In this document: one piece after another, positions 1-39,233 of the stretch
Numbering within the stretch: position 1 is the first letter of the stretch
How the letters are laid out: each line of letters begins with the position of its first letter
Assembly: GCA_045654845.1 (NCBI GenBank)
Contig: JAZOOB010000044.1
Location: 1 to 39,233 of the forward strand
Direction: 5' to 3'
Origin: Eubacteriales bacterium
GTDB lineage: Bacteria > Bacillota > Clostridia > Oscillospirales > CAG-272
Length of the DNA stretch: 39,233 nucleotides
Translations under genes and position numbers: made by a program
The notes under the pieces: model-generated
The model's database searches: none
The model's input: the letters and a program-made list of their open reading frames with translations, nothing else
Told to the model about the DNA's origin: nothing

Positions 1-1
1 C

Positions 2-1087
2 GATGGCGTATCCCTTACCGTAACCGACACCAAAAAGACCGACGGAATATATATCCATTTAGTAATCGTTAATTCGGGAGTTATCAGAGAGGGAGACGTC
101 CTTTCGCTTTCCGTAGACAAGGAAAGAAGAAACGCGATAAAGAGAAACCACTCGGCGTGTCATCTCGTACAGGCGGCTCTTCGTTCTGTGCTCGGTAATC
201 ACGTAGAGCAGGCAGGCTCTTACGTAGATGAAAAGGAAATGAGATTCGACTTTTCTCACTTCGCGGCGCTCACAAAGGAAGAGCTTCGCGCAGTAGAGAA
301 GATTGTAAACGAAAGTATACTTTCAGCAGAGCCCGCAGAAACCCTTGAAACCGATATGGCGACAGCAAAGAAGCTTGGTGCTATGGCACTCTTCTCTGAA
401 AAATACGGTGACAAGGTAAGAGTAGTTAAGATGGGCTCGAAGTCCACCGAGCTCTGTGGCGGAACTCACGTAGAAAACACGGGAAATATCGGACTTTTCA
501 GATTCGTTTCCGAAAACTCGGTTTCCGCAGGCGTGCGTCGTGTAGTAGGTGTTACGGGCTTTGGCGTTCTTTCACTTCTTGAAGAAAAGGAAGGACAGCT
601 TACAGACGTAGCAAAGGAGCTTAAAGCACCTAATCTTAATGACCTTTCAAAGCGCGCTTCTATGTTGCAGAATGAAATAAAAGAGCTCAAGCGTGAGCTT
701 GATAGCGCAAACTCGAAGCTCTCTCAGGCAGAGCTTGGCTCACTCATTACGAAGGCGAAATCGCTCGGCAAGGTTAAGCTTCTCGCAGCGAAGCTTGACG
801 TGAAGCCCGACGCGGCAAGAGCTATATGCGACACCATAAAGGCAGAGCATAGCGACACGGTTGCCGTGCTTGCGGTAGTAAACGAAGGAAAACTCAACTT
901 CGTATGTGCGTGTGGCGCTGATGCGGTAAAGGCCGGTGCTCATGCAGGAAACCTTCTGCGCGAGGTCAGTGCCGTAACAGGTGGTAAGGGCGGCGGACGT
1001 CCCGACAGCGCGATGAGTGGCGGGCGTGATATCGACAAGATTCCCGAAGCGCTCTTAAAGGCAGAAGAAATCCTGTCTAATTTATAA
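2..1087 (+). CDS. alaS: Alanine--tRNA ligase, C-terminal part (5' end outside window)
   Basis: The frame of ORF 188..1087 stays open back to base 2 (the listed M is an internal GTG). The translation carries AlaRS editing-domain motifs (NHSACHLVQAALRSVLG, MRFDFSHF, LCGGTHVENTG) and the C-terminal GGKGGGRPDSAMSGG tail. Confidence 0.9.
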   Translation, partial: DGVSLTVTDTKKTDGIYIHLVIVNSGVIREGDVLSLSVDKERRNAIKRNHSACHLVQAALRSVLGNHVEQAGSYVDEKEMRFDFSHFAALTKEELRAVEKIVNESILSAEPAETLETDMATAKKLGAMALFSEKYGDKVRVVKMGSKSTELCGGTHVENTGNIGLFRFVSENSVSAGVRRVVGVTGFGVLSLLEEKEGQLTDVAKELKAPNLNDLSKRASMLQNEIKELKRELDSANSKLSQAELGSLITKAKSLGKVKLLAAKLDVKPDAARAICDTIKAEHSDTVAVLAVVNEGKLNFVCACGADAVKAGAHAGNLLREVSAVTGGKGGGRPDSAMSGGRDIDKIPEALLKAEEILSNL

Positions 1088-1094
1088 AAAACTA

Positions 1095-1127
1095 AAAAAG
1101 AGCAGAGAAAAATCTCTGCTCTTTTTT
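1095..1127. terminator. Intrinsic terminator, potentially bidirectional (between convergent alaS and XRE gene)
   Basis: AAAAAGAGCAGAGA-aaaa-TCTCTGCTCTTTTTT: a perfect GC-containing stem flanked by an A-run and a T-run. Confidence 0.8.
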
Positions 1128-1178
1128 GATGAATAATGAAACGCTTCACTTATCGAAAAATGGCAACGGGATTTGTAC

Positions 1179-1418
1179 TCAAACGAGCTTATCAAGATCG
1201 ACTCCAAAAATTTCTGCGAAGCCCTTAAGCTCGATGTCGGTAACAAATCTTTTTCCACACTCTATTCTTTGTATGGCATTTTTGTCCAAGTCTATACCAA
1301 TTAGTTGCATTTTATCCGCAAGGCCTCTTTGCGAAAGCTTTGTGGGGTAGGACAGTCTGAGCGCGCGAACGTTATCACCGCACAAATTGTTCTTGCCCTC
1401 GTTTTTGTTCTTGAACAT
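1179..1418 (-). CDS. XRE-family helix-turn-helix transcriptional regulator (79 aa)
   Basis: HTH_3-like core LSQRGLADKMQLIGIDLDKNAIQRIECGKR. A strong RBS (AAAGAGGTG) precedes the ATG at 1418. Confidence 0.75.
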   Translation of the reverse strand: MFKNKNEGKNNLCGDNVRALRLSYPTKLSQRGLADKMQLIGIDLDKNAIQRIECGKRFVTDIELKGFAEIFGVDLDKLV

Positions 1419-1445
1419 TTTACACCTCTTTTTGACATTTAGTGA

Positions 1446-1474
1446 TTGACAAATTTATTATAGTATGTTAGAAT
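1446..1474 (+). promoter_or_regulatory. Sigma-A type promoter for the AbrB-like gene
   Basis: TTGACA (1446-1451), 17-bp spacer, TAGAAT (1469-1474). Confidence 0.6.
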
Positions 1475-1483
1475 ACAGGAGAT

Positions 1484-1500
1484 GACATTCATTGAATGTC
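1484..1500. promoter_or_regulatory. 17-bp perfect palindrome, candidate operator in the divergent XRE/AbrB-like intergenic region
   Basis: GACATTCA-T-TGAATGTC. It lies about 10 bp downstream of the -10 element of the + strand promoter. Confidence 0.5.
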
Positions 1501-1536
1501 AATTTGGGTTGATGAAGGTTTGCAAAGGAAAAAACA

Positions 1537-1716
1537 ATGATAGGAATTATAAAAGAAATAGATAAGCTTGGAAGAATTGTTATACCAAAGGAAATCAGGA
1601 AGCGCTTCGGCTTAAATGAAAACGTAGAAATTATAGCAACCGAGCTTGGTGTGGTACTGAGAAGTCCGGAATACAGACTCGTAAGAGTAGAAAAAGACGA
1701 AACAAACAGAGACTAA
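1537..1716 (+). CDS. AbrB/SpoVT-family DNA-binding protein, 59 aa (below the ORF-track size cut-off)
   Basis: My translation: MIGIIKEIDKLGRIVIPKEIRKRFGLNENVEIIATELGVVLRSPEYRLVRVEKDETNRD. The GIIKEIDKLGRIVIPKEIRKRFGL stretch matches the AbrB N-terminal swapped-hairpin motif (GIVRKVDELGRVVIPIELRRTLGI in B. subtilis AbrB). A terminator follows. Confidence 0.7.
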   Translation: MIGIIKEIDKLGRIVIPKEIRKRFGLNENVEIIATELGVVLRSPEYRLVRVEKDETNRD

Positions 1717-1737
1717 AAAGAGCTATAAAGAAGACAA

Positions 1738-1767
1738 AGAGCAGAGATTTTTCTCAGCTCTTTTTTC
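1738..1767 (+). terminator. Intrinsic terminator after the AbrB-like gene
   Basis: AGAGCAGAGA-ttttt-TCTCAGCTCT plus a T6 run, with one A/A mismatch in the stem. Confidence 0.65.
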
Positions 1768-1884
1768 TTTGAAAAAGCGAATAAATTCGCTAAAAATAGA
1801 AGTATTTTTCTCGGTATATACGACCTTTTTTGTCGTGACTTTATGTTATTATTCAATTATCACGTAAAAAGGAAGTAAAAACCT

Positions 1885-4305
1885 ATGCAAACAAGAAAAA
1901 ACAAAGAATTTTCCGACGTACATATTCTTTCGGGCGATAGACCGATTGCGCTCTTTTTTTCACAGCTTTTCTCGGAATTTGAGGACGAGGACAAGCGTGG
2001 ACAAGAGATTCTTGTCGATTTGGCCATTTTCGCCATTTGTGCGCTTTTTTGTACGACCCATATAGTTTTTGGGGCATTTCCACTCGGTATAGCCTTTTTG
2101 TGCGCCGCGAGAAGAAGGCTTTTTCCCACTATGCTCGGGCTTCTTTTCGGCTGTGCATTTCTTTCTGACGCGGGCGCTATTTATGCTTTGGTCTATTTAG
2201 TTATTTTTTCTTTTAGAATATTCGTGTCAGCCCCTATCGAAAAAAGAAGAGTATTTCCTATATGCGAGCACTATTTTGAGGAGGCGGTGTCGCTTCGCAT
2301 AGCGCTTTCGGTCTTCTTTTCCTTTTTGCTTTCGCTCTATCAGATATTACTCGGCGGAATAGACAGGGCTTCTCTGTTTTTCGTTTCTGCGATGCTTTTG
2401 CTGATCCCCACCTTTTGTCTTTTGTTTTTGGGTATGACCGAGAGCAATTTAGGGGTGGGCGAGCTTTTCGGCTTTGGAAAAAGAAAGCGCAACGTGTGGG
2501 GAAGGGTATCACCGCTTTACGCGCAGATATCACTTCTTTCATACATATCTCTTTTGGTGTTTTCGCTCGATAAAATTTCTATGTTTGGGGTTTCCTTCTC
2601 GCTTGCTTTTCTTACGCTTTCCACCTTCTTCGTCTCAAAAAGGTTTGGCGCGCTTCGTGGCTGCTTTACAGGGCTTGTGGCGTCTCTTTCGCTTGGTGTT
2701 GTTTACGCGCCCTCATTTGCACTTCTCGGTCTTATATCGGGCATTTTGTGGCAGTTTGGCGCTTTTTATTCGCTTTCGCTCGGAGTCGCCTCCGCTATCG
2801 GCTGGGCGTCCTACATAGGTGGACTTGAGGGATTTATATATTTGTCGCCCGCCTTGTCCGCTACGACGCTTTTGTTCTTCCCCCTCTTTTCAAAAATTCG
2901 CTCGGAGGGTGAACGCGAAAAGGCGGAGATGAAAGAGAAAAAAATAAAAGAGCAGACCGAGTCTGCCGTGGCGACCGACTATGGCGCAGACAGAATAAAA
3001 AGACTTTCGCGTAGCTTTTCCGAGCTTTCCGAGATGTTTTCAAAAATGAACAAGACGACAGACGTGCCGACAAAAGAAGACTATTTTTCGGTGTGTAAGG
3101 ACGTTTGCGGCGAGTTTTGCCCTTCCTGCGCGAGATGCGATAAATGCTGGCGAGACGAGGAAAAAGAGGCATACTTCGCTTTTTCCGAGCTTGCGTCTGT
3201 GCTCGAAAGAAAAGGGGATTTCCGCCATCTGCGTATTTCCGACTCGCTTTTTTCCAAATGCCCGAATATGAAAAGGATTCTTTCTTCGGTGTCGGAGCGC
3301 TTGGCAGAGGAAAACAGAGCGCGACGAAAGAGTAACAAAAACGACCTTATAGCCATAGACTATACAATGATGTCTCGGCTGCTTGAAAGTGTGTCGAGTG
3401 CCGAAAAAAGCGAAAGCGAGCAGGACGTAGCCCTTTGTGACGCTCTGCGCAAGGTGTGTGACGAAAAGAAGCTTTCTGTCGACAGAATTGTCGCGTACGG
3501 AAAGAGAAGAAAGAGAATTGCCCTTTCGTCGAGAAATATAGAAGAACTACGAAAGGCGCTGCCCGACCTGCACGAAAGATTTGAAAAAATCGTAGGCTGC
3601 TCTTTGAGTCCATTCGAGCTTGAAAGAACGAGCGAGGCACTGACAGCCCGTACCTATGCCATAAGAAAATTTGACGTGGAATTCGCTTCGGCTTCGCTTG
3701 CGTCAAGCACGGGTGAAATTTCGGGAGATAAGCATAAATGCTTCTTTTCGCGTGACGAGTATTTCTACACTGTGATAAGCGACGGAATGGGAAGCGGAGA
3801 AGAGGCGGCGGAAAGTGCCGAGATCTGCGTCTCCTTCCTTGAACAGATGCTGAAGGTGGGAGTGTCGAAAACGCTGTCTTTAAAAATGCTGAACAATCTG
3901 CTTCGCTCACGCGAAAACGAATGCGCATCGACAGTCGACCTCTTTGAATTCGATCTGTTATACGGCAGAACGACCTTTATAAAAAGCGGGGCGGCGGTTT
4001 CCTACGTGAAGCGAGGCGAGGACGTTTTCAGAATACGCTCGAAGACGGCGCCTCTCGGCATTATGAAGAATTTGGATGCAGAAAAGACCGATTTCGAGAT
4101 AAAGGACGGGGACATTATCATTATGCTTTCCGACGGAGTTTCGGGAGAGGGCGAGGATAACGGCTGGCTACTCGCTCTTTTGAGCAAGGAACGAAACGAC
4201 TCGCTTGATTCGCTTGCAAAGGAGATTCTGGCGGTAAGAGAAAATAAAAAGGAAAACGACGATGACATGACAGTGTCGATTATAAAGGTAATAGGTAAGA
4301 GGTAA
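1885..4305 (+). CDS. spoIIE: Stage II sporulation protein E (membrane PP2C phosphatase)
   Basis: 806 aa with RBS AAGGAAG upstream. The N-terminal third is a series of hydrophobic TM segments. The C-terminal ~200 aa is a PP2C/SpoIIE domain (ISDGMGSGEEAAESA, IIIMLSDGVSG, DDMTVSIIKV). Confidence 0.9.
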   Translation: MQTRKNKEFSDVHILSGDRPIALFFSQLFSEFEDEDKRGQEILVDLAIFAICALFCTTHIVFGAFPLGIAFLCAARRRLFPTMLGLLFGCAFLSDAGAIYALVYLVIFSFRIFVSAPIEKRRVFPICEHYFEEAVSLRIALSVFFSFLLSLYQILLGGIDRASLFFVSAMLLLIPTFCLLFLGMTESNLGVGELFGFGKRKRNVWGRVSPLYAQISLLSYISLLVFSLDKISMFGVSFSLAFLTLSTFFVSKRFGALRGCFTGLVASLSLGVVYAPSFALLGLISGILWQFGAFYSLSLGVASAIGWASYIGGLEGFIYLSPALSATTLLFFPLFSKIRSEGEREKAEMKEKKIKEQTESAVATDYGADRIKRLSRSFSELSEMFSKMNKTTDVPTKEDYFSVCKDVCGEFCPSCARCDKCWRDEEKEAYFAFSELASVLERKGDFRHLRISDSLFSKCPNMKRILSSVSERLAEENRARRKSNKNDLIAIDYTMMSRLLESVSSAEKSESEQDVALCDALRKVCDEKKLSVDRIVAYGKRRKRIALSSRNIEELRKALPDLHERFEKIVGCSLSPFELERTSEALTARTYAIRKFDVEFASASLASSTGEISGDKHKCFFSRDEYFYTVISDGMGSGEEAAESAEICVSFLEQMLKVGVSKTLSLKMLNNLLRSRENECASTVDLFEFDLLYGRTTFIKSGAAVSYVKRGEDVFRIRSKTAPLGIMKNLDAEKTDFEIKDGDIIIMLSDGVSGEGEDNGWLLALLSKERNDSLDSLAKEILAVRENKKENDDDMTVSIIKVIGKR

Positions 4306-4522
4306 TAGTGAAGAGGCTTTGATTTGTGAACGCAGGGAAGACGACCTCGACGCCTCGCGGAAAAGTGAAAAACAGAAGCCAAAAAGTTAACTTTTGTACG
4401 CATAAAAAAGCGCGAAAGACAAAAAAGATAAGATGCAGAGCCGATGGGCAGAACTTTTACATAAAAATGTTTTGCGAGCTTTGTCTAATTTTCACAAAAA
4501 TATTAAAATTAAAACAAACGTA

Positions 4523-4551
4523 TTTACAAAAATATCAGTGTGTGGTATAAT
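4523..4551 (+). promoter_or_regulatory. Sigma-A type promoter (extended -10) for the lipoprotein gene
   Basis: TTTACA, 17-bp spacer ending in TGTGG, TATAAT (4546-4551). Confidence 0.6.
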
Positions 4552-4592
4552 TATTTCAAATCGAAAGATATTTTTGAAAGGAATTTCTACAT

Positions 4593-5993
4593 ATGAAAAA
4601 GTTCACAAAAGTATTGGCTCTTATGTTGGCGCTCATCACTGTGCTTTCTCTCGCTGTTGCTTGCGGCGGCGAAAAGAATCCCGATGACGAGCCTGCAGTA
4701 ACCACTAAGGCTCCCACCACCACAAAGAAGCCCACAACCACGAAAAAGCCCACAACCACAAGACCCGCAGTAACAACGAGACCCGTAGTTCTCACAACTA
4801 CCATTCTTGAAGATGCAACTGTTGAAACCCCTGTTGCAGATCCTTTCGCAGGCTCTAACTTCAAGGCTGCAGATTACTATGCGCTTTACGTTGACGACGC
4901 TCTCGTTATGCACCTCAACTTCGCAGAGGTTAACTCCGCAACTCCCGCAATATTCGGCGGTGAGTTCTATAACGACCCCACAGTTGCGGCACAGAACAGA
5001 TTTAACGGTGTTGCAGCTAACTACGCTCCTTACGTTATTAAGTGTAATTATGCCGATCAGGTATCCGGCGGTACCGCTAAGATTGTTGCTCCTTGGTGGT
5101 TCGAGGACTACTATAATGACGGATACATCATGGGTGGCGGTAAGACCTCCAGCCAGAGCGACCTTTCCAACAAGCGTACCACTCCTCCCTTGGATGCAAG
5201 CAAGATCGTAAAAGAAGTTAAGGTTGGCGATTCCACCATTTACATTTGCAGAACCGACTCCTACGAGGAAAGATACTATCAGGGCAACGGCGAATGGACC
5301 AGATCCTGCTACGTTTCTCAGTGGGGTAACGGATTCCTCAGCGTTGGTAAGAACTCTCAGTTCAACTACCTTGCAGGCGACTACAAGGAAGGTCCTTACG
5401 TAGAGTTGAGAGATGCAGGCGCTTATACCATTGAATTTTCTATCAGACTTCCCGAGCTTGTAAGAGGCGCATACGTAAGATTGTTCACCGGTAACAAGTT
5501 CCAGCTCGTTACTGACAACGGCTCCTACGCTTTCAAGAACGAAGGAACCACCGGTTATTTGGTAAACGACAATGCATATAGCATTTCGATGGCCGGAACA
5601 GATCCCGTTGGTATCAACACCCTTACCCTTACTCACGATATGGTAAACGTATCTGCAGAGGATAAGGTTCTTGCAGGCGTTATCGCAAACGGTAAGTCTT
5701 ACATGAATCAGGAGTGCGTAAAGGGCGCTATGAACGTAAGCTTCGCTGCAGTTCCCTTCAATGGCATGGACCTCGACATATTCTCGATCCGTGTATACAA
5801 GAAGGCACTCACCGTAGACGAGGCTCTTCAGAACCACTTTGCTGATATCGCGCTTATCCTTAAGCTCGATATAACCAACTTCAACAAGCTCGATGCTGCT
5901 GGCAAACTCAACGTTTACAAGGCATTTGAGGGCAGATCCGCATCTGAAGGCAAGGCTACCTTGCAGGCAGTTCTTGACGGCGTTGCAAAATAA
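4593..5993 (+). CDS. Secreted lipoprotein with Thr/Lys/Pro-rich linker and LamG/ConA-like C-terminal domain; function unknown
   Basis: The signal peptide ends in a lipobox-like LAVA|C (Cys24). The linker is TTKAPTTTKKPTTTKKPTTTRPAVTTRP. The C-terminal DLDIFSIRVYKKALTVDEALQNHF resembles the characteristic end of LamG-type jelly-roll domains. The gene has its own promoter and terminator. Confidence 0.7.
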   Translation: MKKFTKVLALMLALITVLSLAVACGGEKNPDDEPAVTTKAPTTTKKPTTTKKPTTTRPAVTTRPVVLTTTILEDATVETPVADPFAGSNFKAADYYALYVDDALVMHLNFAEVNSATPAIFGGEFYNDPTVAAQNRFNGVAANYAPYVIKCNYADQVSGGTAKIVAPWWFEDYYNDGYIMGGGKTSSQSDLSNKRTTPPLDASKIVKEVKVGDSTIYICRTDSYEERYYQGNGEWTRSCYVSQWGNGFLSVGKNSQFNYLAGDYKEGPYVELRDAGAYTIEFSIRLPELVRGAYVRLFTGNKFQLVTDNGSYAFKNEGTTGYLVNDNAYSISMAGTDPVGINTLTLTHDMVNVSAEDKVLAGVIANGKSYMNQECVKGAMNVSFAAVPFNGMDLDIFSIRVYKKALTVDEALQNHFADIALILKLDITNFNKLDAAGKLNVYKAFEGRSASEGKATLQAVLDGVAK

Positions 5994-6008
5994 TTGACTA
6001 TAAAACCC

Positions 6009-6038
6009 AAAGGGCAGAGAGAAATCTCTGCCCTTTTT
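6009..6038. terminator. Intrinsic terminator after the lipoprotein gene
   Basis: AAAGGGCAGAGA-gaaa-TCTCTGCCCTTTTT. Confidence 0.8.
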
Positions 6039-6062
6039 GTATTTTTTCAAGTCACCTTTTCG

Positions 6063-6153
6063 CTCTTCACTCTTCACTATTCACTCTTCACTCTTCACTC
6101 TTCACTCTTCACTCTTCACTATTCACTCTTCACTATTCACTATTACCTCTTAC
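6063..6153. repeat. Heptanucleotide tandem repeat, 13 units (CTCTTCA x8, CTATTCA x3, then degenerate CTATTAC and CTCTTAC)
   Basis: Counted directly from the sequence. The 7-bp period is uninterrupted from 6063 to 6153, between two convergent genes. Confidence 0.95.
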
Positions 6154-6409
6154 TTTCCCTGTGCGCTCGGTCAAGCAAAAATACACCTATAAAGACGATA
6201 AGAATACTTGCTATAATGCTGTCAAAGCCTTCGCTTGCGCGCATATAAAGAAGAAGCCTTGTTTCACTATGTAGAGCGCTTTGCGAGAATAGGTAGTAAG
6301 AAATAATTAAAAGAGATATGTTTATTATACTCATTCCGATGACAAAAACGGCATATGCGCCTGAATATAGTTCTGACGGAAAGAGAAGAGGGTGTTTTTT
6401 CTTTTTCAT
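6143..6409 (-). CDS. Small hypothetical membrane protein (about 88 aa, two predicted TM segments)
   Basis: The ORF track lists 6143..6439 starting at a GTG. I prefer the ATG at 6409 because AGGAAG lies upstream. Lys-rich N-terminus followed by hydrophobic stretches YAVFVIGMSIINISLLIISYYLF and IIASILIVFIGVFLL. I recognise no family. Confidence 0.35.
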   Translation of the reverse strand: MKKKKHPLLFPSELYSGAYAVFVIGMSIINISLLIISYYLFSQSALHSETRLLLYMRASEGFDSIIASILIVFIGVFLLDRAHRESKR

Positions 6410-6577
6410 TTTTTTCTTCCTTTTTTCTTCCTTTTTCACTTATATTTTATCATAAGAAGAAAAAGCTTTCATTAGTGGATTTACGGCAATTGCGACAAAT
6501 TTTTAAATTATTACCAAAGGCGACCTTTTTCGCCCTTCATTTCTGCTATATTGAAAGAAAAAACTCGCGAGGTGGAC

Positions 6578-6859
6578 ATGAAAAACGACGTGCTGACAAG
6601 AAAAAGGGGCACTCTTTGTCAAAAGGAAATTAAAAAAACCGAATTTCTTACCCTTGAATACAGAATGTATGAACAAAGCGATTGCAAGGTGCCGTATTCT
6701 ATCGAAATCGTAGCGACGAACGGGCAAAACGAAATAAGCGGAATTTTAGAGCATTGCTTCGATTTGAAGGAGGAGGCGAAGGCTTTTTTTGAGGTGATTT
6801 CCCGCAATCTCGTCACCCCAATTTCACTTTCTTATATCTATGAGGACTACTGCGAATAG
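6578..6859 (+). CDS. Hypothetical small cytoplasmic protein (93 aa)
   Basis: The ORF track starts at a TTG at 6551. The ATG at 6578 follows GAGGTGG. I recognise no motifs. Confidence 0.4.
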   Translation: MKNDVLTRKRGTLCQKEIKKTEFLTLEYRMYEQSDCKVPYSIEIVATNGQNEISGILEHCFDLKEEAKAFFEVISRNLVTPISLSYIYEDYCE

Positions 6860-7027
6860 GGCTTTTATAATATTGACAAACTTTTGCCTAAATGTTTAAA
6901 GAATGTAAACGAATAGTAACAAACTATTAACAAATTTGTGAGATAATGTAAATGGCGTGAGTTCGGCTCTTTACAGTATCGGGCAAGCGCTAAATAATTT
7001 AAACGATTTAGACGGGAGAAAACGGAT

Positions 7028-8152
7028 ATGGATTTATCGTTTTTGTATGCCGCCCTTTTAGAGCTTACTTGGCAGCAGGTGGTAATGTGGGCTATTGGCG
7101 GACTTTTGATTTTTTTGGCAATTAAAAAGGATATGGAGCCTACGCTTCTTTTGCCTATGGGCTTCGGCACTATTCTCGTAAATATCCCCTTGTCAGGTGC
7201 GATAGGCGAGCACGGTGTTCTTACCACCCTTTTTGACGCGGGTATAGCAAACGAGCTGTTCCCCTTGCTTCTCTTCATCGGTATAGGCGCTATGATAGAC
7301 TTCAGCCCCGTGCTTTCAAATCCGAAGCTTATGCTTTTCGGCGCGGCTGCACAGTTCGGTATATTCTTCACCCTTTGTACCGCGTCTATGTTCTTCGATA
7401 TAAAGGAAGCGGCTTCTATCGGTATTATCGGTGCGGCAGACGGTCCTACCGCCATAGTCGTAGCGAATAAGCTTTTGGGCACTGACAGTAATATTACGGG
7501 CGCTATAATGGTAGCCGCATATTCGTATATGGCGTTAGTTCCTATAATCCAGCCCCCCGTTATCAAGGCGCTTACCACCAAAAAGGAACGCCTTATAAGA
7601 ATGCCTTATGCAGATAAGCAGGTTTCCCGCTTGACGAAGATTTTGTTCCCCATCGTAATTACGGTTGCGGCAGGTATAGTCGCGCCCGAGTCGGTTTCGC
7701 TTATAGGCTTCCTTATGTTCGGAAACCTTATTCGTGAGTGCGGAGTTCTTAACTCGCTTTCCGAAACCGCGCAGAAGGTGCTTGCAAACCTCATTACTAT
7801 ATTCCTCGGCATTACCATCGCTTGTCAGATGGAAGCGGAGAAATTCCTTAACTGGAACACCCTTCTCATTCTCGGTCTTGGCTTGTTCGCCTTCATTTTC
7901 GATACCGCGGGCGGTGTGCTCTTCGCAAAGCTTATAAACCTCTTCTTGCCGAAGGGCAAAAAGATAAACCCGATGATAGGTGCGGCAGGTATTTCCGCGT
8001 TCCCAATGTCGGGAAGAGTAGTACATAAGATGGGACTTAAGGAGGATCCCCAGAACTTCCTTCTTATGCACTCTATCGGTGTAAACGTATCGGGACAGAT
8101 CGCCTCTGTTATCGCGGGCGGTATGATACTCGCAATTTTCTCTAATATGTAA
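7028..8152 (+). CDS. oadB: Sodium-ion-translocating decarboxylase, beta (membrane pump) subunit
   Basis: Strong similarity by eye to the OadB/GcdB/MmdB family: EPTLLLPMGFG, IGIGAMIDFSPVLSNPKLMLFGAAAQFGIF, IGIIGAADGPTAI, AAYSYMALVPIIQPPVIKALTTKKER, NFLLMHS. Confidence 0.9.
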   Translation: MDLSFLYAALLELTWQQVVMWAIGGLLIFLAIKKDMEPTLLLPMGFGTILVNIPLSGAIGEHGVLTTLFDAGIANELFPLLLFIGIGAMIDFSPVLSNPKLMLFGAAAQFGIFFTLCTASMFFDIKEAASIGIIGAADGPTAIVVANKLLGTDSNITGAIMVAAYSYMALVPIIQPPVIKALTTKKERLIRMPYADKQVSRLTKILFPIVITVAAGIVAPESVSLIGFLMFGNLIRECGVLNSLSETAQKVLANLITIFLGITIACQMEAEKFLNWNTLLILGLGLFAFIFDTAGGVLFAKLINLFLPKGKKINPMIGAAGISAFPMSGRVVHKMGLKEDPQNFLLMHSIGVNVSGQIASVIAGGMILAIFSNM

Positions 8153-8167
8153 GAAGGAGGCGCTGAT

Positions 8168-8287
8168 ATGAATCCTATGGCATTTGTAAACTCTTTGCAG
8201 TATATGGCGCAGGGAATGGTAGGAATTTTCGTCGTAATTTTAGTAATCATCGGCGTTACCACCTTGCTTAACAAGCTTGCAAAATAA
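8168..8287 (+). CDS. OadG-like small membrane subunit, 39 aa (not in ORF track)
   Basis: My translation: MNPMAFVNSLQYMAQGMVGIFVVILVIIGVTTLLNKLAK. It has a single TM segment with the G-M-x-G-I-F pattern of OadG-family peptides. AGGAGG lies 6 nt upstream, the gene starts 15 nt after the oadB stop, and a terminator follows. Confidence 0.6.
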   Translation: MNPMAFVNSLQYMAQGMVGIFVVILVIIGVTTLLNKLAK

Positions 8288-8300
8288 GAAAAGTAAAGAC

Positions 8301-8329
8301 AAAAGGGCAGAGAAAATCTCTGCCCTTTT
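8301..8329 (+). terminator. Intrinsic terminator after oadB/oadG-like
   Basis: AAAAGGGCAGAGA-aaa-TCTCTGCCCTTTT. Confidence 0.8.
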
Positions 8330-8364
8330 CTATTAAAAATTAAAGGCGGATAGCATAAACCGAC

Positions 8365-8393
8365 TTGAAAAAAGCGTAAAGATATGTTATACT
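8365..8393 (+). promoter_or_regulatory. Sigma-A type promoter for topB
   Basis: TTGAAA, 17-bp spacer, TATACT. Confidence 0.55.
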
Positions 8394-8428
8394 TTAATAG
8401 TAGATAAAAATGAAAAGGAGGGAAGAAT

Positions 8429-10660
8429 ATGGTACTGATAATTGCCGAGAAGCCGAGCCTCGCCAGAAATATAGCGGCAGGAATAGGCGAAGTGAAGGCG
8501 AAGCGCGACGGATACCTCGAATGCGACGGATATCTTATAAGCTGGGCATTCGGCCATTTATTTTCCCTTTGCGATATAGAGGAATATTCCCCCTCGCCCG
8601 ACGGCACGAACAGATGGACTATGAAAAATCTGCCCTGCTTCCCCTCGGAATTCAAGTTCGACCTCAAAAAAGGCGCGGACAAGAAGGTGGACTCGGGCGT
8701 TTTGCGTCAATTTAAAACGATAGAAGCGCTCTGCAACAGGGCTGACGTAGACACGATAGTAAACGCGGGAGACGCAGACCGCGAGGGAGAGATAATAGTA
8801 AGGACTTGTGTAAACAAAGCTTTACATTCAAACAAAAAGCTCATGCGCTTGTGGCTGCCCGACCAGACACCGCAGACGGTGGCGAAGGCGCTCTCTGAAA
8901 TGAAGGAAGAGTGCGAGTACGAAAATCTCGCAAACGAGGGATATGCGCGTACCTATATCGACTGGCTCTACGGAGTGAATCTCACGAGATACGCGACCTT
9001 GAAGACGGGAAAGCTTTTGCGCGTCGGCAGAGTTATCATTCCGATAGTAAAAGCTATTTATGACAGAGACCTGTCTATCCGTAATTTCCAGCCCGAAAAG
9101 TATTACGCAGTTTTCAGCTCTGCCGAAACGAACGGAGAATCCGTCGAGCTTTTAAGCAAACAAAAGTTTAATAAAGACGAATTACAAAAGGCAGAGGCGC
9201 TTTGCAAGCTCTATAACGAAACGGGCGCGAAGGTTACCGCCAAAAAGACGAAAAAGGACAAGCTGTCGGCGGGGAAGCTCTATTCGCTTTCAAAGCTGCA
9301 AAACGTGCTTGGTAAGAAATATAAAATGTCTATGGCAGAGAGTCTTTCTATCGTGCAGAAGCTTTACGAGGAGGGCTATCTCACCTATCCCCGTACGAAC
9401 AGTGAATATCTTGCGACTGCCGAAAAGGATAAAATAAGACAGATTCTTGCAAACGTGAAAAAGACGGGCTACGACGTCAAGTTCAAGGACGGAAAGAATA
9501 TTTTTGACGATAGCAAGATAGAGTCGCACTCGGCACTCACCCCTACCTATAAAATCCCCGACAAGAATAAGCTGTCGGAAAAGGAAATGCAGGTATACTC
9601 GACTGTGTTCCGTCGATTCGTCGCGGTATTCTGCGCCGAGGAGTGTATAGTAGAAAAATCCGAGCTTTCGGTTTCTGTCGGTGACCTTGAGACCTTCTCT
9701 TTGAAGGGCACTGTCATTTTGCAGAAGGGATGGACGAAATACGACGACAGAGAGGCGAAGGATAAATTCCTGCCTAATCTTTGCGAGGGAGACAAGGTCG
9801 AAATAGACTTCAAGCCTGTCGAAAAGGAGACCTCGCCACCCCGTCATTATACGATAGAAACTCTTAATAATTATCTGAAAAACCCTTTCCGCGATGAAAA
9901 AGCGGCACTCGCCACCGAGGACGGCACTGAAAACGACGAAGAGGACTACAAGGCTATCTTCGACGGTCTTGAGCTCGGCACGGAGGCGACCCGTACGGGC
10001 ATAATAGATAATGCGAGAAAGAGTGGATATATACAGTTAAAAAAGGACGTTTATACCATATTGCCCGACGGAGAATTCCTGATAGAAGCCTTATCCAGAA
10101 TGAAGATAAATATGGATAAATATAAGACCTCGGCGCTCGGTAAGGCTCTAAAAAAGGTGTATCGCGGAGATATAAAAATATCGGACAGCGTCCGTCTTGC
10201 CGAAAACGAGATAAGTGAGGTCTTTAAGTCGAATCTTTCTGCGCCTATCGAGGCGGACGAGGAGACGGGATGTATCGGTGACGCGGTGGGCAAATGCCCG
10301 TTGTGTGACGGAGAGGTGAGAAGGACGACCTTCGGCTACGGCTGCTCGAATTACAAGACGAATTCCTGTCGTTTTTCGGTGCGCGAATACATCTGTCGCA
10401 GAGCTATATCGCTTTCTAATATGAAGCTCTTGCTGGAAACGGGGAAAACCTCGAAGATAAAGGGCTTCGTCTCGCCAAAGACGGGCAAATCCTTTGACGC
10501 AGTGCTTAAATTGGAGGGTGGCGAGGTGAAATTCGATTTTTCCTCTGACGAAAAAAGAGAAGAAAGACCAAAAAACGATACCCGTCCGCGCGAGCTTTTT
10601 TCGAGCGCGAGAAGGTATGAGGCAAATCCCGAATTGCCCCCCGACTTTTTTGACAAATAA
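8429..10660 (+). CDS. topB: DNA topoisomerase III (type IA) with C-terminal zinc-ribbon region
   Basis: TOPRIM N-terminus MVLIIAEKPSLARNIA, GDADREGE, active-site region LYEEGYLTYPRTNSEYL, and a C-terminal CPLCDG...CSNYKTNSC zinc ribbon. Confidence 0.9.
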   Translation: MVLIIAEKPSLARNIAAGIGEVKAKRDGYLECDGYLISWAFGHLFSLCDIEEYSPSPDGTNRWTMKNLPCFPSEFKFDLKKGADKKVDSGVLRQFKTIEALCNRADVDTIVNAGDADREGEIIVRTCVNKALHSNKKLMRLWLPDQTPQTVAKALSEMKEECEYENLANEGYARTYIDWLYGVNLTRYATLKTGKLLRVGRVIIPIVKAIYDRDLSIRNFQPEKYYAVFSSAETNGESVELLSKQKFNKDELQKAEALCKLYNETGAKVTAKKTKKDKLSAGKLYSLSKLQNVLGKKYKMSMAESLSIVQKLYEEGYLTYPRTNSEYLATAEKDKIRQILANVKKTGYDVKFKDGKNIFDDSKIESHSALTPTYKIPDKNKLSEKEMQVYSTVFRRFVAVFCAEECIVEKSELSVSVGDLETFSLKGTVILQKGWTKYDDREAKDKFLPNLCEGDKVEIDFKPVEKETSPPRHYTIETLNNYLKNPFRDEKAALATEDGTENDEEDYKAIFDGLELGTEATRTGIIDNARKSGYIQLKKDVYTILPDGEFLIEALSRMKINMDKYKTSALGKALKKVYRGDIKISDSVRLAENEISEVFKSNLSAPIEADEETGCIGDAVGKCPLCDGEVRRTTFGYGCSNYKTNSCRFSVREYICRRAISLSNMKLLLETGKTSKIKGFVSPKTGKSFDAVLKLEGGEVKFDFSSDEKREERPKNDTRPRELFSSARRYEANPELPPDFFDK

Positions 10661-10745
10661 CCGTAAATAAGAAAATTCCGCAAAGGAACACAGAGAAAAA
10701 AAGAAGCATAAAATATTAAAAAATGCTTTTTGCGAGGTATTTAAA

Positions 10746-12566
10746 ATGTGTTCTGTATGCGGAATTTTTGATTTAAAGGCTTCTTTTAAAGAAGAAGCGG
10801 AAAAAATGAGCAGAGCGCTTTGTCACAGAGGTCCCGACTCCTTCGGTGGTTTTTTTGAAAACGGGGTTTGTCTGTGTCATAATCGCCTTGCCGTAATGGA
10901 TATAGAGGGCGGCGCGCAGCCGATGAGTGTAGAATATAAGGGGGACGTGTATACAATAGTTTACAACGGAGAGGTCTACAACACAGACGAGCTGAAGCGC
11001 GAGCTTTTTCGATACGGTGTGAAATTAAAGACAAGGTGCGACACCGAGCTTGTCTTGTGGAGCTACGTTATCTTTGGCGAGGACTGCCCGAAAAAGCTGA
11101 ACGGAATTTTCAGCTTCGCCGTCTATAAAAGTGGTGAAAACAGGATTTTTCTTGCGCGCGACAGGTTTGGAATAAAGCCGCTTTACTATACGTACGCAGG
11201 CGAGCGATTTTTATTTGCATCTGAAATAAAGGCTCTTTTTGAGTGCGAGGGTGTGACACCCACGGTAGACAAATACGGTCTTTGGGAGCTTTTATACCTT
11301 TCCCCCGTCACCTTGAAGCATAGCGGAGTTTTTCGTAACATAAGCGAGCTTGGACCTGCCGAGTGTGGCTACGTCGACGAAAAAGGCACGCATTTTCATA
11401 AGTACTGGCACCTACAAGCAAAGCGCCTGACCGAAACGAAGGAGGAAATGGTAGCAAATACGAGGTATCTCTTAAAAGACGCGATAGAAAAGCAGCTTGT
11501 AAGCGACGCCCCTCTTTGTACCTTTTTGTCGGGCGGTCTTGATTCCTCTGTCATAACCGCGGTGGCGAGTGCTTCCTATCAAAGAGAGGGAAAAACGCTT
11601 TCGACTTATTCCTTTGAATATGAAAATAATAAACAGAGCTTTAAAACCACACTTTTTCAGCCTAATAGCGACGATGCCTACGCTTCGTGGCTCTCTTCCT
11701 ACCTCGGCACGAATCACACCGTACTCACAGTGCCGACCTCTGCTCTTTGCGAGCATCTGTCCGATGCGGCTATTTCTCGCGATATGCCGGGACAGGCGGA
11801 CATAGATTCTTCCTTGTGGTATTTCTGCCGAGAGGTGAAAAAGAAGCATACCGTCGCGCTCTCGGGCGAGTGCTCGGACGAGATATTCGGTGGTTACCCT
11901 TGGTTTTACCGCCCCGAAATGCTGAAAAGGAGCTTTTTCCCTTGGATACACGAGCCCCGTGTGAGAATCTCGCTCTTTGACGACGCGATAGTGAAAGCCG
12001 ACGAGGGCTACGCTTATATAAGTGAAATATATAAAAAAACCGTAGGCGATGCAGAGCTTTTAGAGGAGGATGACGAGGAAATGAGGACGTCAAGAATAGC
12101 GACTCATTTATCGGTCGAATATTTTATGACTAACCTGCTTGCGCGAAAGGACAGAATGAGTATGGCGCACGCCTTGGAGGTGCGCGTTCCGTTTGCCGAC
12201 CATAGAATTCTCGAATACGTATATAATATTCCTTGGAGCGTCAAGTTTGAAGGCGGTGTAGAAAAAGCGCTGCTACGAAACGCGATGAAGGATTTTCTGC
12301 CGAAAAGAATCCTTGAAAGAAAAAAGAGCCCGTACCCGAAAACCCACAACCCCGAATATGAAATGCTTGTGCAAAAAATGCTTAAAGAGAGGCTGGAAAG
12401 CAAGGACGGGCGCTTAAAGGAGATAATAGACAAAAAGAAGCTCGCTTCACTTATGGAAGGAGAGGACGTGACGTGGTTCGGTCAGCTTATGTCCCGCCCG
12501 CAGCTTTTCGCTTGGCTTATACAGCTCGACGTCTGGCTCTCTCATTTTTCGGTCAATATCGTATAA
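10746..12566 (+). CDS. asnB: Asparagine synthase (glutamine-hydrolysing)
   Basis: N-terminal Ntn-amidotransferase domain (CGIF..., HRGPD, LCHNRLAVMD, YNGEVYN) and a synthetase domain with the PP-loop FLSGGLDSS. Confidence 0.88.
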   Translation: MCSVCGIFDLKASFKEEAEKMSRALCHRGPDSFGGFFENGVCLCHNRLAVMDIEGGAQPMSVEYKGDVYTIVYNGEVYNTDELKRELFRYGVKLKTRCDTELVLWSYVIFGEDCPKKLNGIFSFAVYKSGENRIFLARDRFGIKPLYYTYAGERFLFASEIKALFECEGVTPTVDKYGLWELLYLSPVTLKHSGVFRNISELGPAECGYVDEKGTHFHKYWHLQAKRLTETKEEMVANTRYLLKDAIEKQLVSDAPLCTFLSGGLDSSVITAVASASYQREGKTLSTYSFEYENNKQSFKTTLFQPNSDDAYASWLSSYLGTNHTVLTVPTSALCEHLSDAAISRDMPGQADIDSSLWYFCREVKKKHTVALSGECSDEIFGGYPWFYRPEMLKRSFFPWIHEPRVRISLFDDAIVKADEGYAYISEIYKKTVGDAELLEEDDEEMRTSRIATHLSVEYFMTNLLARKDRMSMAHALEVRVPFADHRILEYVYNIPWSVKFEGGVEKALLRNAMKDFLPKRILERKKSPYPKTHNPEYEMLVQKMLKERLESKDGRLKEIIDKKKLASLMEGEDVTWFGQLMSRPQLFAWLIQLDVWLSHFSVNIV

Positions 12567-12651
12567 ATTAGAAAAAAATCCGCTTTTTTGCCTCGGTTTT
12601 CATAAATAGAGCATACTTTTTTCAAAAAAGAGGTAAAATCTTTATAAATGC

Positions 12652-12680
12652 TTGAATTTGGAAATCTTTTGTGCTATACT
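12652..12680 (+). promoter_or_regulatory. Sigma-A type promoter upstream of the YbaK-like gene and asnS
   Basis: TTGAAT, 17-bp spacer, TATACT. Confidence 0.6.
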
Positions 12681-12728
12681 TTATAGATAGAAAAAGAAAA
12701 AATGAGGCTTTTTGCCGAAGAGGTAAGG

Positions 12729-13199
12729 ATGTCAATCGAAAGAGTAAGAGAATATTTCCGTTCGTGCGGAATAGAGGATCGGATAAGAGAATTCGACGTT
12801 TCCAGCGCGACTGTCGCTTTGGCGGCAGAGGCTCTCGGCTGTGAGGGTGCGAGGATAGCAAAAACGCTTTCCTTCGCTATCGGTGAGCGCACGGTACTCA
12901 TCGTCGCGGCAGGAGATGCAAGAATAGATAATCATAAATACAAAGAGAAGTTTGGCGCAAAGGCTAAAATGCTCGCTTACGAAGAGGTCACCGAGCGTAT
13001 AGGTCACGCAGTCGGCGGTGTTTGTCCTTTTGCAGTAAACGAAGGAGTCGAGGTCTATCTCGACTGCTCACTTCAGCGCTTTGAGACTGTTTTCCCCGCT
13101 TGCGGAAGCTCAAACAGTGCAATAGAGCTGACAATTCCGGACCTTGAAAAGTATTCACGCTTTATTGAGTGGATAGACGTCTGTAAATTACCCGAATAA
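12729..13199 (+). CDS. YbaK/EbsC-family aminoacyl-tRNA trans-editing deacylase
   Basis: Family-typical IAKTLSF, LIVAAGDARIDNHK and GHAVGGVCPF. I prefer the ATG at 12729 (GAGGTAAGG upstream) over the track start at 12702. Confidence 0.65.
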   Translation: MSIERVREYFRSCGIEDRIREFDVSSATVALAAEALGCEGARIAKTLSFAIGERTVLIVAAGDARIDNHKYKEKFGAKAKMLAYEEVTERIGHAVGGVCPFAVNEGVEVYLDCSLQRFETVFPACGSSNSAIELTIPDLEKYSRFIEWIDVCKLPE

Positions 13200-13227
13200 A
13201 AAAGAATGATATAGAGGATTACGCAAA

Positions 13228-14622
13228 ATGAAAAGAGTTTTAGTTAAGGATATTTACGCCGATATGGCGAAATTCGGCGGTAAGGAAATTACTGTCGGCG
13301 GTTGGATGAGAAGCCTTCGTGACAGCAAGGCGTTTGCATTCATTGATTTGAATGACGGAAGCTGCTTCAAGGGCGTGCAGATAGTTCTTGAACGCGAGTT
13401 TCTTGAAAACTATGAGGAAATAACCCACTTCAACGTAGGAAGCGCTGTCGTCGTTACGGGTATACTCGAGCTTACCCCCGACTCAAAGCAGCCCTTTGAA
13501 ATCAAGGCGAGAGAGGTTTATCTCGAGGGCGCGTCTACACCCGACTACCCCTTGCAGAAGAAGAGACACTCACTCGAATTCCTTCGCGAAATCGCATATC
13601 TTCGCCCCAGAACGAATCTCTTTTCTGCGGTATTCCGCGTTCGTAGCGAGATAGCTTATTCTATTCACGAATTCTTCCACGAAAGAGGCTTTGTATACGT
13701 AAACACCCCCCTTATCACAGGCTCTGACTGTGAGGGCGCGGGCGAAATGTTCAGAGTTACCACTCTTGACCTCAACAACATTCCGAGAAACGAGGACGGA
13801 AGCGTAGACTTCTCGCAGGATTTCTTCGGCAAGAGCGCAAACCTTACTGTTTCAGGTCAGCTTGAGGGCGAGACCTATGCTATGGCATTTGGAAACATTT
13901 ATACCTTCGGTCCTACCTTCCGCGCAGAAAACTCGAATACCGCGCGTCATGCGGCAGAGTTCTGGATGATAGAGCCCGAAATCGCGTTTGCAGACCTCGA
14001 CGACAATATGCAGCTCGCTTGGGATATGATAAAGCACATAGTAAACCACGTGCTCACTACCTGCAAGACCGAGCTCGCATTCTTCAACGATTTTGTAGAT
14101 AAGACCCTTCTCGACAGACTTAACGCCCTTGCGGCAAGCGACTACGAAAAGGTGACCTACACCGACGCGATAGACCTGCTCAAAAAGAGTGGCAAGGAGT
14201 TCAAGTACCCTGTGGAATGGGGCTGCGACCTTCAGACCGAGCACGAAAGATATCTTACAGAGGAAATCTATAAGAAGCCTATCTTCGTTATCGACTATCC
14301 GAAGGAGATCAAGTCCTTCTATATGCGCTTAAACGACGATGGAAAGACCGTCGCGGCTATGGACCTTTTGGTTCCCGGTGTCGGAGAAATTATAGGTGGT
14401 AGCCAGCGTGAAGAGCGCATTGATATTCTTCTTTCGAGAATGAGCGAGCTTGGACTCAAGGAAGAGGATTACAGCTGGTATCTCAATTTGCGCCGTTACG
14501 GTGGAACGAAGCACGCGGGCTACGGCTTGGGCTTTGAGAGAATTATAATGTATATGACAGGCGTAAGCAACATAAGGGACGTTATCCCTTATCCGAGAAC
14601 AGTCGGAAACGCCGAGTATTAA
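13228..14622 (+). CDS. asnS: Asparagine--tRNA ligase
   Basis: 464 aa. OB-fold N-terminus ([25 protein letters not shown]), class IIb motifs [21 protein letters not shown] and [12 protein letters not shown]. Confidence 0.9.
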
Positions 14623-14628
14623 TGCTTT

Positions 14629-14656
14629 AGGGGACATCTTTTCGGGTGTCCCCTTT
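14629..14656 (+). terminator. Probable terminator after asnS
   Basis: AGGGGACA-tcttttcggg-TGTCCCCT followed by a short TT(T)G tract. Confidence 0.45.
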
Positions 14657-14676
14657 GTCAAAAGAGGAGAGAGCGA

Positions 14677-15591
14677 ATGGAAGAAGGCAGCTACAAAAAA
14701 GAATATGACCTCTGCTCGCTTTGTCCGAGAAATTGCAAGGCAAAAAGAAGCGAGGGCAAAACGGGTAAGTGCGGTGTCGGTGGCACTCTAAAGGTTGCAC
14801 GAGCCTCTCTACATATGTGGGAAGAGCCCTGCATTTCGGGTACTCGCGGATCTGGTACTGTGTTCTTTTCGGGCTGCTCGCTCGGCTGTGTCTACTGTCA
14901 GAACAGAGATATTTCAAGAGGTGAGCGAGGAAAAGAGATAAGTGCCGAAAGATTGGCAGAAATCTTCTTTGAGCTGAAGGAAAAGGGCGCGCACAATATA
15001 AACCTCGTCACACCTTCTCACTATTTGCCAACTATTATTTACGCGATAGAGAGGGCGAAGCGCGAAAGCATAGGAATACCCTTCGTCTACAACTCAAGCG
15101 CGTATGAAAAGGCGGATTCTATAAAAAGATTAGACGGGCTTATAGATATATACCTGCCCGACTTCAAGTATATAGATAGAGAAATAGCGAAAAGGTATTC
15201 CTTTGCCGAGGATTATCCCGAAGTAGCGAAAAATGCTATTTCTGAAATGGTGTCGCAGAAGAGAGGCGCTCGCTTCGATAAGGACGGAATTATGACGGAG
15301 GGAGTTATCGTACGGCACTTGGTACTGCCCGACGCCTATGAAAATTCGCGCGCGGTGATTGAATATCTCTACGCGACCTATAAGGACGATATTTATATCA
15401 GTCTTATGAGTCAGTATACCCCCGTATGTGAAAACGAAATATACCCCGAGCTTAATTTGACGGTAGATGAAAAGGAGTATGAGGCGTTAATAGATTACGC
15501 TGTCACACTCGGTGTTGAAAACGGCTTTATACAGGAGGGCGGGGCGGCGAGCGAGAGCTTTATTCCCGACTTTAACTGTGAGGGCGTATAA
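14677..15591 (+). CDS. Radical SAM protein, PflX-like (pyruvate formate-lyase activase family)
   Basis: CxxxCxxC cluster motif in FFSGCSLGCVYCQN, plus an N-terminal Cys-rich CSLCPRNCKAKR...GKCG region. Confidence 0.7.
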   Translation: MEEGSYKKEYDLCSLCPRNCKAKRSEGKTGKCGVGGTLKVARASLHMWEEPCISGTRGSGTVFFSGCSLGCVYCQNRDISRGERGKEISAERLAEIFFELKEKGAHNINLVTPSHYLPTIIYAIERAKRESIGIPFVYNSSAYEKADSIKRLDGLIDIYLPDFKYIDREIAKRYSFAEDYPEVAKNAISEMVSQKRGARFDKDGIMTEGVIVRHLVLPDAYENSRAVIEYLYATYKDDIYISLMSQYTPVCENEIYPELNLTVDEKEYEALIDYAVTLGVENGFIQEGGAASESFIPDFNCEGV

Positions 15592-15634
15592 TAAAACTGT
15601 AAACTTTAATTGACAAAAACAGGAGAGGCTTTTT

Positions 15635-16393
15635 ATGGAAATGGTATTGCTTACCGCCTTGGGTGTCGGCGGCGCGACGGTGTTCGGCGCACTTCTCGGC
15701 TTCGCATTTAAAAAGATATCCCATAAATTCAGCGACGTCGTGCTTTCATTCGCCGCAGGTGTAATGCTTGCCGCGGCGGTCGTGGGACTTATTTTACCTT
15801 CGCTTGAATACGGCAAAAAATTTTCTTTGCCCGTAACGATTCTCGGAATATTTGCAGGAGCTATCTGTATTAACCTGTTAGATAAGGTCGTACCTCACCT
15901 GCACAGCCCCGCGGGCAAGGAGATAGAGACGCATCCCGAAAAGACCGAGCAGATAAACAAGATATTACTTTTCGTTTTGGCTATCGCTATACACAACTTC
16001 CCCGAGGGTATTGCTTCGGGTGTCGGCTTCGGTACTGATAATACGGCAGAGGCTCTCGTAATTGCTTCTGGCATAGCCTTACAGAACATCCCTGAGGGTA
16101 TGGTAATAATCGGACCTATGCTCGCGGCAGGGATAAGCCGAAGAAAAACGCTTCTTTGTGCAATAGGCACGGGCGTTATAGAGGTGGTCGGTACGCTCGT
16201 CGGTTATTTTGCCGTCACGGTTTCCTCGGCTATTCTTCCTTTCGCTCTCGCTTTTGCGGGTGGCACTATGCTCTACGTAATAAGCGACGAGATGATACCC
16301 GAGACACATTCACACGGCGCAGAAAGGGCGGCGACCTACTCGCTTTTGGTCGGTTTTTGCCTTATGCTCGCGACAGACTTTCTTTTGGGATAA
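15635..16393 (+). CDS. zupT: ZIP-family zinc transporter
   Basis: Multi-TM protein with duplicated HNFPEGIA / LQNIPEGM motifs and a SDEMIPETH tail, as in ZupT. Confidence 0.75.
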   Translation: MEMVLLTALGVGGATVFGALLGFAFKKISHKFSDVVLSFAAGVMLAAAVVGLILPSLEYGKKFSLPVTILGIFAGAICINLLDKVVPHLHSPAGKEIETHPEKTEQINKILLFVLAIAIHNFPEGIASGVGFGTDNTAEALVIASGIALQNIPEGMVIIGPMLAAGISRRKTLLCAIGTGVIEVVGTLVGYFAVTVSSAILPFALAFAGGTMLYVISDEMIPETHSHGAERAATYSLLVGFCLMLATDFLLG

Positions 16394-16429
16394 AAAAGGT
16401 AAAATTTTGTAATAAAAGCGCGTAAAGCA

Positions 16430-16458
16430 TTGATTTTTAGATAAAAATGTGGTATATT
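16430..16458 (+). promoter_or_regulatory. Sigma-A type promoter (extended -10) for galT
   Basis: TTGATT, 17-bp spacer ending in TGTGG, TATATT. Confidence 0.55.
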
Positions 16459-16500
16459 ACGTAGGTAGTAAATTTTTTTCGGAGATAGTGGAGAAAAAAT

Positions 16501-18003
16501 ATGCAGATCGACAAGCTTATTAAAAATTTAGTGGATTACGCGACTGAAAATGCGCTTATAGAGGAATGCGACAGAGCGTATATGACGAATATGATCGCAG
16601 AAAAGCTCGGTGTGACCTCTTATACAGAAGAAGAGCTCTCAAAAGAAGAAAAGCTCACCCTTGAAGAGAGTCTTTCTGCACTTTGCGACTACGCGACCGA
16701 AAAGGGAATTGTCGAGTTTGACAGCGTAGTATACAGAGATTTATTCGACACCTCGCTTATGGGTGTGCTTACGCCTAAGCCGAGTGAGGTAATAAAGAAG
16801 TTCTTTTCGCTTTATGAAAAGTCGCCCGCCATGGCTACCGACTATTTCTATAAGCTCTGTCGCGACTGCGATTATATCCGTACGTACAGAGTTATAAAGG
16901 ACCTTAAATGGAAGGTAGATAGCGAATACGGAGAAATAGATATCACCATAAACCTTTCGAAGCCCGAAAAGGACCCGAAGGCGATAGCTATGGCGAAGTC
17001 TATGCCCCAGAGCAACTACCCGAAGTGCGTGCTCTGTCACGAAAACGAGGGCTTTCGTGGAAGCGTATCAGCCCCCGCAAGACAGAATCTTCGCCAGATA
17101 CCGATAAAAATGGACGGAAAGCAGTGGTACTTACAGTATTCGCCCTACGTATATTATAACGAGCACTGTATCGCGCTTTCGGGCGAGCATACCCCTATGA
17201 AGATAGATCGCTCTTCGTTTGTAAAGCTTCTTGATTTCGTAGATATATTCCCACACTATTTCCTCGGCTCGAATGCAGACCTTCCTATCGTCGGTGGATC
17301 TATTCTTTCGCACGATCATATGCAGGGTGGCCGTTACACCTTCGCTATGGAGCGCGCGCCTATCGAAAAGGAAATAACCTTCTTTGGATTTGAGGACGTA
17401 AAGGCAGGTATCGTAAAGTGGCCTATGTCGGTTATAAGAATTGCGGGCGAAGATAAAGCCCGTCTTGTAGAGCTTGCCGATAAGATTCTCGTGGCTTGGA
17501 GAGGCTATACCGACGAAAAGTCTTTCGTATATGCAGAGACCGATGGCGAGCCCCATAATACCATTACCCCCATCGCTCGCAGAAGGGGAAGCGATTTTGA
17601 GCTTGACCTCGTGCTTCGTAATAATATTACGACAGAGGAGCATCCTCTCGGTCTTTATCATCCTCATGCCGAGTATCATAATATAAAGAAGGAAAACATA
17701 GGACTTATCGAGGTTATGGGCCTTGCAGTTCTGCCCGCGCGTCTTAAAGCGGAAATGGCGACGCTTGCCGAATATGCCGTAGAGAAAAAAGACGTAAAGG
17801 AAAACGAAGCCCTCGTAAAGCATGCCGAATGGTTCGATAAGTTCAAGGACAATTACACCTTTACAAAGGAAAATGCGGATAGCATTTTAAAAGAAGAAAT
17901 AGGAAAGACCTTCGTACACGTTCTTGAAGATGCGGGCGTCTATAAATGCACCGAAGAGGGAAGACAAGGACTTTTCCGTTTCGTCGATTACGTAAACAAA
18001 TAA
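16501..18003 (+). CDS. galT: Galactose-1-phosphate uridylyltransferase, type 2 (about 500 aa)
   Basis: Length and motifs match the Gram-positive GalT family (KCVLCHENEG, YNEHCIALSGEHTPM, GGSILSHDHMQGG). Confidence 0.85.
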   Translation: MQIDKLIKNLVDYATENALIEECDRAYMTNMIAEKLGVTSYTEEELSKEEKLTLEESLSALCDYATEKGIVEFDSVVYRDLFDTSLMGVLTPKPSEVIKKFFSLYEKSPAMATDYFYKLCRDCDYIRTYRVIKDLKWKVDSEYGEIDITINLSKPEKDPKAIAMAKSMPQSNYPKCVLCHENEGFRGSVSAPARQNLRQIPIKMDGKQWYLQYSPYVYYNEHCIALSGEHTPMKIDRSSFVKLLDFVDIFPHYFLGSNADLPIVGGSILSHDHMQGGRYTFAMERAPIEKEITFFGFEDVKAGIVKWPMSVIRIAGEDKARLVELADKILVAWRGYTDEKSFVYAETDGEPHNTITPIARRRGSDFELDLVLRNNITTEEHPLGLYHPHAEYHNIKKENIGLIEVMGLAVLPARLKAEMATLAEYAVEKKDVKENEALVKHAEWFDKFKDNYTFTKENADSILKEEIGKTFVHVLEDAGVYKCTEEGRQGLFRFVDYVNK

Positions 18004-18010
18004 GATTATT

Positions 18011-18054
18011 AAAAAACAGGAAAGCGCGATTTTTACGTTTTTTCCTGTTTTTTT
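18011..18054 (+). terminator. Probable terminator after galT
   Basis: AAAAAACAGGAAA...TTTCCTGTTTTTTT, with a rather large loop. Confidence 0.5.
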
Positions 18055-18180
18055 ATTTGAAAGCATTGACATATGCGATTTTTTGTGGTATCGTTTTGTT
18101 GTGGTAAAGTGATAAAATGCGGAAGTGGAGAGATCCACAGAAAAGTTAAAGCTATATAATGAAACTCAACGGAGGTAAAA

Positions 18181-18471
18181 ATGAACTATCATAACGAAGC
18201 GACCGACAAGCTTATGGAGGCTGTGCTTTCCTTGCAGACAAAAGAGGAGTGCTACGCCTTTTTGGAGGATATCTGCACTATAAAGGAGATCCTCGACATA
18301 GCACAGAGACTCGAGGCGGCAAAGATGCTTTCTGAAAAGGTGAGCTATCTCGATATATCAAAGGCGACGGGAATGTCGACAGCGACCATCAGCCGAGTAA
18401 ATCGCGCGCTCACGTACGGCTCCGGCGGATACAAGATAGCGATCGAAAGAGCGAAGGAAAACGAGAAATAA
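18181..18471 (+). CDS. YerC/YecD-family TrpR-related DNA-binding protein
   Basis: 96 aa. CTIKEILDIAQRLEAAKML...SYLDISKATGMSTATISRVNRAL is the typical TrpR-like HTH. Confidence 0.75.
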   Translation: MNYHNEATDKLMEAVLSLQTKEECYAFLEDICTIKEILDIAQRLEAAKMLSEKVSYLDISKATGMSTATISRVNRALTYGSGGYKIAIERAKENEK

Positions 18472-18525
18472 GCGAAAAAGAAAGTGCGTCCTTTTGCGAT
18501 GGGCGCCACTGGGGGAGGAAAACAA

Positions 18526-19317
18526 ATGATATCGTCTGATTTTCACGTTCACACGACCTTCAGTGACGGTGCGTCCACACCCGAAAAGATGGTGGAATAC
18601 GCTATTTCAAAAAATCTGCGGGCGATAGGCTTTTCCGATCACTGTGATCCCATTGGCTCTTATCTTGAAATGAATGAAAAGAAAAGAAAAGAATATATAA
18701 AGGAAGTTAAGGCCTTAAAGGAAAAGTATAAAGGACAAATAGAAATCCTGCTCGGCATTGAAAGCGACCTTTTTGCGCCCGAATACGATAAAGGTGAATT
18801 CGACTACGTAATAGGCTCTGTTCACTATATAGAGTCAAAGGGAAAGCTCTATGCCGTCGACGTGTCGGCAGAAAAGACGGCCTCTATCGTTGAAAATGAG
18901 TTTTCGGGAGATTACCTTTCCTATGCCGAGGCGTATTACGACACAGTCTGTCGCTTGAAGGACAGAAAAAGAGTGGATATAATAGGCCACTTCGATATTA
19001 TAACGAAATTTAAAGAGCAGGGTATCTTTATAGACGAAGAAAGCGAGCGATATAAAAATGCCTATAAGAAGGCACTTGACGCACTCGGCTCCGACTACAT
19101 TTACGAGATAAATACGGGCGCTATCGCACGCAAGTACAGAAAAGACCCGTACCCTTCGTACGATATTCTTTCTGAAATAGCAAAGAGAGGGTATAAGGTG
19201 ATTTTGTCGAGTGACGCGCACGAAATGAAGACTCTTTGTTACGCCTTTTCCGATGCGGAAGAGAAAATAAAGACGCTTCCGTTACACATTTGCGAAAGTC
19301 CTTTGTGCAAAATATAA
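18526..19317 (+). CDS. PHP-domain phosphoesterase (histidinol-phosphatase family)
   Basis: DFHVHTTFSDG metal-binding motif, IGFSDH, GHFD and SSDAH. The ATG at 18526 follows GGGGGAGG; the track start at 18484 is a GTG. Confidence 0.65.
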   Translation: MISSDFHVHTTFSDGASTPEKMVEYAISKNLRAIGFSDHCDPIGSYLEMNEKKRKEYIKEVKALKEKYKGQIEILLGIESDLFAPEYDKGEFDYVIGSVHYIESKGKLYAVDVSAEKTASIVENEFSGDYLSYAEAYYDTVCRLKDRKRVDIIGHFDIITKFKEQGIFIDEESERYKNAYKKALDALGSDYIYEINTGAIARKYRKDPYPSYDILSEIAKRGYKVILSSDAHEMKTLCYAFSDAEEKIKTLPLHICESPLCKI

Positions 19318-19489
19318 AATTTTTTCGTCACTTTTGACAACAGAAAACGAAAAAATCTGACTTTTGTTAGTACAGAATGACGATTTTTGAGAAAAAAACA
19401 AAAAAATAGAACAATAGTATTCGGTTTTGTGGTAGAATATACGCATAATAAATCCATTTAATTATAATAAGATGAAAGAGGATAGAATA

Positions 19490-20812
19490 ATGAGCGTTAA
19501 GGTTTTAAAATTCGGCGGAAGCTCTCTTGCAGACCCCGAGCATTTTAAAATGGTCTCTGACATAGTGAAGGCGGACCCCGAAAGAAGATACGTGGTCGCA
19601 TCCGCGCCCGGAAAATGTAAGTCGAGCAACAACAAGATTACCGACTTGCTTTACCGTTGCTACGAGCTCGCAGTAGAAGAGAAGGATATAAGCGAGGTGT
19701 TTGATGAAATCTGTGGCAGATACAGATACATCATTTCCGAGCTCAATATTGATATAAATTTAGACGAAACCTTTGAAAAGATAAGACTCGCTGTGCTTAA
19801 TAACTCAGGTCGCGACTACGTCGCATCGAGAGGTGAGTATCTTAACTCTAAGATACTTGCGGCATATCTTGGCTTTGATTTCATTGATGCGAAGAAGGTA
19901 ATTTTCTTCAAGGACGACGGCTCTTTTGACGCCGAGAGAACGAACACCGTTTTACACGACGTGCTTAATAAGCACTCTCACGCGGTAATCCCCGGATTCT
20001 ACGGCTCTATGCCTAACGGAACTATAAAGACCTTCTCAAGAGGTGGCTCGGATATTACGGGCTCTATCGTGGCAAGAGCGGCAAACGCGGCGCTTTACGA
20101 AAACTGGACCGACGTTTCGGGCTGTCTTATGGCAGACCCCCGCTGTGTAGAAAATCCGAAGCCTATCGACGTAATCACCTACAAGGAATTGCGCGAGCTT
20201 TCCTATATGGGTGCGACGGTGCTTCACGAGGACGCTATATTCCCCGTAAGATATTCAAAAATTCCGATAAACATAAGAAACACGAACAAGCCCGAGGATA
20301 AGGGTACGTTTATAGTAAATGCGACCGATACCGTAAGCGACTACGTTATTACGGGTATTGCCGGCAAGGTAGGCTTCTCTACCGTCAACATAGAAAAGGC
20401 TATGATGAACGGAGAGCTCGGCTTTGGCCGTCGCGTTTTGCAGGTAATCGAGGAATTGAAGATTTCCTACGAGCATTTCCCGTCTGGAGTCGACACTATG
20501 ACTCTCGTGCTTTCGACGAAGGATATAGAGCGCTCTCGCGCCGACATAATGGCAGGTATCTGTAAGGCGGTAAACCCCGACAACATTTTCGTCGAGGATA
20601 ATCTCGCGCTCGTCGCGGTCGTTGGACGCGGTATGGTAAAGACGAAGGGTACGGCTATGAGAGTATTCAAGGCTCTTTCCGAAGCAGATATCAATATCCG
20701 TATGATAGACCAGGGCTCGTCGGAGCTTAATATCATCGTCGGTGTCGACGAAAACGATTACATTCCCGCGCTCAACGCTATCTACAACGAGTTTGTAAAG
20801 AGTGGGAAATAA
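19490..20812 (+). CDS. lysC: Aspartate kinase
   Basis: VLKFGGSSL N-terminus, a kinase core (FSRGGSDITGS) and two C-terminal ACT-like repeats. I prefer the ATG at 19490 (AGAGGA upstream) over 19472. Confidence 0.88.
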   Translation: MSVKVLKFGGSSLADPEHFKMVSDIVKADPERRYVVASAPGKCKSSNNKITDLLYRCYELAVEEKDISEVFDEICGRYRYIISELNIDINLDETFEKIRLAVLNNSGRDYVASRGEYLNSKILAAYLGFDFIDAKKVIFFKDDGSFDAERTNTVLHDVLNKHSHAVIPGFYGSMPNGTIKTFSRGGSDITGSIVARAANAALYENWTDVSGCLMADPRCVENPKPIDVITYKELRELSYMGATVLHEDAIFPVRYSKIPINIRNTNKPEDKGTFIVNATDTVSDYVITGIAGKVGFSTVNIEKAMMNGELGFGRRVLQVIEELKISYEHFPSGVDTMTLVLSTKDIERSRADIMAGICKAVNPDNIFVEDNLALVAVVGRGMVKTKGTAMRVFKALSEADINIRMIDQGSSELNIIVGVDENDYIPALNAIYNEFVKSGK

Positions 20813-20822
20813 TAAGAGAAGC

Positions 20823-20841
20823 AAGAGGAATTCCTCTTTTT
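20823..20841 (+). terminator. Weak candidate terminator after lysC
   Basis: AAGAGG-aatt-CCTCTT followed by TTT. The stem is short. Confidence 0.35.
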
Positions 20842-20852
20842 GTCGAAAACTA

Positions 20853-20881
20853 TTGACAAGAAAAAAGGTATAGAGTATAAT
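20853..20881 (+). promoter_or_regulatory. Sigma-A consensus promoter for the lysine-riboswitch leader
   Basis: TTGACA, 17-bp spacer, TATAAT. Confidence 0.75.
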
Positions 20882-20885
20882 GTTT

Positions 20886-21119
20886 TATAAGAGATAGAGG
20901 CGCACTCTTGCGATGAGTACCGTATATAAAAGGCTGCCGAGGCTGTACGGGAAGGGCGCAAGTGCCGAAGTGGATGCGGTGGCTCGCATTTCGCTGGCAA
21001 TACAGAGAATATCTGTCTTGCTGTCGCAAAGTTTTTTTGCGGAGTGCTATCCTTTGCATTACCGTTCATATTTCTTTATTATGGACTTTTGCGAGGTAGC
21101 GACGCTGCCTCGCTTTTTC
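20886..21119 (+). promoter_or_regulatory. Lysine riboswitch (L-box) with terminator expression platform
   Basis: ATAGAGGCGC...GAGTA...GGGAAGGGCGCAAGTGCCGAAG...CTGG...GCTGTC parallels the B. subtilis lysC leader core (GATAGAGGTGC...AGAGTA...GCCGAAG...GCTGG...GCTGTC). The terminator GCGAGG-N11-CCTCGC plus T5 lies at 21091-21118, just before dapA. Confidence 0.85.
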
Positions 21120-21145
21120 ATAATAATAATCGAAGGAGATAGAAA

Positions 21146-22036
21146 ATGAAGAACACAGTGTTTACAGGAGTTGCGACAGCAATAGTTACCCCCCTGACCG
21201 AGAAGGGAATTGATTACGGAAAATTCGCAGAGCTCATTGAATGGCAGATTTCTGAGGGTGTCGACGCAATAGTTGCGGTAGGTACGACAGGAGAGGGCTC
21301 TACCTTGACAGACGAGGAGCACAAGGAGGCTATCCGCTTCTGCGTAGAAAAGGTGGCAGGCAGAGTTCCCGTCATAGCAGGCACAGGCTCAAACGATACA
21401 GCCTATGCAATAGATCTGACAAAATACGCGTGCGAGGTAGGGGCAGACGCTATGCTTTTGGTCACCCCCTATTATAACAAGGCGACACAGAAGGGACTTG
21501 TAGCTTCATTCCGTGCGATAGCAGACGCATCGACTAAGCCCTGTATTCTTTATAACGTGCCCTCAAGAACGGGCTGTAACCTTTTGCCCTCTACCGTGCT
21601 TGAGCTCGCCGACCACGAGAATATCGTAGCTATAAAGGAAGCCTGCGGAAATATATCGCAGATAGCAGAGCTCTCTCGCCTTGTGGGTGATAAGCTTGAT
21701 ATATATTCGGGTAACGACGACCAGATAGTGCCCATCCTCTCTCTTGGTGGCTCGGGTGTAATCTCTGTGCTTTCAAACGTATTGCCGAAGGAGACGAAGG
21801 CTATCTGCGACAAGTTCTTTGCAGGCGACGTAAAAGGCTCTTGCGCTTTACAGCTTGAGCTTCTTCCCTTAATTGACGCGCTTTTCTGCGAGGTCAACCC
21901 CATTCCCGTAAAGTGCGCTGTTTCTCATATGGGATTTGGCGAGAATTATTTGAGACTCCCCCTCACACCTATGGAGGCAGAAAACGAGAAGAAGCTTGTC
22001 GCTCTTATGCAAAAAGCAGGCGTAAAGCTCGTGTAA
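21146..22036 (+). CDS. dapA: 4-hydroxy-tetrahydrodipicolinate synthase
   Basis: GVATAIVTP, VAVGTTGEGSTLT, YNVPSRTG and a KEA active-site lysine context. Confidence 0.9.
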   Translation: MKNTVFTGVATAIVTPLTEKGIDYGKFAELIEWQISEGVDAIVAVGTTGEGSTLTDEEHKEAIRFCVEKVAGRVPVIAGTGSNDTAYAIDLTKYACEVGADAMLLVTPYYNKATQKGLVASFRAIADASTKPCILYNVPSRTGCNLLPSTVLELADHENIVAIKEACGNISQIAELSRLVGDKLDIYSGNDDQIVPILSLGGSGVISVLSNVLPKETKAICDKFFAGDVKGSCALQLELLPLIDALFCEVNPIPVKCAVSHMGFGENYLRLPLTPMEAENEKKLVALMQKAGVKLV

Positions 22037-22045
22037 TAAGAAAAG

Positions 22046-22069
22046 GAAAAAGCCCTCTCGGGCTTTTTC
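22046..22069 (+). terminator. Hairpin between dapA and dapB (possible partial terminator or processing site)
   Basis: GAAAAAGCCC-tctc-GGGCTTTTTC. The U-tract is largely inside the stem. Confidence 0.45.
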
Positions 22070-22109
22070 GGTGTTTTTAAAATAAGGAAGAAGTATAAAA
22101 GAGGACGAA

Positions 22110-22856
22110 ATGATAAAAGTATTGCTTAATGGATATAACGGTCATATGGGCGAAGAAGTGCGCCTATTGACAAAAAACGGATATAGAGATATAATTATTT
22201 CGGCGGGAGTAGACGTAAATGCGCGCGGCGACGAAGAGGTTTTCTGCGCTAAAGATTTTTCTTCGGCTCATACCGACGTCGACTGTATAGTAGACTTTTC
22301 ACACCACGTTTGCACGAAGGCATTACTCGACTTTGCAAAGAAGGAAAAGCTACCCGTAGTCTTGGCTACAACAGGACAGACCGAGGATGAACTCTCGGCT
22401 ATATACGAGGCAGCAAAGGAAATTCCCGTATTCTTTTCCGCTAATATGTCCTTTGGCGTGGCACTGCTCGTCGAGCTTGCCAAAAAGACGGCGGCAGCTA
22501 TGCCCGACGCGGATATTGAGATAATAGAAACTCATCATATAAGAAAGATCGATGCACCGAGCGGAACGGCTAAATTGCTTTTCGACGAAATAAAAAAGGT
22601 GCGCCCCTCTGCCTTCGCAGTAAACGGAAGAGAGGGACACGCGAAAAGAGAAAAGGACGAAATAGGAATCCATTCTCTTCGAATGGGAAACGTGGTCGGC
22701 ATTCACGAGGTGCTTGTGTCCACACCGAGCCAGACTATAACCTTAAAGCACGAGGCGCATAGCAGAGCTCTCTTTGCAGAGGGTGCGCTCGTTGCCGCAG
22801 AATTCCTTTGCTCTAAGGGCGCAGGCCTTTACAGCATGAAGGACCTTTTGAACTGA
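22110..22856 (+). CDS. dapB: 4-hydroxy-tetrahydrodipicolinate reductase
   Basis: NGYNGHMG Rossmann N-terminus and E(T)HHxxKxDAPSGTA (EIIETHHIRKIDAPSGTA). Confidence 0.88.
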   Translation: MIKVLLNGYNGHMGEEVRLLTKNGYRDIIISAGVDVNARGDEEVFCAKDFSSAHTDVDCIVDFSHHVCTKALLDFAKKEKLPVVLATTGQTEDELSAIYEAAKEIPVFFSANMSFGVALLVELAKKTAAAMPDADIEIIETHHIRKIDAPSGTAKLLFDEIKKVRPSAFAVNGREGHAKREKDEIGIHSLRMGNVVGIHEVLVSTPSQTITLKHEAHSRALFAEGALVAAEFLCSKGAGLYSMKDLLN

Positions 22857-22900
22857 TATAACTTTATGGGGAACACCCCACAAAAAGAGGAAGCATTACT

Positions 22901-23878
22901 ATGAAAATAGCTATATACGGATACGGAAATTTGGGAAAGGGAGTTGAGCTTGCTATATCCAAGGAAAAGGATATGGAGCTTTTCGGCGTATTTACCCGAC
23001 GCGACAAGAACAGTGTGAAAACGATAACGGGCGCGAAGGTTTTTTCGGTATCCGAGCTTGACGAATACAAGGACGAAATAGACGTAATCATAATATGCGG
23101 CGGAAGTGCCACCGACCTTCCCGAAATGACGCCTTCGCTCGCAAAAGCTTTTAACGTAGTGGACAGCTTTGATACACACGCGAAAATTCCCGCGCACTTT
23201 GAAAACGTAGATAAAAGCGCGACGCAGAGCGGTCACGTAGCCCTCATTTCTTCGGGCTGGGACCCCGGTATGTTTTCGATTATGCGACTTTACTCTTCTG
23301 CTATCCTGCCCGACGGCAAGGATTATACCTTCTGGGGCAGAGGAGTGAGCCAAGGACATTCCGACGCGATAAGAAGAATAGACGGCGTGCTTGACGCAAG
23401 ACAGTATACAGTACCGATAGACTCTGCTATGAGCGCGGTAAGAAGCGGCGAATGCCCCACTCTTTCTGTCCGCGAAAAGCATAAAAGAGAATGCTACGTG
23501 GTAGCAGAGGATGGCGCAGACAAGGCAAAAATAGAAAATGAAATAAAAACTATGCCTAACTATTTCGCAGATTACGACACGACAGTCGAGTTTATCTCGA
23601 AAGAGGAGATGGAGAAAAACCACAAGGGCATTTTCCACGGCGGAAACGTCATAAGGACGGGAAAGACGGGTATAAACGGAGAAAATACTCACGTAATCGA
23701 GTATAGCTTGAAATTGGACTCTAACCCCGAATTTACCGCAAGCGTGCTTGTTTCGTATGCGCGCGCAGTATATAAAATGCATAAAAGAGGGGAGATTGGC
23801 TGTAAGACAGTGTTTGACGTCGCGCCTGCAGACCTTTCACCGCTTTCTGCAGAGGAGCTTAGAAAAAATCTGCTTTAA
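22901..23878 (+). CDS. ddh: meso-Diaminopimelate D-dehydrogenase
   Basis: 325 aa. MKIAIYGYGNLGKGVE N-terminus, SSGWDPGMFS and WGRGVSQGHSDA motifs typical of Ddh. Confidence 0.85.
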   Translation: MKIAIYGYGNLGKGVELAISKEKDMELFGVFTRRDKNSVKTITGAKVFSVSELDEYKDEIDVIIICGGSATDLPEMTPSLAKAFNVVDSFDTHAKIPAHFENVDKSATQSGHVALISSGWDPGMFSIMRLYSSAILPDGKDYTFWGRGVSQGHSDAIRRIDGVLDARQYTVPIDSAMSAVRSGECPTLSVREKHKRECYVVAEDGADKAKIENEIKTMPNYFADYDTTVEFISKEEMEKNHKGIFHGGNVIRTGKTGINGENTHVIEYSLKLDSNPEFTASVLVSYARAVYKMHKRGEIGCKTVFDVAPADLSPLSAEELRKNLL

Positions 23879-23902
23879 GTAAAACAAAAAGGATTTTTTA
23901 AT

Positions 23903-25216
23903 ATGTACGAAAGAGATTTAATCTGCGACAATTTAAAGGTGTCGGATGACGGAACGCTTTATTTTGCGGGCTTTAACACCACCTATCTCGCAGAGAAATA
24001 TAAAACCCCCGTCTATCTTATGGACGAACAAAAAATAAGAGAAAATTGCAGGACCTATCTCTCTGCTGTCGCCGAGGCTTTCGGTGAAAACGGACAGGTG
24101 CTATATGCGTCGAAGGCGGCTTCCTTTAAGCGTCTTTACGAGATAATGCGCGAAGAGGGTATGGGTATCGACGTCGTTTCCGTGGGTGAGATATATACTG
24201 CAACAAAAGCAGACTTTCCTATGGAAAGGGCATATTTCCACTCGAACAACAAGACCGACGAGGATATTGAGTACGCAATAGAGCGTGGCGTCGGCTATTT
24301 TGTAGTCGATAACGAAGAGGAATTGTACGCTATCGAAAGAATAGCGAAGGAAAAGAATATAAAGCAGAAGGTGCTTTTGCGAATCACCCCCGGTATAGAC
24401 CCTCACACCTACGAGGCAATAGCTACGGGAAAGGTGGATTCCAAATTCGGCTCGGCAATAGAGACAGGACAGGCAGATAAGATAACAGAGCTTGCACTTT
24501 CTTTAGAAAACGTAAAGCTTTCCGGCTATCACTGTCACGTCGGCTCGCAGGTGTTTGATGCAGAGGTATATATAAGCACCGCGTCCGTAATGCTCGAATT
24601 CGTTTCTCACATAGAAAAGACCTACGGCTATCACGCAGAGGAATTGGATATAGGCGGCGGTTTTGGCGTTCGCTATATATATTCCCAGCCGAAAATTGAT
24701 ATAAGAGAAAACATTCTCACTGTCGGCGCATTTATGAAAAAGAAGGCAGAAGAGCTCGGAATCTCGCTTCCGAAGATTTCCTTTGAGCCTGGTCGAAGCA
24801 TAGTTGCAGACGCGGGACTCACCCTCTACACCGTAGGCACGGTGAAGAAGATCCCCGAATATAAAAACTACGTTTCGGTCGACGGAGGAATGACAGACAA
24901 TATAAGATTTGCACTTTATTCTGCGCCTTATACCGTTTTCCTTTCAAACAGAATGAATGCAGACAGAGATATGATAGCCTCGCTTGTCGGTAGATGCTGT
25001 GAAAGTGGGGATATAATACAGGAAAACGTGGAGTTCCCGTCGGACGTAAAGCGCGGAGATATAGTCGCTTGTCTTACAACGGGCGCGTACCACTATTCTA
25101 TGGCGTCTAACTATAACAGATTAGGAAAGCCCCCTGTCGTTATGCTGACAAAGGGTGGCTCTTACGTGGCGGTAAAGAGACAGACAGTCGAGGACATAGC
25201 CGCACAAGATATATAA
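23903..25216 (+). CDS. lysA: Diaminopimelate decarboxylase
   Basis: PLP-binding YASKA, HCHVGSQ, GGGFGV, EPGRSIVA and CESGD motifs. Confidence 0.9.
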   Translation: MYERDLICDNLKVSDDGTLYFAGFNTTYLAEKYKTPVYLMDEQKIRENCRTYLSAVAEAFGENGQVLYASKAASFKRLYEIMREEGMGIDVVSVGEIYTATKADFPMERAYFHSNNKTDEDIEYAIERGVGYFVVDNEEELYAIERIAKEKNIKQKVLLRITPGIDPHTYEAIATGKVDSKFGSAIETGQADKITELALSLENVKLSGYHCHVGSQVFDAEVYISTASVMLEFVSHIEKTYGYHAEELDIGGGFGVRYIYSQPKIDIRENILTVGAFMKKKAEELGISLPKISFEPGRSIVADAGLTLYTVGTVKKIPEYKNYVSVDGGMTDNIRFALYSAPYTVFLSNRMNADRDMIASLVGRCCESGDIIQENVEFPSDVKRGDIVACLTTGAYHYSMASNYNRLGKPPVVMLTKGGSYVAVKRQTVEDIAAQDI

Positions 25217-25234
25217 GAAGAAAAGGGAGATAAG

Positions 25235-26080
25235 ATGAAAACAGTAATAGGAATTGACGTAGGCGGAACTACTACGAAGATAGTCGGATTTCGCTACGAC
25301 GACAAAAAGAAACCTATACTTGTAGAGCCTCAGTTCGTACGCGCGACAGATCCCGTCACCTCAGCGTACGGTGCATTCGGACGCTTCACTATGGAAAACG
25401 ATATAAAGCTCGAAAAGATAGACAGAGCTATGATAACGGGCGCAGGCGCGTCTGCCATAGAGAAGCCTATTTATTCGGTAGAGCATGAGAAGGTGAGCGA
25501 ATTCGACTGTATAGGCAGAGGAGGACTTTACCTTTCGGGACTCGACCGCGCTATCGTCGTCAGTATGGGCACGGGTACGGCTATCGTCTATGCGGAAAAG
25601 CGCGAATCCGACATAAAAACCGAGTACCTCGGCGGTACGGGTGTCGGAGGCGGCACTATGATAGGCCTTACGAGAAAAATACTCGGTGTCGATAACGTAG
25701 AGCATATCGAGCAGCTTTCACGCGAAGGAAATCTCGATAACGTAGACTTAAGAATTAAAGATATAGCAGGCAAGCAGTACGGTGATATGGACGCGACTCT
25801 CACCGCGTCGAATTTCGGAAAGCTTTCCGACCTCGCATCGAAAAACGATATCGCGCTCGGCGTCGTAAATATGGTAGCTGAGACTGTCGGTATGATGGCT
25901 ATATTCGCGGCGCGTGGCTTCGACGTTACCGACATAGTTCTTACGGGAAATCTCACCACCATCAGCGCGGTAAGAGAGAGAATTCTCAGCATGAACGACA
26001 GCTTTGACGTGAACTTTATCATTCCCGAAAAGGCACAGTACGCGACGGTAATAGGCGCAGGCCTTAACGGACTTAAATAA
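25235..26080 (+). CDS. coaW: Type II pantothenate kinase (CoaW-like, ASKHA fold)
   Basis: IGIDVGGTTTKIV, GGTGVGGGTMIGL, TLTASNFG and a YATVIGAG tail align by eye with S. aureus CoaW (GIDAGGTLIKIV, GGIGTGGGMIQGL, DLTAANFG, FSGAIGA). Confidence 0.65.
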   Translation: MKTVIGIDVGGTTTKIVGFRYDDKKKPILVEPQFVRATDPVTSAYGAFGRFTMENDIKLEKIDRAMITGAGASAIEKPIYSVEHEKVSEFDCIGRGGLYLSGLDRAIVVSMGTGTAIVYAEKRESDIKTEYLGGTGVGGGTMIGLTRKILGVDNVEHIEQLSREGNLDNVDLRIKDIAGKQYGDMDATLTASNFGKLSDLASKNDIALGVVNMVAETVGMMAIFAARGFDVTDIVLTGNLTTISAVRERILSMNDSFDVNFIIPEKAQYATVIGAGLNGLK

Positions 26081-26123
26081 TTACGTTGTAAATAAAAGTT
26101 AACATATAAAAGAGGAAAAAGAA

Positions 26124-27404
26124 ATGAGCAATTCAAGAGATACGATATGCGTACAGGGTGGCTACCGCCCCGAAAACGGTGAGCCCCGTCAGATTCCGAT
26201 AATTCAGAGCACTACCTTCCGCTATGAAACGAGTGAGGATATGGGAAAGCTCTTCGACCTTGAGGCGAGCGGATACTTCTATTCCCGTCTGCAGAATCCC
26301 ACCTGCGATACAGTCGCTAAAAAGATAGCGTTACTTGAGGGCGGCTCTGCTGCGATGCTTACCTCGTCGGGACAGGCGGCGAACTTCTACGCGGTGTTTA
26401 ATATAGCGACAAACGGCGACCACGTCGTAGCAAGCTCTGCTCTTTACGGCGGAACCTATAACCTTTTTGCCGTAACTATGAAGAAGATGGGCGTTGAATT
26501 TACCTTCATTTCCCCCGATTGCAGCGAAGAGGAGCTTGCCGATGCATTCCGTCCTAACACCAAGGCGGTATTTGGCGAGACCATTTCAAACCCCTCGCTC
26601 GACGTTCTCGACATAGAGAAATTCGCAAAGGCGGCGCACGCACACGGCGTACCGCTTATTATAGACAATACCTTCGCTACACCTATATTCTGCCGTCCTA
26701 TCGAATTCGGTGCAGATATAGTAACCCATTCGACCACTAAATATATGGACGGTCACGGCGCTTGCGTCGGTGGCTGTATCGTAGATTCGGGCAAGTTCGA
26801 CTGGATGGCAAACAAGGAGCGTTTCCCCGGTCTTACCACCCCCGACGATAGCTATCACGGCATAGTTTATGCCGAGAAGTTCGGTCTTGAGGGCGCGTTT
26901 ATTACGAAGGCGACGGCTCAGCTTATGAGAGATTTCGGCTCTTCGCCCTCACCTATGAGCGCATTCATTCTCAACTTGGGACTTGAGAGCCTTCACGTAA
27001 GAATGAAAAAGCATTCCGATAACGCTTTGGCGATAGCACAGTTCCTCTCTAATCACCCGAAGGTAAAATGGGTAAGATACCCCCGTCTTGAAGGTGACAA
27101 GGGCTACGAGCTTTCAAAGAAGTATATGCCCGAGGGCTCCTGCGGTGTTATAAGCTTCGCATTGGAGGGAGGAAGAGAGGCTGCCGAAAAGGTAATGAAG
27201 AGCCTTAAAATCGCGGCTATCGAAACCCACGTGGCAGACGCGCGTAGTTGCTGCCTGCACCCTGCAAACGCGACCCACAGACAGATGAACGACGAGGAAT
27301 TGGTAGCGGCGGGAATCACCCCCGACCTTATCCGTTATTCCTGCGGTCTTGAATCAGCCGAGGACTTGATTGCAGACCTTAGCGCAGCAATTGCGACGAT
27401 ATAA
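26124..27404 (+). CDS. metY: O-acetylhomoserine aminocarboxypropyltransferase (sulfhydrylase), PLP-dependent
   Basis: Cys/Met-metabolism PLP family: YSRLQNPT, HSTTKYMDGHG (PLP lysine) and RYSCGLE. Confidence 0.85.
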   Translation: MSNSRDTICVQGGYRPENGEPRQIPIIQSTTFRYETSEDMGKLFDLEASGYFYSRLQNPTCDTVAKKIALLEGGSAAMLTSSGQAANFYAVFNIATNGDHVVASSALYGGTYNLFAVTMKKMGVEFTFISPDCSEEELADAFRPNTKAVFGETISNPSLDVLDIEKFAKAAHAHGVPLIIDNTFATPIFCRPIEFGADIVTHSTTKYMDGHGACVGGCIVDSGKFDWMANKERFPGLTTPDDSYHGIVYAEKFGLEGAFITKATAQLMRDFGSSPSPMSAFILNLGLESLHVRMKKHSDNALAIAQFLSNHPKVKWVRYPRLEGDKGYELSKKYMPEGSCGVISFALEGGREAAEKVMKSLKIAAIETHVADARSCCLHPANATHRQMNDEELVAAGITPDLIRYSCGLESAEDLIADLSAAIATI

Positions 27405-27432
27405 GTAATAAAACCCGAGAAAAGAGATAATT

Positions 27433-28362
27433 ATGCCTATTAAGATACCAAACGACCTGCCCGCAGTCAAGATACTCGAGTCGGAAAACATATTCGTGAT
27501 GACCGAGCGACGCGCAATATCGCAGGATATTCGTCCTCTGAGGATTTTACTTTTAAATCTTATGCCGACGAAAATAGATACCGAAACGCAGTTTAGTAGA
27601 TTGCTCGGAAACACCCCCTTGCAGATAGAGCTCACTCTTATGCATACGGCGACTCACAAGGCGAAAAACACGTCAGAGGAGCATCTTTTAAACTTTTATT
27701 GCGAGTTTGAGAGCATAAAGGACGAGTATTTCGACGGTCTCGTAATTACGGGCGCGCCGGTTGAAAAGATGGCGTTTGAGGACGTTCAATATTGGGACGA
27801 GCTTTGCGAGATTCTTGAATGGAGTAAGACTCACGTTTTCAGCACCCTTTCGGTCTGCTGGGGCGCGCAGGCGAGCTTCTATTATTTCTATGGAATAGAC
27901 AAGCACCCGTTAGACGAAAAGCTTTTCGGTGTGTTTGAGCATAAGGTGGAGCACGCCGAGTCGAGACTTTTCCGCGGCTTTGACGATACCTTTATGGCAC
28001 CTCACTCAAGACATACCTACGTAAAGCGTGAAGATATAGAAGCATGTCCTAAGCTTCGAGTGCTTTCTTCGTCTGACGAAGCGGGCGTTTTCGTTATCGA
28101 GGACGAAAAGCACCGTCGCGTGTTCATCACAGGACACCCCGAATACGATGAAAGAACGCTTGAAAAGGAATATTTAAGAGATAAGAATTTAGGTCTTCCT
28201 ATCGCACCGCCGAAGAATTATTATCCTGGCGACGACGATACGAAGAAGCCTAACGTGAGCTGGAAGGCGCACGCGAATCTTTTGTATTCAAACTGGCTGA
28301 ACTACTACGTATATCAGACGACCCCGTACGATATAAAGGAAATAGTCAGCGAAGAGGAGTAA
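27433..28362 (+). CDS. metA: Homoserine O-acyltransferase (MetA family)
   Basis: [12 protein letters not shown]-terminus, LNLMP, ITGAP, VCWGAQ (active-site Cys) and GHPEYD. Confidence 0.88.
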
Positions 28363-28428
28363 AACCCCCGTTTTTTCGAGATTTTATAGGAAAAAACCTA
28401 AAAAAATTTGGAAAAACGCTTATTTCTC

Positions 28429-28457
28429 TTGACAAAATTGAAATACTGTGGTATACT
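28429..28457 (+). promoter_or_regulatory. Sigma-A promoter (extended -10) for T-box leader 1
   Basis: TTGACA, 17-bp spacer ending in TGTGG, TATACT. Confidence 0.7.
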
Positions 28458-28505
28458 ACCCACTGTAATTGTGGAAGTAGTTTATTTTCCATAAAACTCA
28501 ATAAA

Positions 28506-28757
28506 GGCTATGATAAAGACGGTGACCCTTACAGTGCGGCACAGAGAAACGGCGGTTGGTGAAAGCCGTAGCGCAAGAGGAGTTTACCTATCACTTTTGA
28601 GCCGGGAGCCCGAAAAATGCAGTAAGGCTTCACGAGAAGCGCAGCGTCAGTGCGTAGGAGTTGTTGGTCTCCGTGAGTGGCGACAAGGTCGCAATTTGAG
28701 TGGTACCGCGAGTGTATTTTCACCCGTCTCAAAGAATTTACTTTGAGGCGGTTTTTT
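28506..28757 (+). promoter_or_regulatory. T-box riboswitch leader 1; specifier read as AUC (Ile)
   Basis: Stem I K-turn halves GGC-UAU-GA (28506-28513) and GA-GCC (28599-28603). AGAGA bulge at 28543-28547. Distal loop GGUUGGUGAAAG. Specifier AUC at 28590-28592 followed by A. T-box sequence AATTTGAGTGGTACCGCG at 28693-28710. Terminator CCGTCTCAAAG-aattta-CTTTGAGGCGG plus T6 at 28724-28757, whose 5' arm can alternatively pair with the T-box TTTGAG. Confidence 0.88.
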
Positions 28758-28814
28758 ATTTGACCTGCTTCAAGGACAGTTGGATACCGAAAAACGGCAA
28801 AACAGGAGGTTACT

Positions 28815-31079
28815 ATGTCAAAAGAAACGAAGAATAAGCTTTTAGAGGTCGCGCAGCGTATAAAGGAAATGCGAGAGATAGACGGCATTTCCGTCGAAGA
28901 AATGGCGCGCAAGACCGAGGTTAAATTAGAAGAATATTTAGAGTATGAGGCAGCAAAAAAGGATTTCCCCTTTACCTTTATACATAAATGTGCGCTTGCG
29001 TTCGGTATAGGAATTACCGACCTTCTCGAAGGACAGAGTGCATCGCTTTCCTCTTATACCGTAACGCGCAAGGGCGACGGTCAGCAGACAGCGAAGGAGG
29101 ACGGCATCGAGATAACGAACTTAGCGCCCCTTTTCAGAAAGAAGATAGCAGAGCCCTATTGGGTAAAATATGAATATGACGAGAAGCTTCAAGACCAGCC
29201 TATAACCCTTGCTACCCACTCGGGACAGGAGTTTGACCTTATAATGAAGGGACGCTTAAAGGTGCAGATAGGCGACCACGTGGAATATCTTGAAGAGGGC
29301 GACAGTATCTACTATAACAGTGCGACGCCTCACGGAATGGTAGCCGTTGGCGGTGAGGACTGTCTTTTCGTCGCAGTCGTCTTGCCGGGAGATTCTACCT
29401 CGGAAACAGTGACGAGAGCCACACTTTCTAAAAACACCGAAAAGACCGAGCTTGTAAGCTCGAGCTTTATAAAGACCGAAGAGGACGAAAACGGAACTCT
29501 TACGAAAATAGATTTCGAAAATGAGGATAATTTCAACTTTGCATTCGACATAGTCGACGAGATAGCGAAGAAGAATCCCTCGAAGCTCGCTATGCTTCAC
29601 ATCGATAAAAACGGAGTAGAGCGTCGCTTCACCTTCCGCGATATGAAGCGCGCGTCTAATATGACGGCAAACTATTTTAAATCGCTCGGCATTAAGAAGG
29701 GCGACAAGGTAATGCTCGTTTTAAAGCGTCATTACCAGTTCTGGTTTGCGATCCTCGGACTTCACAAGCTCGGCGCCGTCGCTATCCCTGCGACCAATCT
29801 TTTGCAGGAGCACGACTTCGACTATCGCTTCAAGGCGGGTGAGGTCAGCGCTATCGTATGTACAGCAGACGGAGACGTCGCGCGTCAGGTAGAGCTCGCA
29901 GAAAAGAACGGACACACCTTAAAGCATAAGATACTTGTCGGTGGCAAGAGAGAGGGCTGGCACGATTATAACGAGGAATACTCTATGTATAGTGCCCACT
30001 TCTACCGAGACGAGAACACCGCTTGCGGAAACGATCCCTTGCTTATGTTCTTTACGTCGGGCACGACGGGTTATCCAAAGATAGCCGTACACAATCACAA
30101 ATATCCCTTGGGACATTACATAACCGCGAAATATTGGCACGGAGTACATGAAAACGGACTTCATTTCACGATTTCCGAGACCGGCTGGGGTAAAGCCCTT
30201 TGGGGTAAGCTCTACGGACAGTGGCTCTGCGAGGGTGCGGTGTTCACCTACGACTTCGACCGCTTTAACGCAGCGGAGATACTTCCGATGTTCGCAAAGT
30301 ATAATATAACTACCTTCTGCGCACCCCCCACTATGCTCAGAATGCTCGTAAAAGAGGACATCTCGCAGTACGACCTTTCCTCTATCAAGCATATGACCAC
30401 GGCAGGCGAGGCGCTTAATCCCGAGGTATTCCGTCAATTCCAGCAGACGACAGGTCTTTCTATTATGGAGGGCTTCGGACAGACCGAAATGACGCTTGCT
30501 ATCGCAAACCTTATGGGTAGCACCTGTAAGCTCGGCTCTATGGGTAAGGCAGTACCGCTTTACGACATAAAGCTTCTCGACCCCGACGGAAACGAGGTCG
30601 CCCCCGGACAGACGGGAGAAATCGTTATAAGAACCGACGAAAAGATACCCTGCGGACTTTTCTCCGGCTATTACGGAGACAAGGCGAAGACCGACGAGGC
30701 TTGGTACGACGGATATTACCATACCGGTGATACCGCTTGGCGCGACGAGGACGGCTTCTTCTTCTATGTAGGTCGTGCAGACGACGTAATCAAGTCGTCG
30801 GGCTACCGTATCGGTCCGTTTGAAATAGAGAGTGTAATTATGGAGCTTCCTTACGTGCTTGAATGTGGAGTTTCCGCTGCACCCGACGAGGTAAGAGGTC
30901 AGGTGGTAAAGGCGAGCGTCGTGCTCGTCAAGGGCGTAGAGCCGACAGAAGAGCTTAAAAAGGATATTCAGAATTACGTCAAGGAGCATACTGCCCCCTA
31001 TAAGTATCCGAGAATAGTCGAGTTCCGAACCGAGCTTCCCAAGACTATAAGCGGAAAGATACAAAGAAACAAGCTCTGA
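28815..31079 (+). CDS. Fusion protein: N-terminal XRE HTH + cupin, C-terminal AMP-forming (medium/short-chain) acyl-CoA ligase; 754 aa
   Basis: HTH (LLEVAQRIKEMREIDGISVEEMARKT). Cupin (THSGQEFDLIMKGRLKVQIGDHVEYLEEGDSIYYNSATPHG). Adenylate-forming motifs FFTSGTTGYPK, YHTGDTAWRDEDGFFFYVGRADDVIKSSGYRIGPFEIE and PKTISGKIQR. RBS AGGAGG. Confidence 0.85.
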   Translation: MSKETKNKLLEVAQRIKEMREIDGISVEEMARKTEVKLEEYLEYEAAKKDFPFTFIHKCALAFGIGITDLLEGQSASLSSYTVTRKGDGQQTAKEDGIEITNLAPLFRKKIAEPYWVKYEYDEKLQDQPITLATHSGQEFDLIMKGRLKVQIGDHVEYLEEGDSIYYNSATPHGMVAVGGEDCLFVAVVLPGDSTSETVTRATLSKNTEKTELVSSSFIKTEEDENGTLTKIDFENEDNFNFAFDIVDEIAKKNPSKLAMLHIDKNGVERRFTFRDMKRASNMTANYFKSLGIKKGDKVMLVLKRHYQFWFAILGLHKLGAVAIPATNLLQEHDFDYRFKAGEVSAIVCTADGDVARQVELAEKNGHTLKHKILVGGKREGWHDYNEEYSMYSAHFYRDENTACGNDPLLMFFTSGTTGYPKIAVHNHKYPLGHYITAKYWHGVHENGLHFTISETGWGKALWGKLYGQWLCEGAVFTYDFDRFNAAEILPMFAKYNITTFCAPPTMLRMLVKEDISQYDLSSIKHMTTAGEALNPEVFRQFQQTTGLSIMEGFGQTEMTLAIANLMGSTCKLGSMGKAVPLYDIKLLDPDGNEVAPGQTGEIVIRTDEKIPCGLFSGYYGDKAKTDEAWYDGYYHTGDTAWRDEDGFFFYVGRADDVIKSSGYRIGPFEIESVIMELPYVLECGVSAAPDEVRGQVVKASVVLVKGVEPTEELKKDIQNYVKEHTAPYKYPRIVEFRTELPKTISGKIQRNKL

Positions 31080-31123
31080 TAAAAGGGAAAAGCATAAATT
31101 TTCGCTTTTTTGACAAAAAGATA

Positions 31124-31152
31124 TTGACAAATGCTTTGAGAAATGATAAAAT
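31124..31152 (+). promoter_or_regulatory. Sigma-A promoter for T-box leader 2
   Basis: TTGACA, 17-bp spacer, TAAAAT. Confidence 0.6.
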
Positions 31153-31163
31153 AACCGCATAAA

Positions 31164-31421
31164 AGCTTTGACGAAGAGGACGAAGGCTTGCGTTTTTGCA
31201 GAGAGACGGGATTGCTGTGAACCGTTAAAACAGAACCTTACGTTGTAACTTCCGAGCTGAGAGGAAGAAAGAGAAATTGAGTAGACCCTCTCCGAAAAAC
31301 GTAGCGTTAGTACGGAAAAGGTTGATAGACCTTGAGTGGCGACGGAGTCGCAATTTGAGTGGTACCGCGGGTTAGTTTTTACGGCTCGTCTCAAAGTATT
31401 ATCTTTGGGACGAGCTTTTTT
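31164..31421 (+). promoter_or_regulatory. T-box riboswitch leader 2; specifier read as GUA (Val)
   Basis: K-turn halves AGC-UUU-GA (31164-31171) and GA-GCU (31254-31258). AGAGAG bulge at about 31199-31204. Specifier GUA at 31245-31247 followed by A. F-box-like GCGTTAGTA. T-box AATTTGAGTGGTACCGCG at 31352-31369. Terminator GCTCGTCTCAAAG-tattat-CTTTGGGACGAGC plus T6 at 31384-31421. Confidence 0.88.
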
Positions 31422-31443
31422 GTCCTAAAAAGGAGAAAACGAA

Positions 31444-33729
31444 ATGGAAAAAATAACTGCTCTTGATCTTAAAATTCAAGAGATGGCTAATCGAATAAAG
31501 GAGCTTCGCGAGATTCAGGGACTCAGTGTTTCTGAAATGGCTATTAAAACGAACGTGTCTGAGGTCGAGTACCTTGCCTGTGAAAACGGACAGTCCGACT
31601 TAAACTTCGCGTTCATTTATCGCTGCGCGCAGGCTTTTGGCGTCGACGTCACCGATATTATCGAGGGTAAGAGCCCGACGCTTAAATCCTACACGCTCAC
31701 AAGAGCAGGTGCAGGACAGAGAATAGAGGAAGCGCACGGAATGACCTATTTCAACCTTGCACCTTCCTTTAAAAACAGAATTGCAGAGCCTCTTTTTGTA
31801 CGCAGCAGATACAATCCCGACTCTCAGAACAAGGATATTGAGCTGACCACACACGTAGGTCAGGAGTGCGATATCGTAGTAGAGGGAAGACTGAAGGTAC
31901 AGATAGGCGAGCATCAGGAGATACTCGGCCCCGGCGATAGCATTTACTACGACTCTTCGACGCCTCACGGTATGATAGCCGTAGACGGACAGGACTGTGC
32001 ATTCTACGCCTTCGTGCTTAACCCCACAGGCGAGGACGTCCCCGAATTTACTCATCAGAAGAGAACGGTCGTTATAAAGGCGAAAAAGGACGAGGGCGAA
32101 AGAGTATATAAGCGCTTTATCGAAACCGAGGAAAACGAAAACGGAACGCCTACCTCGATAAAGTTCAAGAATATAGACAAATTCAATTTTGCATACGATA
32201 TATTAGACGAGATAGCGAAAAAAGACCCCGACAAGCTTGCGCTTTTACATATATCAAACGATAAAAAGGAAAGTCGCTTCAGCTTTTCGGATATTAAAAA
32301 GTATTCCTGCCGCGCGGCGAACTATTTCCGTTCACTCGGTATCAAGCGCGGAGACAAGGTAATGCTCGTTTTGGGCAGACACTATCAGTTCTGGTTTGCT
32401 ATGCTCGGTCTTAACAGAATAGGCGCGATAGGAATTCCCGCGATGAATCAGTTGCTCGATCACGACTTCGAGTACCGCTTCAACAAGGCGGGTGTAAGCG
32501 CAATTATATGTACAGCGAAGGGCGCTGTCACCGAGCAGGTAGACATTGCGGCGAAGAAATGCCCGCAGCTTTTACATAAGATAATAGTTGGTGGCGAGCG
32601 CGAGGGCTGGCGCAACTTTGACGAGGAATGCGCACTCTTCAGTACTCACTTTGAAAGAACAGAGAATACGGCAGGCGGAGACGACACGATGCTGATGTTC
32701 TTCACCTCGGGTACGACGGGTTATCCCAAGATAGCCGCACACAATTACAAATATGCACTCGGACACTTCCATACAGCGAAGTATTGGCATAACGTAGATC
32801 CCGACGGACTTCACTTCACGATTTCCGACACAGGCTGGGCGAAGGCTATGTGGGGTAAATTCTACGGTCAGTGGCTCTGCGAGAGTGCGACGTTCGTATA
32901 CGACTTTGACCGCTTTAACGCGAGCGACATTCTTCCTATGTTCGCAAAATATAATATAACGACCTTCTGCGCGCCCCCCACGATGCTCAGAATGCTTATA
33001 AAAGAGGATATTTCGAAATACGACCTTTCCTCTGTCAAGCATATGACGACAGCGGGCGAAGCGCTCAACCCCGAGGTCTACCGTCAGTTCGAGCAGGCGA
33101 CGGGCTTGCAGATACTCGAGGGCTTCGGACAGTCGGAAAGCACGATGATGATAGGAAATATGACGGGCGCGCCGCATAAGATCGGCTCTATGGGTAAGCC
33201 TGCACCTATCTATGATATTGAGCTTATTGATCCCGAAGGAAATCCCGTTCCCGTCGGTGAAACGGGTGAAATCGTCGTAAATATTAAAGAAGGCTCGCCT
33301 TGTGGCTTGTTTACCGAATATTATGGCGATCCCGATAAGACGCTGGAGGCGCGACACGACGGATATTACCACACAGGCGATACCGCTTGGCGCGATGAGG
33401 ACGGATTCTTCTGGTACGTAGGTAGAGTGGTCGACGTAATCAAGTCGTCGGGCTACCGCATAGGTCCTTTTGAAATAGAGAGCGTAATTATGGAGCTTCC
33501 TTACGTACTCGAGTGTGGAGTTTCTGCCGCACCCGACGAGGTAAGAGGTCAGGTCGTAAAGGCGAGTATCGTGCTTGTAAACGGTACAGAGCCGACAGAG
33601 GAGCTGAAAAAGGAAATTCAGGAATACGTAAAGACGCACACCGCGCCCTATAAGTATCCGAGAATAGTAATCTTCCGTGACTCGCTTCCCAAGACCGCGA
33701 GTGGAAAGATACAGCGCAATCTCTTGTAA
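31444..33729 (+). CDS. Paralogous fusion protein: XRE HTH + cupin + AMP-forming acyl-CoA ligase; 761 aa
   Basis: Same architecture as 28815..31079. Long identical peptide runs (MFFTSGTTGYPKIA, MFAKYNITTFCAPPTMLRML, VIKSSGYRIGPFEIESVIMELPYVLECGVSAAPDEVRGQVVKAS). RBS AGGAG. Confidence 0.85.
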   Translation: MEKITALDLKIQEMANRIKELREIQGLSVSEMAIKTNVSEVEYLACENGQSDLNFAFIYRCAQAFGVDVTDIIEGKSPTLKSYTLTRAGAGQRIEEAHGMTYFNLAPSFKNRIAEPLFVRSRYNPDSQNKDIELTTHVGQECDIVVEGRLKVQIGEHQEILGPGDSIYYDSSTPHGMIAVDGQDCAFYAFVLNPTGEDVPEFTHQKRTVVIKAKKDEGERVYKRFIETEENENGTPTSIKFKNIDKFNFAYDILDEIAKKDPDKLALLHISNDKKESRFSFSDIKKYSCRAANYFRSLGIKRGDKVMLVLGRHYQFWFAMLGLNRIGAIGIPAMNQLLDHDFEYRFNKAGVSAIICTAKGAVTEQVDIAAKKCPQLLHKIIVGGEREGWRNFDEECALFSTHFERTENTAGGDDTMLMFFTSGTTGYPKIAAHNYKYALGHFHTAKYWHNVDPDGLHFTISDTGWAKAMWGKFYGQWLCESATFVYDFDRFNASDILPMFAKYNITTFCAPPTMLRMLIKEDISKYDLSSVKHMTTAGEALNPEVYRQFEQATGLQILEGFGQSESTMMIGNMTGAPHKIGSMGKPAPIYDIELIDPEGNPVPVGETGEIVVNIKEGSPCGLFTEYYGDPDKTLEARHDGYYHTGDTAWRDEDGFFWYVGRVVDVIKSSGYRIGPFEIESVIMELPYVLECGVSAAPDEVRGQVVKASIVLVNGTEPTEELKKEIQEYVKTHTAPYKYPRIVIFRDSLPKTASGKIQRNLL

Positions 33730-33738
33730 GGATAAAAA

Positions 33739-34395
33739 ATGAAGGATAAAAGAATTACCATACTGTCGGGACATTACGGCAGTGGAAAAACGAATATAGC
33801 GGTAAATATCGCACTCGACCTGAAAAAAAGGCACGAGAAGGTGGCGGTCGCCGACATAGATATAGTAAATCCCTATTTCAGAACCAAGGATAGCGAGGAG
33901 CTTTTTAAAAGAGAGGGAATAAGGCTTATCTGCTCGGAATACGCAAACACAAACGTCGATATTCCCGCACTACCGCAAGAAATGTACGCGGTGACAGACG
34001 ACAAGTCGCTTTATGCAGTGCTTGACGTAGGAGGAGATGAACGAGGCGCTCTCGCGCTCGGACGAATTTCCCCCGCTATCGCAAAGGAAGACGACTACGA
34101 GATGATATACGTGGTGAACTTCTACCGCCCGTTGACACAGGACGTAGACAGCGCTATCGAGGTCATGCGCGAAATAGAATACGCTTGTAAACTAAAGTTT
34201 ACTTCGATAATCAACAACTCAAATCTGGGGGCAGAGACCGATTCGGAGGATATTATAAAATCTCTTTCGAAGGCAGAAGCGCTTTCAGAAAAAACGGGAC
34301 TTCCGCTTCTTTATACGACGGTGAAGAAAATGACACCCGAGCTTGAAGGCAGAGAAGAGGATTTTCGAGCTATTTCATTACAGAAACATATGTAA
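33739..34395 (+). CDS. Uncharacterised P-loop NTPase (SIMIBI/G3E-like), 218 aa
   Basis: Walker A GHYGSGKT, a Walker-B/switch-like VLDVGGDERG, and IINNSNLG where G3E GTPases carry NKxD. The start lies 9 nt after the stop of the upstream ligase. Confidence 0.6.
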   Translation: MKDKRITILSGHYGSGKTNIAVNIALDLKKRHEKVAVADIDIVNPYFRTKDSEELFKREGIRLICSEYANTNVDIPALPQEMYAVTDDKSLYAVLDVGGDERGALALGRISPAIAKEDDYEMIYVVNFYRPLTQDVDSAIEVMREIEYACKLKFTSIINNSNLGAETDSEDIIKSLSKAEALSEKTGLPLLYTTVKKMTPELEGREEDFRAISLQKHM

Positions 34396-34407
34396 AGGAG
34401 ATATAAA

Positions 34408-34614
34408 ATGGCAAAGCTTACGTTTAAAACCGACAAGTGCAAGGGCTGCGGTCTTTGTGTCGGAGTTTGTCCTAAGGGCGTCCTTGCTATTGCAGAGGAC
34501 AAAATCAATGCGAAGGGGCATCACCCCGTCGTAGCAGTAAAAGAAGAGGCGTGCATAGGCTGTGCATTCTGCGCTACTATGTGTCCTGACTGTATTATCA
34601 AGGTAGAGAGGTGA
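34408..34614 (+). CDS. 2x[4Fe-4S] ferredoxin-type delta subunit of 2-oxoacid:ferredoxin oxidoreductase
   Basis: 68 aa with two CxxCxxCxxxCP motifs (CKGCGLCVGVCP, CIGCAFCATMCP). Confidence 0.85.
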   Translation: MAKLTFKTDKCKGCGLCVGVCPKGVLAIAEDKINAKGHHPVVAVKEEACIGCAFCATMCPDCIIKVER

Positions 34615-34620
34615 GAAAAG

Positions 34621-35685
34621 ATGGCAGATAAGGTTTTAATGAAGGGTAACGAAGCGATAGCAGAGGCTGCTATAATCGCAGGTTGCCGTCACTATTTCGG
34701 ATATCCTATTACACCCCAGACGGAAATTGCCGCTTATATGGCGAAGAGAATGCCTAAAATCGGTGGTATATTCCTTCAGGCAGAGAGCGAAGTAGCCGCT
34801 ATAAATATGGTTTACGGTGTTTCGGCTACCGGTAAGAGAGTTATGACCTCTTCGTCGAGCCCCGGAATTTCGCTTAAGGGAGAGGGTATTTCCTATCTCG
34901 CAGGCGCAGACCTTCCCGCACTTATAGTAAACGTACAGCGCGGAGGCCCCGGTCTTGGCGGTATTCAGCCTTCCCAGTCCGACTATTTCCAGGCGACCAA
35001 GGGTGGTGCGCACGGTGACTTCCATATGATAGTTCTTGCACCTGCATCGGTACAGGAAATGGCGGAGCTTACCGTACACGGCTTCGACCTTGCAGATAAG
35101 TATCGCGTCACCTCTATGATTTTGGCAGACGGTACTATGGGTCAGATGATGGAGCCTGTTTCTCTTGATTTCAAGACGGCAGAGCCTGTCGAAAAGCCTT
35201 GGGCGACCACGGGTACTAATATGCAGAGAAAGCATAACGTAGTAAACTCGCTCTTCTTAAAGCCCGAGCAGCTTGAACAGACGAACTTCGAGCGTTACGA
35301 GAGATATGAGCAGATAAAGAAGAACGAGGCTATGTACGAGGAATATATGATGGACGACGCGGAAATCTGCGTTGTAGCCTTCGGTATTGCAGCCCGCGTT
35401 TCCAAGAATGCGATAAATGAGGCAAGAGCGAAGGGAATCAAGGTAGGACTTATCAGACCTATCACTCTCTGGCCCTTCCCCGAAAAGCCTTTTGAAGAGG
35501 CAGCAAAGAAGGTTAAATCCTTCATTTCCGTAGAGCTTTCTATGGGACAGATGATAGAAGACGTTCGTCTTGCAACGAAGGATGCAAAGCCGGTTACCCT
35601 TTGTAACCGTTCAGGCGGTATGATACCCTCACCCGAGCAGGTACTCGCCGCAATAGAAGAAGCAAACGAAAAGGAGGGCAAATAA
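34621..35685 (+). CDS. 2-oxoacid:ferredoxin oxidoreductase, alpha-type subunit (VorB/KorA-like)
   Basis: [32 protein letters not shown]-terminus typical of the OFOR alpha subunit; 354 aa. Confidence 0.85.
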
Positions 35686-35686
35686 G

Positions 35687-36433
35687 ATGAGTGTAGTATT
35701 TGACAAGCCTCATTCCTTGGCAGATCTTCCTCTGCACTACTGCCCCGGCTGTACTCACGGTATCGTTCACCGTCTTGTAGCCGAGGTTATCGACGAGCTT
35801 GGCATCGAGGGAAAGACCATAGGTATCGCCCCCGTTGGATGCTCGGTTATGGCATACGTTTACTTTAACTGCGATATGATAGAAGCGGCTCACGGACGTG
35901 CGCCTGCTGTTGCGGCGGGTGTTAAGCGCTCATTGCCCGACAGCGTAGTATTTACCTATCAGGGCGACGGCGACCTCGCATCTATCGGTATGGCAGAGAC
36001 CGTACACAGTGCGGCAAGAAACGAAAATATCACCGTTATCTTTATAAACAATGCAATTTACGGTATGACGGGCGGACAGATGGCACCTACCTCGCTTCCC
36101 GGTCAGGTCACCCAGACCTCTCCCTACGGACGTGACGTAAACCACTGCGGTTTTCCTATCAAGGTCTGCGAGATGCTCTCTCAGCTTGACGGTCCCGAAT
36201 ATCTTGAGCGTGTAGCCGTAAACAACGTAAAGAACGTAAAGAACGCGAAAAAGGCGATAAAGAAAGCGTTTGAAAATCAGGTAAACGGAAAGGGCTTCTC
36301 ACTCGTTGAGGTTATTTCCTCTTGTCCTACCAACTGGGGTATGACACCGCAAAAGGCGCTTGAATGGATCGACGAAAAAATGATTCCTTATTATCCTCTC
36401 GGTGTATATAAGGATAGAAGCGAAAATAAGTGA
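35687..36433 (+). CDS. 2-oxoacid:ferredoxin oxidoreductase, TPP-binding beta subunit
   Basis: HYCPGCTHG cluster ligands and the TPP motif [14 protein letters not shown]...[11 protein letters not shown]. Confidence 0.85.
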
Positions 36434-36447
36434 GAGGAGAAGAAAAG

Positions 36448-36984
36448 ATGAGTACAGTACAGTATCTTATAGCAGGCTTTGGCGGACAGGGTATTCTGTT
36501 TGCAGGTAAGTTCCTTGCATATAAAGGCTTGAATATGGACAAAAACGTAAGCTGGCTTCCTTCCTACGGCCCCGAAATGCGTGGCGGTACGGCGAGCTGC
36601 AGCGTTATTCTCGGCGACGAGCCCGTAGGCTCGCCCATCGTATCGAAGCCCGACGTTTTGATAGCGATGAACCTTCCTTCTCTCGACAAATACGAGGATA
36701 CGGTAGCAGAAGGCGGCACTATCTACGTAGACTCTACCCTTATCGAGCGTAAGGTAAAGAGAACCGACGTAAAGGTACACTATATCCCTGCGACCAAGAT
36801 TGCAGACGATAACAAAACACCTACCCTTGCCAATATGGTAATTATGGGTAAGGTGCTCGCAGAAAACGGTGAGTTCGACGACGAAGAGGCAGTTCTTGCC
36901 GCGCTTAAGAAGGTAATTTCCGCGAAGCGTGCAGATATGCTCGACGTGAACCTCGGCGCACTCCGTCTTGGAAAGAATTATTAA
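36448..36984 (+). CDS. 2-oxoacid:ferredoxin oxidoreductase, gamma subunit
   Basis: [14 protein letters not shown] and YGPEMRGG motifs. I prefer the ATG at 36448 (GAGGAG upstream) to the GTG at 36430. Confidence 0.85.
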
Positions 36985-36996
36985 GAGGTGGATAAA

Positions 36997-38058
36997 ATGG
37001 AAATTAAAATCACAAAGAATTTAAATCCCGGTGTAAAGCCCGAATCCTCTAAGCTCGGCTTCGGTAAGTATTTCACCGACCATATGTTCATTATGGACTA
37101 CACAGAGGGAAAAGGCTGGCACGACGCGAGAATCGTACCCTTTGGCCCCCTTCAGATTCACCCTGCCTGCACCGCGCTTCACTACGGCGCAGAGATATTT
37201 GAGGGACTCAAGGCATATAGAAGAAAAGACGGAAAGGTTCAGCTTTTCCGCCCCATTGAGAACATTCGCAGAATGAACCGTTCGGCAGAGCGTCTTTGCC
37301 TGCCCACCATTCCCGAGGACCTCGCTATGCAGGTTCTCACCGAGTTCGTTGCATTCGAGCAGGAATGGACCCCCAGTGAAGAGGGAACCTCTCTTTACAT
37401 TCGTCCCTTTATGTTCGGTAATGATGAAACTCTCGGTGTGCATTCCGTAAAGCACGCAAGCTACGTAATCATAACCTCCCCCGTTGGAAGCTACTATGCA
37501 GAGGGCATCAACCCCGTAAAGATTATGATAGAAGCAGACGACGTAAGAGCAGTACGCGGCGGTACGGGTGAAGCTAAGTGTGGCGGTAACTATGCGGCAA
37601 GTACACGCGCAGGTCAGAAGGCAGAACAGCAGGGCTACGCTCAGGTTCTCTGGCTCGATGGCGTAGAGCGCAAGTATATCGAAGAAGTAGGCGCTATGAA
37701 CGTAATGTTCAAGATTGACGGCGAGGTCGTAACTCCCGCGCTCACAGGCTCAATTCTTCCCGGTATTACGAGAAAATCCTGTGTAGAGCTTCTTACAAAG
37801 GAAGGCTACAAGGTAAGCGAGAGAAGACTCAGCATCGACGAGCTTGAAAAGGCACTCGAGGACGGCAAGCTTGAAGAGGCTTGGGGCTGCGGAACTGCGG
37901 CAGTTATTTCCCCTATCGGCACTCTTTCCTATAAGGGCAAGGTGTACGAGGTAAACGGCGGCAAGATAGGCGAGGTAACTCAGCACCTTTACGATACCCT
38001 CACCGGCATTCAGTGGGGTAAGATCGAAGATAAGTTCTCTTGGACCGTTCTTCTTTAA
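36997..38058 (+). CDS. ilvE: Branched-chain amino acid aminotransferase
   Basis: Fold-type IV PLP enzyme: FGKYFTDHMF, HYGAEIFEGLKAYR, GTGEAKCGGNYAAS and GILPGITR. I prefer the ATG at 36997 (AGAGGTGG upstream) to the GTG at 36988. Confidence 0.88.
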   Translation: MEIKITKNLNPGVKPESSKLGFGKYFTDHMFIMDYTEGKGWHDARIVPFGPLQIHPACTALHYGAEIFEGLKAYRRKDGKVQLFRPIENIRRMNRSAERLCLPTIPEDLAMQVLTEFVAFEQEWTPSEEGTSLYIRPFMFGNDETLGVHSVKHASYVIITSPVGSYYAEGINPVKIMIEADDVRAVRGGTGEAKCGGNYAASTRAGQKAEQQGYAQVLWLDGVERKYIEEVGAMNVMFKIDGEVVTPALTGSILPGITRKSCVELLTKEGYKVSERRLSIDELEKALEDGKLEEAWGCGTAAVISPIGTLSYKGKVYEVNGGKIGEVTQHLYDTLTGIQWGKIEDKFSWTVLL

Positions 38059-38080
38059 TCTTAAAAAACAAAAAATATTC

Positions 38081-38113
38081 AGTGGCACGCTTTCAAAAGC
38101 GTGCCACTTTTTC
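38081..38113 (+). terminator. Strong intrinsic terminator ending the T-box 2 operon
   Basis: AGTGGCACGC-tttcaaaa-GCGTGCCACT plus T5. Confidence 0.85.
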
Positions 38114-38285
38114 TACCAAAAATAGAAATTTCGTCATCAAAAAAATAATTTTAAATGAAAAACGGCTCGTAAAGAAATCACAAAAGCAGGTTTTTATTTT
38201 TGTGAAAATTCGCTAAAAATCAAAAACGCGAGAACGGTTTTTGTGTATAATCTAAAAATTTTTTATAAAAAATTTAAAAAAGTTG

Positions 38286-38314
38286 TTTATTTTTCACATA
38301 TTGTATGCTATAAT
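38286..38314 (+). promoter_or_regulatory. Extended -10 promoter for hpf
   Basis: TGcTATAAT at 38306-38314. The -35 is poor (TTTATT). Confidence 0.5.
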
Positions 38315-38397
38315 AAAATTGGAAACGGGAAAACCGTAGCCTACGGCTTTCGACTTCCACAGCCGTCTGCCGTAAAGACAGAAAGGTGGTAAAACAT

Positions 38398-38913
38398 ATG
38401 AAGATCACAGCAACAGGAAGACAACTCACAGTGAAAGACAGCATGAGAGAGCTGGCTGAGAAAAAGCTATCCAAGTTCGACAGATTCTTTGGCGCAGATG
38501 CCGAGGCGGTAGTCAAGTTCAGCGTAGTCCGCGACCTCGAGCGCGTTGAAGTGACCATTCTGTACGACGGAGTCTTTTTCCGTAGTGAGGAGGAGAATTC
38601 CACCTTTGCAAATGCACTCGACTGCGCGGTCGAGTCCTTGGAAAGACAGATAAGAAAGAACAAGACGAGATTAGAAAAGCGCATAAAGGGCGCAGGGTTT
38701 GATTTTGGCGCAGAGGAATATGCAGAAGACGAGGCAGAATTCGATATAAGAGTCAAGACCTTCCCCTTCAAGCCGATGTCGGTAGAGGAGGCTATTATGC
38801 AGATGAATCTGCTCGAGCATCAGTTCTACTGCTTCGTAGATGCCGAAACCGAAAAGACGTGTACGGTCTATCAGCGTAAAAACGGCGGATACGGACTTAT
38901 AATTCCCGAATAA
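38398..38913 (+). CDS. hpf: Ribosome hibernation-promoting factor (long form)
   Basis: MKITATGRQLTVKDSMRELAEKKLSKFDRFF N-terminal RaiA/HPF domain plus a C-terminal dimerisation domain (PMSVEEAIMQMNLLEHQFYCF...YQRKNGGYGLI). The ATG at 38398 follows AAAGGTGG. Confidence 0.88.
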   Translation: MKITATGRQLTVKDSMRELAEKKLSKFDRFFGADAEAVVKFSVVRDLERVEVTILYDGVFFRSEEENSTFANALDCAVESLERQIRKNKTRLEKRIKGAGFDFGAEEYAEDEAEFDIRVKTFPFKPMSVEEAIMQMNLLEHQFYCFVDAETEKTCTVYQRKNGGYGLIIPE

Positions 38914-38922
38914 GAACAAACC

Positions 38923-38962
38923 AAAAGGGCATTGCAAACATTTGTTTGCAATGCCCTTTTTT
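38923..38962. terminator. Bidirectional intrinsic terminator between hpf and the convergent gene
   Basis: AAAAGGGCATTGCAAACA-tt-TGTTTGCAATGCCCTTTTTT. Confidence 0.85.
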
Positions 38963-38993
38963 AATGAATGATTGACGGCGTGGGATAAGCCTA

Positions 38994-39233
38994 TTAATCT
39001 TCAAATCTCGCGTCACCGAGAAGAGAGACACGCGCGCTCTTTGGGTCGATTCGTATGACGATTTTCTTCTTTTCGAGCGCGTAGTTTACGGTATACGCTG
39101 TACCGCCTTTTTGTCCGTCGTAGGCGCAGACCACAACGTCTGATTTATCTACCATATATCTGTTTCGGACAAAAAAGCATTCCTTCGTGTATTCTTTTGA
39201 GAGAGTCACGCTCTCGTCTGCTTCCTTTAATAT
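38994..39233 (-). CDS. C-terminal part of a SLOG/DUF1273 (YpsA-like) family protein; 5' end outside window
   Basis: The frame stays open to the window edge (the track M at 39209 is an internal GTG). The tail FFVRNRYMVDKSDVVVCAYDGQKGGTAYTVNYA resembles the DUF1273/YpsA C-terminal signature. Confidence 0.45.
   Translation of the reverse strand: MLKEADESVTLSKEYTKECFFVRNRYMVDKSDVVVCAYDGQKGGTAYTVNYALEKKKIVIRIDPKSARVSLLGDARFED

Follow-up and report, generated by a model that had tools for sequence, protein, structure and literature searches.

Paired isoleucine and valine T-box leaders over a gene module predicted to convert branched short-chain fatty acids to isoleucine and valine in a Eubacteriales bacterium

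Why should two T-box leaders stand in tandem, each before one of two paralogous acyl-CoA ligases, the second of which runs on into a 2-oxoacid:ferredoxin oxidoreductase and a branched-chain aminotransferase? We looked at this question in a 39,233 nt stretch of DNA (the window) from a Eubacteriales bacterium, an uncultured gut or rumen Clostridium, where all parts of the module lie on the + strand. Labelling work of the 1960s-1980s by Allison, Bryant, Robinson and Peel reportedly showed that rumen and gut anaerobes make valine, isoleucine and leucine from isobutyrate, 2-methylbutyrate and isovalerate; these classical studies are said to have defined the physiology of the pathway and not its genes or regulation. 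The locus probably represents a two-unit, tRNA-gated module through which exogenous branched short-chain fatty acids are converted to Ile and Val by reductive carboxylation. Its predicted chemistry is identical to that of the classical pathway (the acid is activated to its acyl-CoA, carboxylated to the 2-oxoacid with CO2 and reduced ferredoxin, and then converted to the amino acid), and the habitat is common to both, the related loci coming from rumen and gut metagenome-assembled genomes (MAGs). The module would give a testable genetic basis to a pathway established by labelling work since the 1960s, and our literature search found no publication describing this operon.

Both ligase genes are preceded by a near-consensus sigma-70-type promoter with an extended -10 element. 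Promoter 1 (28429-28457) consists of TTGACA, a 17 nt spacer and TG-n-TATACT, and promoter 2 (31124-31152) of TTGACA, 17 nt and TG-n-TAAAAT, each matching 11 of 12 consensus positions besides the TG extension. Among relatives, a TTGACA plus extended -10 promoter lies upstream of 43 of 44 leaders of the first ligase (lig1), and promoter 2 is kept in 63 of 69 leaders of the second (lig2). The leaders themselves match the T-box model RF00230 over its full length, leader 1 (28501-28752) at 28501-28734 (85.6 bits, E 2.8e-19) and leader 2 (31159-31417) at 31159-31396 (83.3 bits, E 8.8e-19). The first-pass annotation of both as T-boxes is thereby borne out at E of about 1e-19, yet the scores fall just under the Rfam gathering score of 93, so that a default Rfam scan missed both. 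A permissive scan of the whole window recovered them at E 2e-17 and 9e-17 and revealed no other T-boxes. Each leader has a UGGU bulge complementary to the ACCA 3' end (28701-28704 and 31360-31363) and a terminator hairpin with a U-run after it (28724-28751, -16.9 kcal/mol, z = -6.4; 31383-31416, -22.9 kcal/mol, z = -8.1), the 5' arm of which can alternatively pair with the T-box sequence.

The specifier of leader 1, taken from the RF00230 alignment and the sequence, is AUC (Ile) at 28590-28592, and that of leader 2 is GUA (Val) at 31245-31247, in agreement with the two amino acids predicted earlier. Across 77 related sources the pairing of paralog and specifier is invariant, as the Ile specifier ATC was present in all 50 lig1 leaders and a Val specifier in all 74 lig2 leaders (72 GTA and 2 GTC). 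The riboswitch class and its logic, in which uncharged tRNA causes antitermination and turns on biosynthetic genes, are shared with other T-boxes of branched-chain amino acid genes, such as the one for Leu in the Bacillus subtilis ilv-leu operon. Unlike that operon, the module has two leaders with differing specifiers, matched to two ligase paralogs of predicted distinct substrate, and these would govern salvage and reductive carboxylation rather than the acetolactate pathway.

The module comprises two transcription units and is not a single operon. The Ile T-box controls ligase 1 (28815-31079) alone, and a terminator is absent between this gene and promoter 2. The intergenic gaps from ligase 2 to ilvE measure 1 to 15 nt, and the second unit is closed by an intrinsic terminator at 38081-38108 (12-bp stem, 7 G-C pairs, U-run), the sole strong + strand terminator downstream of 31416. 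The promoters, leaders, genes and terminator proposed in the first-pass annotation were all recovered at or near where it had placed them; its label of a self-contained operon was too strong, given the two units and a module that encodes neither a transporter nor a supply of reductant.

Ligase 1 (754 aa) and ligase 2 (31444-33729, 761 aa) are 66% identical and have the same three-part architecture of an acidic HTH-like domain, a 2-His-1-Glu cupin and a MacS-like AMP-forming acyl-CoA synthetase (AMP-binding and AMP-binding_C). From Pfam and NCBIfam, their similarity to MacS and their pocket residues, they are predicted to be a 2-methylbutyrate--CoA ligase and an isobutyrate--CoA ligase, respectively. 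The solved structure nearest to the ligase core is Methanosarcina MacS (3ETC; E 5e-182, ~55% identity over ~515 residues), an enzyme that favours 2-methylbutyrate as substrate (PMC10455477), and the core retains the equivalent of MacS Trp259 (in KYW), the YHTGD motif and the PKTxSGK lysine. This closeness, together with MbcS as the best NCBIfam family of both ligases, upholds the earlier analogy with the ACSM-type ligase MacS, which is however archaeal and lacks both the N-terminal HTH-like plus cupin module and T-box regulation. Among ~130 sequences only two positions of the catalytic domain separate the lig1 and lig2 paralogs, ligase 2 being set apart by Ala466 and Met469. One of the two, immediately following the conserved Trp in D-x-G-W, is Gly in lig1 and Ala in lig2 and aligns without gaps to Val310 in the acyl pocket of Salmonella Acs. 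Ligase 1 carries Gly459 here and MacS likewise has Gly, whereas ligase 2 has Ala in its place.

The match to MbcS raises the question of whether the ligases serve lipids instead. In Staphylococcus aureus this enzyme activates 2-methylbutyrate and isobutyrate, and isovalerate hardly, and the role shown for it is primer supply for fatty acids (PMC10026030). By analogy, the two ligases could scavenge isobutyrate and 2-methylbutyrate as branched acyl-CoA starters, induced by shortage of Val or Ile as the usual primer source, with the oxidoreductase and IlvE making the same primers oxidatively. Ruminococci, moreover, reportedly incorporate branched acids into lipids as well as into amino acids. We nevertheless regard this reading as unlikely, since the two ligases score only 438 and 430 bits against the MbcS equivalog cut-off of 850 bits, and since IlvE and an oxidatively working oxidoreductase, if co-induced in Val starvation, would break down the very amino acid that is in short supply. 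S. aureus MbcS also lacks the N-terminal module, and neither an oxidoreductase nor ilvE is linked to its gene.

Downstream of ligase 2 and a P-loop NTPase gene, the oxidoreductase is encoded in the order delta-alpha-beta-gamma, which fits VorB-type enzymes of family NF005507 except that beta and gamma are here separate genes. The delta subunit (34408-34614, 68 aa, Fer4 families) has two [4Fe-4S] motifs, and the alpha subunit (34621-35685, 354 aa, VorB-type) consists of POR_N and PFOR_II. The beta subunit (35687-36433, 248 aa, TPP_enzyme_C) binds thiamine diphosphate, and the gamma subunit (36449-36984) belongs to the POR family. The aminotransferase gene ilvE (36998-38058) follows, its product being a class IV enzyme above the equivalog cut-offs for branched-chain amino acid aminotransferases (NF009897, 481.6 versus 307 bits; TIGR01123, 401.9 versus 250 bits). 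The open reading frames of gamma and ilvE begin with GTG at 36430 and 36988; the ATG codons at 36449 and 36998, each behind a good ribosome-binding site (GAGAGGAG and AGAGGTGG, respectively), are the more likely starts.

The alpha subunit matched all 352 positions of the NF005507 VorB model at 547 bits, the cut-off being 399, and VorB was the only subfamily that it passed in NCBIfam, as it lay far below the equivalog cut-offs for 2-oxoglutarate, pyruvate, indolepyruvate and oxalate enzymes (248 of the 579 bits needed for 2-oxoglutarate synthase alpha, 100 of 550 for PorA). The earlier assignment to the VOR type, rather than to 2-oxoglutarate- or pyruvate-specific enzymes, is thus supported, VorB being an annotation-level name and alpha the sole subunit to reach a named NCBIfam cut-off. 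The subfamily presumably takes in the anabolic VOR of Methanothermobacter, reportedly described by Tersteegen et al. in 1997. A different or broad substrate range (2-oxoglutarate, pyruvate or other 2-oxoacids), with the T-boxes and ilvE reflecting general amino-acid metabolism, would agree with the other subunits, since beta, gamma and delta met no NCBIfam equivalog cut-off and gave 2-oxoglutarate-type subunits as best partial matches. Among solved alpha structures, too, those of 2-oxoglutarate-type or undefined specificity (1YD7, 8YS5, 6N2N) are nearer by sequence than the pyruvate enzymes. The alpha scores make such a substrate range improbable, as does the invariable occurrence of the oxidoreductase together with leaders specific for Val and Ile, ligases of branched-acid type and ilvE.

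With reductive carboxylation as the preferred reading, we infer substrate specificity and reductive direction from homology and context, and the route would run as follows. By the T-box mechanism, uncharged tRNA-Ile would permit readthrough into ligase 1, and uncharged tRNA-Val into the second unit, from ligase 2 through the NTPase and oxidoreductase genes to ilvE. Ligase 1, with the pocket Gly of MacS, would convert 2-methylbutyrate, ATP and CoA to 2-methylbutyryl-CoA, and ligase 2, with the pocket Ala, isobutyrate to isobutyryl-CoA. The VorB-type enzyme would carboxylate both thioesters with reduced ferredoxin and CO2 to 3-methyl-2-oxopentanoate and 2-oxoisovalerate, and IlvE would transaminate these to Ile and Val. 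As the ligases hydrolyse ATP to AMP, the overall conversion would be favourable. In contrast to the classical pathway, the module has no third, isovalerate-specific ligase, and leucine would derive from 2-oxoisovalerate via a LeuA-like enzyme, which in relatives is gated by a Leu T-box and adjacent to the module. Ile synthesis would also need the oxidoreductase and ilvE, both behind the Val T-box only, so that Ile starvation alone would not induce these two unless basal expression or another copy suffices. The specifiers, the MacS-like core, the VorB alpha subunit, the gene order and the biosynthetic context all favour the conversion of branched acids to Ile and Val as first proposed, and each computational check suggested in the first-pass annotation gave a favourable result.

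The same enzymes could be read in the opposite direction, in a Stickland-type catabolism that draws energy from Val and Ile, with IlvE and the oxidoreductase turning them oxidatively into acyl-CoAs and the ligases in a side role. 2-Oxoacid:ferredoxin oxidoreductases are reversible and are catabolic in many amino-acid fermenters. Such an enzyme works oxidatively on 2-ketoisovalerate in Clostridium thermocellum (PMC11365079). T-boxes, however, respond to uncharged cognate tRNA and turn genes on when its amino acid is scarce, an induction that would be senseless for a pathway degrading the same amino acid; the argument of the first-pass annotation from starvation control holds for the Ile and Val leaders. 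Further, AMP-forming ligases spend ATP and conserve no energy, and protein-family annotation found neither a phosphotransacylase plus kinase nor an ADP-forming synthetase or a CoA-transferase. The neighbourhood is biosynthetic as well: the window has lysC, metY and metA, and a Lys riboswitch with dapA/dapB/ddh/lysA. Altogether, we consider a catabolic role highly improbable.

Conservation of the locus bears on how the acyl-CoA is used. The order lig1-lig2-NTPase-delta-alpha-beta-gamma-ilvE, or a variant with ilvE moved forward, was determined in ~55 of 80 related loci, in ~55 species-level MAGs of gut and rumen Clostridia. The conserved partners are ilvE, genes of amino-acid biosynthesis and, downstream of ilvE in relatives, a Leu T-box and leuA-like gene; fab genes are not among them, which again argues against primer supply. 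In ~14 of the 80 loci, however, the ligase behind the Val T-box is on its own, no oxidoreductase lying within 8 kb, a point in favour of lipid primers, and the ligase there may use its acyl-CoA otherwise. The acyl-CoA pool may be in dual use, for lipids and amino acids.

The ligases owe their length to an N-terminal extension of ~240 aa (HTH-like plus Cupin_2 in Pfam) that was overlooked in the first-pass annotation. The His-x3-Glu...His triad of the cupin is invariant (132 of 132 sequences) and resembles the metal site of HppE-type cupins, and the HTH-like region, at a mean net charge of -5, is strongly acidic. In Foldseek, the two-domain fold matched XRE-cupin regulators (1Y9Q), HppE, HEPD and MPnS (E 1e-11 to 1e-7), all of which combine an HTH-like alpha-domain with a cupin; identity is only ~20%, and the differing orientation of the domains keeps the TM-scores low, at 0.33. 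What sets the ligase module apart from these proteins is its fusion to an adenylate-forming enzyme and the strong acidity of its HTH region. As the hosts are anaerobic, oxygenase chemistry is unlikely, and the HTH-like plus metal-cupin module is possibly an allosteric sensor.

The gene between ligase 2 and delta (33739-34395) encodes an orphan SIMIBI-class P-loop NTPase of 218 aa with a Walker A motif GHYGSGKTN and DxGGD motifs, identified by profile searches, AlphaFold2 and Foldseek. Its sequences have no conserved Cys. The AlphaFold2 model (pLDDT 86) was best matched in Foldseek by SRP GTPases and ATPase-type HypB (TM 0.52-0.60). The protein is possibly a maturation factor of the oxidoreductase, and its gene adjoins that of the delta subunit or a ligase in nearly all loci.

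The region 28429-38113 on the plus strand carries all the elements that the first-pass annotation had described there, namely promoters, leaders, ligases, P-loop protein, oxidoreductase, ilvE and terminator, and these form two transcription units. The first consists of a near-consensus promoter with an extended -10 (28429-28457, +), T-box leader 1 (28501-28734, +) and ligase 1 of 754 aa. The second begins with another near-consensus, extended -10 promoter (31124-31152, +) and T-box leader 2 (31159-31396, +), followed by ligase 2 (761 aa), a P-loop protein of 218 aa, the delta-alpha-beta-gamma oxidoreductase and ilvE, with intergenic gaps of 1 to 15 nt from ligase 2 through ilvE, and is closed by a terminator at 38081-38108 (+). 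Both leaders matched the Rfam covariance model RF00230 over positions 1-219 of 219, taking in Stem I, Stem III and the antiterminator, with 85.6 bits (E 2.8e-19) for leader 1 and 83.3 bits (E 8.8e-19) for leader 2, which confirms their earlier identification as T-boxes. These scores are slightly lower than the gathering score of 93, at which Rfam reported no T-box in the window and only the lysine riboswitch elsewhere; the leaders were recovered at a permissive threshold, where they were the sole T-boxes of the whole window.

The hairpins and U-runs at the leader ends were stable, at -16.9 kcal/mol (z = -6.4) in leader 1 and -22.9 kcal/mol (z = -8.1) in leader 2. Reading of both leaders showed that each hairpin's 5' arm has an alternative partner in the conserved T-box sequence AAUUUGAGUGGUACCGCG: CGUCUCAAAG in the arm can anneal to UUUGAG, which lies upstream within the T-box sequence. 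By folding and reading together, the terminator and antiterminator helices are mutually exclusive in both. The two leaders also share AGUGGUACCGCG and a UGGU bulge, which would fit an A discriminator base in the tRNA; the window encodes no tRNA genes. As there is no terminator between ligase 1 and promoter 2, transcripts from promoter 1 run into the Val T-box. The oxidoreductase and ilvE stand behind the Val leader only, so that starvation for Ile alone would require basal expression or another copy.

The specifier, on the 3' side of the Stem I internal loop and taken as the triplet directly 5' of the specifier-loop closing stem (CUUU/CUUC) and the GAG half of the K-turn, was read from the Rfam alignments and the sequence as AUC-A (Ile) at 28590-28592 in leader 1 and as GUA-A (Val) at 31245-31247 in leader 2. 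We compared 80 loci from species-level genomes encoding the ligase, belonging to Acutalibacteraceae, Oscillospiraceae, Christensenellaceae, 'Ruminococcus sp.', Saccharofermentans and others, in which a profile derived from both leaders of the window served to locate further leaders, and specifiers were assigned by an anchored pattern and by eye. The codons were conserved across 124 leaders in total (77 sources for both paralogs together): ATC preceded ligase-1 orthologs in all 50 cases, and ligase-2 orthologs were preceded by GTA in 72 of 74 and by GTC in two. Some of these leaders carry C instead of a purine after the specifier codon, or a variant K-turn. In three test loci Rfam independently called T-boxes at the leader positions, with 76 to 123 bits.

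Two variations were seen around these leaders. In five loci (L034, L042, L043, L044 and L058) the gap between ligase 1 and ligase 2 is only 14 to 40 nt, which leaves no space for a second promoter and T-box, and both ligases would there be under one Ile-type leader (ATC in L043); the origin of the two-leader arrangement could be read from this natural variant. An AT palindrome, TTTTTT[C/G]AAAAAA, lies no more than ~30 nt ahead of the -35 element in 19 of 44 ligase-1 promoters and 6 of 69 ligase-2 promoters (loci including L028, L031, L013, L011, L069, L017 and L036) and may act as an UP element or bind a protein; promoter 1 of the window has only an A/T-rich stretch at this position.

Both ligases contain PF00501 (AMP-binding; 218 bits in ligase 1, 210 bits in ligase 2) and PF13193 (AMP-binding_C; 73 and 76 bits), and these domains together with the core motifs place them among MacS/ACSM-type AMP-forming acyl-CoA synthetases. 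Their nearest solved relative by far is the Methanosarcina ligase MacS (3ETC; E 5e-182, ~515 residues aligned), the alignment spanning residues 52-570 and including YHTGD and PKTxSGK. MacS prefers 2-methylbutyrate (PMC10455477). The best NCBIfam family for both was the methylbutyryl-CoA synthetase MbcS (NF047394), whose Staphylococcus aureus member activates 2-methylbutyrate and isobutyrate (PMC10026030); at 438 and 430 bits against a cut-off of 850 the ligases were rejected as members of this equivalog, which is all the same their closest named family.

When about 130 orthologs were compared, only ten positions cleanly separated the paralogs, eight in an N-terminal module and two in the catalytic domain within the motif D-[TS]-G-W-[G/A]-K-A-[L/M]-W-G-K. 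The catalytic pair is Gly and Leu in the Ile-gated paralog and Ala and Met in the Val-gated one. The Gly/Ala position, residue 459 of ligase 1 and 466 of ligase 2, is Gly in MacS. In a gap-free alignment it corresponds to Val310 of the Salmonella acetyl-CoA synthetase (motif and numbering confirmed on PDB entries), a residue that Ingram-Smith et al. reportedly named in 2006 among the four lining the acyl pocket. This substitution would give a larger pocket for a C5 acid in the Ile-gated ligase and a slightly smaller one for a C4 acid in the Val-gated ligase and, with the similarity to MacS and MbcS, suggests that both prefer branched C4/C5 acids.

Among the downstream products, the alpha subunit scored 547.3 bits with the VorB subfamily NF005507 (cut-off 399) and fell far under the cut-offs of the 2-oxoglutarate, pyruvate, indolepyruvate and oxalate enzymes, which supports its earlier assignment to the VOR (2-oxoisovalerate:ferredoxin oxidoreductase) type. 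The beta, gamma and delta subunits have the expected Pfam domains and reached no NCBIfam cut-off, their best partial matches being 2-oxoglutarate-type or generic subunits, and among solved structures alpha is closer to 2-oxoglutarate-type than to pyruvate enzymes, so that the VOR assignment draws its support from the subfamily model and the gene context. That the oxidoreductase acts on a different substrate appears very improbable in view of the VorB score of alpha and its invariant Ile, Val and ilvE context. The ilvE product was likewise confirmed by NF009897 (481.6 bits against 307) and TIGR01123 (401.9 against 250).

The P-loop protein is conserved beside the delta subunit or the ligase in related loci. 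Its sequence shows a canonical Walker A motif along with DxGGD, and ParA/Mrp models match it over the Walker A region only. In a comparison of the window protein with 61 orthologs no cysteine position was conserved. Its structure was modelled confidently (pLDDT 86), and the fold search returned SRP GTPases and ATPase-type HypB, a generic SIMIBI likeness (TM 0.52-0.60, identity <22%). We therefore rejected it both as a NifH-like ATP-driven electron donor for uphill carboxylation, since a conserved cysteine is missing and the fold matches are generic, and, for want of conserved cluster-ligating cysteines and with the same generic matches, as an Fe-S carrier of the Mrp/Nbp35/ApbC type. Other SIMIBI NTPases suggest, as the most plausible guess, a role in cofactor insertion or maturation of the oxidoreductase.

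T-boxes allow readthrough upon binding of the uncharged cognate tRNA, and as this mechanism is established for the family, the control steps of the module can be proposed as follows. Ile limitation would leave tRNA-Ile uncharged and cause readthrough of leader 1, and ligase 1 would convert 2-methylbutyrate to its CoA thioester; Val limitation would cause readthrough of leader 2 and expression of ligase 2, converting isobutyrate to isobutyryl-CoA, together with the NTPase, the oxidoreductase and IlvE. The oxidoreductase would carboxylate both thioesters with reduced ferredoxin and CO2, and IlvE would aminate the resulting 2-oxoacids to Ile and Val. We infer these enzyme steps from homology, from the residue difference in the pocket and from linkage of the genes, and their anabolic direction mainly from the control by starvation. 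A catabolic, Stickland-type module would use IlvE and the oxidoreductase for degradation; such a role conflicts with the T-box logic, with the ligases being of the AMP-forming kind and with the lack of energy-conserving enzymes, so that we give it almost no credence, in agreement with the first-pass annotation.

At >=70% identity, relatives of the ligase fusion number in the thousands in metagenomes from rumen and from the guts of humans and animals, where 'AMP-binding protein' or 'cupin domain-containing protein' is the only name they carry. The order lig1-lig2-NTPase-delta-alpha-beta-gamma-ilvE occurs in ~45 of the 80 loci and a variant with ilvE shifted ahead of the NTPase in ~10, and the Val-gated ligase stands alone in ~14. 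Such stand-alone ligases would fit a role in supplying branched-chain fatty acid primers, as MbcS does; this is an unlikely function for the module as a whole, as it agrees poorly with the co-induction of IlvE and oxidoreductase on starvation and with the biosynthetic gene linkage. It is possible that the acyl-CoA pool is used for both amino acids and lipid primers. Amino acid synthesis from branched acids is the reading that we retain, and the other genes of the window are also biosynthetic. The lysC gene (19472-20812; aspartate kinase with ACT domain), first of a gene run at 19472-25216, is separated by a lysine riboswitch (20887-21057, +; 100 bits, E 1e-25) from dapA-dapB-ddh-lysA, where ddh encodes diaminopimelate dehydrogenase, and the window further contains metY and metA, a pair that also adjoins the module in relatives. 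The window is a succession of riboswitch- or tRNA-controlled amino-acid biosynthesis units.

Leucine genes were found next to the module in part of the relatives. Several have a Leu T-box and then a LeuA-family synthase directly after ilvE, as in L009 (14675-16387) and L031 (9791-11481), where the T-box scores 123 bits and the synthase has ~460 aa, and T-box and synthase also follow ilvE in L001, L005, L017, L045 and L065. With 243 against 532 bits the synthase is well under the 2-isopropylmalate synthase equivalog cut-offs and so is a divergent family member. It would consume 2-oxoisovalerate, the predicted VOR product, and leucine formed in this way may be the reason for two ligases and not three. 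Certain Acutalibacteraceae loci have a third T-box, with the Leu codon CUC (83 bits by Rfam in L016), upstream of and divergent from the module on the minus strand (L007 4363-4630, L010 3479-3744 and L016 4576-4843). It controls two genes (in L016 at 627-4479, -), encoding a LeuA-family synthase of 462 aa and an 827-aa protein in which a xylose-isomerase-like TIM barrel (AP_endonuc_2) is fused to an AMP-binding ligase of only ~26% identity to the window ligases.

Both ligases carry ahead of their core an N-terminal module of ~240 aa that was absent from the first-pass annotation. Pfam reads it as an XRE-type HTH followed by Cupin_2, the domain order of XRE-cupin (PuuR-like) proteins, with HTH_19 at 32.6 bits in ligase 2 and 28.8 bits in ligase 1 (cut-off 30.2) and Cupin_2 at 42 and 41 bits (cut-off 27.2). 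Its structure was modelled with moderate quality (pLDDT 67 overall, 70-89 inside domains); the predicted fold best matched the XRE-cupin regulator 1Y9Q and also matched the enzymes HppE, HEPD and MPnS, whose alpha-domains do not bind DNA and whose cupins hold a 2-His-1-Glu metal site. His137, Glu141 and His175 are kept without exception in the 132 sequences compared. Over the family, net charge averages -5.1 in the HTH region and -2.9 in the recognition helix, which argues against DNA binding. A DNA-binding autorepressor, or BirA-like 'trigger enzyme', is weakened by this strongly acidic HTH region, by the fold matches to the non-DNA-binding alpha-domains, and by the sole recurrent promoter-proximal palindrome being present in a minority of loci and perhaps an UP element. 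As the HTH is acidic, the His/Glu/His residues are invariant and eight of the ten paralog-specific positions fall in this module, we favour the speculative view that this part of the protein does not bind DNA and instead senses ligands or acts allosterically in a metal-dependent manner, each paralog responding to a ligand of its own.

Branched short-chain fatty acids serve fibre-degrading rumen bacteria as growth factors and are abundant products of gut protein fermentation; that they are converted to amino acids is known from labelling studies going back to the 1960s. To our knowledge, the genes and the control of this conversion have scarcely been described. The branched-acid route goes unmentioned in a large study that reconstructed amino-acid biosynthesis in the gut from genomes (PMC9026213), and our full-text literature search found no account of the operon, which may be mentioned in comparative-genomics tables of T-boxes. 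None of the component classes is new, and the chemistry is decades old. Without an earlier description that we could find are the operon, the two T-boxes with specifiers matched to two ligase paralogs of predicted substrate specificity, the conserved orphan NTPase and the N-terminal metal-cupin module.

Taken jointly, it is somewhat short of an even chance that the module is the main, unannotated basis of Ile, Val and, via 2-oxoisovalerate, Leu synthesis from branched acids in many uncultured Clostridia of the gut and rumen (Acutalibacteraceae, Oscillospiraceae, Christensenellaceae) and that its N-terminal module is a new metal-dependent sensor. If so, genome-based calls of branched-chain amino acid auxotrophy would be systematically wrong in these three families, branched-acid cross-feeding would be a controlled nutritional link, and the sensor would set ligase activity by a paralog-specific ligand (amino acid, 2-oxoacid or acid) as a second control layer atop the T-box. 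The module offers a concrete, widely conserved and readily recognised gene set for a long-standing physiological observation, with a built-in prediction of a 2-methylbutyrate ligase under Ile control and, under Val control, an isobutyrate ligase together with VOR and IlvE, and makes the old question directly testable through enzymes, T-boxes and isotope tracing. Better prediction of auxotrophy and cross-feeding for uncultured Clostridia would follow, and the cysteine-free NTPase and the metal-cupin module are two conserved parts worth study.

Further features were observed elsewhere in the window. At 4587-6077 the two strands carry long ORFs that overlap each other (466 aa on the plus and 496 aa on the minus strand) and have no Pfam match. 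Genes for an asparagine synthase, a free-standing aminoacyl-tRNA editing protein (tRNA_edit) and a class II synthetase of Asp/Asn/Lys type stand in a row at 10746-12566 (+) and 12702-14622 (+), with no T-box upstream of them even at the permissive threshold. Between lysA and metY, at 25235-26080 (+) and a few kb upstream of the two CoA-consuming ligases, a 281-aa protein matches Fumble and BcrAD_BadFG (ASKHA) and is probably pantothenate kinase-like, of type II/III.

Follow-up and report, generated by a model that had tools for sequence, protein, structure and literature searches.

Paired isoleucine and valine T-box leaders precede tandem acyl-CoA ligase genes in a predicted branched-chain amino acid salvage operon of Oscillospirales

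Organization of the locus

The window analyzed here, a stretch of 39,233 nucleotides from an Eubacteriales bacterium (contig JAZOOB010000044.1 of assembly GCA_045654845.1), carries two tandem genes for paralogous AMP-forming acyl-CoA ligases, each preceded by a T-box leader. The second ligase gene is followed by genes for a P-loop NTPase, the four subunits of 2-oxoisovalerate:ferredoxin oxidoreductase (VOR) and the branched-chain amino acid aminotransferase IlvE (Table 1). Dozens of species share this order of genes, and the carriers are MAGs of rumen and gut Ruminococcaceae/Oscillospirales; relatives of ligase 1 are encoded by at least 596 stretches from species-representative genomes. No tRNA genes were found within the window.

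The VOR alpha subunit scores 547 bits against NF005507 (cut-off 399), and IlvE exceeds the cut-offs of both NF009897 (481.6 bits; cut-off 307) and TIGR01123 (401.9 bits; cut-off 250). The Pfam and NCBIfam matches of the beta, gamma and delta subunits lie under the specific-equivalog thresholds. The P-loop NTPase, which is 49–68% identical across loci and is always located between the ligase and VOR, may help in Fe-S maturation. VOR and ilvE are located behind the second leader only, and no terminator was found between ligase 1 and this leader.

Table 1 Features of the ligase-VOR-aminotransferase locus (positions in the window).
Feature	Position	Strand	Support
Promoter P1: TTGACA, 17-nt spacer, TATACT, TG extended -10	28429..28457	+	11/12 consensus
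T-box leader 1, Ile-specific: Stem I, Stem II, IIA/B, Stem III, antiterminator or terminator	28501..28757	+	RF00230
Stem I of leader 1	28506..28603	+	RF00230 alignment, Stem I model, family covariation
Specifier AUC (Ile), 28590-28592, then purine A, 28593	28590..28593	+	covariance-model alignment
T-box core of leader 1, AAUUUGAGUGGUACCGCG; UGGU bulge 28701-28704	28693..28710	+	covariance model
Intrinsic terminator of leader 1: 11-bp stem and U6 run	28724..28757	+	fold z-score -2.4
Ligase 1, 754 aa: XRE-type HTH, cupin, AMP-forming acyl-CoA synthetase; Ile-type, Gly459	28815..31079	+	Pfam, clades
Promoter P2: TTGACA, 17-nt spacer, TAAAAT, with TG	31124..31152	+	11/12 consensus
T-box leader 2, Val-specific	31159..31421	+	RF00230
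Stem I of leader 2	31164..31258	+	RF00230 alignment, Stem I model, family covariation
Specifier GUA (Val), 31245-31247, then purine A, 31248	31245..31248	+	covariance-model alignment
T-box core of leader 2, AAUUUGAGUGGUACCGCG; UGGU bulge 31360-31363	31352..31369	+	covariance model
Intrinsic terminator of leader 2: 14-bp stem and U-run	31383..31421	+	fold z-score -3.5
Ligase 2, 761 aa: HTH-cupin-acyl-CoA synthetase; Val-type, Ala466	31444..33729	+	Pfam, NCBIfam, clades
P-loop NTPase, 218 aa, ParA/CbiA/Mrp-like	33739..34395	+	weak Pfam, NCBIfam matches
VOR delta subunit, 68 aa, two CxxCxxCxxxCP 4Fe-4S motifs	34408..34614	+	OorD/PorD-type matches
VOR alpha subunit (VorB type)	34621..35685	+	NF005507, Pfam POR_N, PFOR_II
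VOR beta subunit, thiamine-diphosphate binding	35687..36433	+	Pfam, NCBIfam
VOR gamma subunit	36430..36984	+	Pfam, NCBIfam
Branched-chain amino acid aminotransferase (IlvE, class IV)	36988..38058	+	NF009897

Two complete T-box leaders

Both leaders align with the RF00230 covariance model over all of its 219 positions, leader 1 at 28501-28734 (85.6 bits, E = 2.8e-19) and leader 2 at 31159-31396 (83.3 bits, E = 8.8e-19), and leader 1 is also matched by nhmmer and by a Stem I model. E-values of about 1e-19 bear out the original prediction, made from the sequence alone, that T-box leaders are located at these positions. The gathering score of RF00230 is 93 bits (Rfam 15), so that a gathering-mode Rfam scan reports neither leader, both being 7–10 bits short, and annotation by this standard score overlooks them. 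Orthologous leaders score 81–90 bits, compared with 107.9 bits for the neighbouring Leu leader. The low scores of the two leaders are a matter of threshold and reflect no structural defect: like other RF00230 T-boxes, both contain a complete Stem I (GA motif, specifier loop, AG bulge and distal loop), Stem II, IIA/B, Stem III, and an antiterminator with a UGGN bulge that competes with an intrinsic terminator.

In leader 1, Stem I is composed of a basal helix (GGC/GCC), the GA (K-turn) motif, a lower helix (AAAG/CUUU), the specifier loop, an AGAGA bulge and the UUGGUGAAA distal loop. The basal and lower helices of leader 2 are AGC/GCU and GAAG/CUUC, with the GA motif and the specifier loop at the same places. 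The AG bulge and distal loop, which form the tRNA-elbow platform, align with the RF00230 consensus as CAGAGA and GGUUGGUGAAAG in leader 1 and as CAGAGAGA and GAUUGCUGUGAA in leader 2, and these motifs are conserved in the family alignment (A3).

Both leaders have a 7-nt antiterminator bulge that starts with UGGN. Of the 137 family leaders, 134 have UGGU, which reads the tRNA 3' end NCCA and implies a probable A73 discriminator, as had been proposed. In leader 1, CUCAAA serves both as the 5' arm of the terminator and as the antiterminator's 3' strand, and the same sharing is found in leader 2; these mutually exclusive intrinsic terminators place both leaders in the transcriptional class. Promoters comparable to P1 and P2 are located upstream of 70/73 Ile leaders and 47/50 Val leaders, respectively, in related loci.

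The RNA mechanism itself is ordinary; what differs is the set of regulated genes. Rather than an aminoacyl-tRNA synthetase, a classical biosynthetic enzyme or a transporter, the leaders precede an acyl-CoA ligase and a predicted reductive-carboxylation salvage operon.

Specifier codons and their register

Alignment with RF00230 places AUC-A of leader 1 and GUA-A of leader 2 in the 'uuc-a' specifier positions of the consensus. Each codon immediately precedes the 3' strand of the lower helix of Stem I (CUUU:AAAG in leader 1 and CUUC:GAAG in leader 2). The leaders of B. subtilis ileS and valS use the same codons, AUC and GUA, respectively. In both window leaders a single nucleotide separates the specifier from the 3' end of its loop, which is the register used by TBDB (PMC7778990).

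We further assessed the register by building our own Stem I model and collecting homologues of this region (137 sequences from 80 other genomes or related loci). The specifier column contains AUC in 75 sequences, GUA in 42, GUC in 8 and CUC or CUG in 12, and the bases adjoining this column vary. All 75 leaders that precede a type 1 ligase carry AUC, and all 50 that precede a type 2 ligase carry GUA or GUC. In the helix under the specifier, 100% of cells are paired and 4/4 pairs show compensatory changes; the basal helix is 98.5% paired. When the partner strand was shifted by one column, pairing fell from 87% to ~51%. In a distant locus, the RF00230 specifier slot holds the same codons. The specifier register is established far beyond chance, and the earlier assignment of AUC and GUA to the canonical position agrees with the Rfam covariance model, our Stem I model and the covariation.

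Some details depart from canonical T-boxes. In 25 of the 75 Ile leaders, one third of these orthologues, the base 3' of AUC is C instead of the canonical purine. At the positions of the S-turn consensus (AGUA/GAA), leader 1 has GGUG/UAC and leader 2 has AGGAC/CGUU, where Watson-Crick pairing is possible; the specifier-loop segments GGUGA/UUACC and ACG-AAGG/CCUU-A-CGU, respectively, are Watson-Crick-compatible. By minimum free energy, Stem I does not fold better than shuffled sequence in either leader (z = -0.5 and -0.35).

Two ligase types

The two ligases are 66% identical to each other and contain AMP-binding and AMP-binding_C domains (Pfam E = 3e-64 and 4e-20). The closest solved structure to ligase 1 is 3ETC, MacsMa of Methanosarcina acetivorans (E = 2e-185 over 517 aligned residues of the catalytic region), an enzyme that prefers 2-methylbutyrate (PMC10455477). 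The best NCBIfam match is MbcS (NF047394; 438 and 430 bits), although neither ligase reaches the equivalog cut-off of 850 bits. S. aureus MbcS selectively activates 2-methylbutyrate and isobutyrate (PMC10026030). The window ligases share with MacsMa and MbcS the ANL-superfamily fold, the alternate Trp (AKYW), the GWGK motif and a Gly in place of the Acs pocket Trp before QTE (GFGQTE and GFGQSE in the window). They differ in having an additional N-terminal XRE-HTH and cupin module of ~200 aa, which has no sequence relative in the PDB, and in their predicted role, amino-acid salvage as opposed to the lipid priming of MbcS.

The Ile- and Val-type ligases differ mainly in the HTH-cupin module, which did not enter the original interpretation, with 48 of the 55 type-discriminating columns located in the N-terminal part; the catalytic domains are 70% identical between types and 74–75% identical within a type. 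The sharpest clade-specific residue of the catalytic domain is found in the GW-x-K motif, at a position that is Gly in 75/75 Ile-type ligases (Gly459 in ligase 1) and Ala in 40/41 Val-type ligases (Ala466 in ligase 2). This position aligns with GW-I-TGH of acetyl-CoA synthetase and GWGK of MacsMa, and three further discriminating sites are located within 17 residues of it. The smaller residue, Gly, is paired with the larger expected substrate. On these grounds we infer that ligase 1 would prefer 2-methylbutyrate and ligase 2 isobutyrate, the split suggested at the outset. This partition cannot be strict everywhere: in two species (loci L065 and L006), the catalytic domain of the Val-addressed copy is of the Ile type, including the pocket Gly, and is 99.6% (L065) or 93% (L006) identical to that of the Ile-addressed copy. 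In 13 other loci the Ile-type ligase is present alone.

An ancient duplication and later gene conversion

In the ligase tree, the 75 sequences addressed by AUC form an Ile clade and the 41 addressed by GUA or GUC form a Val clade. The leaders follow the same division: all 70 Ile leaders examined have another Ile leader as their nearest neighbour, and 41 of 42 Val leaders have another Val leader. Leader identity is higher between Ile and Val (63%) than between either of these and Leu (54–56%). Since the ligase and leader clades both track the specifier, the leader and the gene were duplicated as one unit, in accord with the original prediction, and the duplication is ancient. It predates the radiation of many Oscillospirales species and is not a local event.

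The 18-nt T-box core is 98–99% identical across all family leaders. The two window leaders also share Stem III (75% identity over 24 nt). When an Ile and a Val leader are taken from different genomes, just 0.3% of the pairs are this similar, and the shared stem reflects homogenisation within the genome. The near-identity of the leader 3' halves, initially taken as a mark of duplication, is real, but part of it stems from later gene conversion and is no remnant of the duplication. Gene conversion has homogenised parts of both copies.

Duplication of T-boxes with a change of specifier is known (Vitreschak et al. 2008; Wels et al. 2008, PMC2494555; PMC3766115; PMC7778990), and here, as in those cases, a mutated specifier re-addresses a paralogous gene to another amino acid. 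In contrast to the documented examples, the duplicated unit is a whole leader plus gene, arranged in tandem and kept as an Ile/Val pair across many species, and it is the leader 3' half and the catalytic domain that gene conversion makes uniform, with Stem I and the N-terminal module remaining distinct. The locus would represent a clean natural case in which concerted evolution is broken only where function is under selection, namely in the specifier domain, in the sensor-like module and at one residue of the pocket.

A model of regulation and pathway

We propose that the two leaders are class-I transcriptional T-boxes, each with its own promoter and terminator, that sense tRNA-Ile and tRNA-Val and control one ligase each, and that the operon salvages isoleucine and valine from branched-chain acids; we give this reading a probability of roughly 80%. 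Uncharged tRNA-Ile would read AUC of leader 1, so that RNA polymerase continues into ligase 1, and uncharged tRNA-Val would read GUA of leader 2 and induce ligase 2, the P-loop protein, vorDABG and ilvE. Because VOR and ilvE are behind the Val leader only, Ile starvation alone should not induce them; this speaks against the model, as do the sub-threshold RF00230 scores, the C that follows AUC in some Ile leaders and the low divergence of the catalytic domains. The most likely substrates are environmental branched-chain fatty acids, the isoacids of gut and rumen. The AMP-forming ligase would convert 2-methylbutyrate or isobutyrate to the CoA thioester, VOR with reduced ferredoxin would carboxylate the thioester reductively to the 2-oxo acid, and the aminotransferase would yield isoleucine or valine. 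VOR and IlvE are expected to take all branched substrates, which would leave the ligase as the sole substrate-selective step and explain why only the ligase and its leader were duplicated and re-addressed. The Ile/Val reading first derived from the specifiers fits an operon that combines a branched-chain-acid-type ligase, VOR and a branched-chain aminotransferase.

The direction of the predicted pathway is consistent with the properties of its parts, as T-boxes induce on amino-acid shortage and AMP-forming ligases run in the activating direction. VOR and IlvE are reversible, and VOR is best known from amino-acid fermentation, so that the operon could instead be catabolic, with aminotransferase followed by oxidative VOR to acyl-CoA and with specifiers that are coincidental or mis-registered. 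An ATP-consuming AMP-forming ligase would have no role downstream of an oxidative VOR, the T-boxes switch on under starvation and not under excess, and the register is fixed by covariation and by 125/125 consistent codons; we regard this explanation as the least probable. Hardly more credible is the supply of branched acyl-CoA primers for membrane fatty acids, the function of MbcS in Staphylococcus aureus. MbcS is the best NCBIfam match, albeit at 438 bits, far under 850, but control by tRNA-Ile and tRNA-Val is sensible only if the product relieves an amino-acid shortage, and the ligases are co-operonic with VOR and the branched-chain aminotransferase in dozens of species.

A more serious objection concerns the division of labour between the ligases. 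The T-boxes and specifiers may be real while both ligases are broad enzymes acting on 2-methylbutyrate and isobutyrate, with the functional divergence residing in the HTH-cupin module; starvation for either amino acid would then raise total ligase, and the Val leader would also raise VOR and IlvE. The use of both acids by the best-matching family, MbcS (PMC10026030), the barely diverged catalytic domains, which in L065 and L006 are almost one and the same protein in both copies, and the N-terminal position of most discriminating columns all favour such an arrangement. Against it, the Gly/Ala difference at the pocket-aligned position has persisted despite recurrent gene conversion, the three discriminating sites near this residue suggest selection for different pockets, and a second identical activity would be hard to maintain given that 13 loci manage with the Ile-type ligase only. 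We consider an undivided pair of ligases unlikely, but well worth keeping in mind.

The salvage pathway favoured here resembles the rumen isoacid carboxylation of the classical studies, in which rumen anaerobes reportedly carboxylate isoacids reductively to branched-chain amino acids (Allison, Bryant and Robinson, 1960s–70s). The predicted sequence from acid to acyl-CoA, 2-oxo acid and amino acid is the same, as are the habitat and taxa; the classical work was physiological. For decades, isobutyrate, 2-methylbutyrate and isovalerate have been recognised as stimulants of rumen bacteria that degrade fibre and as substrates for carboxylation to branched-chain amino acids. To our knowledge, the genes for isoacid carboxylation and their control are poorly defined in Oscillospirales. 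We found no paper in the literature linking this process to the present gene cluster or to T-box control, and neither the regulated pathway nor the sensor-like fusion domain seems to have been described. The T-box specifiers would serve as built-in labels that assign an abundant family, annotated until now only generically as "AMP-binding protein", to Ile/Val salvage and point to a complete ligase-VOR-aminotransferase route, which bears on isoacids as feed supplements and on cross-feeding of amino acids in the gut.

As a tentative extension of the salvage model, possible but on balance doubtful, we suggest that the unit was re-addressed in three layers, with the HTH-cupin module being a sensor specific for Ile/Val or for the isoacids that co-diverged with the specifier. 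The layers would be transcription attenuation (specifier), protein regulation (cupin) and catalysis (Gly/Ala pocket), and recurrent gene conversion would wipe out everything between these selected islands. The module might act by allosteric feedback or by DNA-binding autoregulation, as in a BirA-like 'trigger enzyme'. The adjacent Leu T-box unit could be a third arm, for isovalerate and leucine; in related genomes, this unit comprises a LeuA-like protein and a TIM-barrel-ligase.

Two T-box leaders below the family threshold

A default Rfam scan across the window reported a lysine riboswitch and nothing else. In a permissive search of the intergenic regions, the sequences upstream of both ligase genes (leader 1 and leader 2) gave full-length matches to the T-box model RF00230. 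The default scan was silent on both because their scores lie below the gathering score of 93 bits set in Rfam 15. The Ile and Val leaders of the window and of a distant related locus, L080, score 81–90 bits (E ~1e-17 to 1e-19); under the gathering score as they are, these are clearly genuine T-boxes, and pipelines that apply the gathering cut-off will overlook the whole T-box regulon of the ligase and of VOR (2-oxoisovalerate:ferredoxin oxidoreductase).

Both leaders contain the GA motif, the AGAGA bulge, the distal loop, Stems II, IIA/B and III, and the T-box core AAUUUGAGUGGUACCGCG with its UGGU bulge. Each has a near-consensus promoter of its own and a strong terminator (an 11-bp stem in leader 1 and a 14-bp stem in leader 2, followed by a U-run) whose 5' arm is also the 3' strand of the antiterminator. 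A canonical S-turn consensus was not evident in the specifier loop. As RNAs, leaders 1 and 2 are ordinary class-I transcriptional T-boxes.

Single-sequence folding of Stem I was uninformative (z-scores -0.5 and -0.35, with the lower helix absent from the prediction), and Stem I was therefore analyzed by covariance models and covariation. RNAalifold applied to the model-fitted alignment recovered the two basal helices and nothing else, because the upper part of Stem I is too variable in length.

Coordinates of the features in the window and in related loci
Feature	Locus	Position	Strand	Score or remark
Aspartokinase gene with ACT domains	Window	19472-20812		
Lysine riboswitch, RF00168	Window	20887-21057	+	100 bits
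dapA, dapB, meso-DAP dehydrogenase, lysA operon	Window	21146-25216		
Cys/Met-metabolism PLP enzyme and metA	Window	26124-28362		Directly 5' of leader 1
Leader 1 (Ile)	Window	28501-28734		RF00230, 85.6 bits, E 2.8e-19
AUC-A of leader 1	Window	28590-28593		
XRE-HTH and cupin modules, ligase 1	Window	28815-29414		N-terminal 200 aa
Leader 2 (Val)	Window	31159-31396		RF00230, 83.3 bits, E 8.8e-19
GUA-A of leader 2	Window	31245-31248		
XRE-HTH and cupin modules, ligase 2	Window	31444-32055		N-terminal 200 aa
P-loop NTPase	Window	33739-34395		218 aa
Ile/Val leaders	L080	4733-4969, 7386-7628		
Stem I with C after AUC	L016	5631-5734		
Stem I with C after AUC	L043	5705-5809		
Mosaic ligase pair	L065	5983-10898		
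Mosaic ligase pair	L006	2160-6783		
Leu T-box unit	L043	3009-5560	-	
Leu T-box unit	L025	611-4788	+	
Leu T-box unit, further loci	L034, L038, L050, L057, L061, L063, L069, L073, L075, L077, L080			

The specifiers are AUC and GUA

In the covariance-model alignment, the 'uuc-a' consensus of RF00230 falls on AUC-A in leader 1 and on GUA-A in leader 2. In each leader, these bases immediately precede the 3' strand of the lower Stem I helix (CUUU in leader 1, CUUC in leader 2). Among species-representative genomes, at least 596 stretches carry a relative of ligase 1. The 80 loci kept from these all come from MAGs of Oscillospirales from gut or rumen (Acutalibacteraceae, Ruminococcaceae, Oscillospiraceae and Christensenellaceae). 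The two window leaders served to build a Stem I covariance model, which retrieved 137 Stem I elements. Their specifier column reads AUC (75), GUA (42), GUC (8) or CUC/CUG (12), while the flanking bases vary. All cells of the helix under the specifier are paired, with compensatory changes at four of four pairs, and pairing in the basal helix is 98.5%. The observed covariation was reached by none of 500 shuffles, and shifting the partner strand by one column lowered pairing from 87% to ~51%.

A different triplet in the specifier slot would have refuted the original prediction. None was found: the register is held by the covariation, by L080, in which the Rfam model assigns CUC, GUA and AUC to that slot, and by the TBDB, which calls specifiers in the register used here (PMC7778990). 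We put the probability that the leaders are Ile and Val T-boxes at about 0.95. The original prediction of two T-boxes with these specifiers is confirmed by the full-length RF00230 matches and the specifier covariation, and its leader coordinates were exact.

A conserved purine is expected 3' of the specifier in T-boxes. In 25 of the 75 Ile leaders of the family Stem I alignment, the base following AUC is C, not a purine; the corresponding base is mostly G in Val leaders and is A in both window leaders. One apparent GUC, at position 150 of L038, was an alignment slip, the actual sequence being CUC-C (Leu).

An early duplication of leader and ligase

Ligases were assigned to leaders by tblastn mapping. 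Those closest to ligase 1 have an AUC leader in every case, and those closest to ligase 2 either have a GUA/GUC leader or are leaderless and lie directly behind ligase 1. In a neighbour-joining tree of the ligases, the Ile clade (n = 81) comprises 75 members with AUC, five whose upstream region is missing and one with GUA; the Val clade (n = 48) comprises 41 with GUA/GUC and seven without a leader of their own. The nearest neighbour of a leader is of the same type for 70/70 Ile and 41/42 Val leaders, and Ile and Val leaders are more similar to each other (63% identity) than either is to Leu leaders (54–56%). Ligase clades and leader neighbours thus follow the specifier, so that a single duplication and re-addressing of the leader-plus-gene unit preceded the divergence of these lineages. 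The proposed duplication of leader plus gene with a switch of specifier therefore stands, but as an event that predates the lineages and not as a recent one in this genome.

Most loci share the window arrangement, T[Ile]-lig1-T[Val]-lig2-Ploop-vor(-ilvE), where T is the T-box and ilvE the branched-chain aminotransferase gene. Others are arranged as T[Ile]-lig1-lig2-Ploop-vor, as T[Ile]-lig1-Ploop-vor-ilvE (13 loci, no lig2) or, in one locus, as T[Val]-lig2-Ploop-vor-ilvE.

Divergence of the two ligases

Ligases 1 and 2 are 66% identical and consist of XRE-type HTH, cupin, AMP-binding and AMP-binding_C domains. The clades are separated by 11 alignment columns at ≥90%, only one of which lies in the catalytic domain: Gly459 in 75/75 Ile-type and Ala466 in 40/41 Val-type enzymes, within the motif TGW[G/A]KA. 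When the criterion is relaxed, 55 columns discriminate, 48 of them within the N-terminal ~200–240 residues; of the seven in the catalytic domain, four cluster at residues 459–476. Overall, the catalytic domains have barely diverged (70% identity between types vs 74–75% within type), and the N-terminal modules differ far more (45% vs 60%).

The Gly/Ala position aligns to GW-G-K of MacsMa, GW-A-K of a 4-hydroxybutyrate-CoA ligase, GW-I-L of ACSM2A and GW-I-TGH of acetyl-CoA synthetase, in which Ile312/Thr313 of GW-I-T-GH are reportedly acetate-pocket residues (Ingram-Smith 2006). Its assignment to the pocket rests on this motif alignment and on that reported pocket, because the Acs and MbcS literature consulted yielded no residue-level pocket data. 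An argument from pocket size would pair Gly with the larger acid and Ala with the smaller. That the two ligases prefer distinct acids, as originally suggested, appears somewhat probable.

Since most paralog-specific residues lie in the N-terminal module, it may, as a conjecture, be a specificity-bearing sensor. The N-terminal 200 residues matched no PDB sequence, and a homologue search retrieved contig-end fragments of this fused family and nothing else. In an AlphaFold model (pLDDT 76), the module looks like generic two-domain proteins of HTH plus cupin (1Y9Q, HppE, HEPD), but at a TM of only ~0.35; the matches include a Vibrio HTH_3 regulator as well as the HppE/HEPD enzymes, and at this level the modeled similarity does not indicate a function. 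A search of 123 promoter regions for a conserved operator or palindrome revealed only -35, -10 and Gram-positive -16 TRTG elements. Residues distinguishing the Ile-type from the Val-type module include H57/Y59, K58/R60, E95/A97, I98/M100, I100/Y102, K110/R112 and Y115/L117; H135, E139 and H173 are invariant and resemble a cupin 2-His-1-carboxylate metal site like that of HppE.

Mosaic ligases and local homogenization

The substrate partition cannot be strict in all species. The Val-addressed copies of L065 and L006 have catalytic domains 99.6% and 93% identical, respectively, to those of their Ile neighbours, with Gly at the pocket position, while their N-terminal signatures are still Val-type; gene conversion is thus ongoing. 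Stem I and the N-terminal modules are type-specific throughout.

The 3' halves of the two window leaders had been described as nearly identical. The identity exists but is not simply a trace of duplication. The T-box core is 98–99% identical across all leaders, whereas the variable Stem III region has a mean identity of 0.45 (up to 1.0) within genomes and 0.35 between genomes; the window value of 0.75 is reached by only 0.3% of between-genome pairs. The likeness therefore reflects partly a family-wide constraint on the core and partly later local homogenization. In some genomes (L002, L042, L019 and L003), Stem III of the paired leaders is 92–100% identical.

Operon content points to probable salvage from isoacids

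The genes packed tightly 3' of ligase 2 encode a P-loop NTPase, VOR delta (68 aa, two 4Fe-4S motifs), alpha, beta and gamma, and a branched-chain aminotransferase. VOR alpha passes the NCBIfam VorB model (547 bits vs a cut-off of 399) and the aminotransferase passes the branched-chain equivalog model (482 bits vs 307). T-box genes are switched on by uncharged cognate tRNA, and AMP-forming ligases run in the activating direction. The closest structure to the catalytic part of the ligases is PDB 3ETC (E 2e-185), which is MacsMa, an enzyme that prefers 2-methylbutyrate (PMC10455477); their best NCBIfam model is MbcS, which selectively activates 2-methylbutyrate and isobutyrate (PMC10026030).

The simplest reading of gene content, T-box induction and ligase direction combined, and one we regard as likely, is that the operon recovers Ile and Val from isoacids (isobutyrate, 2-methylbutyrate, isovalerate). 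The ligase would activate the isoacid, VOR would carry out a ferredoxin-dependent reductive carboxylation, and the aminotransferase would yield Ile and Val by transamination; these three steps form the classical rumen pathway. In the window, VOR and ilvE lie downstream of the Val leader, and no terminator was found between ligase 1 and leader 2; Ile starvation alone is therefore expected to raise ligase 1 only; basal expression, other oxidoreductases or coupled starvation might bridge this gap.

In every architecture, the P-loop NTPase is encoded between ligase and VOR genes. It has weak similarity to ParA/CbiA/NUBPL and MrpORP and may deliver Fe-S clusters to VOR.

Overall, the original interpretation is supported. 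T-box duplication with a change of specifier has already been described (Wels 2008, PMC2494555; summaries PMC3766115, PMC7778990). Full-text literature searches and the T-box surveys consulted contained no T-box regulon of acyl-CoA ligase and VOR, nor any link of T-boxes to either enzyme, with an earlier listing in Vitreschak 2008 or Gutierrez-Preciado 2009 possible; the HTH-cupin-ligase fusion was likewise not described there. What appears new here is an informative regulated function, not the RNA mechanism.

A Leu unit in related loci and the window neighbourhood

A third T-box with the Leu specifier CUC/CUG, absent from the window, adjoins or diverges from the Ile unit in ~25 related loci; the Leu leader of L080 scores 107.9 bits. 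The third T-box precedes a 470-aa LeuA-like protein with HMGL-like and LeuA_dimer domains; the catalytic motif at its N-terminus appears degenerate (DITMKQA vs the canonical DTTLRDGEQ). A ligase of ~770–820 aa follows, in which a xylose-isomerase-like TIM barrel is fused to an AMP-binding domain and which is 25% identical to ligases 1 and 2. This unit could be an isovalerate/Leu arm.

In the window, the aspartokinase gene precedes the lysine riboswitch, which lies upstream of the dapA–lysA operon. The PLP enzyme (O-acetylhomoserine sulfhydrylase-like) and metA (homoserine O-acyltransferase) recur as neighbours in another related locus, L021. From the aspartokinase gene on (~19.5–38 kb), the window is devoted mostly to amino-acid biosynthesis (Lys, Met, Ile, Val).

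Follow-up and report, generated by a model that had tools for sequence, protein, structure and literature searches.

A conserved HTH-cupin and acyl-CoA ligase gene pair, fused in gut Clostridia, and a possible regulatory role of the HTH-cupin module on the ligase

In a window of 39,233 nt from an Eubacteriales bacterium (the whole stretch of DNA analysed here), two paralogous genes, A and B, each encode an XRE-type helix-turn-helix (HTH) and cupin module followed in the same frame by an acyl-CoA ligase. The gene-pair origin of this fusion, a context that the initial annotation had missed, is new here. We tentatively favour a module that acts on the ligase as its dedicated sensor or as a regulatory partner. 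With more caution, we propose that the XRE-HTH/cupin unit may be a metal- or metabolite-binding regulatory subunit of the adenylate-forming enzyme, encoded as a separate coupled gene or fused to it, and not a transcription factor. The initial annotation had offered a DNA-binding autoregulator layered on the T-box, a ligand-sensing allosteric domain that has lost DNA binding, and a moonlighting trigger enzyme. These three still form the appropriate set of hypotheses, and the evidence tilts toward the one without DNA binding.

The features of the locus are as follows.

28429..28457, + strand: sigma-70-type promoter of gene A, read from the sequence (TTGACA 28429-28434, 17-nt spacer, TATACT 28452-28457)
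28501..28760, + strand: T-box leader preceding gene A, AUC (Ile) specifier plus terminator (match to Rfam RF00230 at 85.6 bits, E 2e-18, model positions 1-219)
28815..31079, + strand: gene A, 754 aa, XRE-HTH, cupin and Macs-type acyl-CoA ligase (ORF, Pfam, NCBIfam, PDB 3etc)
28821..29030, + strand: XRE-type HTH of A, aa 3-72, with the predicted recognition helix at aa 38-45 (Pfam HTH_19, AF2)
29082..29384, + strand: beta-barrel cupin domain of A, aa 90-190; H135, E139 and H173 are invariant in the family (Pfam Cupin_2, AF2 strands, HppE alignment)
29385..29438, + strand: fusion linker of A, aa 191-208, poorly conserved and predicted to be disordered (pLDDT, conservation)
29439..31079, + strand: ligase core of A, aa 209-754 (Pfam, sequence, 55% identity to a separate Anaerotruncus ligase)
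31124..31152, + strand: sigma-70-type promoter of gene B, read from the sequence (TTGACA 31124-31129, 17-nt spacer, TAAAAT 31147-31152)
31159..31422, + strand: T-box leader preceding gene B, GUA (Val) specifier plus terminator (match to Rfam RF00230 at 83.3 bits, E 7e-18)
31444..33729, + strand: gene B, 761 aa, XRE-HTH, cupin and ligase (ORF, Pfam)
31444-32043, + strand: N-terminal module of gene B
33739..38058, + strand: ParA/MinD-like P-loop NTPase, 2x[4Fe-4S] ferredoxin, 2-oxoacid:ferredoxin oxidoreductase alpha, beta and gamma subunits, and class IV (branched-chain) aminotransferase (Pfam)

Gene A, the Ile-type paralog, presumably encodes a 2-methylbutyrate-CoA ligase, and gene B, the Val-type paralog, presumably an isobutyrate-CoA ligase. 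The two proteins share 66% identity. As initially described, both consist of one uninterrupted frame with XRE-HTH, cupin, AMP-binding and AMP-binding_C domains. In Pfam searches, protein A matched HTH_19 at aa 14-73 (28.8 bits, slightly below the cut-off of 30.2), Cupin_2 at aa 133-188 (41 bits, cut-off 27.2), AMP-binding at aa 248-620 (E 3e-64) and AMP-binding_C at aa 670-748 (E 4e-20). In protein B, HTH_19 (32.6 bits), HTH_3 (25.6 bits) and Cupin_2 (42.1 bits) all scored above their cut-offs, and the ligase domains were present as well. The profile search thus upheld the HTH and cupin assignments, with the HTH of protein A marginally below its cut-off, and Pfam and the AlphaFold2 (AF2) model agreed with the description of residues 1 to about 200 as a full XRE-HTH and cupin unit of the free-standing regulator type in both paralogs.

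The regulator-ligase junction had been suspected as a possible frameshift or assembly join. This artefact was ruled out: the window and 80 independent species genomes together supplied 116 complete genes with the module, of which 114 were uninterrupted at 750-799 aa. In addition, all four domains occurred in more than 100 clusters of proteins of 754-755 aa, some on contigs of up to 2.5 Mb. Production of a separate ligase from an internal start was also rejected, as protein A has no Met within aa 200-260. The HTH-cupin module of A stops at about aa 190 and is followed by the linker of about 18 aa, where the full-length AF2 model gave pLDDT values below 50 (aa 194-209); within the whole protein, conservation was lowest in the interdomain region at aa 191-235, with a majority-residue frequency of 0.53. 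The native N-terminus of the ligase begins at about aa 209, with residue 10 of the split ligase aligning to aa 218. The full-length model was of moderate quality (pLDDT 73, pTM 0.59; alignment shallow over the C-terminal half) and the linker disordered, so it shows no docking between module and ligase.

The ligase core of A retained intact adenylate-forming motifs, as read from the translation: FTSGTTGYPK, GFGQTE, YHTGD, GRADDVIKSSGYRIG and SGKIQR. With both domains and the core motifs in place, including the A10 lysine, A is predicted to be an adenylate-forming (ANL) acyl-CoA synthetase. Its core (aa ~236-752) was closest to MacsMa (PDB 3ETC, E 2e-185), the medium-chain acyl-CoA synthetase of Methanosarcina acetivorans, which favours 2-methylbutyrate (PMC10455477). 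The best NCBIfam model was MbcS, at 438 and 430 bits for A and B, below the equivalog cut-off of 850. By these scores A and B are relatives of MbcS and not MbcS equivalogs. The S. aureus MbcS activates branched-chain acids (PMC10026030). MacsMa homology, the Ile and Val specifiers of the T-boxes and the synteny with Vor and IlvE together suggest activity on 2-methylbutyrate and isobutyrate. A class-specific G459A substitution in TGW[G/A]KA separates Ile-type from Val-type ligases and is compatible with different pocket sizes.

The T-boxes proposed in the initial annotation proved real. Both matched the full-length model at scores slightly below the Rfam gathering score of 93; related T-box leaders score 83-111 bits, and the terminators of A and B are visible in the sequence. 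The specifier of A was read from the cmscan alignment, and ATC was called in 32 orthologous A-type leaders, while GTA was present in 36 of the 37 unambiguous B-type leaders. T-boxes preceded 118 of 127 fused genes and many split cassettes, in which module and ligase are separate genes. Upstream, TTGACAA recurred at the same position across orthologous loci and was more conserved there than any other word. The downstream gene block begins 10 nt past B, and its synteny (Vor, IlvE) was kept in most of 80 genome loci.

The initial annotation knew of no characterised ligase with this N-terminal module and had allowed that the fusion might belong to a common, already characterised family. Common it is, with at least 595 matches in species-representative genomes, nearly all from gut or rumen Clostridia, where it is among the commonest forms of branched-acid ligase. 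Characterised it is not, according to our literature searches, which turned up no ligase with an HTH-cupin module and no publication on the fusion, the two-gene cassette or a T-box-controlled branched-acid ligase. The database name of the fusion is merely "AMP-binding protein". In all four lineages inspected, including a Bacteroidota, a free HTH-cupin gene was followed on the same strand by a ligase gene of 550-552 aa, with spacing from a 1-nt overlap to a ligase start at most 19 nt downstream. The split cassette thus consists of an XRE-HTH/cupin protein of about 190 aa and then a Macs-type short branched-chain acyl-CoA ligase of about 550 aa. In a wider sample, a ligase lay directly downstream of 37 of the 40 nearest free-standing HTH-cupin genes, with 45-64% identity to the core of A, indicating that the fusion joins a conserved gene pair. 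The halves of the Anaerotruncus pair were about equally diverged from A (52% and 55%). In the lineage of the window, fusion of the pair via the disordered linker was followed by duplication; an NJ tree suggests that fusion occurred several times independently. Database entries for the free-standing relatives list them as regulators of the XRE family with a cupin as sensor.

The AF2 model of A aa 1-200 (pLDDT 88.8, pTM 0.76) contained five helices (aa 3-23, 27-33, 38-45, 53-63 and 67-72) and then a beta-barrel. Its top Foldseek match was the XRE-cupin protein 1y9q (TM 0.65/0.72, 3.9 A), and HppE, Psf4, HEPD and MPnS formed a second tier. A PDB sequence search with the module alone gave no match better than E 0.3, and a family profile was required; with it, HppE aligned across the full module (E 4e-7). 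The H-x3-E (H-A-G-N-E) and P-H motifs of HppE aligned with the invariant H135, E139 and H173, so that the cupin is predicted to carry the pattern of a 2-His-1-carboxylate metal site. The His/Glu/His residues and the flanking G-Q-E and P-H-G motifs were kept family-wide (107 sequences).

Majority-residue frequencies were 0.71-0.79 in the HTH and 0.78-0.80 in the cupin, versus 0.79-0.82 in the ligase N-domain; as judged from this conservation, the module is under purifying selection. The recognition helix was its least conserved part (0.61-0.73). This helix has conserved acidic residues (S-x-E-E/D-Y) and is closer in appearance to the HppE helix than to DNA-binding XRE proteins. Identity between A and B of the same genome rose from 0.48 in the HTH through 0.60 in the cupin and 0.68 in the ligase N-domain to 0.90 in the ligase C-domain, in agreement with the earlier observation that the modules are more diverged than the ligase cores. 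The suggestion that this divergence reflects different ligand specificities gained no support. When 72 Ile-type orthologues were compared with 42 of the Val type, no conserved position in the cupin was specific to one class, and 44% of the cupin positions were conserved in both; the class-specific positions within the module fell in the HTH and the HTH-cupin linker.

Our search for operators covered the regions near the genes' own promoters. Beyond an A/T-tract beside the -35, presumably an UP element, the 115 orthologous promoters had no dyad in common, and the only words recurring in them were TTGACAA, the T-box 5' end and the TTTTT/AAAAA tract beside the -35. Inverted repeats in promoter-anchored segments (66 + 47 fused and 23 split promoters) were not in excess of dinucleotide shuffles, a test of limited power, since arms of 5-6 nt are indistinguishable from chance. 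At these promoters, the DNA-binding autoregulator option thus found no support. Operators could co-vary with the variable recognition helix or sit elsewhere in the genome. Three repeats seen by eye, which bracketed the -35 or -10 in split cassettes (GGAACC-N11-GGTTTC in L081, GGAAAG-N11-CTTTCC in L087 and GGTTC-N2-GAACC in L083), showed no enrichment in the shuffle-controlled test and were therefore not counted. Another candidate, TTCC-N13-GGAA in B-type promoter segments, falls in the conserved coding end of A (LPKTISGK) and is therefore not an operator.

For the tentatively favoured partner role, we propose the following mechanism. The pathway would run from 2-methylbutyrate or isobutyrate to the acyl-CoA, then by reductive carboxylation to the 2-oxoacid, and on to Ile or Val. 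The T-boxes would set transcription by tRNA charging, and the module would act on the ligase enzyme and not on its own promoter. The His/Glu/His site of the cupin may bind a signal common to both paralogs, either a metal or a metabolite of both routes, and this signal would gate the activity or the oligomeric state of the ligase. The HTH would persist for a structural role or for protein contacts, as in the HTH-cupin enzymes of the HppE type. Several observations weigh against such a partner. Retention and conservation of the HTH fold call for an explanation; the pairing of regulator and target is a hallmark of XRE-cupin repressors, and the best structural match, 1y9q, is the modelling template for XRE-cupin regulators (PMC7901475).

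The main alternative, which we consider unlikely, is a trigger enzyme or one-component repressor. Its HTH would bind its own promoter or distant targets, such as transporters or de novo ilv genes, and the cupin ligand or the catalytic state of the ligase would release the DNA, adding an input of substrate availability to the amino-acid demand read by the T-box, as in BirA, PutA and NadR. XRE-cupin regulators share the architecture and supply the best structural match, and their known members are local repressors of adjacent enzyme genes in conserved pairs (PMC7901475), which the split cassette fits. The HTH of the fused proteins is under purifying selection, the database annotation of the free-standing relatives points the same way, and FadD1 is a reported precedent of an acyl-CoA ligase as a DNA-binding regulator (PMC12754631). 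However, no dyad was common to the 115 orthologous promoters, inverted repeats in promoter-anchored segments of fused or split cassettes were not in excess of shuffles, and in B the T-box starts only about 6 nt beyond the -10 box. The acidic, variable recognition helix, the HTH score of A below the Pfam cut-off and the control already exerted by T-boxes on most fused genes and many split cassettes argue in the same direction.

It is improbable that the module is mainly structural, with the cupin dimerising to set the oligomeric state or stability of the ligase and the HTH as a scaffold, without ligand sensing. The high conservation of the cupin, its sameness between the paralog classes, the absence of a detected operator near the genes' own promoters and the action of XRE-cupin proteins as dimers (PMC7901475) would all fit; however, MacsMa and MbcS function without such a module, and the family-wide invariance of the cupin site and its flanking motifs points to a binding site and not merely an interface. 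We regard it as very improbable that the cupin is a catalytic metal centre like those of HppE, Psf4 and HEPD, performing a step such as isomerisation or proofreading hydrolysis on the acid, acyl-adenylate or acyl-CoA. The full-length HppE alignment with its metal-ligand motifs and the second-tier structural matches speak for such a centre, and a cupin without class differences between the paralogs would fit shared chemistry. Nevertheless, the domain arrangement of HppE differs (TM ~0.46, rmsd ~13 A, versus 0.65-0.72 and 3.9 A for 1y9q), the route through the ligase, Vor and IlvE has no missing step, and the hosts are strict gut anaerobes, which makes oxygen or peroxide chemistry unlikely. In addition, XRE-cupin regulators such as PuuR also retain the His/Glu/His pattern.

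Many Clostridia of the gut and rumen depend on branched short-chain acids, and the route of ligase, oxidoreductase and aminotransferase turns branched fermentation acids back into isoleucine and valine. As the ligase is the ATP-consuming entry step, the function of the HTH-cupin module is probably the main post-transcriptional control point of this route. The module is very widespread, with the genome matches counted above and thousands of protein clusters, and our searches found no published description of it. Should it not bind DNA, many of the proteins now filed as "XRE family regulators", numbering in the thousands, would be mis-annotated, and a new mechanism of enzyme regulation would emerge. 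A regulatory subunit would mean a new mode of post-translational control for acyl-CoA ligases and, for a very large family of "regulators", a second role that involves no DNA binding. If the module does bind DNA, the fusions would be abundant new trigger enzymes that unite riboswitch-like (T-box) and protein-based control on one gene. Split pairs exist in cultured Anaerotruncus, Ligaoa and Acetanaerobacterium, which makes the function of the module directly testable.

Previous studies describe all characterised XRE-cupin proteins as DNA-binding local repressors of neighbouring enzyme genes (PMC7901475). The module resembles these transcription factors (ErfA, PsdR, PauR, PuuR; template 1Y9Q) in its two-domain architecture of about 185-195 aa and in the conserved local unit that its free-standing relatives form with an enzyme gene. 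It differs from them in its covalent fusion to, or translational coupling with, the partner enzyme, in standing behind a T-box, in its acidic and variable recognition helix, and in the lack of a palindromic operator detected at its own promoters by a search with low power for short arms. With the trigger enzymes BirA, PutA and NadR, and with FadD1, the fusion shares a metabolic enzyme and an HTH-type domain in one polypeptide, and the BirA enzyme, like the ligase here, also forms an adenylate. BirA, PutA and NadR have demonstrated operators. Unlike these three and FadD1, the fusion has a cupin sensing domain, and no operator was found near its own promoters; FadD1 is an acyl-CoA ligase reported as a regulator (PMC12754631). 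MacsMa and MbcS are without the HTH-cupin module, as indicated by chain lengths and matched ranges, and none is mentioned in PMC13584741; the context of A and B is amino-acid synthesis and not fatty-acid priming. With HppE, Psf4 and HEPD, the module shares an XRE-like alpha-domain and a cupin whose H-x3-E...H site aligns with the invariant residues, and it differs from them in relative domain arrangement and in a sequence identity of only 18-20%. The HTH-cupin architecture of HppE-type enzymes reportedly need not bind DNA, a point said to have been made by Higgins et al. in 2005. Those enzymes belong to phosphonate biosynthesis and oxygen or peroxide chemistry, whereas the module here lies in the context of branched-chain amino-acid synthesis.

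The two adjoining ligase genes, A (the Ile-type paralog) and B (the Val-type paralog), encode proteins with 66% overall identity and the same Pfam domain order:

28815..31079, + strand: gene A, 754 aa, uninterrupted ORF
31444..33729, + strand: gene B, 761 aa, uninterrupted ORF
aa ~14-73 of A and B: HTH_19/HTH_3
aa 133-188 of A and B: Cupin_2
aa ~248-620 of A and B: AMP-binding
aa ~670-750 of A and B: AMP-binding_C

The Cupin_2 and ligase domains scored far over the curated Pfam cut-offs; the HTH of B passed (32.6 vs 30.2 bits), and that of A fell slightly short (28.8 vs 30.2 bits). An AlphaFold2 model of A aa 1-200, built from 107 family sequences, consisted of five helices followed by a beta-barrel (pLDDT 88.8, pTM 0.76). 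Its top PDB structural match was the XRE-HTH + cupin protein 1y9q (E 2e-13, TM 0.65/0.72, rmsd 3.9 A over 190 columns). Thus, the XRE-HTH plus cupin assignment of the initial annotation, seen in the Pfam domains, was independently confirmed by the predicted model. The full-length model reached pLDDT 73 and pTM 0.59 and does not discriminate between the readings of module function weighed below. Each gene has a good ribosome-binding site and a sigma-70-type promoter of its own. Antisense ORFs opposite both genes (29919-31394, - strand, 491 aa; 32572-33834, - strand, 420 aa) were taken to be mechanical by-products of coding-strand composition.

The N-terminal 247 aa matched 708 proteins, the best 120 of which were all contig-truncated fragments of the fusion from MAGs of Clostridia, Lachnospiraceae, Oscillospiraceae and Acutalibacteraceae. 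Full-length A retrieved more than 100 clusters of 754-755 aa with 78-85% identity, every one carrying the four Pfam domains and some residing on contigs up to 2.5 Mb. A search of one genome per species found at least 595 stretches coding for a relative. The best 80 of these loci plus the window held 131 module-bearing genes, 116 of them complete; 114 of the 116 were 750-799 aa long, which excludes a sequencing or assembly join as the source of the fusion. The single reading frame of the initial annotation is therefore genuine, and the two short complete genes resemble frameshifted versions from draft MAGs. Its reservation that the fusion might be common and already characterised was borne out only in the first half: the fusion is common in databases, but a literature search for an HTH-cupin-ligase fusion did not find a published description, and database names were only "AMP-binding protein" or "acyl-CoA synthetase". 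Interrupted or several-piece tblastn copies at three loci (B copies in L017 and L041, A copy in L047) probably represent frameshifts or pseudogenes of draft MAGs. Near-typical fused-ligase/oxidoreductase cassettes in Sphaerochaetaceae-, Coriobacteriaceae- and Solobacterium-labelled MAGs (L059, L073, L055) reflect either horizontal transfer or binning contamination.

To trace the module, we searched A aa 1-200 exhaustively against 1.84 billion cluster representatives and obtained 1,984 matches at E <= 0.001, 509 at E <= 1e-10 and 79 at E <= 1e-30. They comprised fused proteins (758-768 aa) and many free-standing ones of 182-195 aa with 33-47% identity, all sharing the invariants R15, R20, Y41, E45, G73, G89, H135, E139, G146, D163 and H173. 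A profile from the free-standing proteins matched 5,581 clusters, some of them from cultured Anaerotruncus, Ligaoa and Acetanaerobacterium. Gene context was inspected in four lineages, among them a Bacteroidota; in each, a 550-552-aa AMP-binding ligase gene lay next downstream on the same strand, with gaps from a 1-nt overlap to 19 nt. Across a sample of 88 loci, 37 of 40 informative free-standing genes had the ligase directly downstream (45-64% identity to the core of A), and another 27 loci had the fused form. The fusion thus descends from a two-gene cassette conserved across phyla, and the split pairs of cultured relatives make the function of the module directly testable. Three free-standing genes (L109, L111, L128) had no downstream ligase, and odd fusions occurred among the representatives (e.g. 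P0223, with a cytidylate-kinase-like N-terminus).

The Anaerotruncus small protein was 52% identical to A aa 6-190, and the partner ligase was 55% identical to aa 218-754, residue 10 of the ligase falling on residue 218 of A. By this alignment, A consists of HTH-cupin (1-190), a linker of ~18 aa and the native ligase N-terminus, the layout expected from stop-codon loss in a tightly spaced gene pair. Within the protein, conservation was lowest in the interdomain region that surrounds the linker, and the linker was disordered by AlphaFold2 prediction. An NJ tree of modules (no support values) placed A-type and B-type in one large fused clade; the further fused lineages L113/L114, P0171 and P0240 fell among split ones, which suggests that fusion occurred several times independently. 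Many Bacillota split cassettes also lie behind a T-box, whose specifier position was AUC (Ile) in 10/10 Infernal alignments shown. About 10 nt ahead of the start of the HTH-cupin gene in a Prolixibacteraceae split cassette without T-box (L085/L086), the sequence ACTTTT-T-AAAAGT forms a perfect, AT-rich palindrome.

In the window, the fusion is duplicated into paralogs under Ile and Val T-box control, and these head a predicted reductive-carboxylation operon. The T-box leaders of A and B scored 85.6 and 83.3 bits (E ~1e-18, full model covered), slightly lower than the Rfam gathering score of 93, and their alignments gave the specifiers AUC (Ile) and GUA (Val), respectively. By a heuristic specifier call at orthologous loci, GTA was found in 36/37 B-type leaders and ATC in 32 A-type leaders; the remaining A-type calls were scattered single codons, taken to be miscalls. 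The downstream genes start 10 nt past B:

first after B, + strand: ParA/MinD-like P-loop protein
after the P-loop gene, + strand: 2x[4Fe-4S] ferredoxin
after the ferredoxin, + strand: 2-oxoacid:ferredoxin oxidoreductase (Vor) alpha, beta and gamma
after the oxidoreductase subunits, + strand: class IV aminotransferase

This order was kept in most of the best 80 loci, some with a single fused ligase ahead of the operon; there, one leader, presumably with an Ile specifier, precedes the whole operon. Rumen anaerobes convert 2-methylbutyrate to Ile and isobutyrate to Val by reductive carboxylation, and we take the ligase/Vor/aminotransferase set to be this route. The Vor and aminotransferase genes follow B behind the Val T-box and terminator, and A has its own Ile T-box (31080-38058; L001-L080); under Ile-only starvation, the shared enzymes would seem to need read-through of the Val T-box. 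The 218-aa ParA/MinD/NUBPL-like P-loop NTPase (33739-34395), present between ligase and ferredoxin/Vor in most related loci, might serve the oxidoreductase as a factor for Fe-S or metal maturation. Directly upstream of A (25235-28362) are a Fumble/BadF-type (pantothenate-kinase-like) ATPase, an O-acetylhomoserine sulfhydrylase-like PLP enzyme and a homoserine O-acyltransferase; the latter two also lie upstream of the fused ligase in L041. An aspartokinase-like gene with ACT domains (19472-20812) sits just ahead of a lysine riboswitch (20887-21057, 100 bits), which precedes a DHDPS (dapA-like) gene (21146-22036).

The core (aa 236-752) matched PDB 3etc (E 2e-185), which is MacsMa of Methanosarcina acetivorans, with 2-methylbutyrate as preferred substrate (PMC10455477). 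All adenylate-forming core motifs were intact. The top NCBIfam model for both proteins was the branched-chain acid ligase MbcS; they are related to it, yet score only about half its equivalog cut-off. Between 72 A-type and 42 B-type orthologues, only two ligase positions were conserved but different: G459A (nt ~30189-30191), directly after the Trp of TGW[G/A]KA, and G474A (nt ~30234-30236, + strand). The smaller residue stands in the paralog expected to use the larger acid, and aa 459 and 474 are candidates for setting the preference for 2-methylbutyrate or isobutyrate.

Within the same genome, A-B identity was 0.48 for the HTH, 0.60 for the cupin and 0.68 and 0.90 for the ligase domains, in agreement with the earlier view that the modules diverged more than the cores. 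The proposal that this divergence would fit different ligand specificities found no support: none of 75 cupin positions was class-specifically conserved and 44% were conserved in both classes, with six class-specific positions in the HTH and six in the HTH-cupin linker. Judged from these alignments, the cupin pattern fits one ligand or metal for both paralogs, or a protein contact that they share.

What the module does was considered in the light of characterised XRE-cupin proteins. ErfA (modelled on 1Y9Q), PsdR and PauR are local repressors of adjacent enzyme genes, binding palindromes as dimers, and their regulator/target gene pairs are conserved (PMC7901475). The HTH-cupin/ligase cassette matches this pairing, and this strong family precedent speaks for a DNA-binding trigger enzyme, as does HTH conservation among orthologues (0.71-0.79) near that of the ligase N-domain (0.79-0.82). 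However, in the promoter segments that precede the T-boxes (n=115), no words recurred other than the -35 box and the 5' end of the T-box. The only recurrent dyad there was a tract of TTTTT/AAAAA next to -35, in keeping with the UP-element consensus. A promoter-anchored test with 100 dinucleotide shuffles per sequence found no excess of inverted repeats (p <= 0.1 was reached by a fraction of 0.06 among 66 A-type promoters, 0.00 among 47 B-type promoters and 0.04 among 23 split T-box cassettes); both searches covered the genes' own promoters, where short operators lack statistical contrast, and operators might co-vary with a variable recognition helix. By this test, the inverted repeats that visual inspection had picked out near -35 in some split cassettes were at chance level. 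The predicted recognition helix (aa 36-47) showed the lowest conservation within the module (0.61-0.73). A DNA-binding trigger enzyme is, on balance, less likely than not, but it ranks first among the rival readings, the operator tests not being decisive.

We tentatively prefer a module that is a dedicated partner of the ligase: it would act on the enzyme by ligand- or metal-dependent gating or by controlling assembly, and the T-boxes would handle transcription. A purely structural module appears improbable, and a catalytic cupin more improbable still. Further points against DNA binding come from the comparison with HppE-type proteins: HppE, Psf4, HEPD and MPnS formed the second tier of structural matches. 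The predicted recognition helix has conserved acidic residues (S-x-E-E/D-Y-x-x-x-E-x-G), and in this it is closer to HppE (T-P-E-T-V-A-A-W-E-N-G) than to DNA binders aligned in the same search, 1y9q (S-K-A-M-L-G-Q-I-E-R-G) and 9k3w (S-R-Q-T-I-N-A-L-E-T-G). Since the HppE alpha-domain is not known to bind DNA, XRE-HTH/cupin architecture alone does not prove a transcription factor. HppE aligned by profile over the entire module (E 4e-7), and its H-x3-E and P-H motifs, which supply its Fe(II) ligands, coincided with the invariant H135, E139 and H173.
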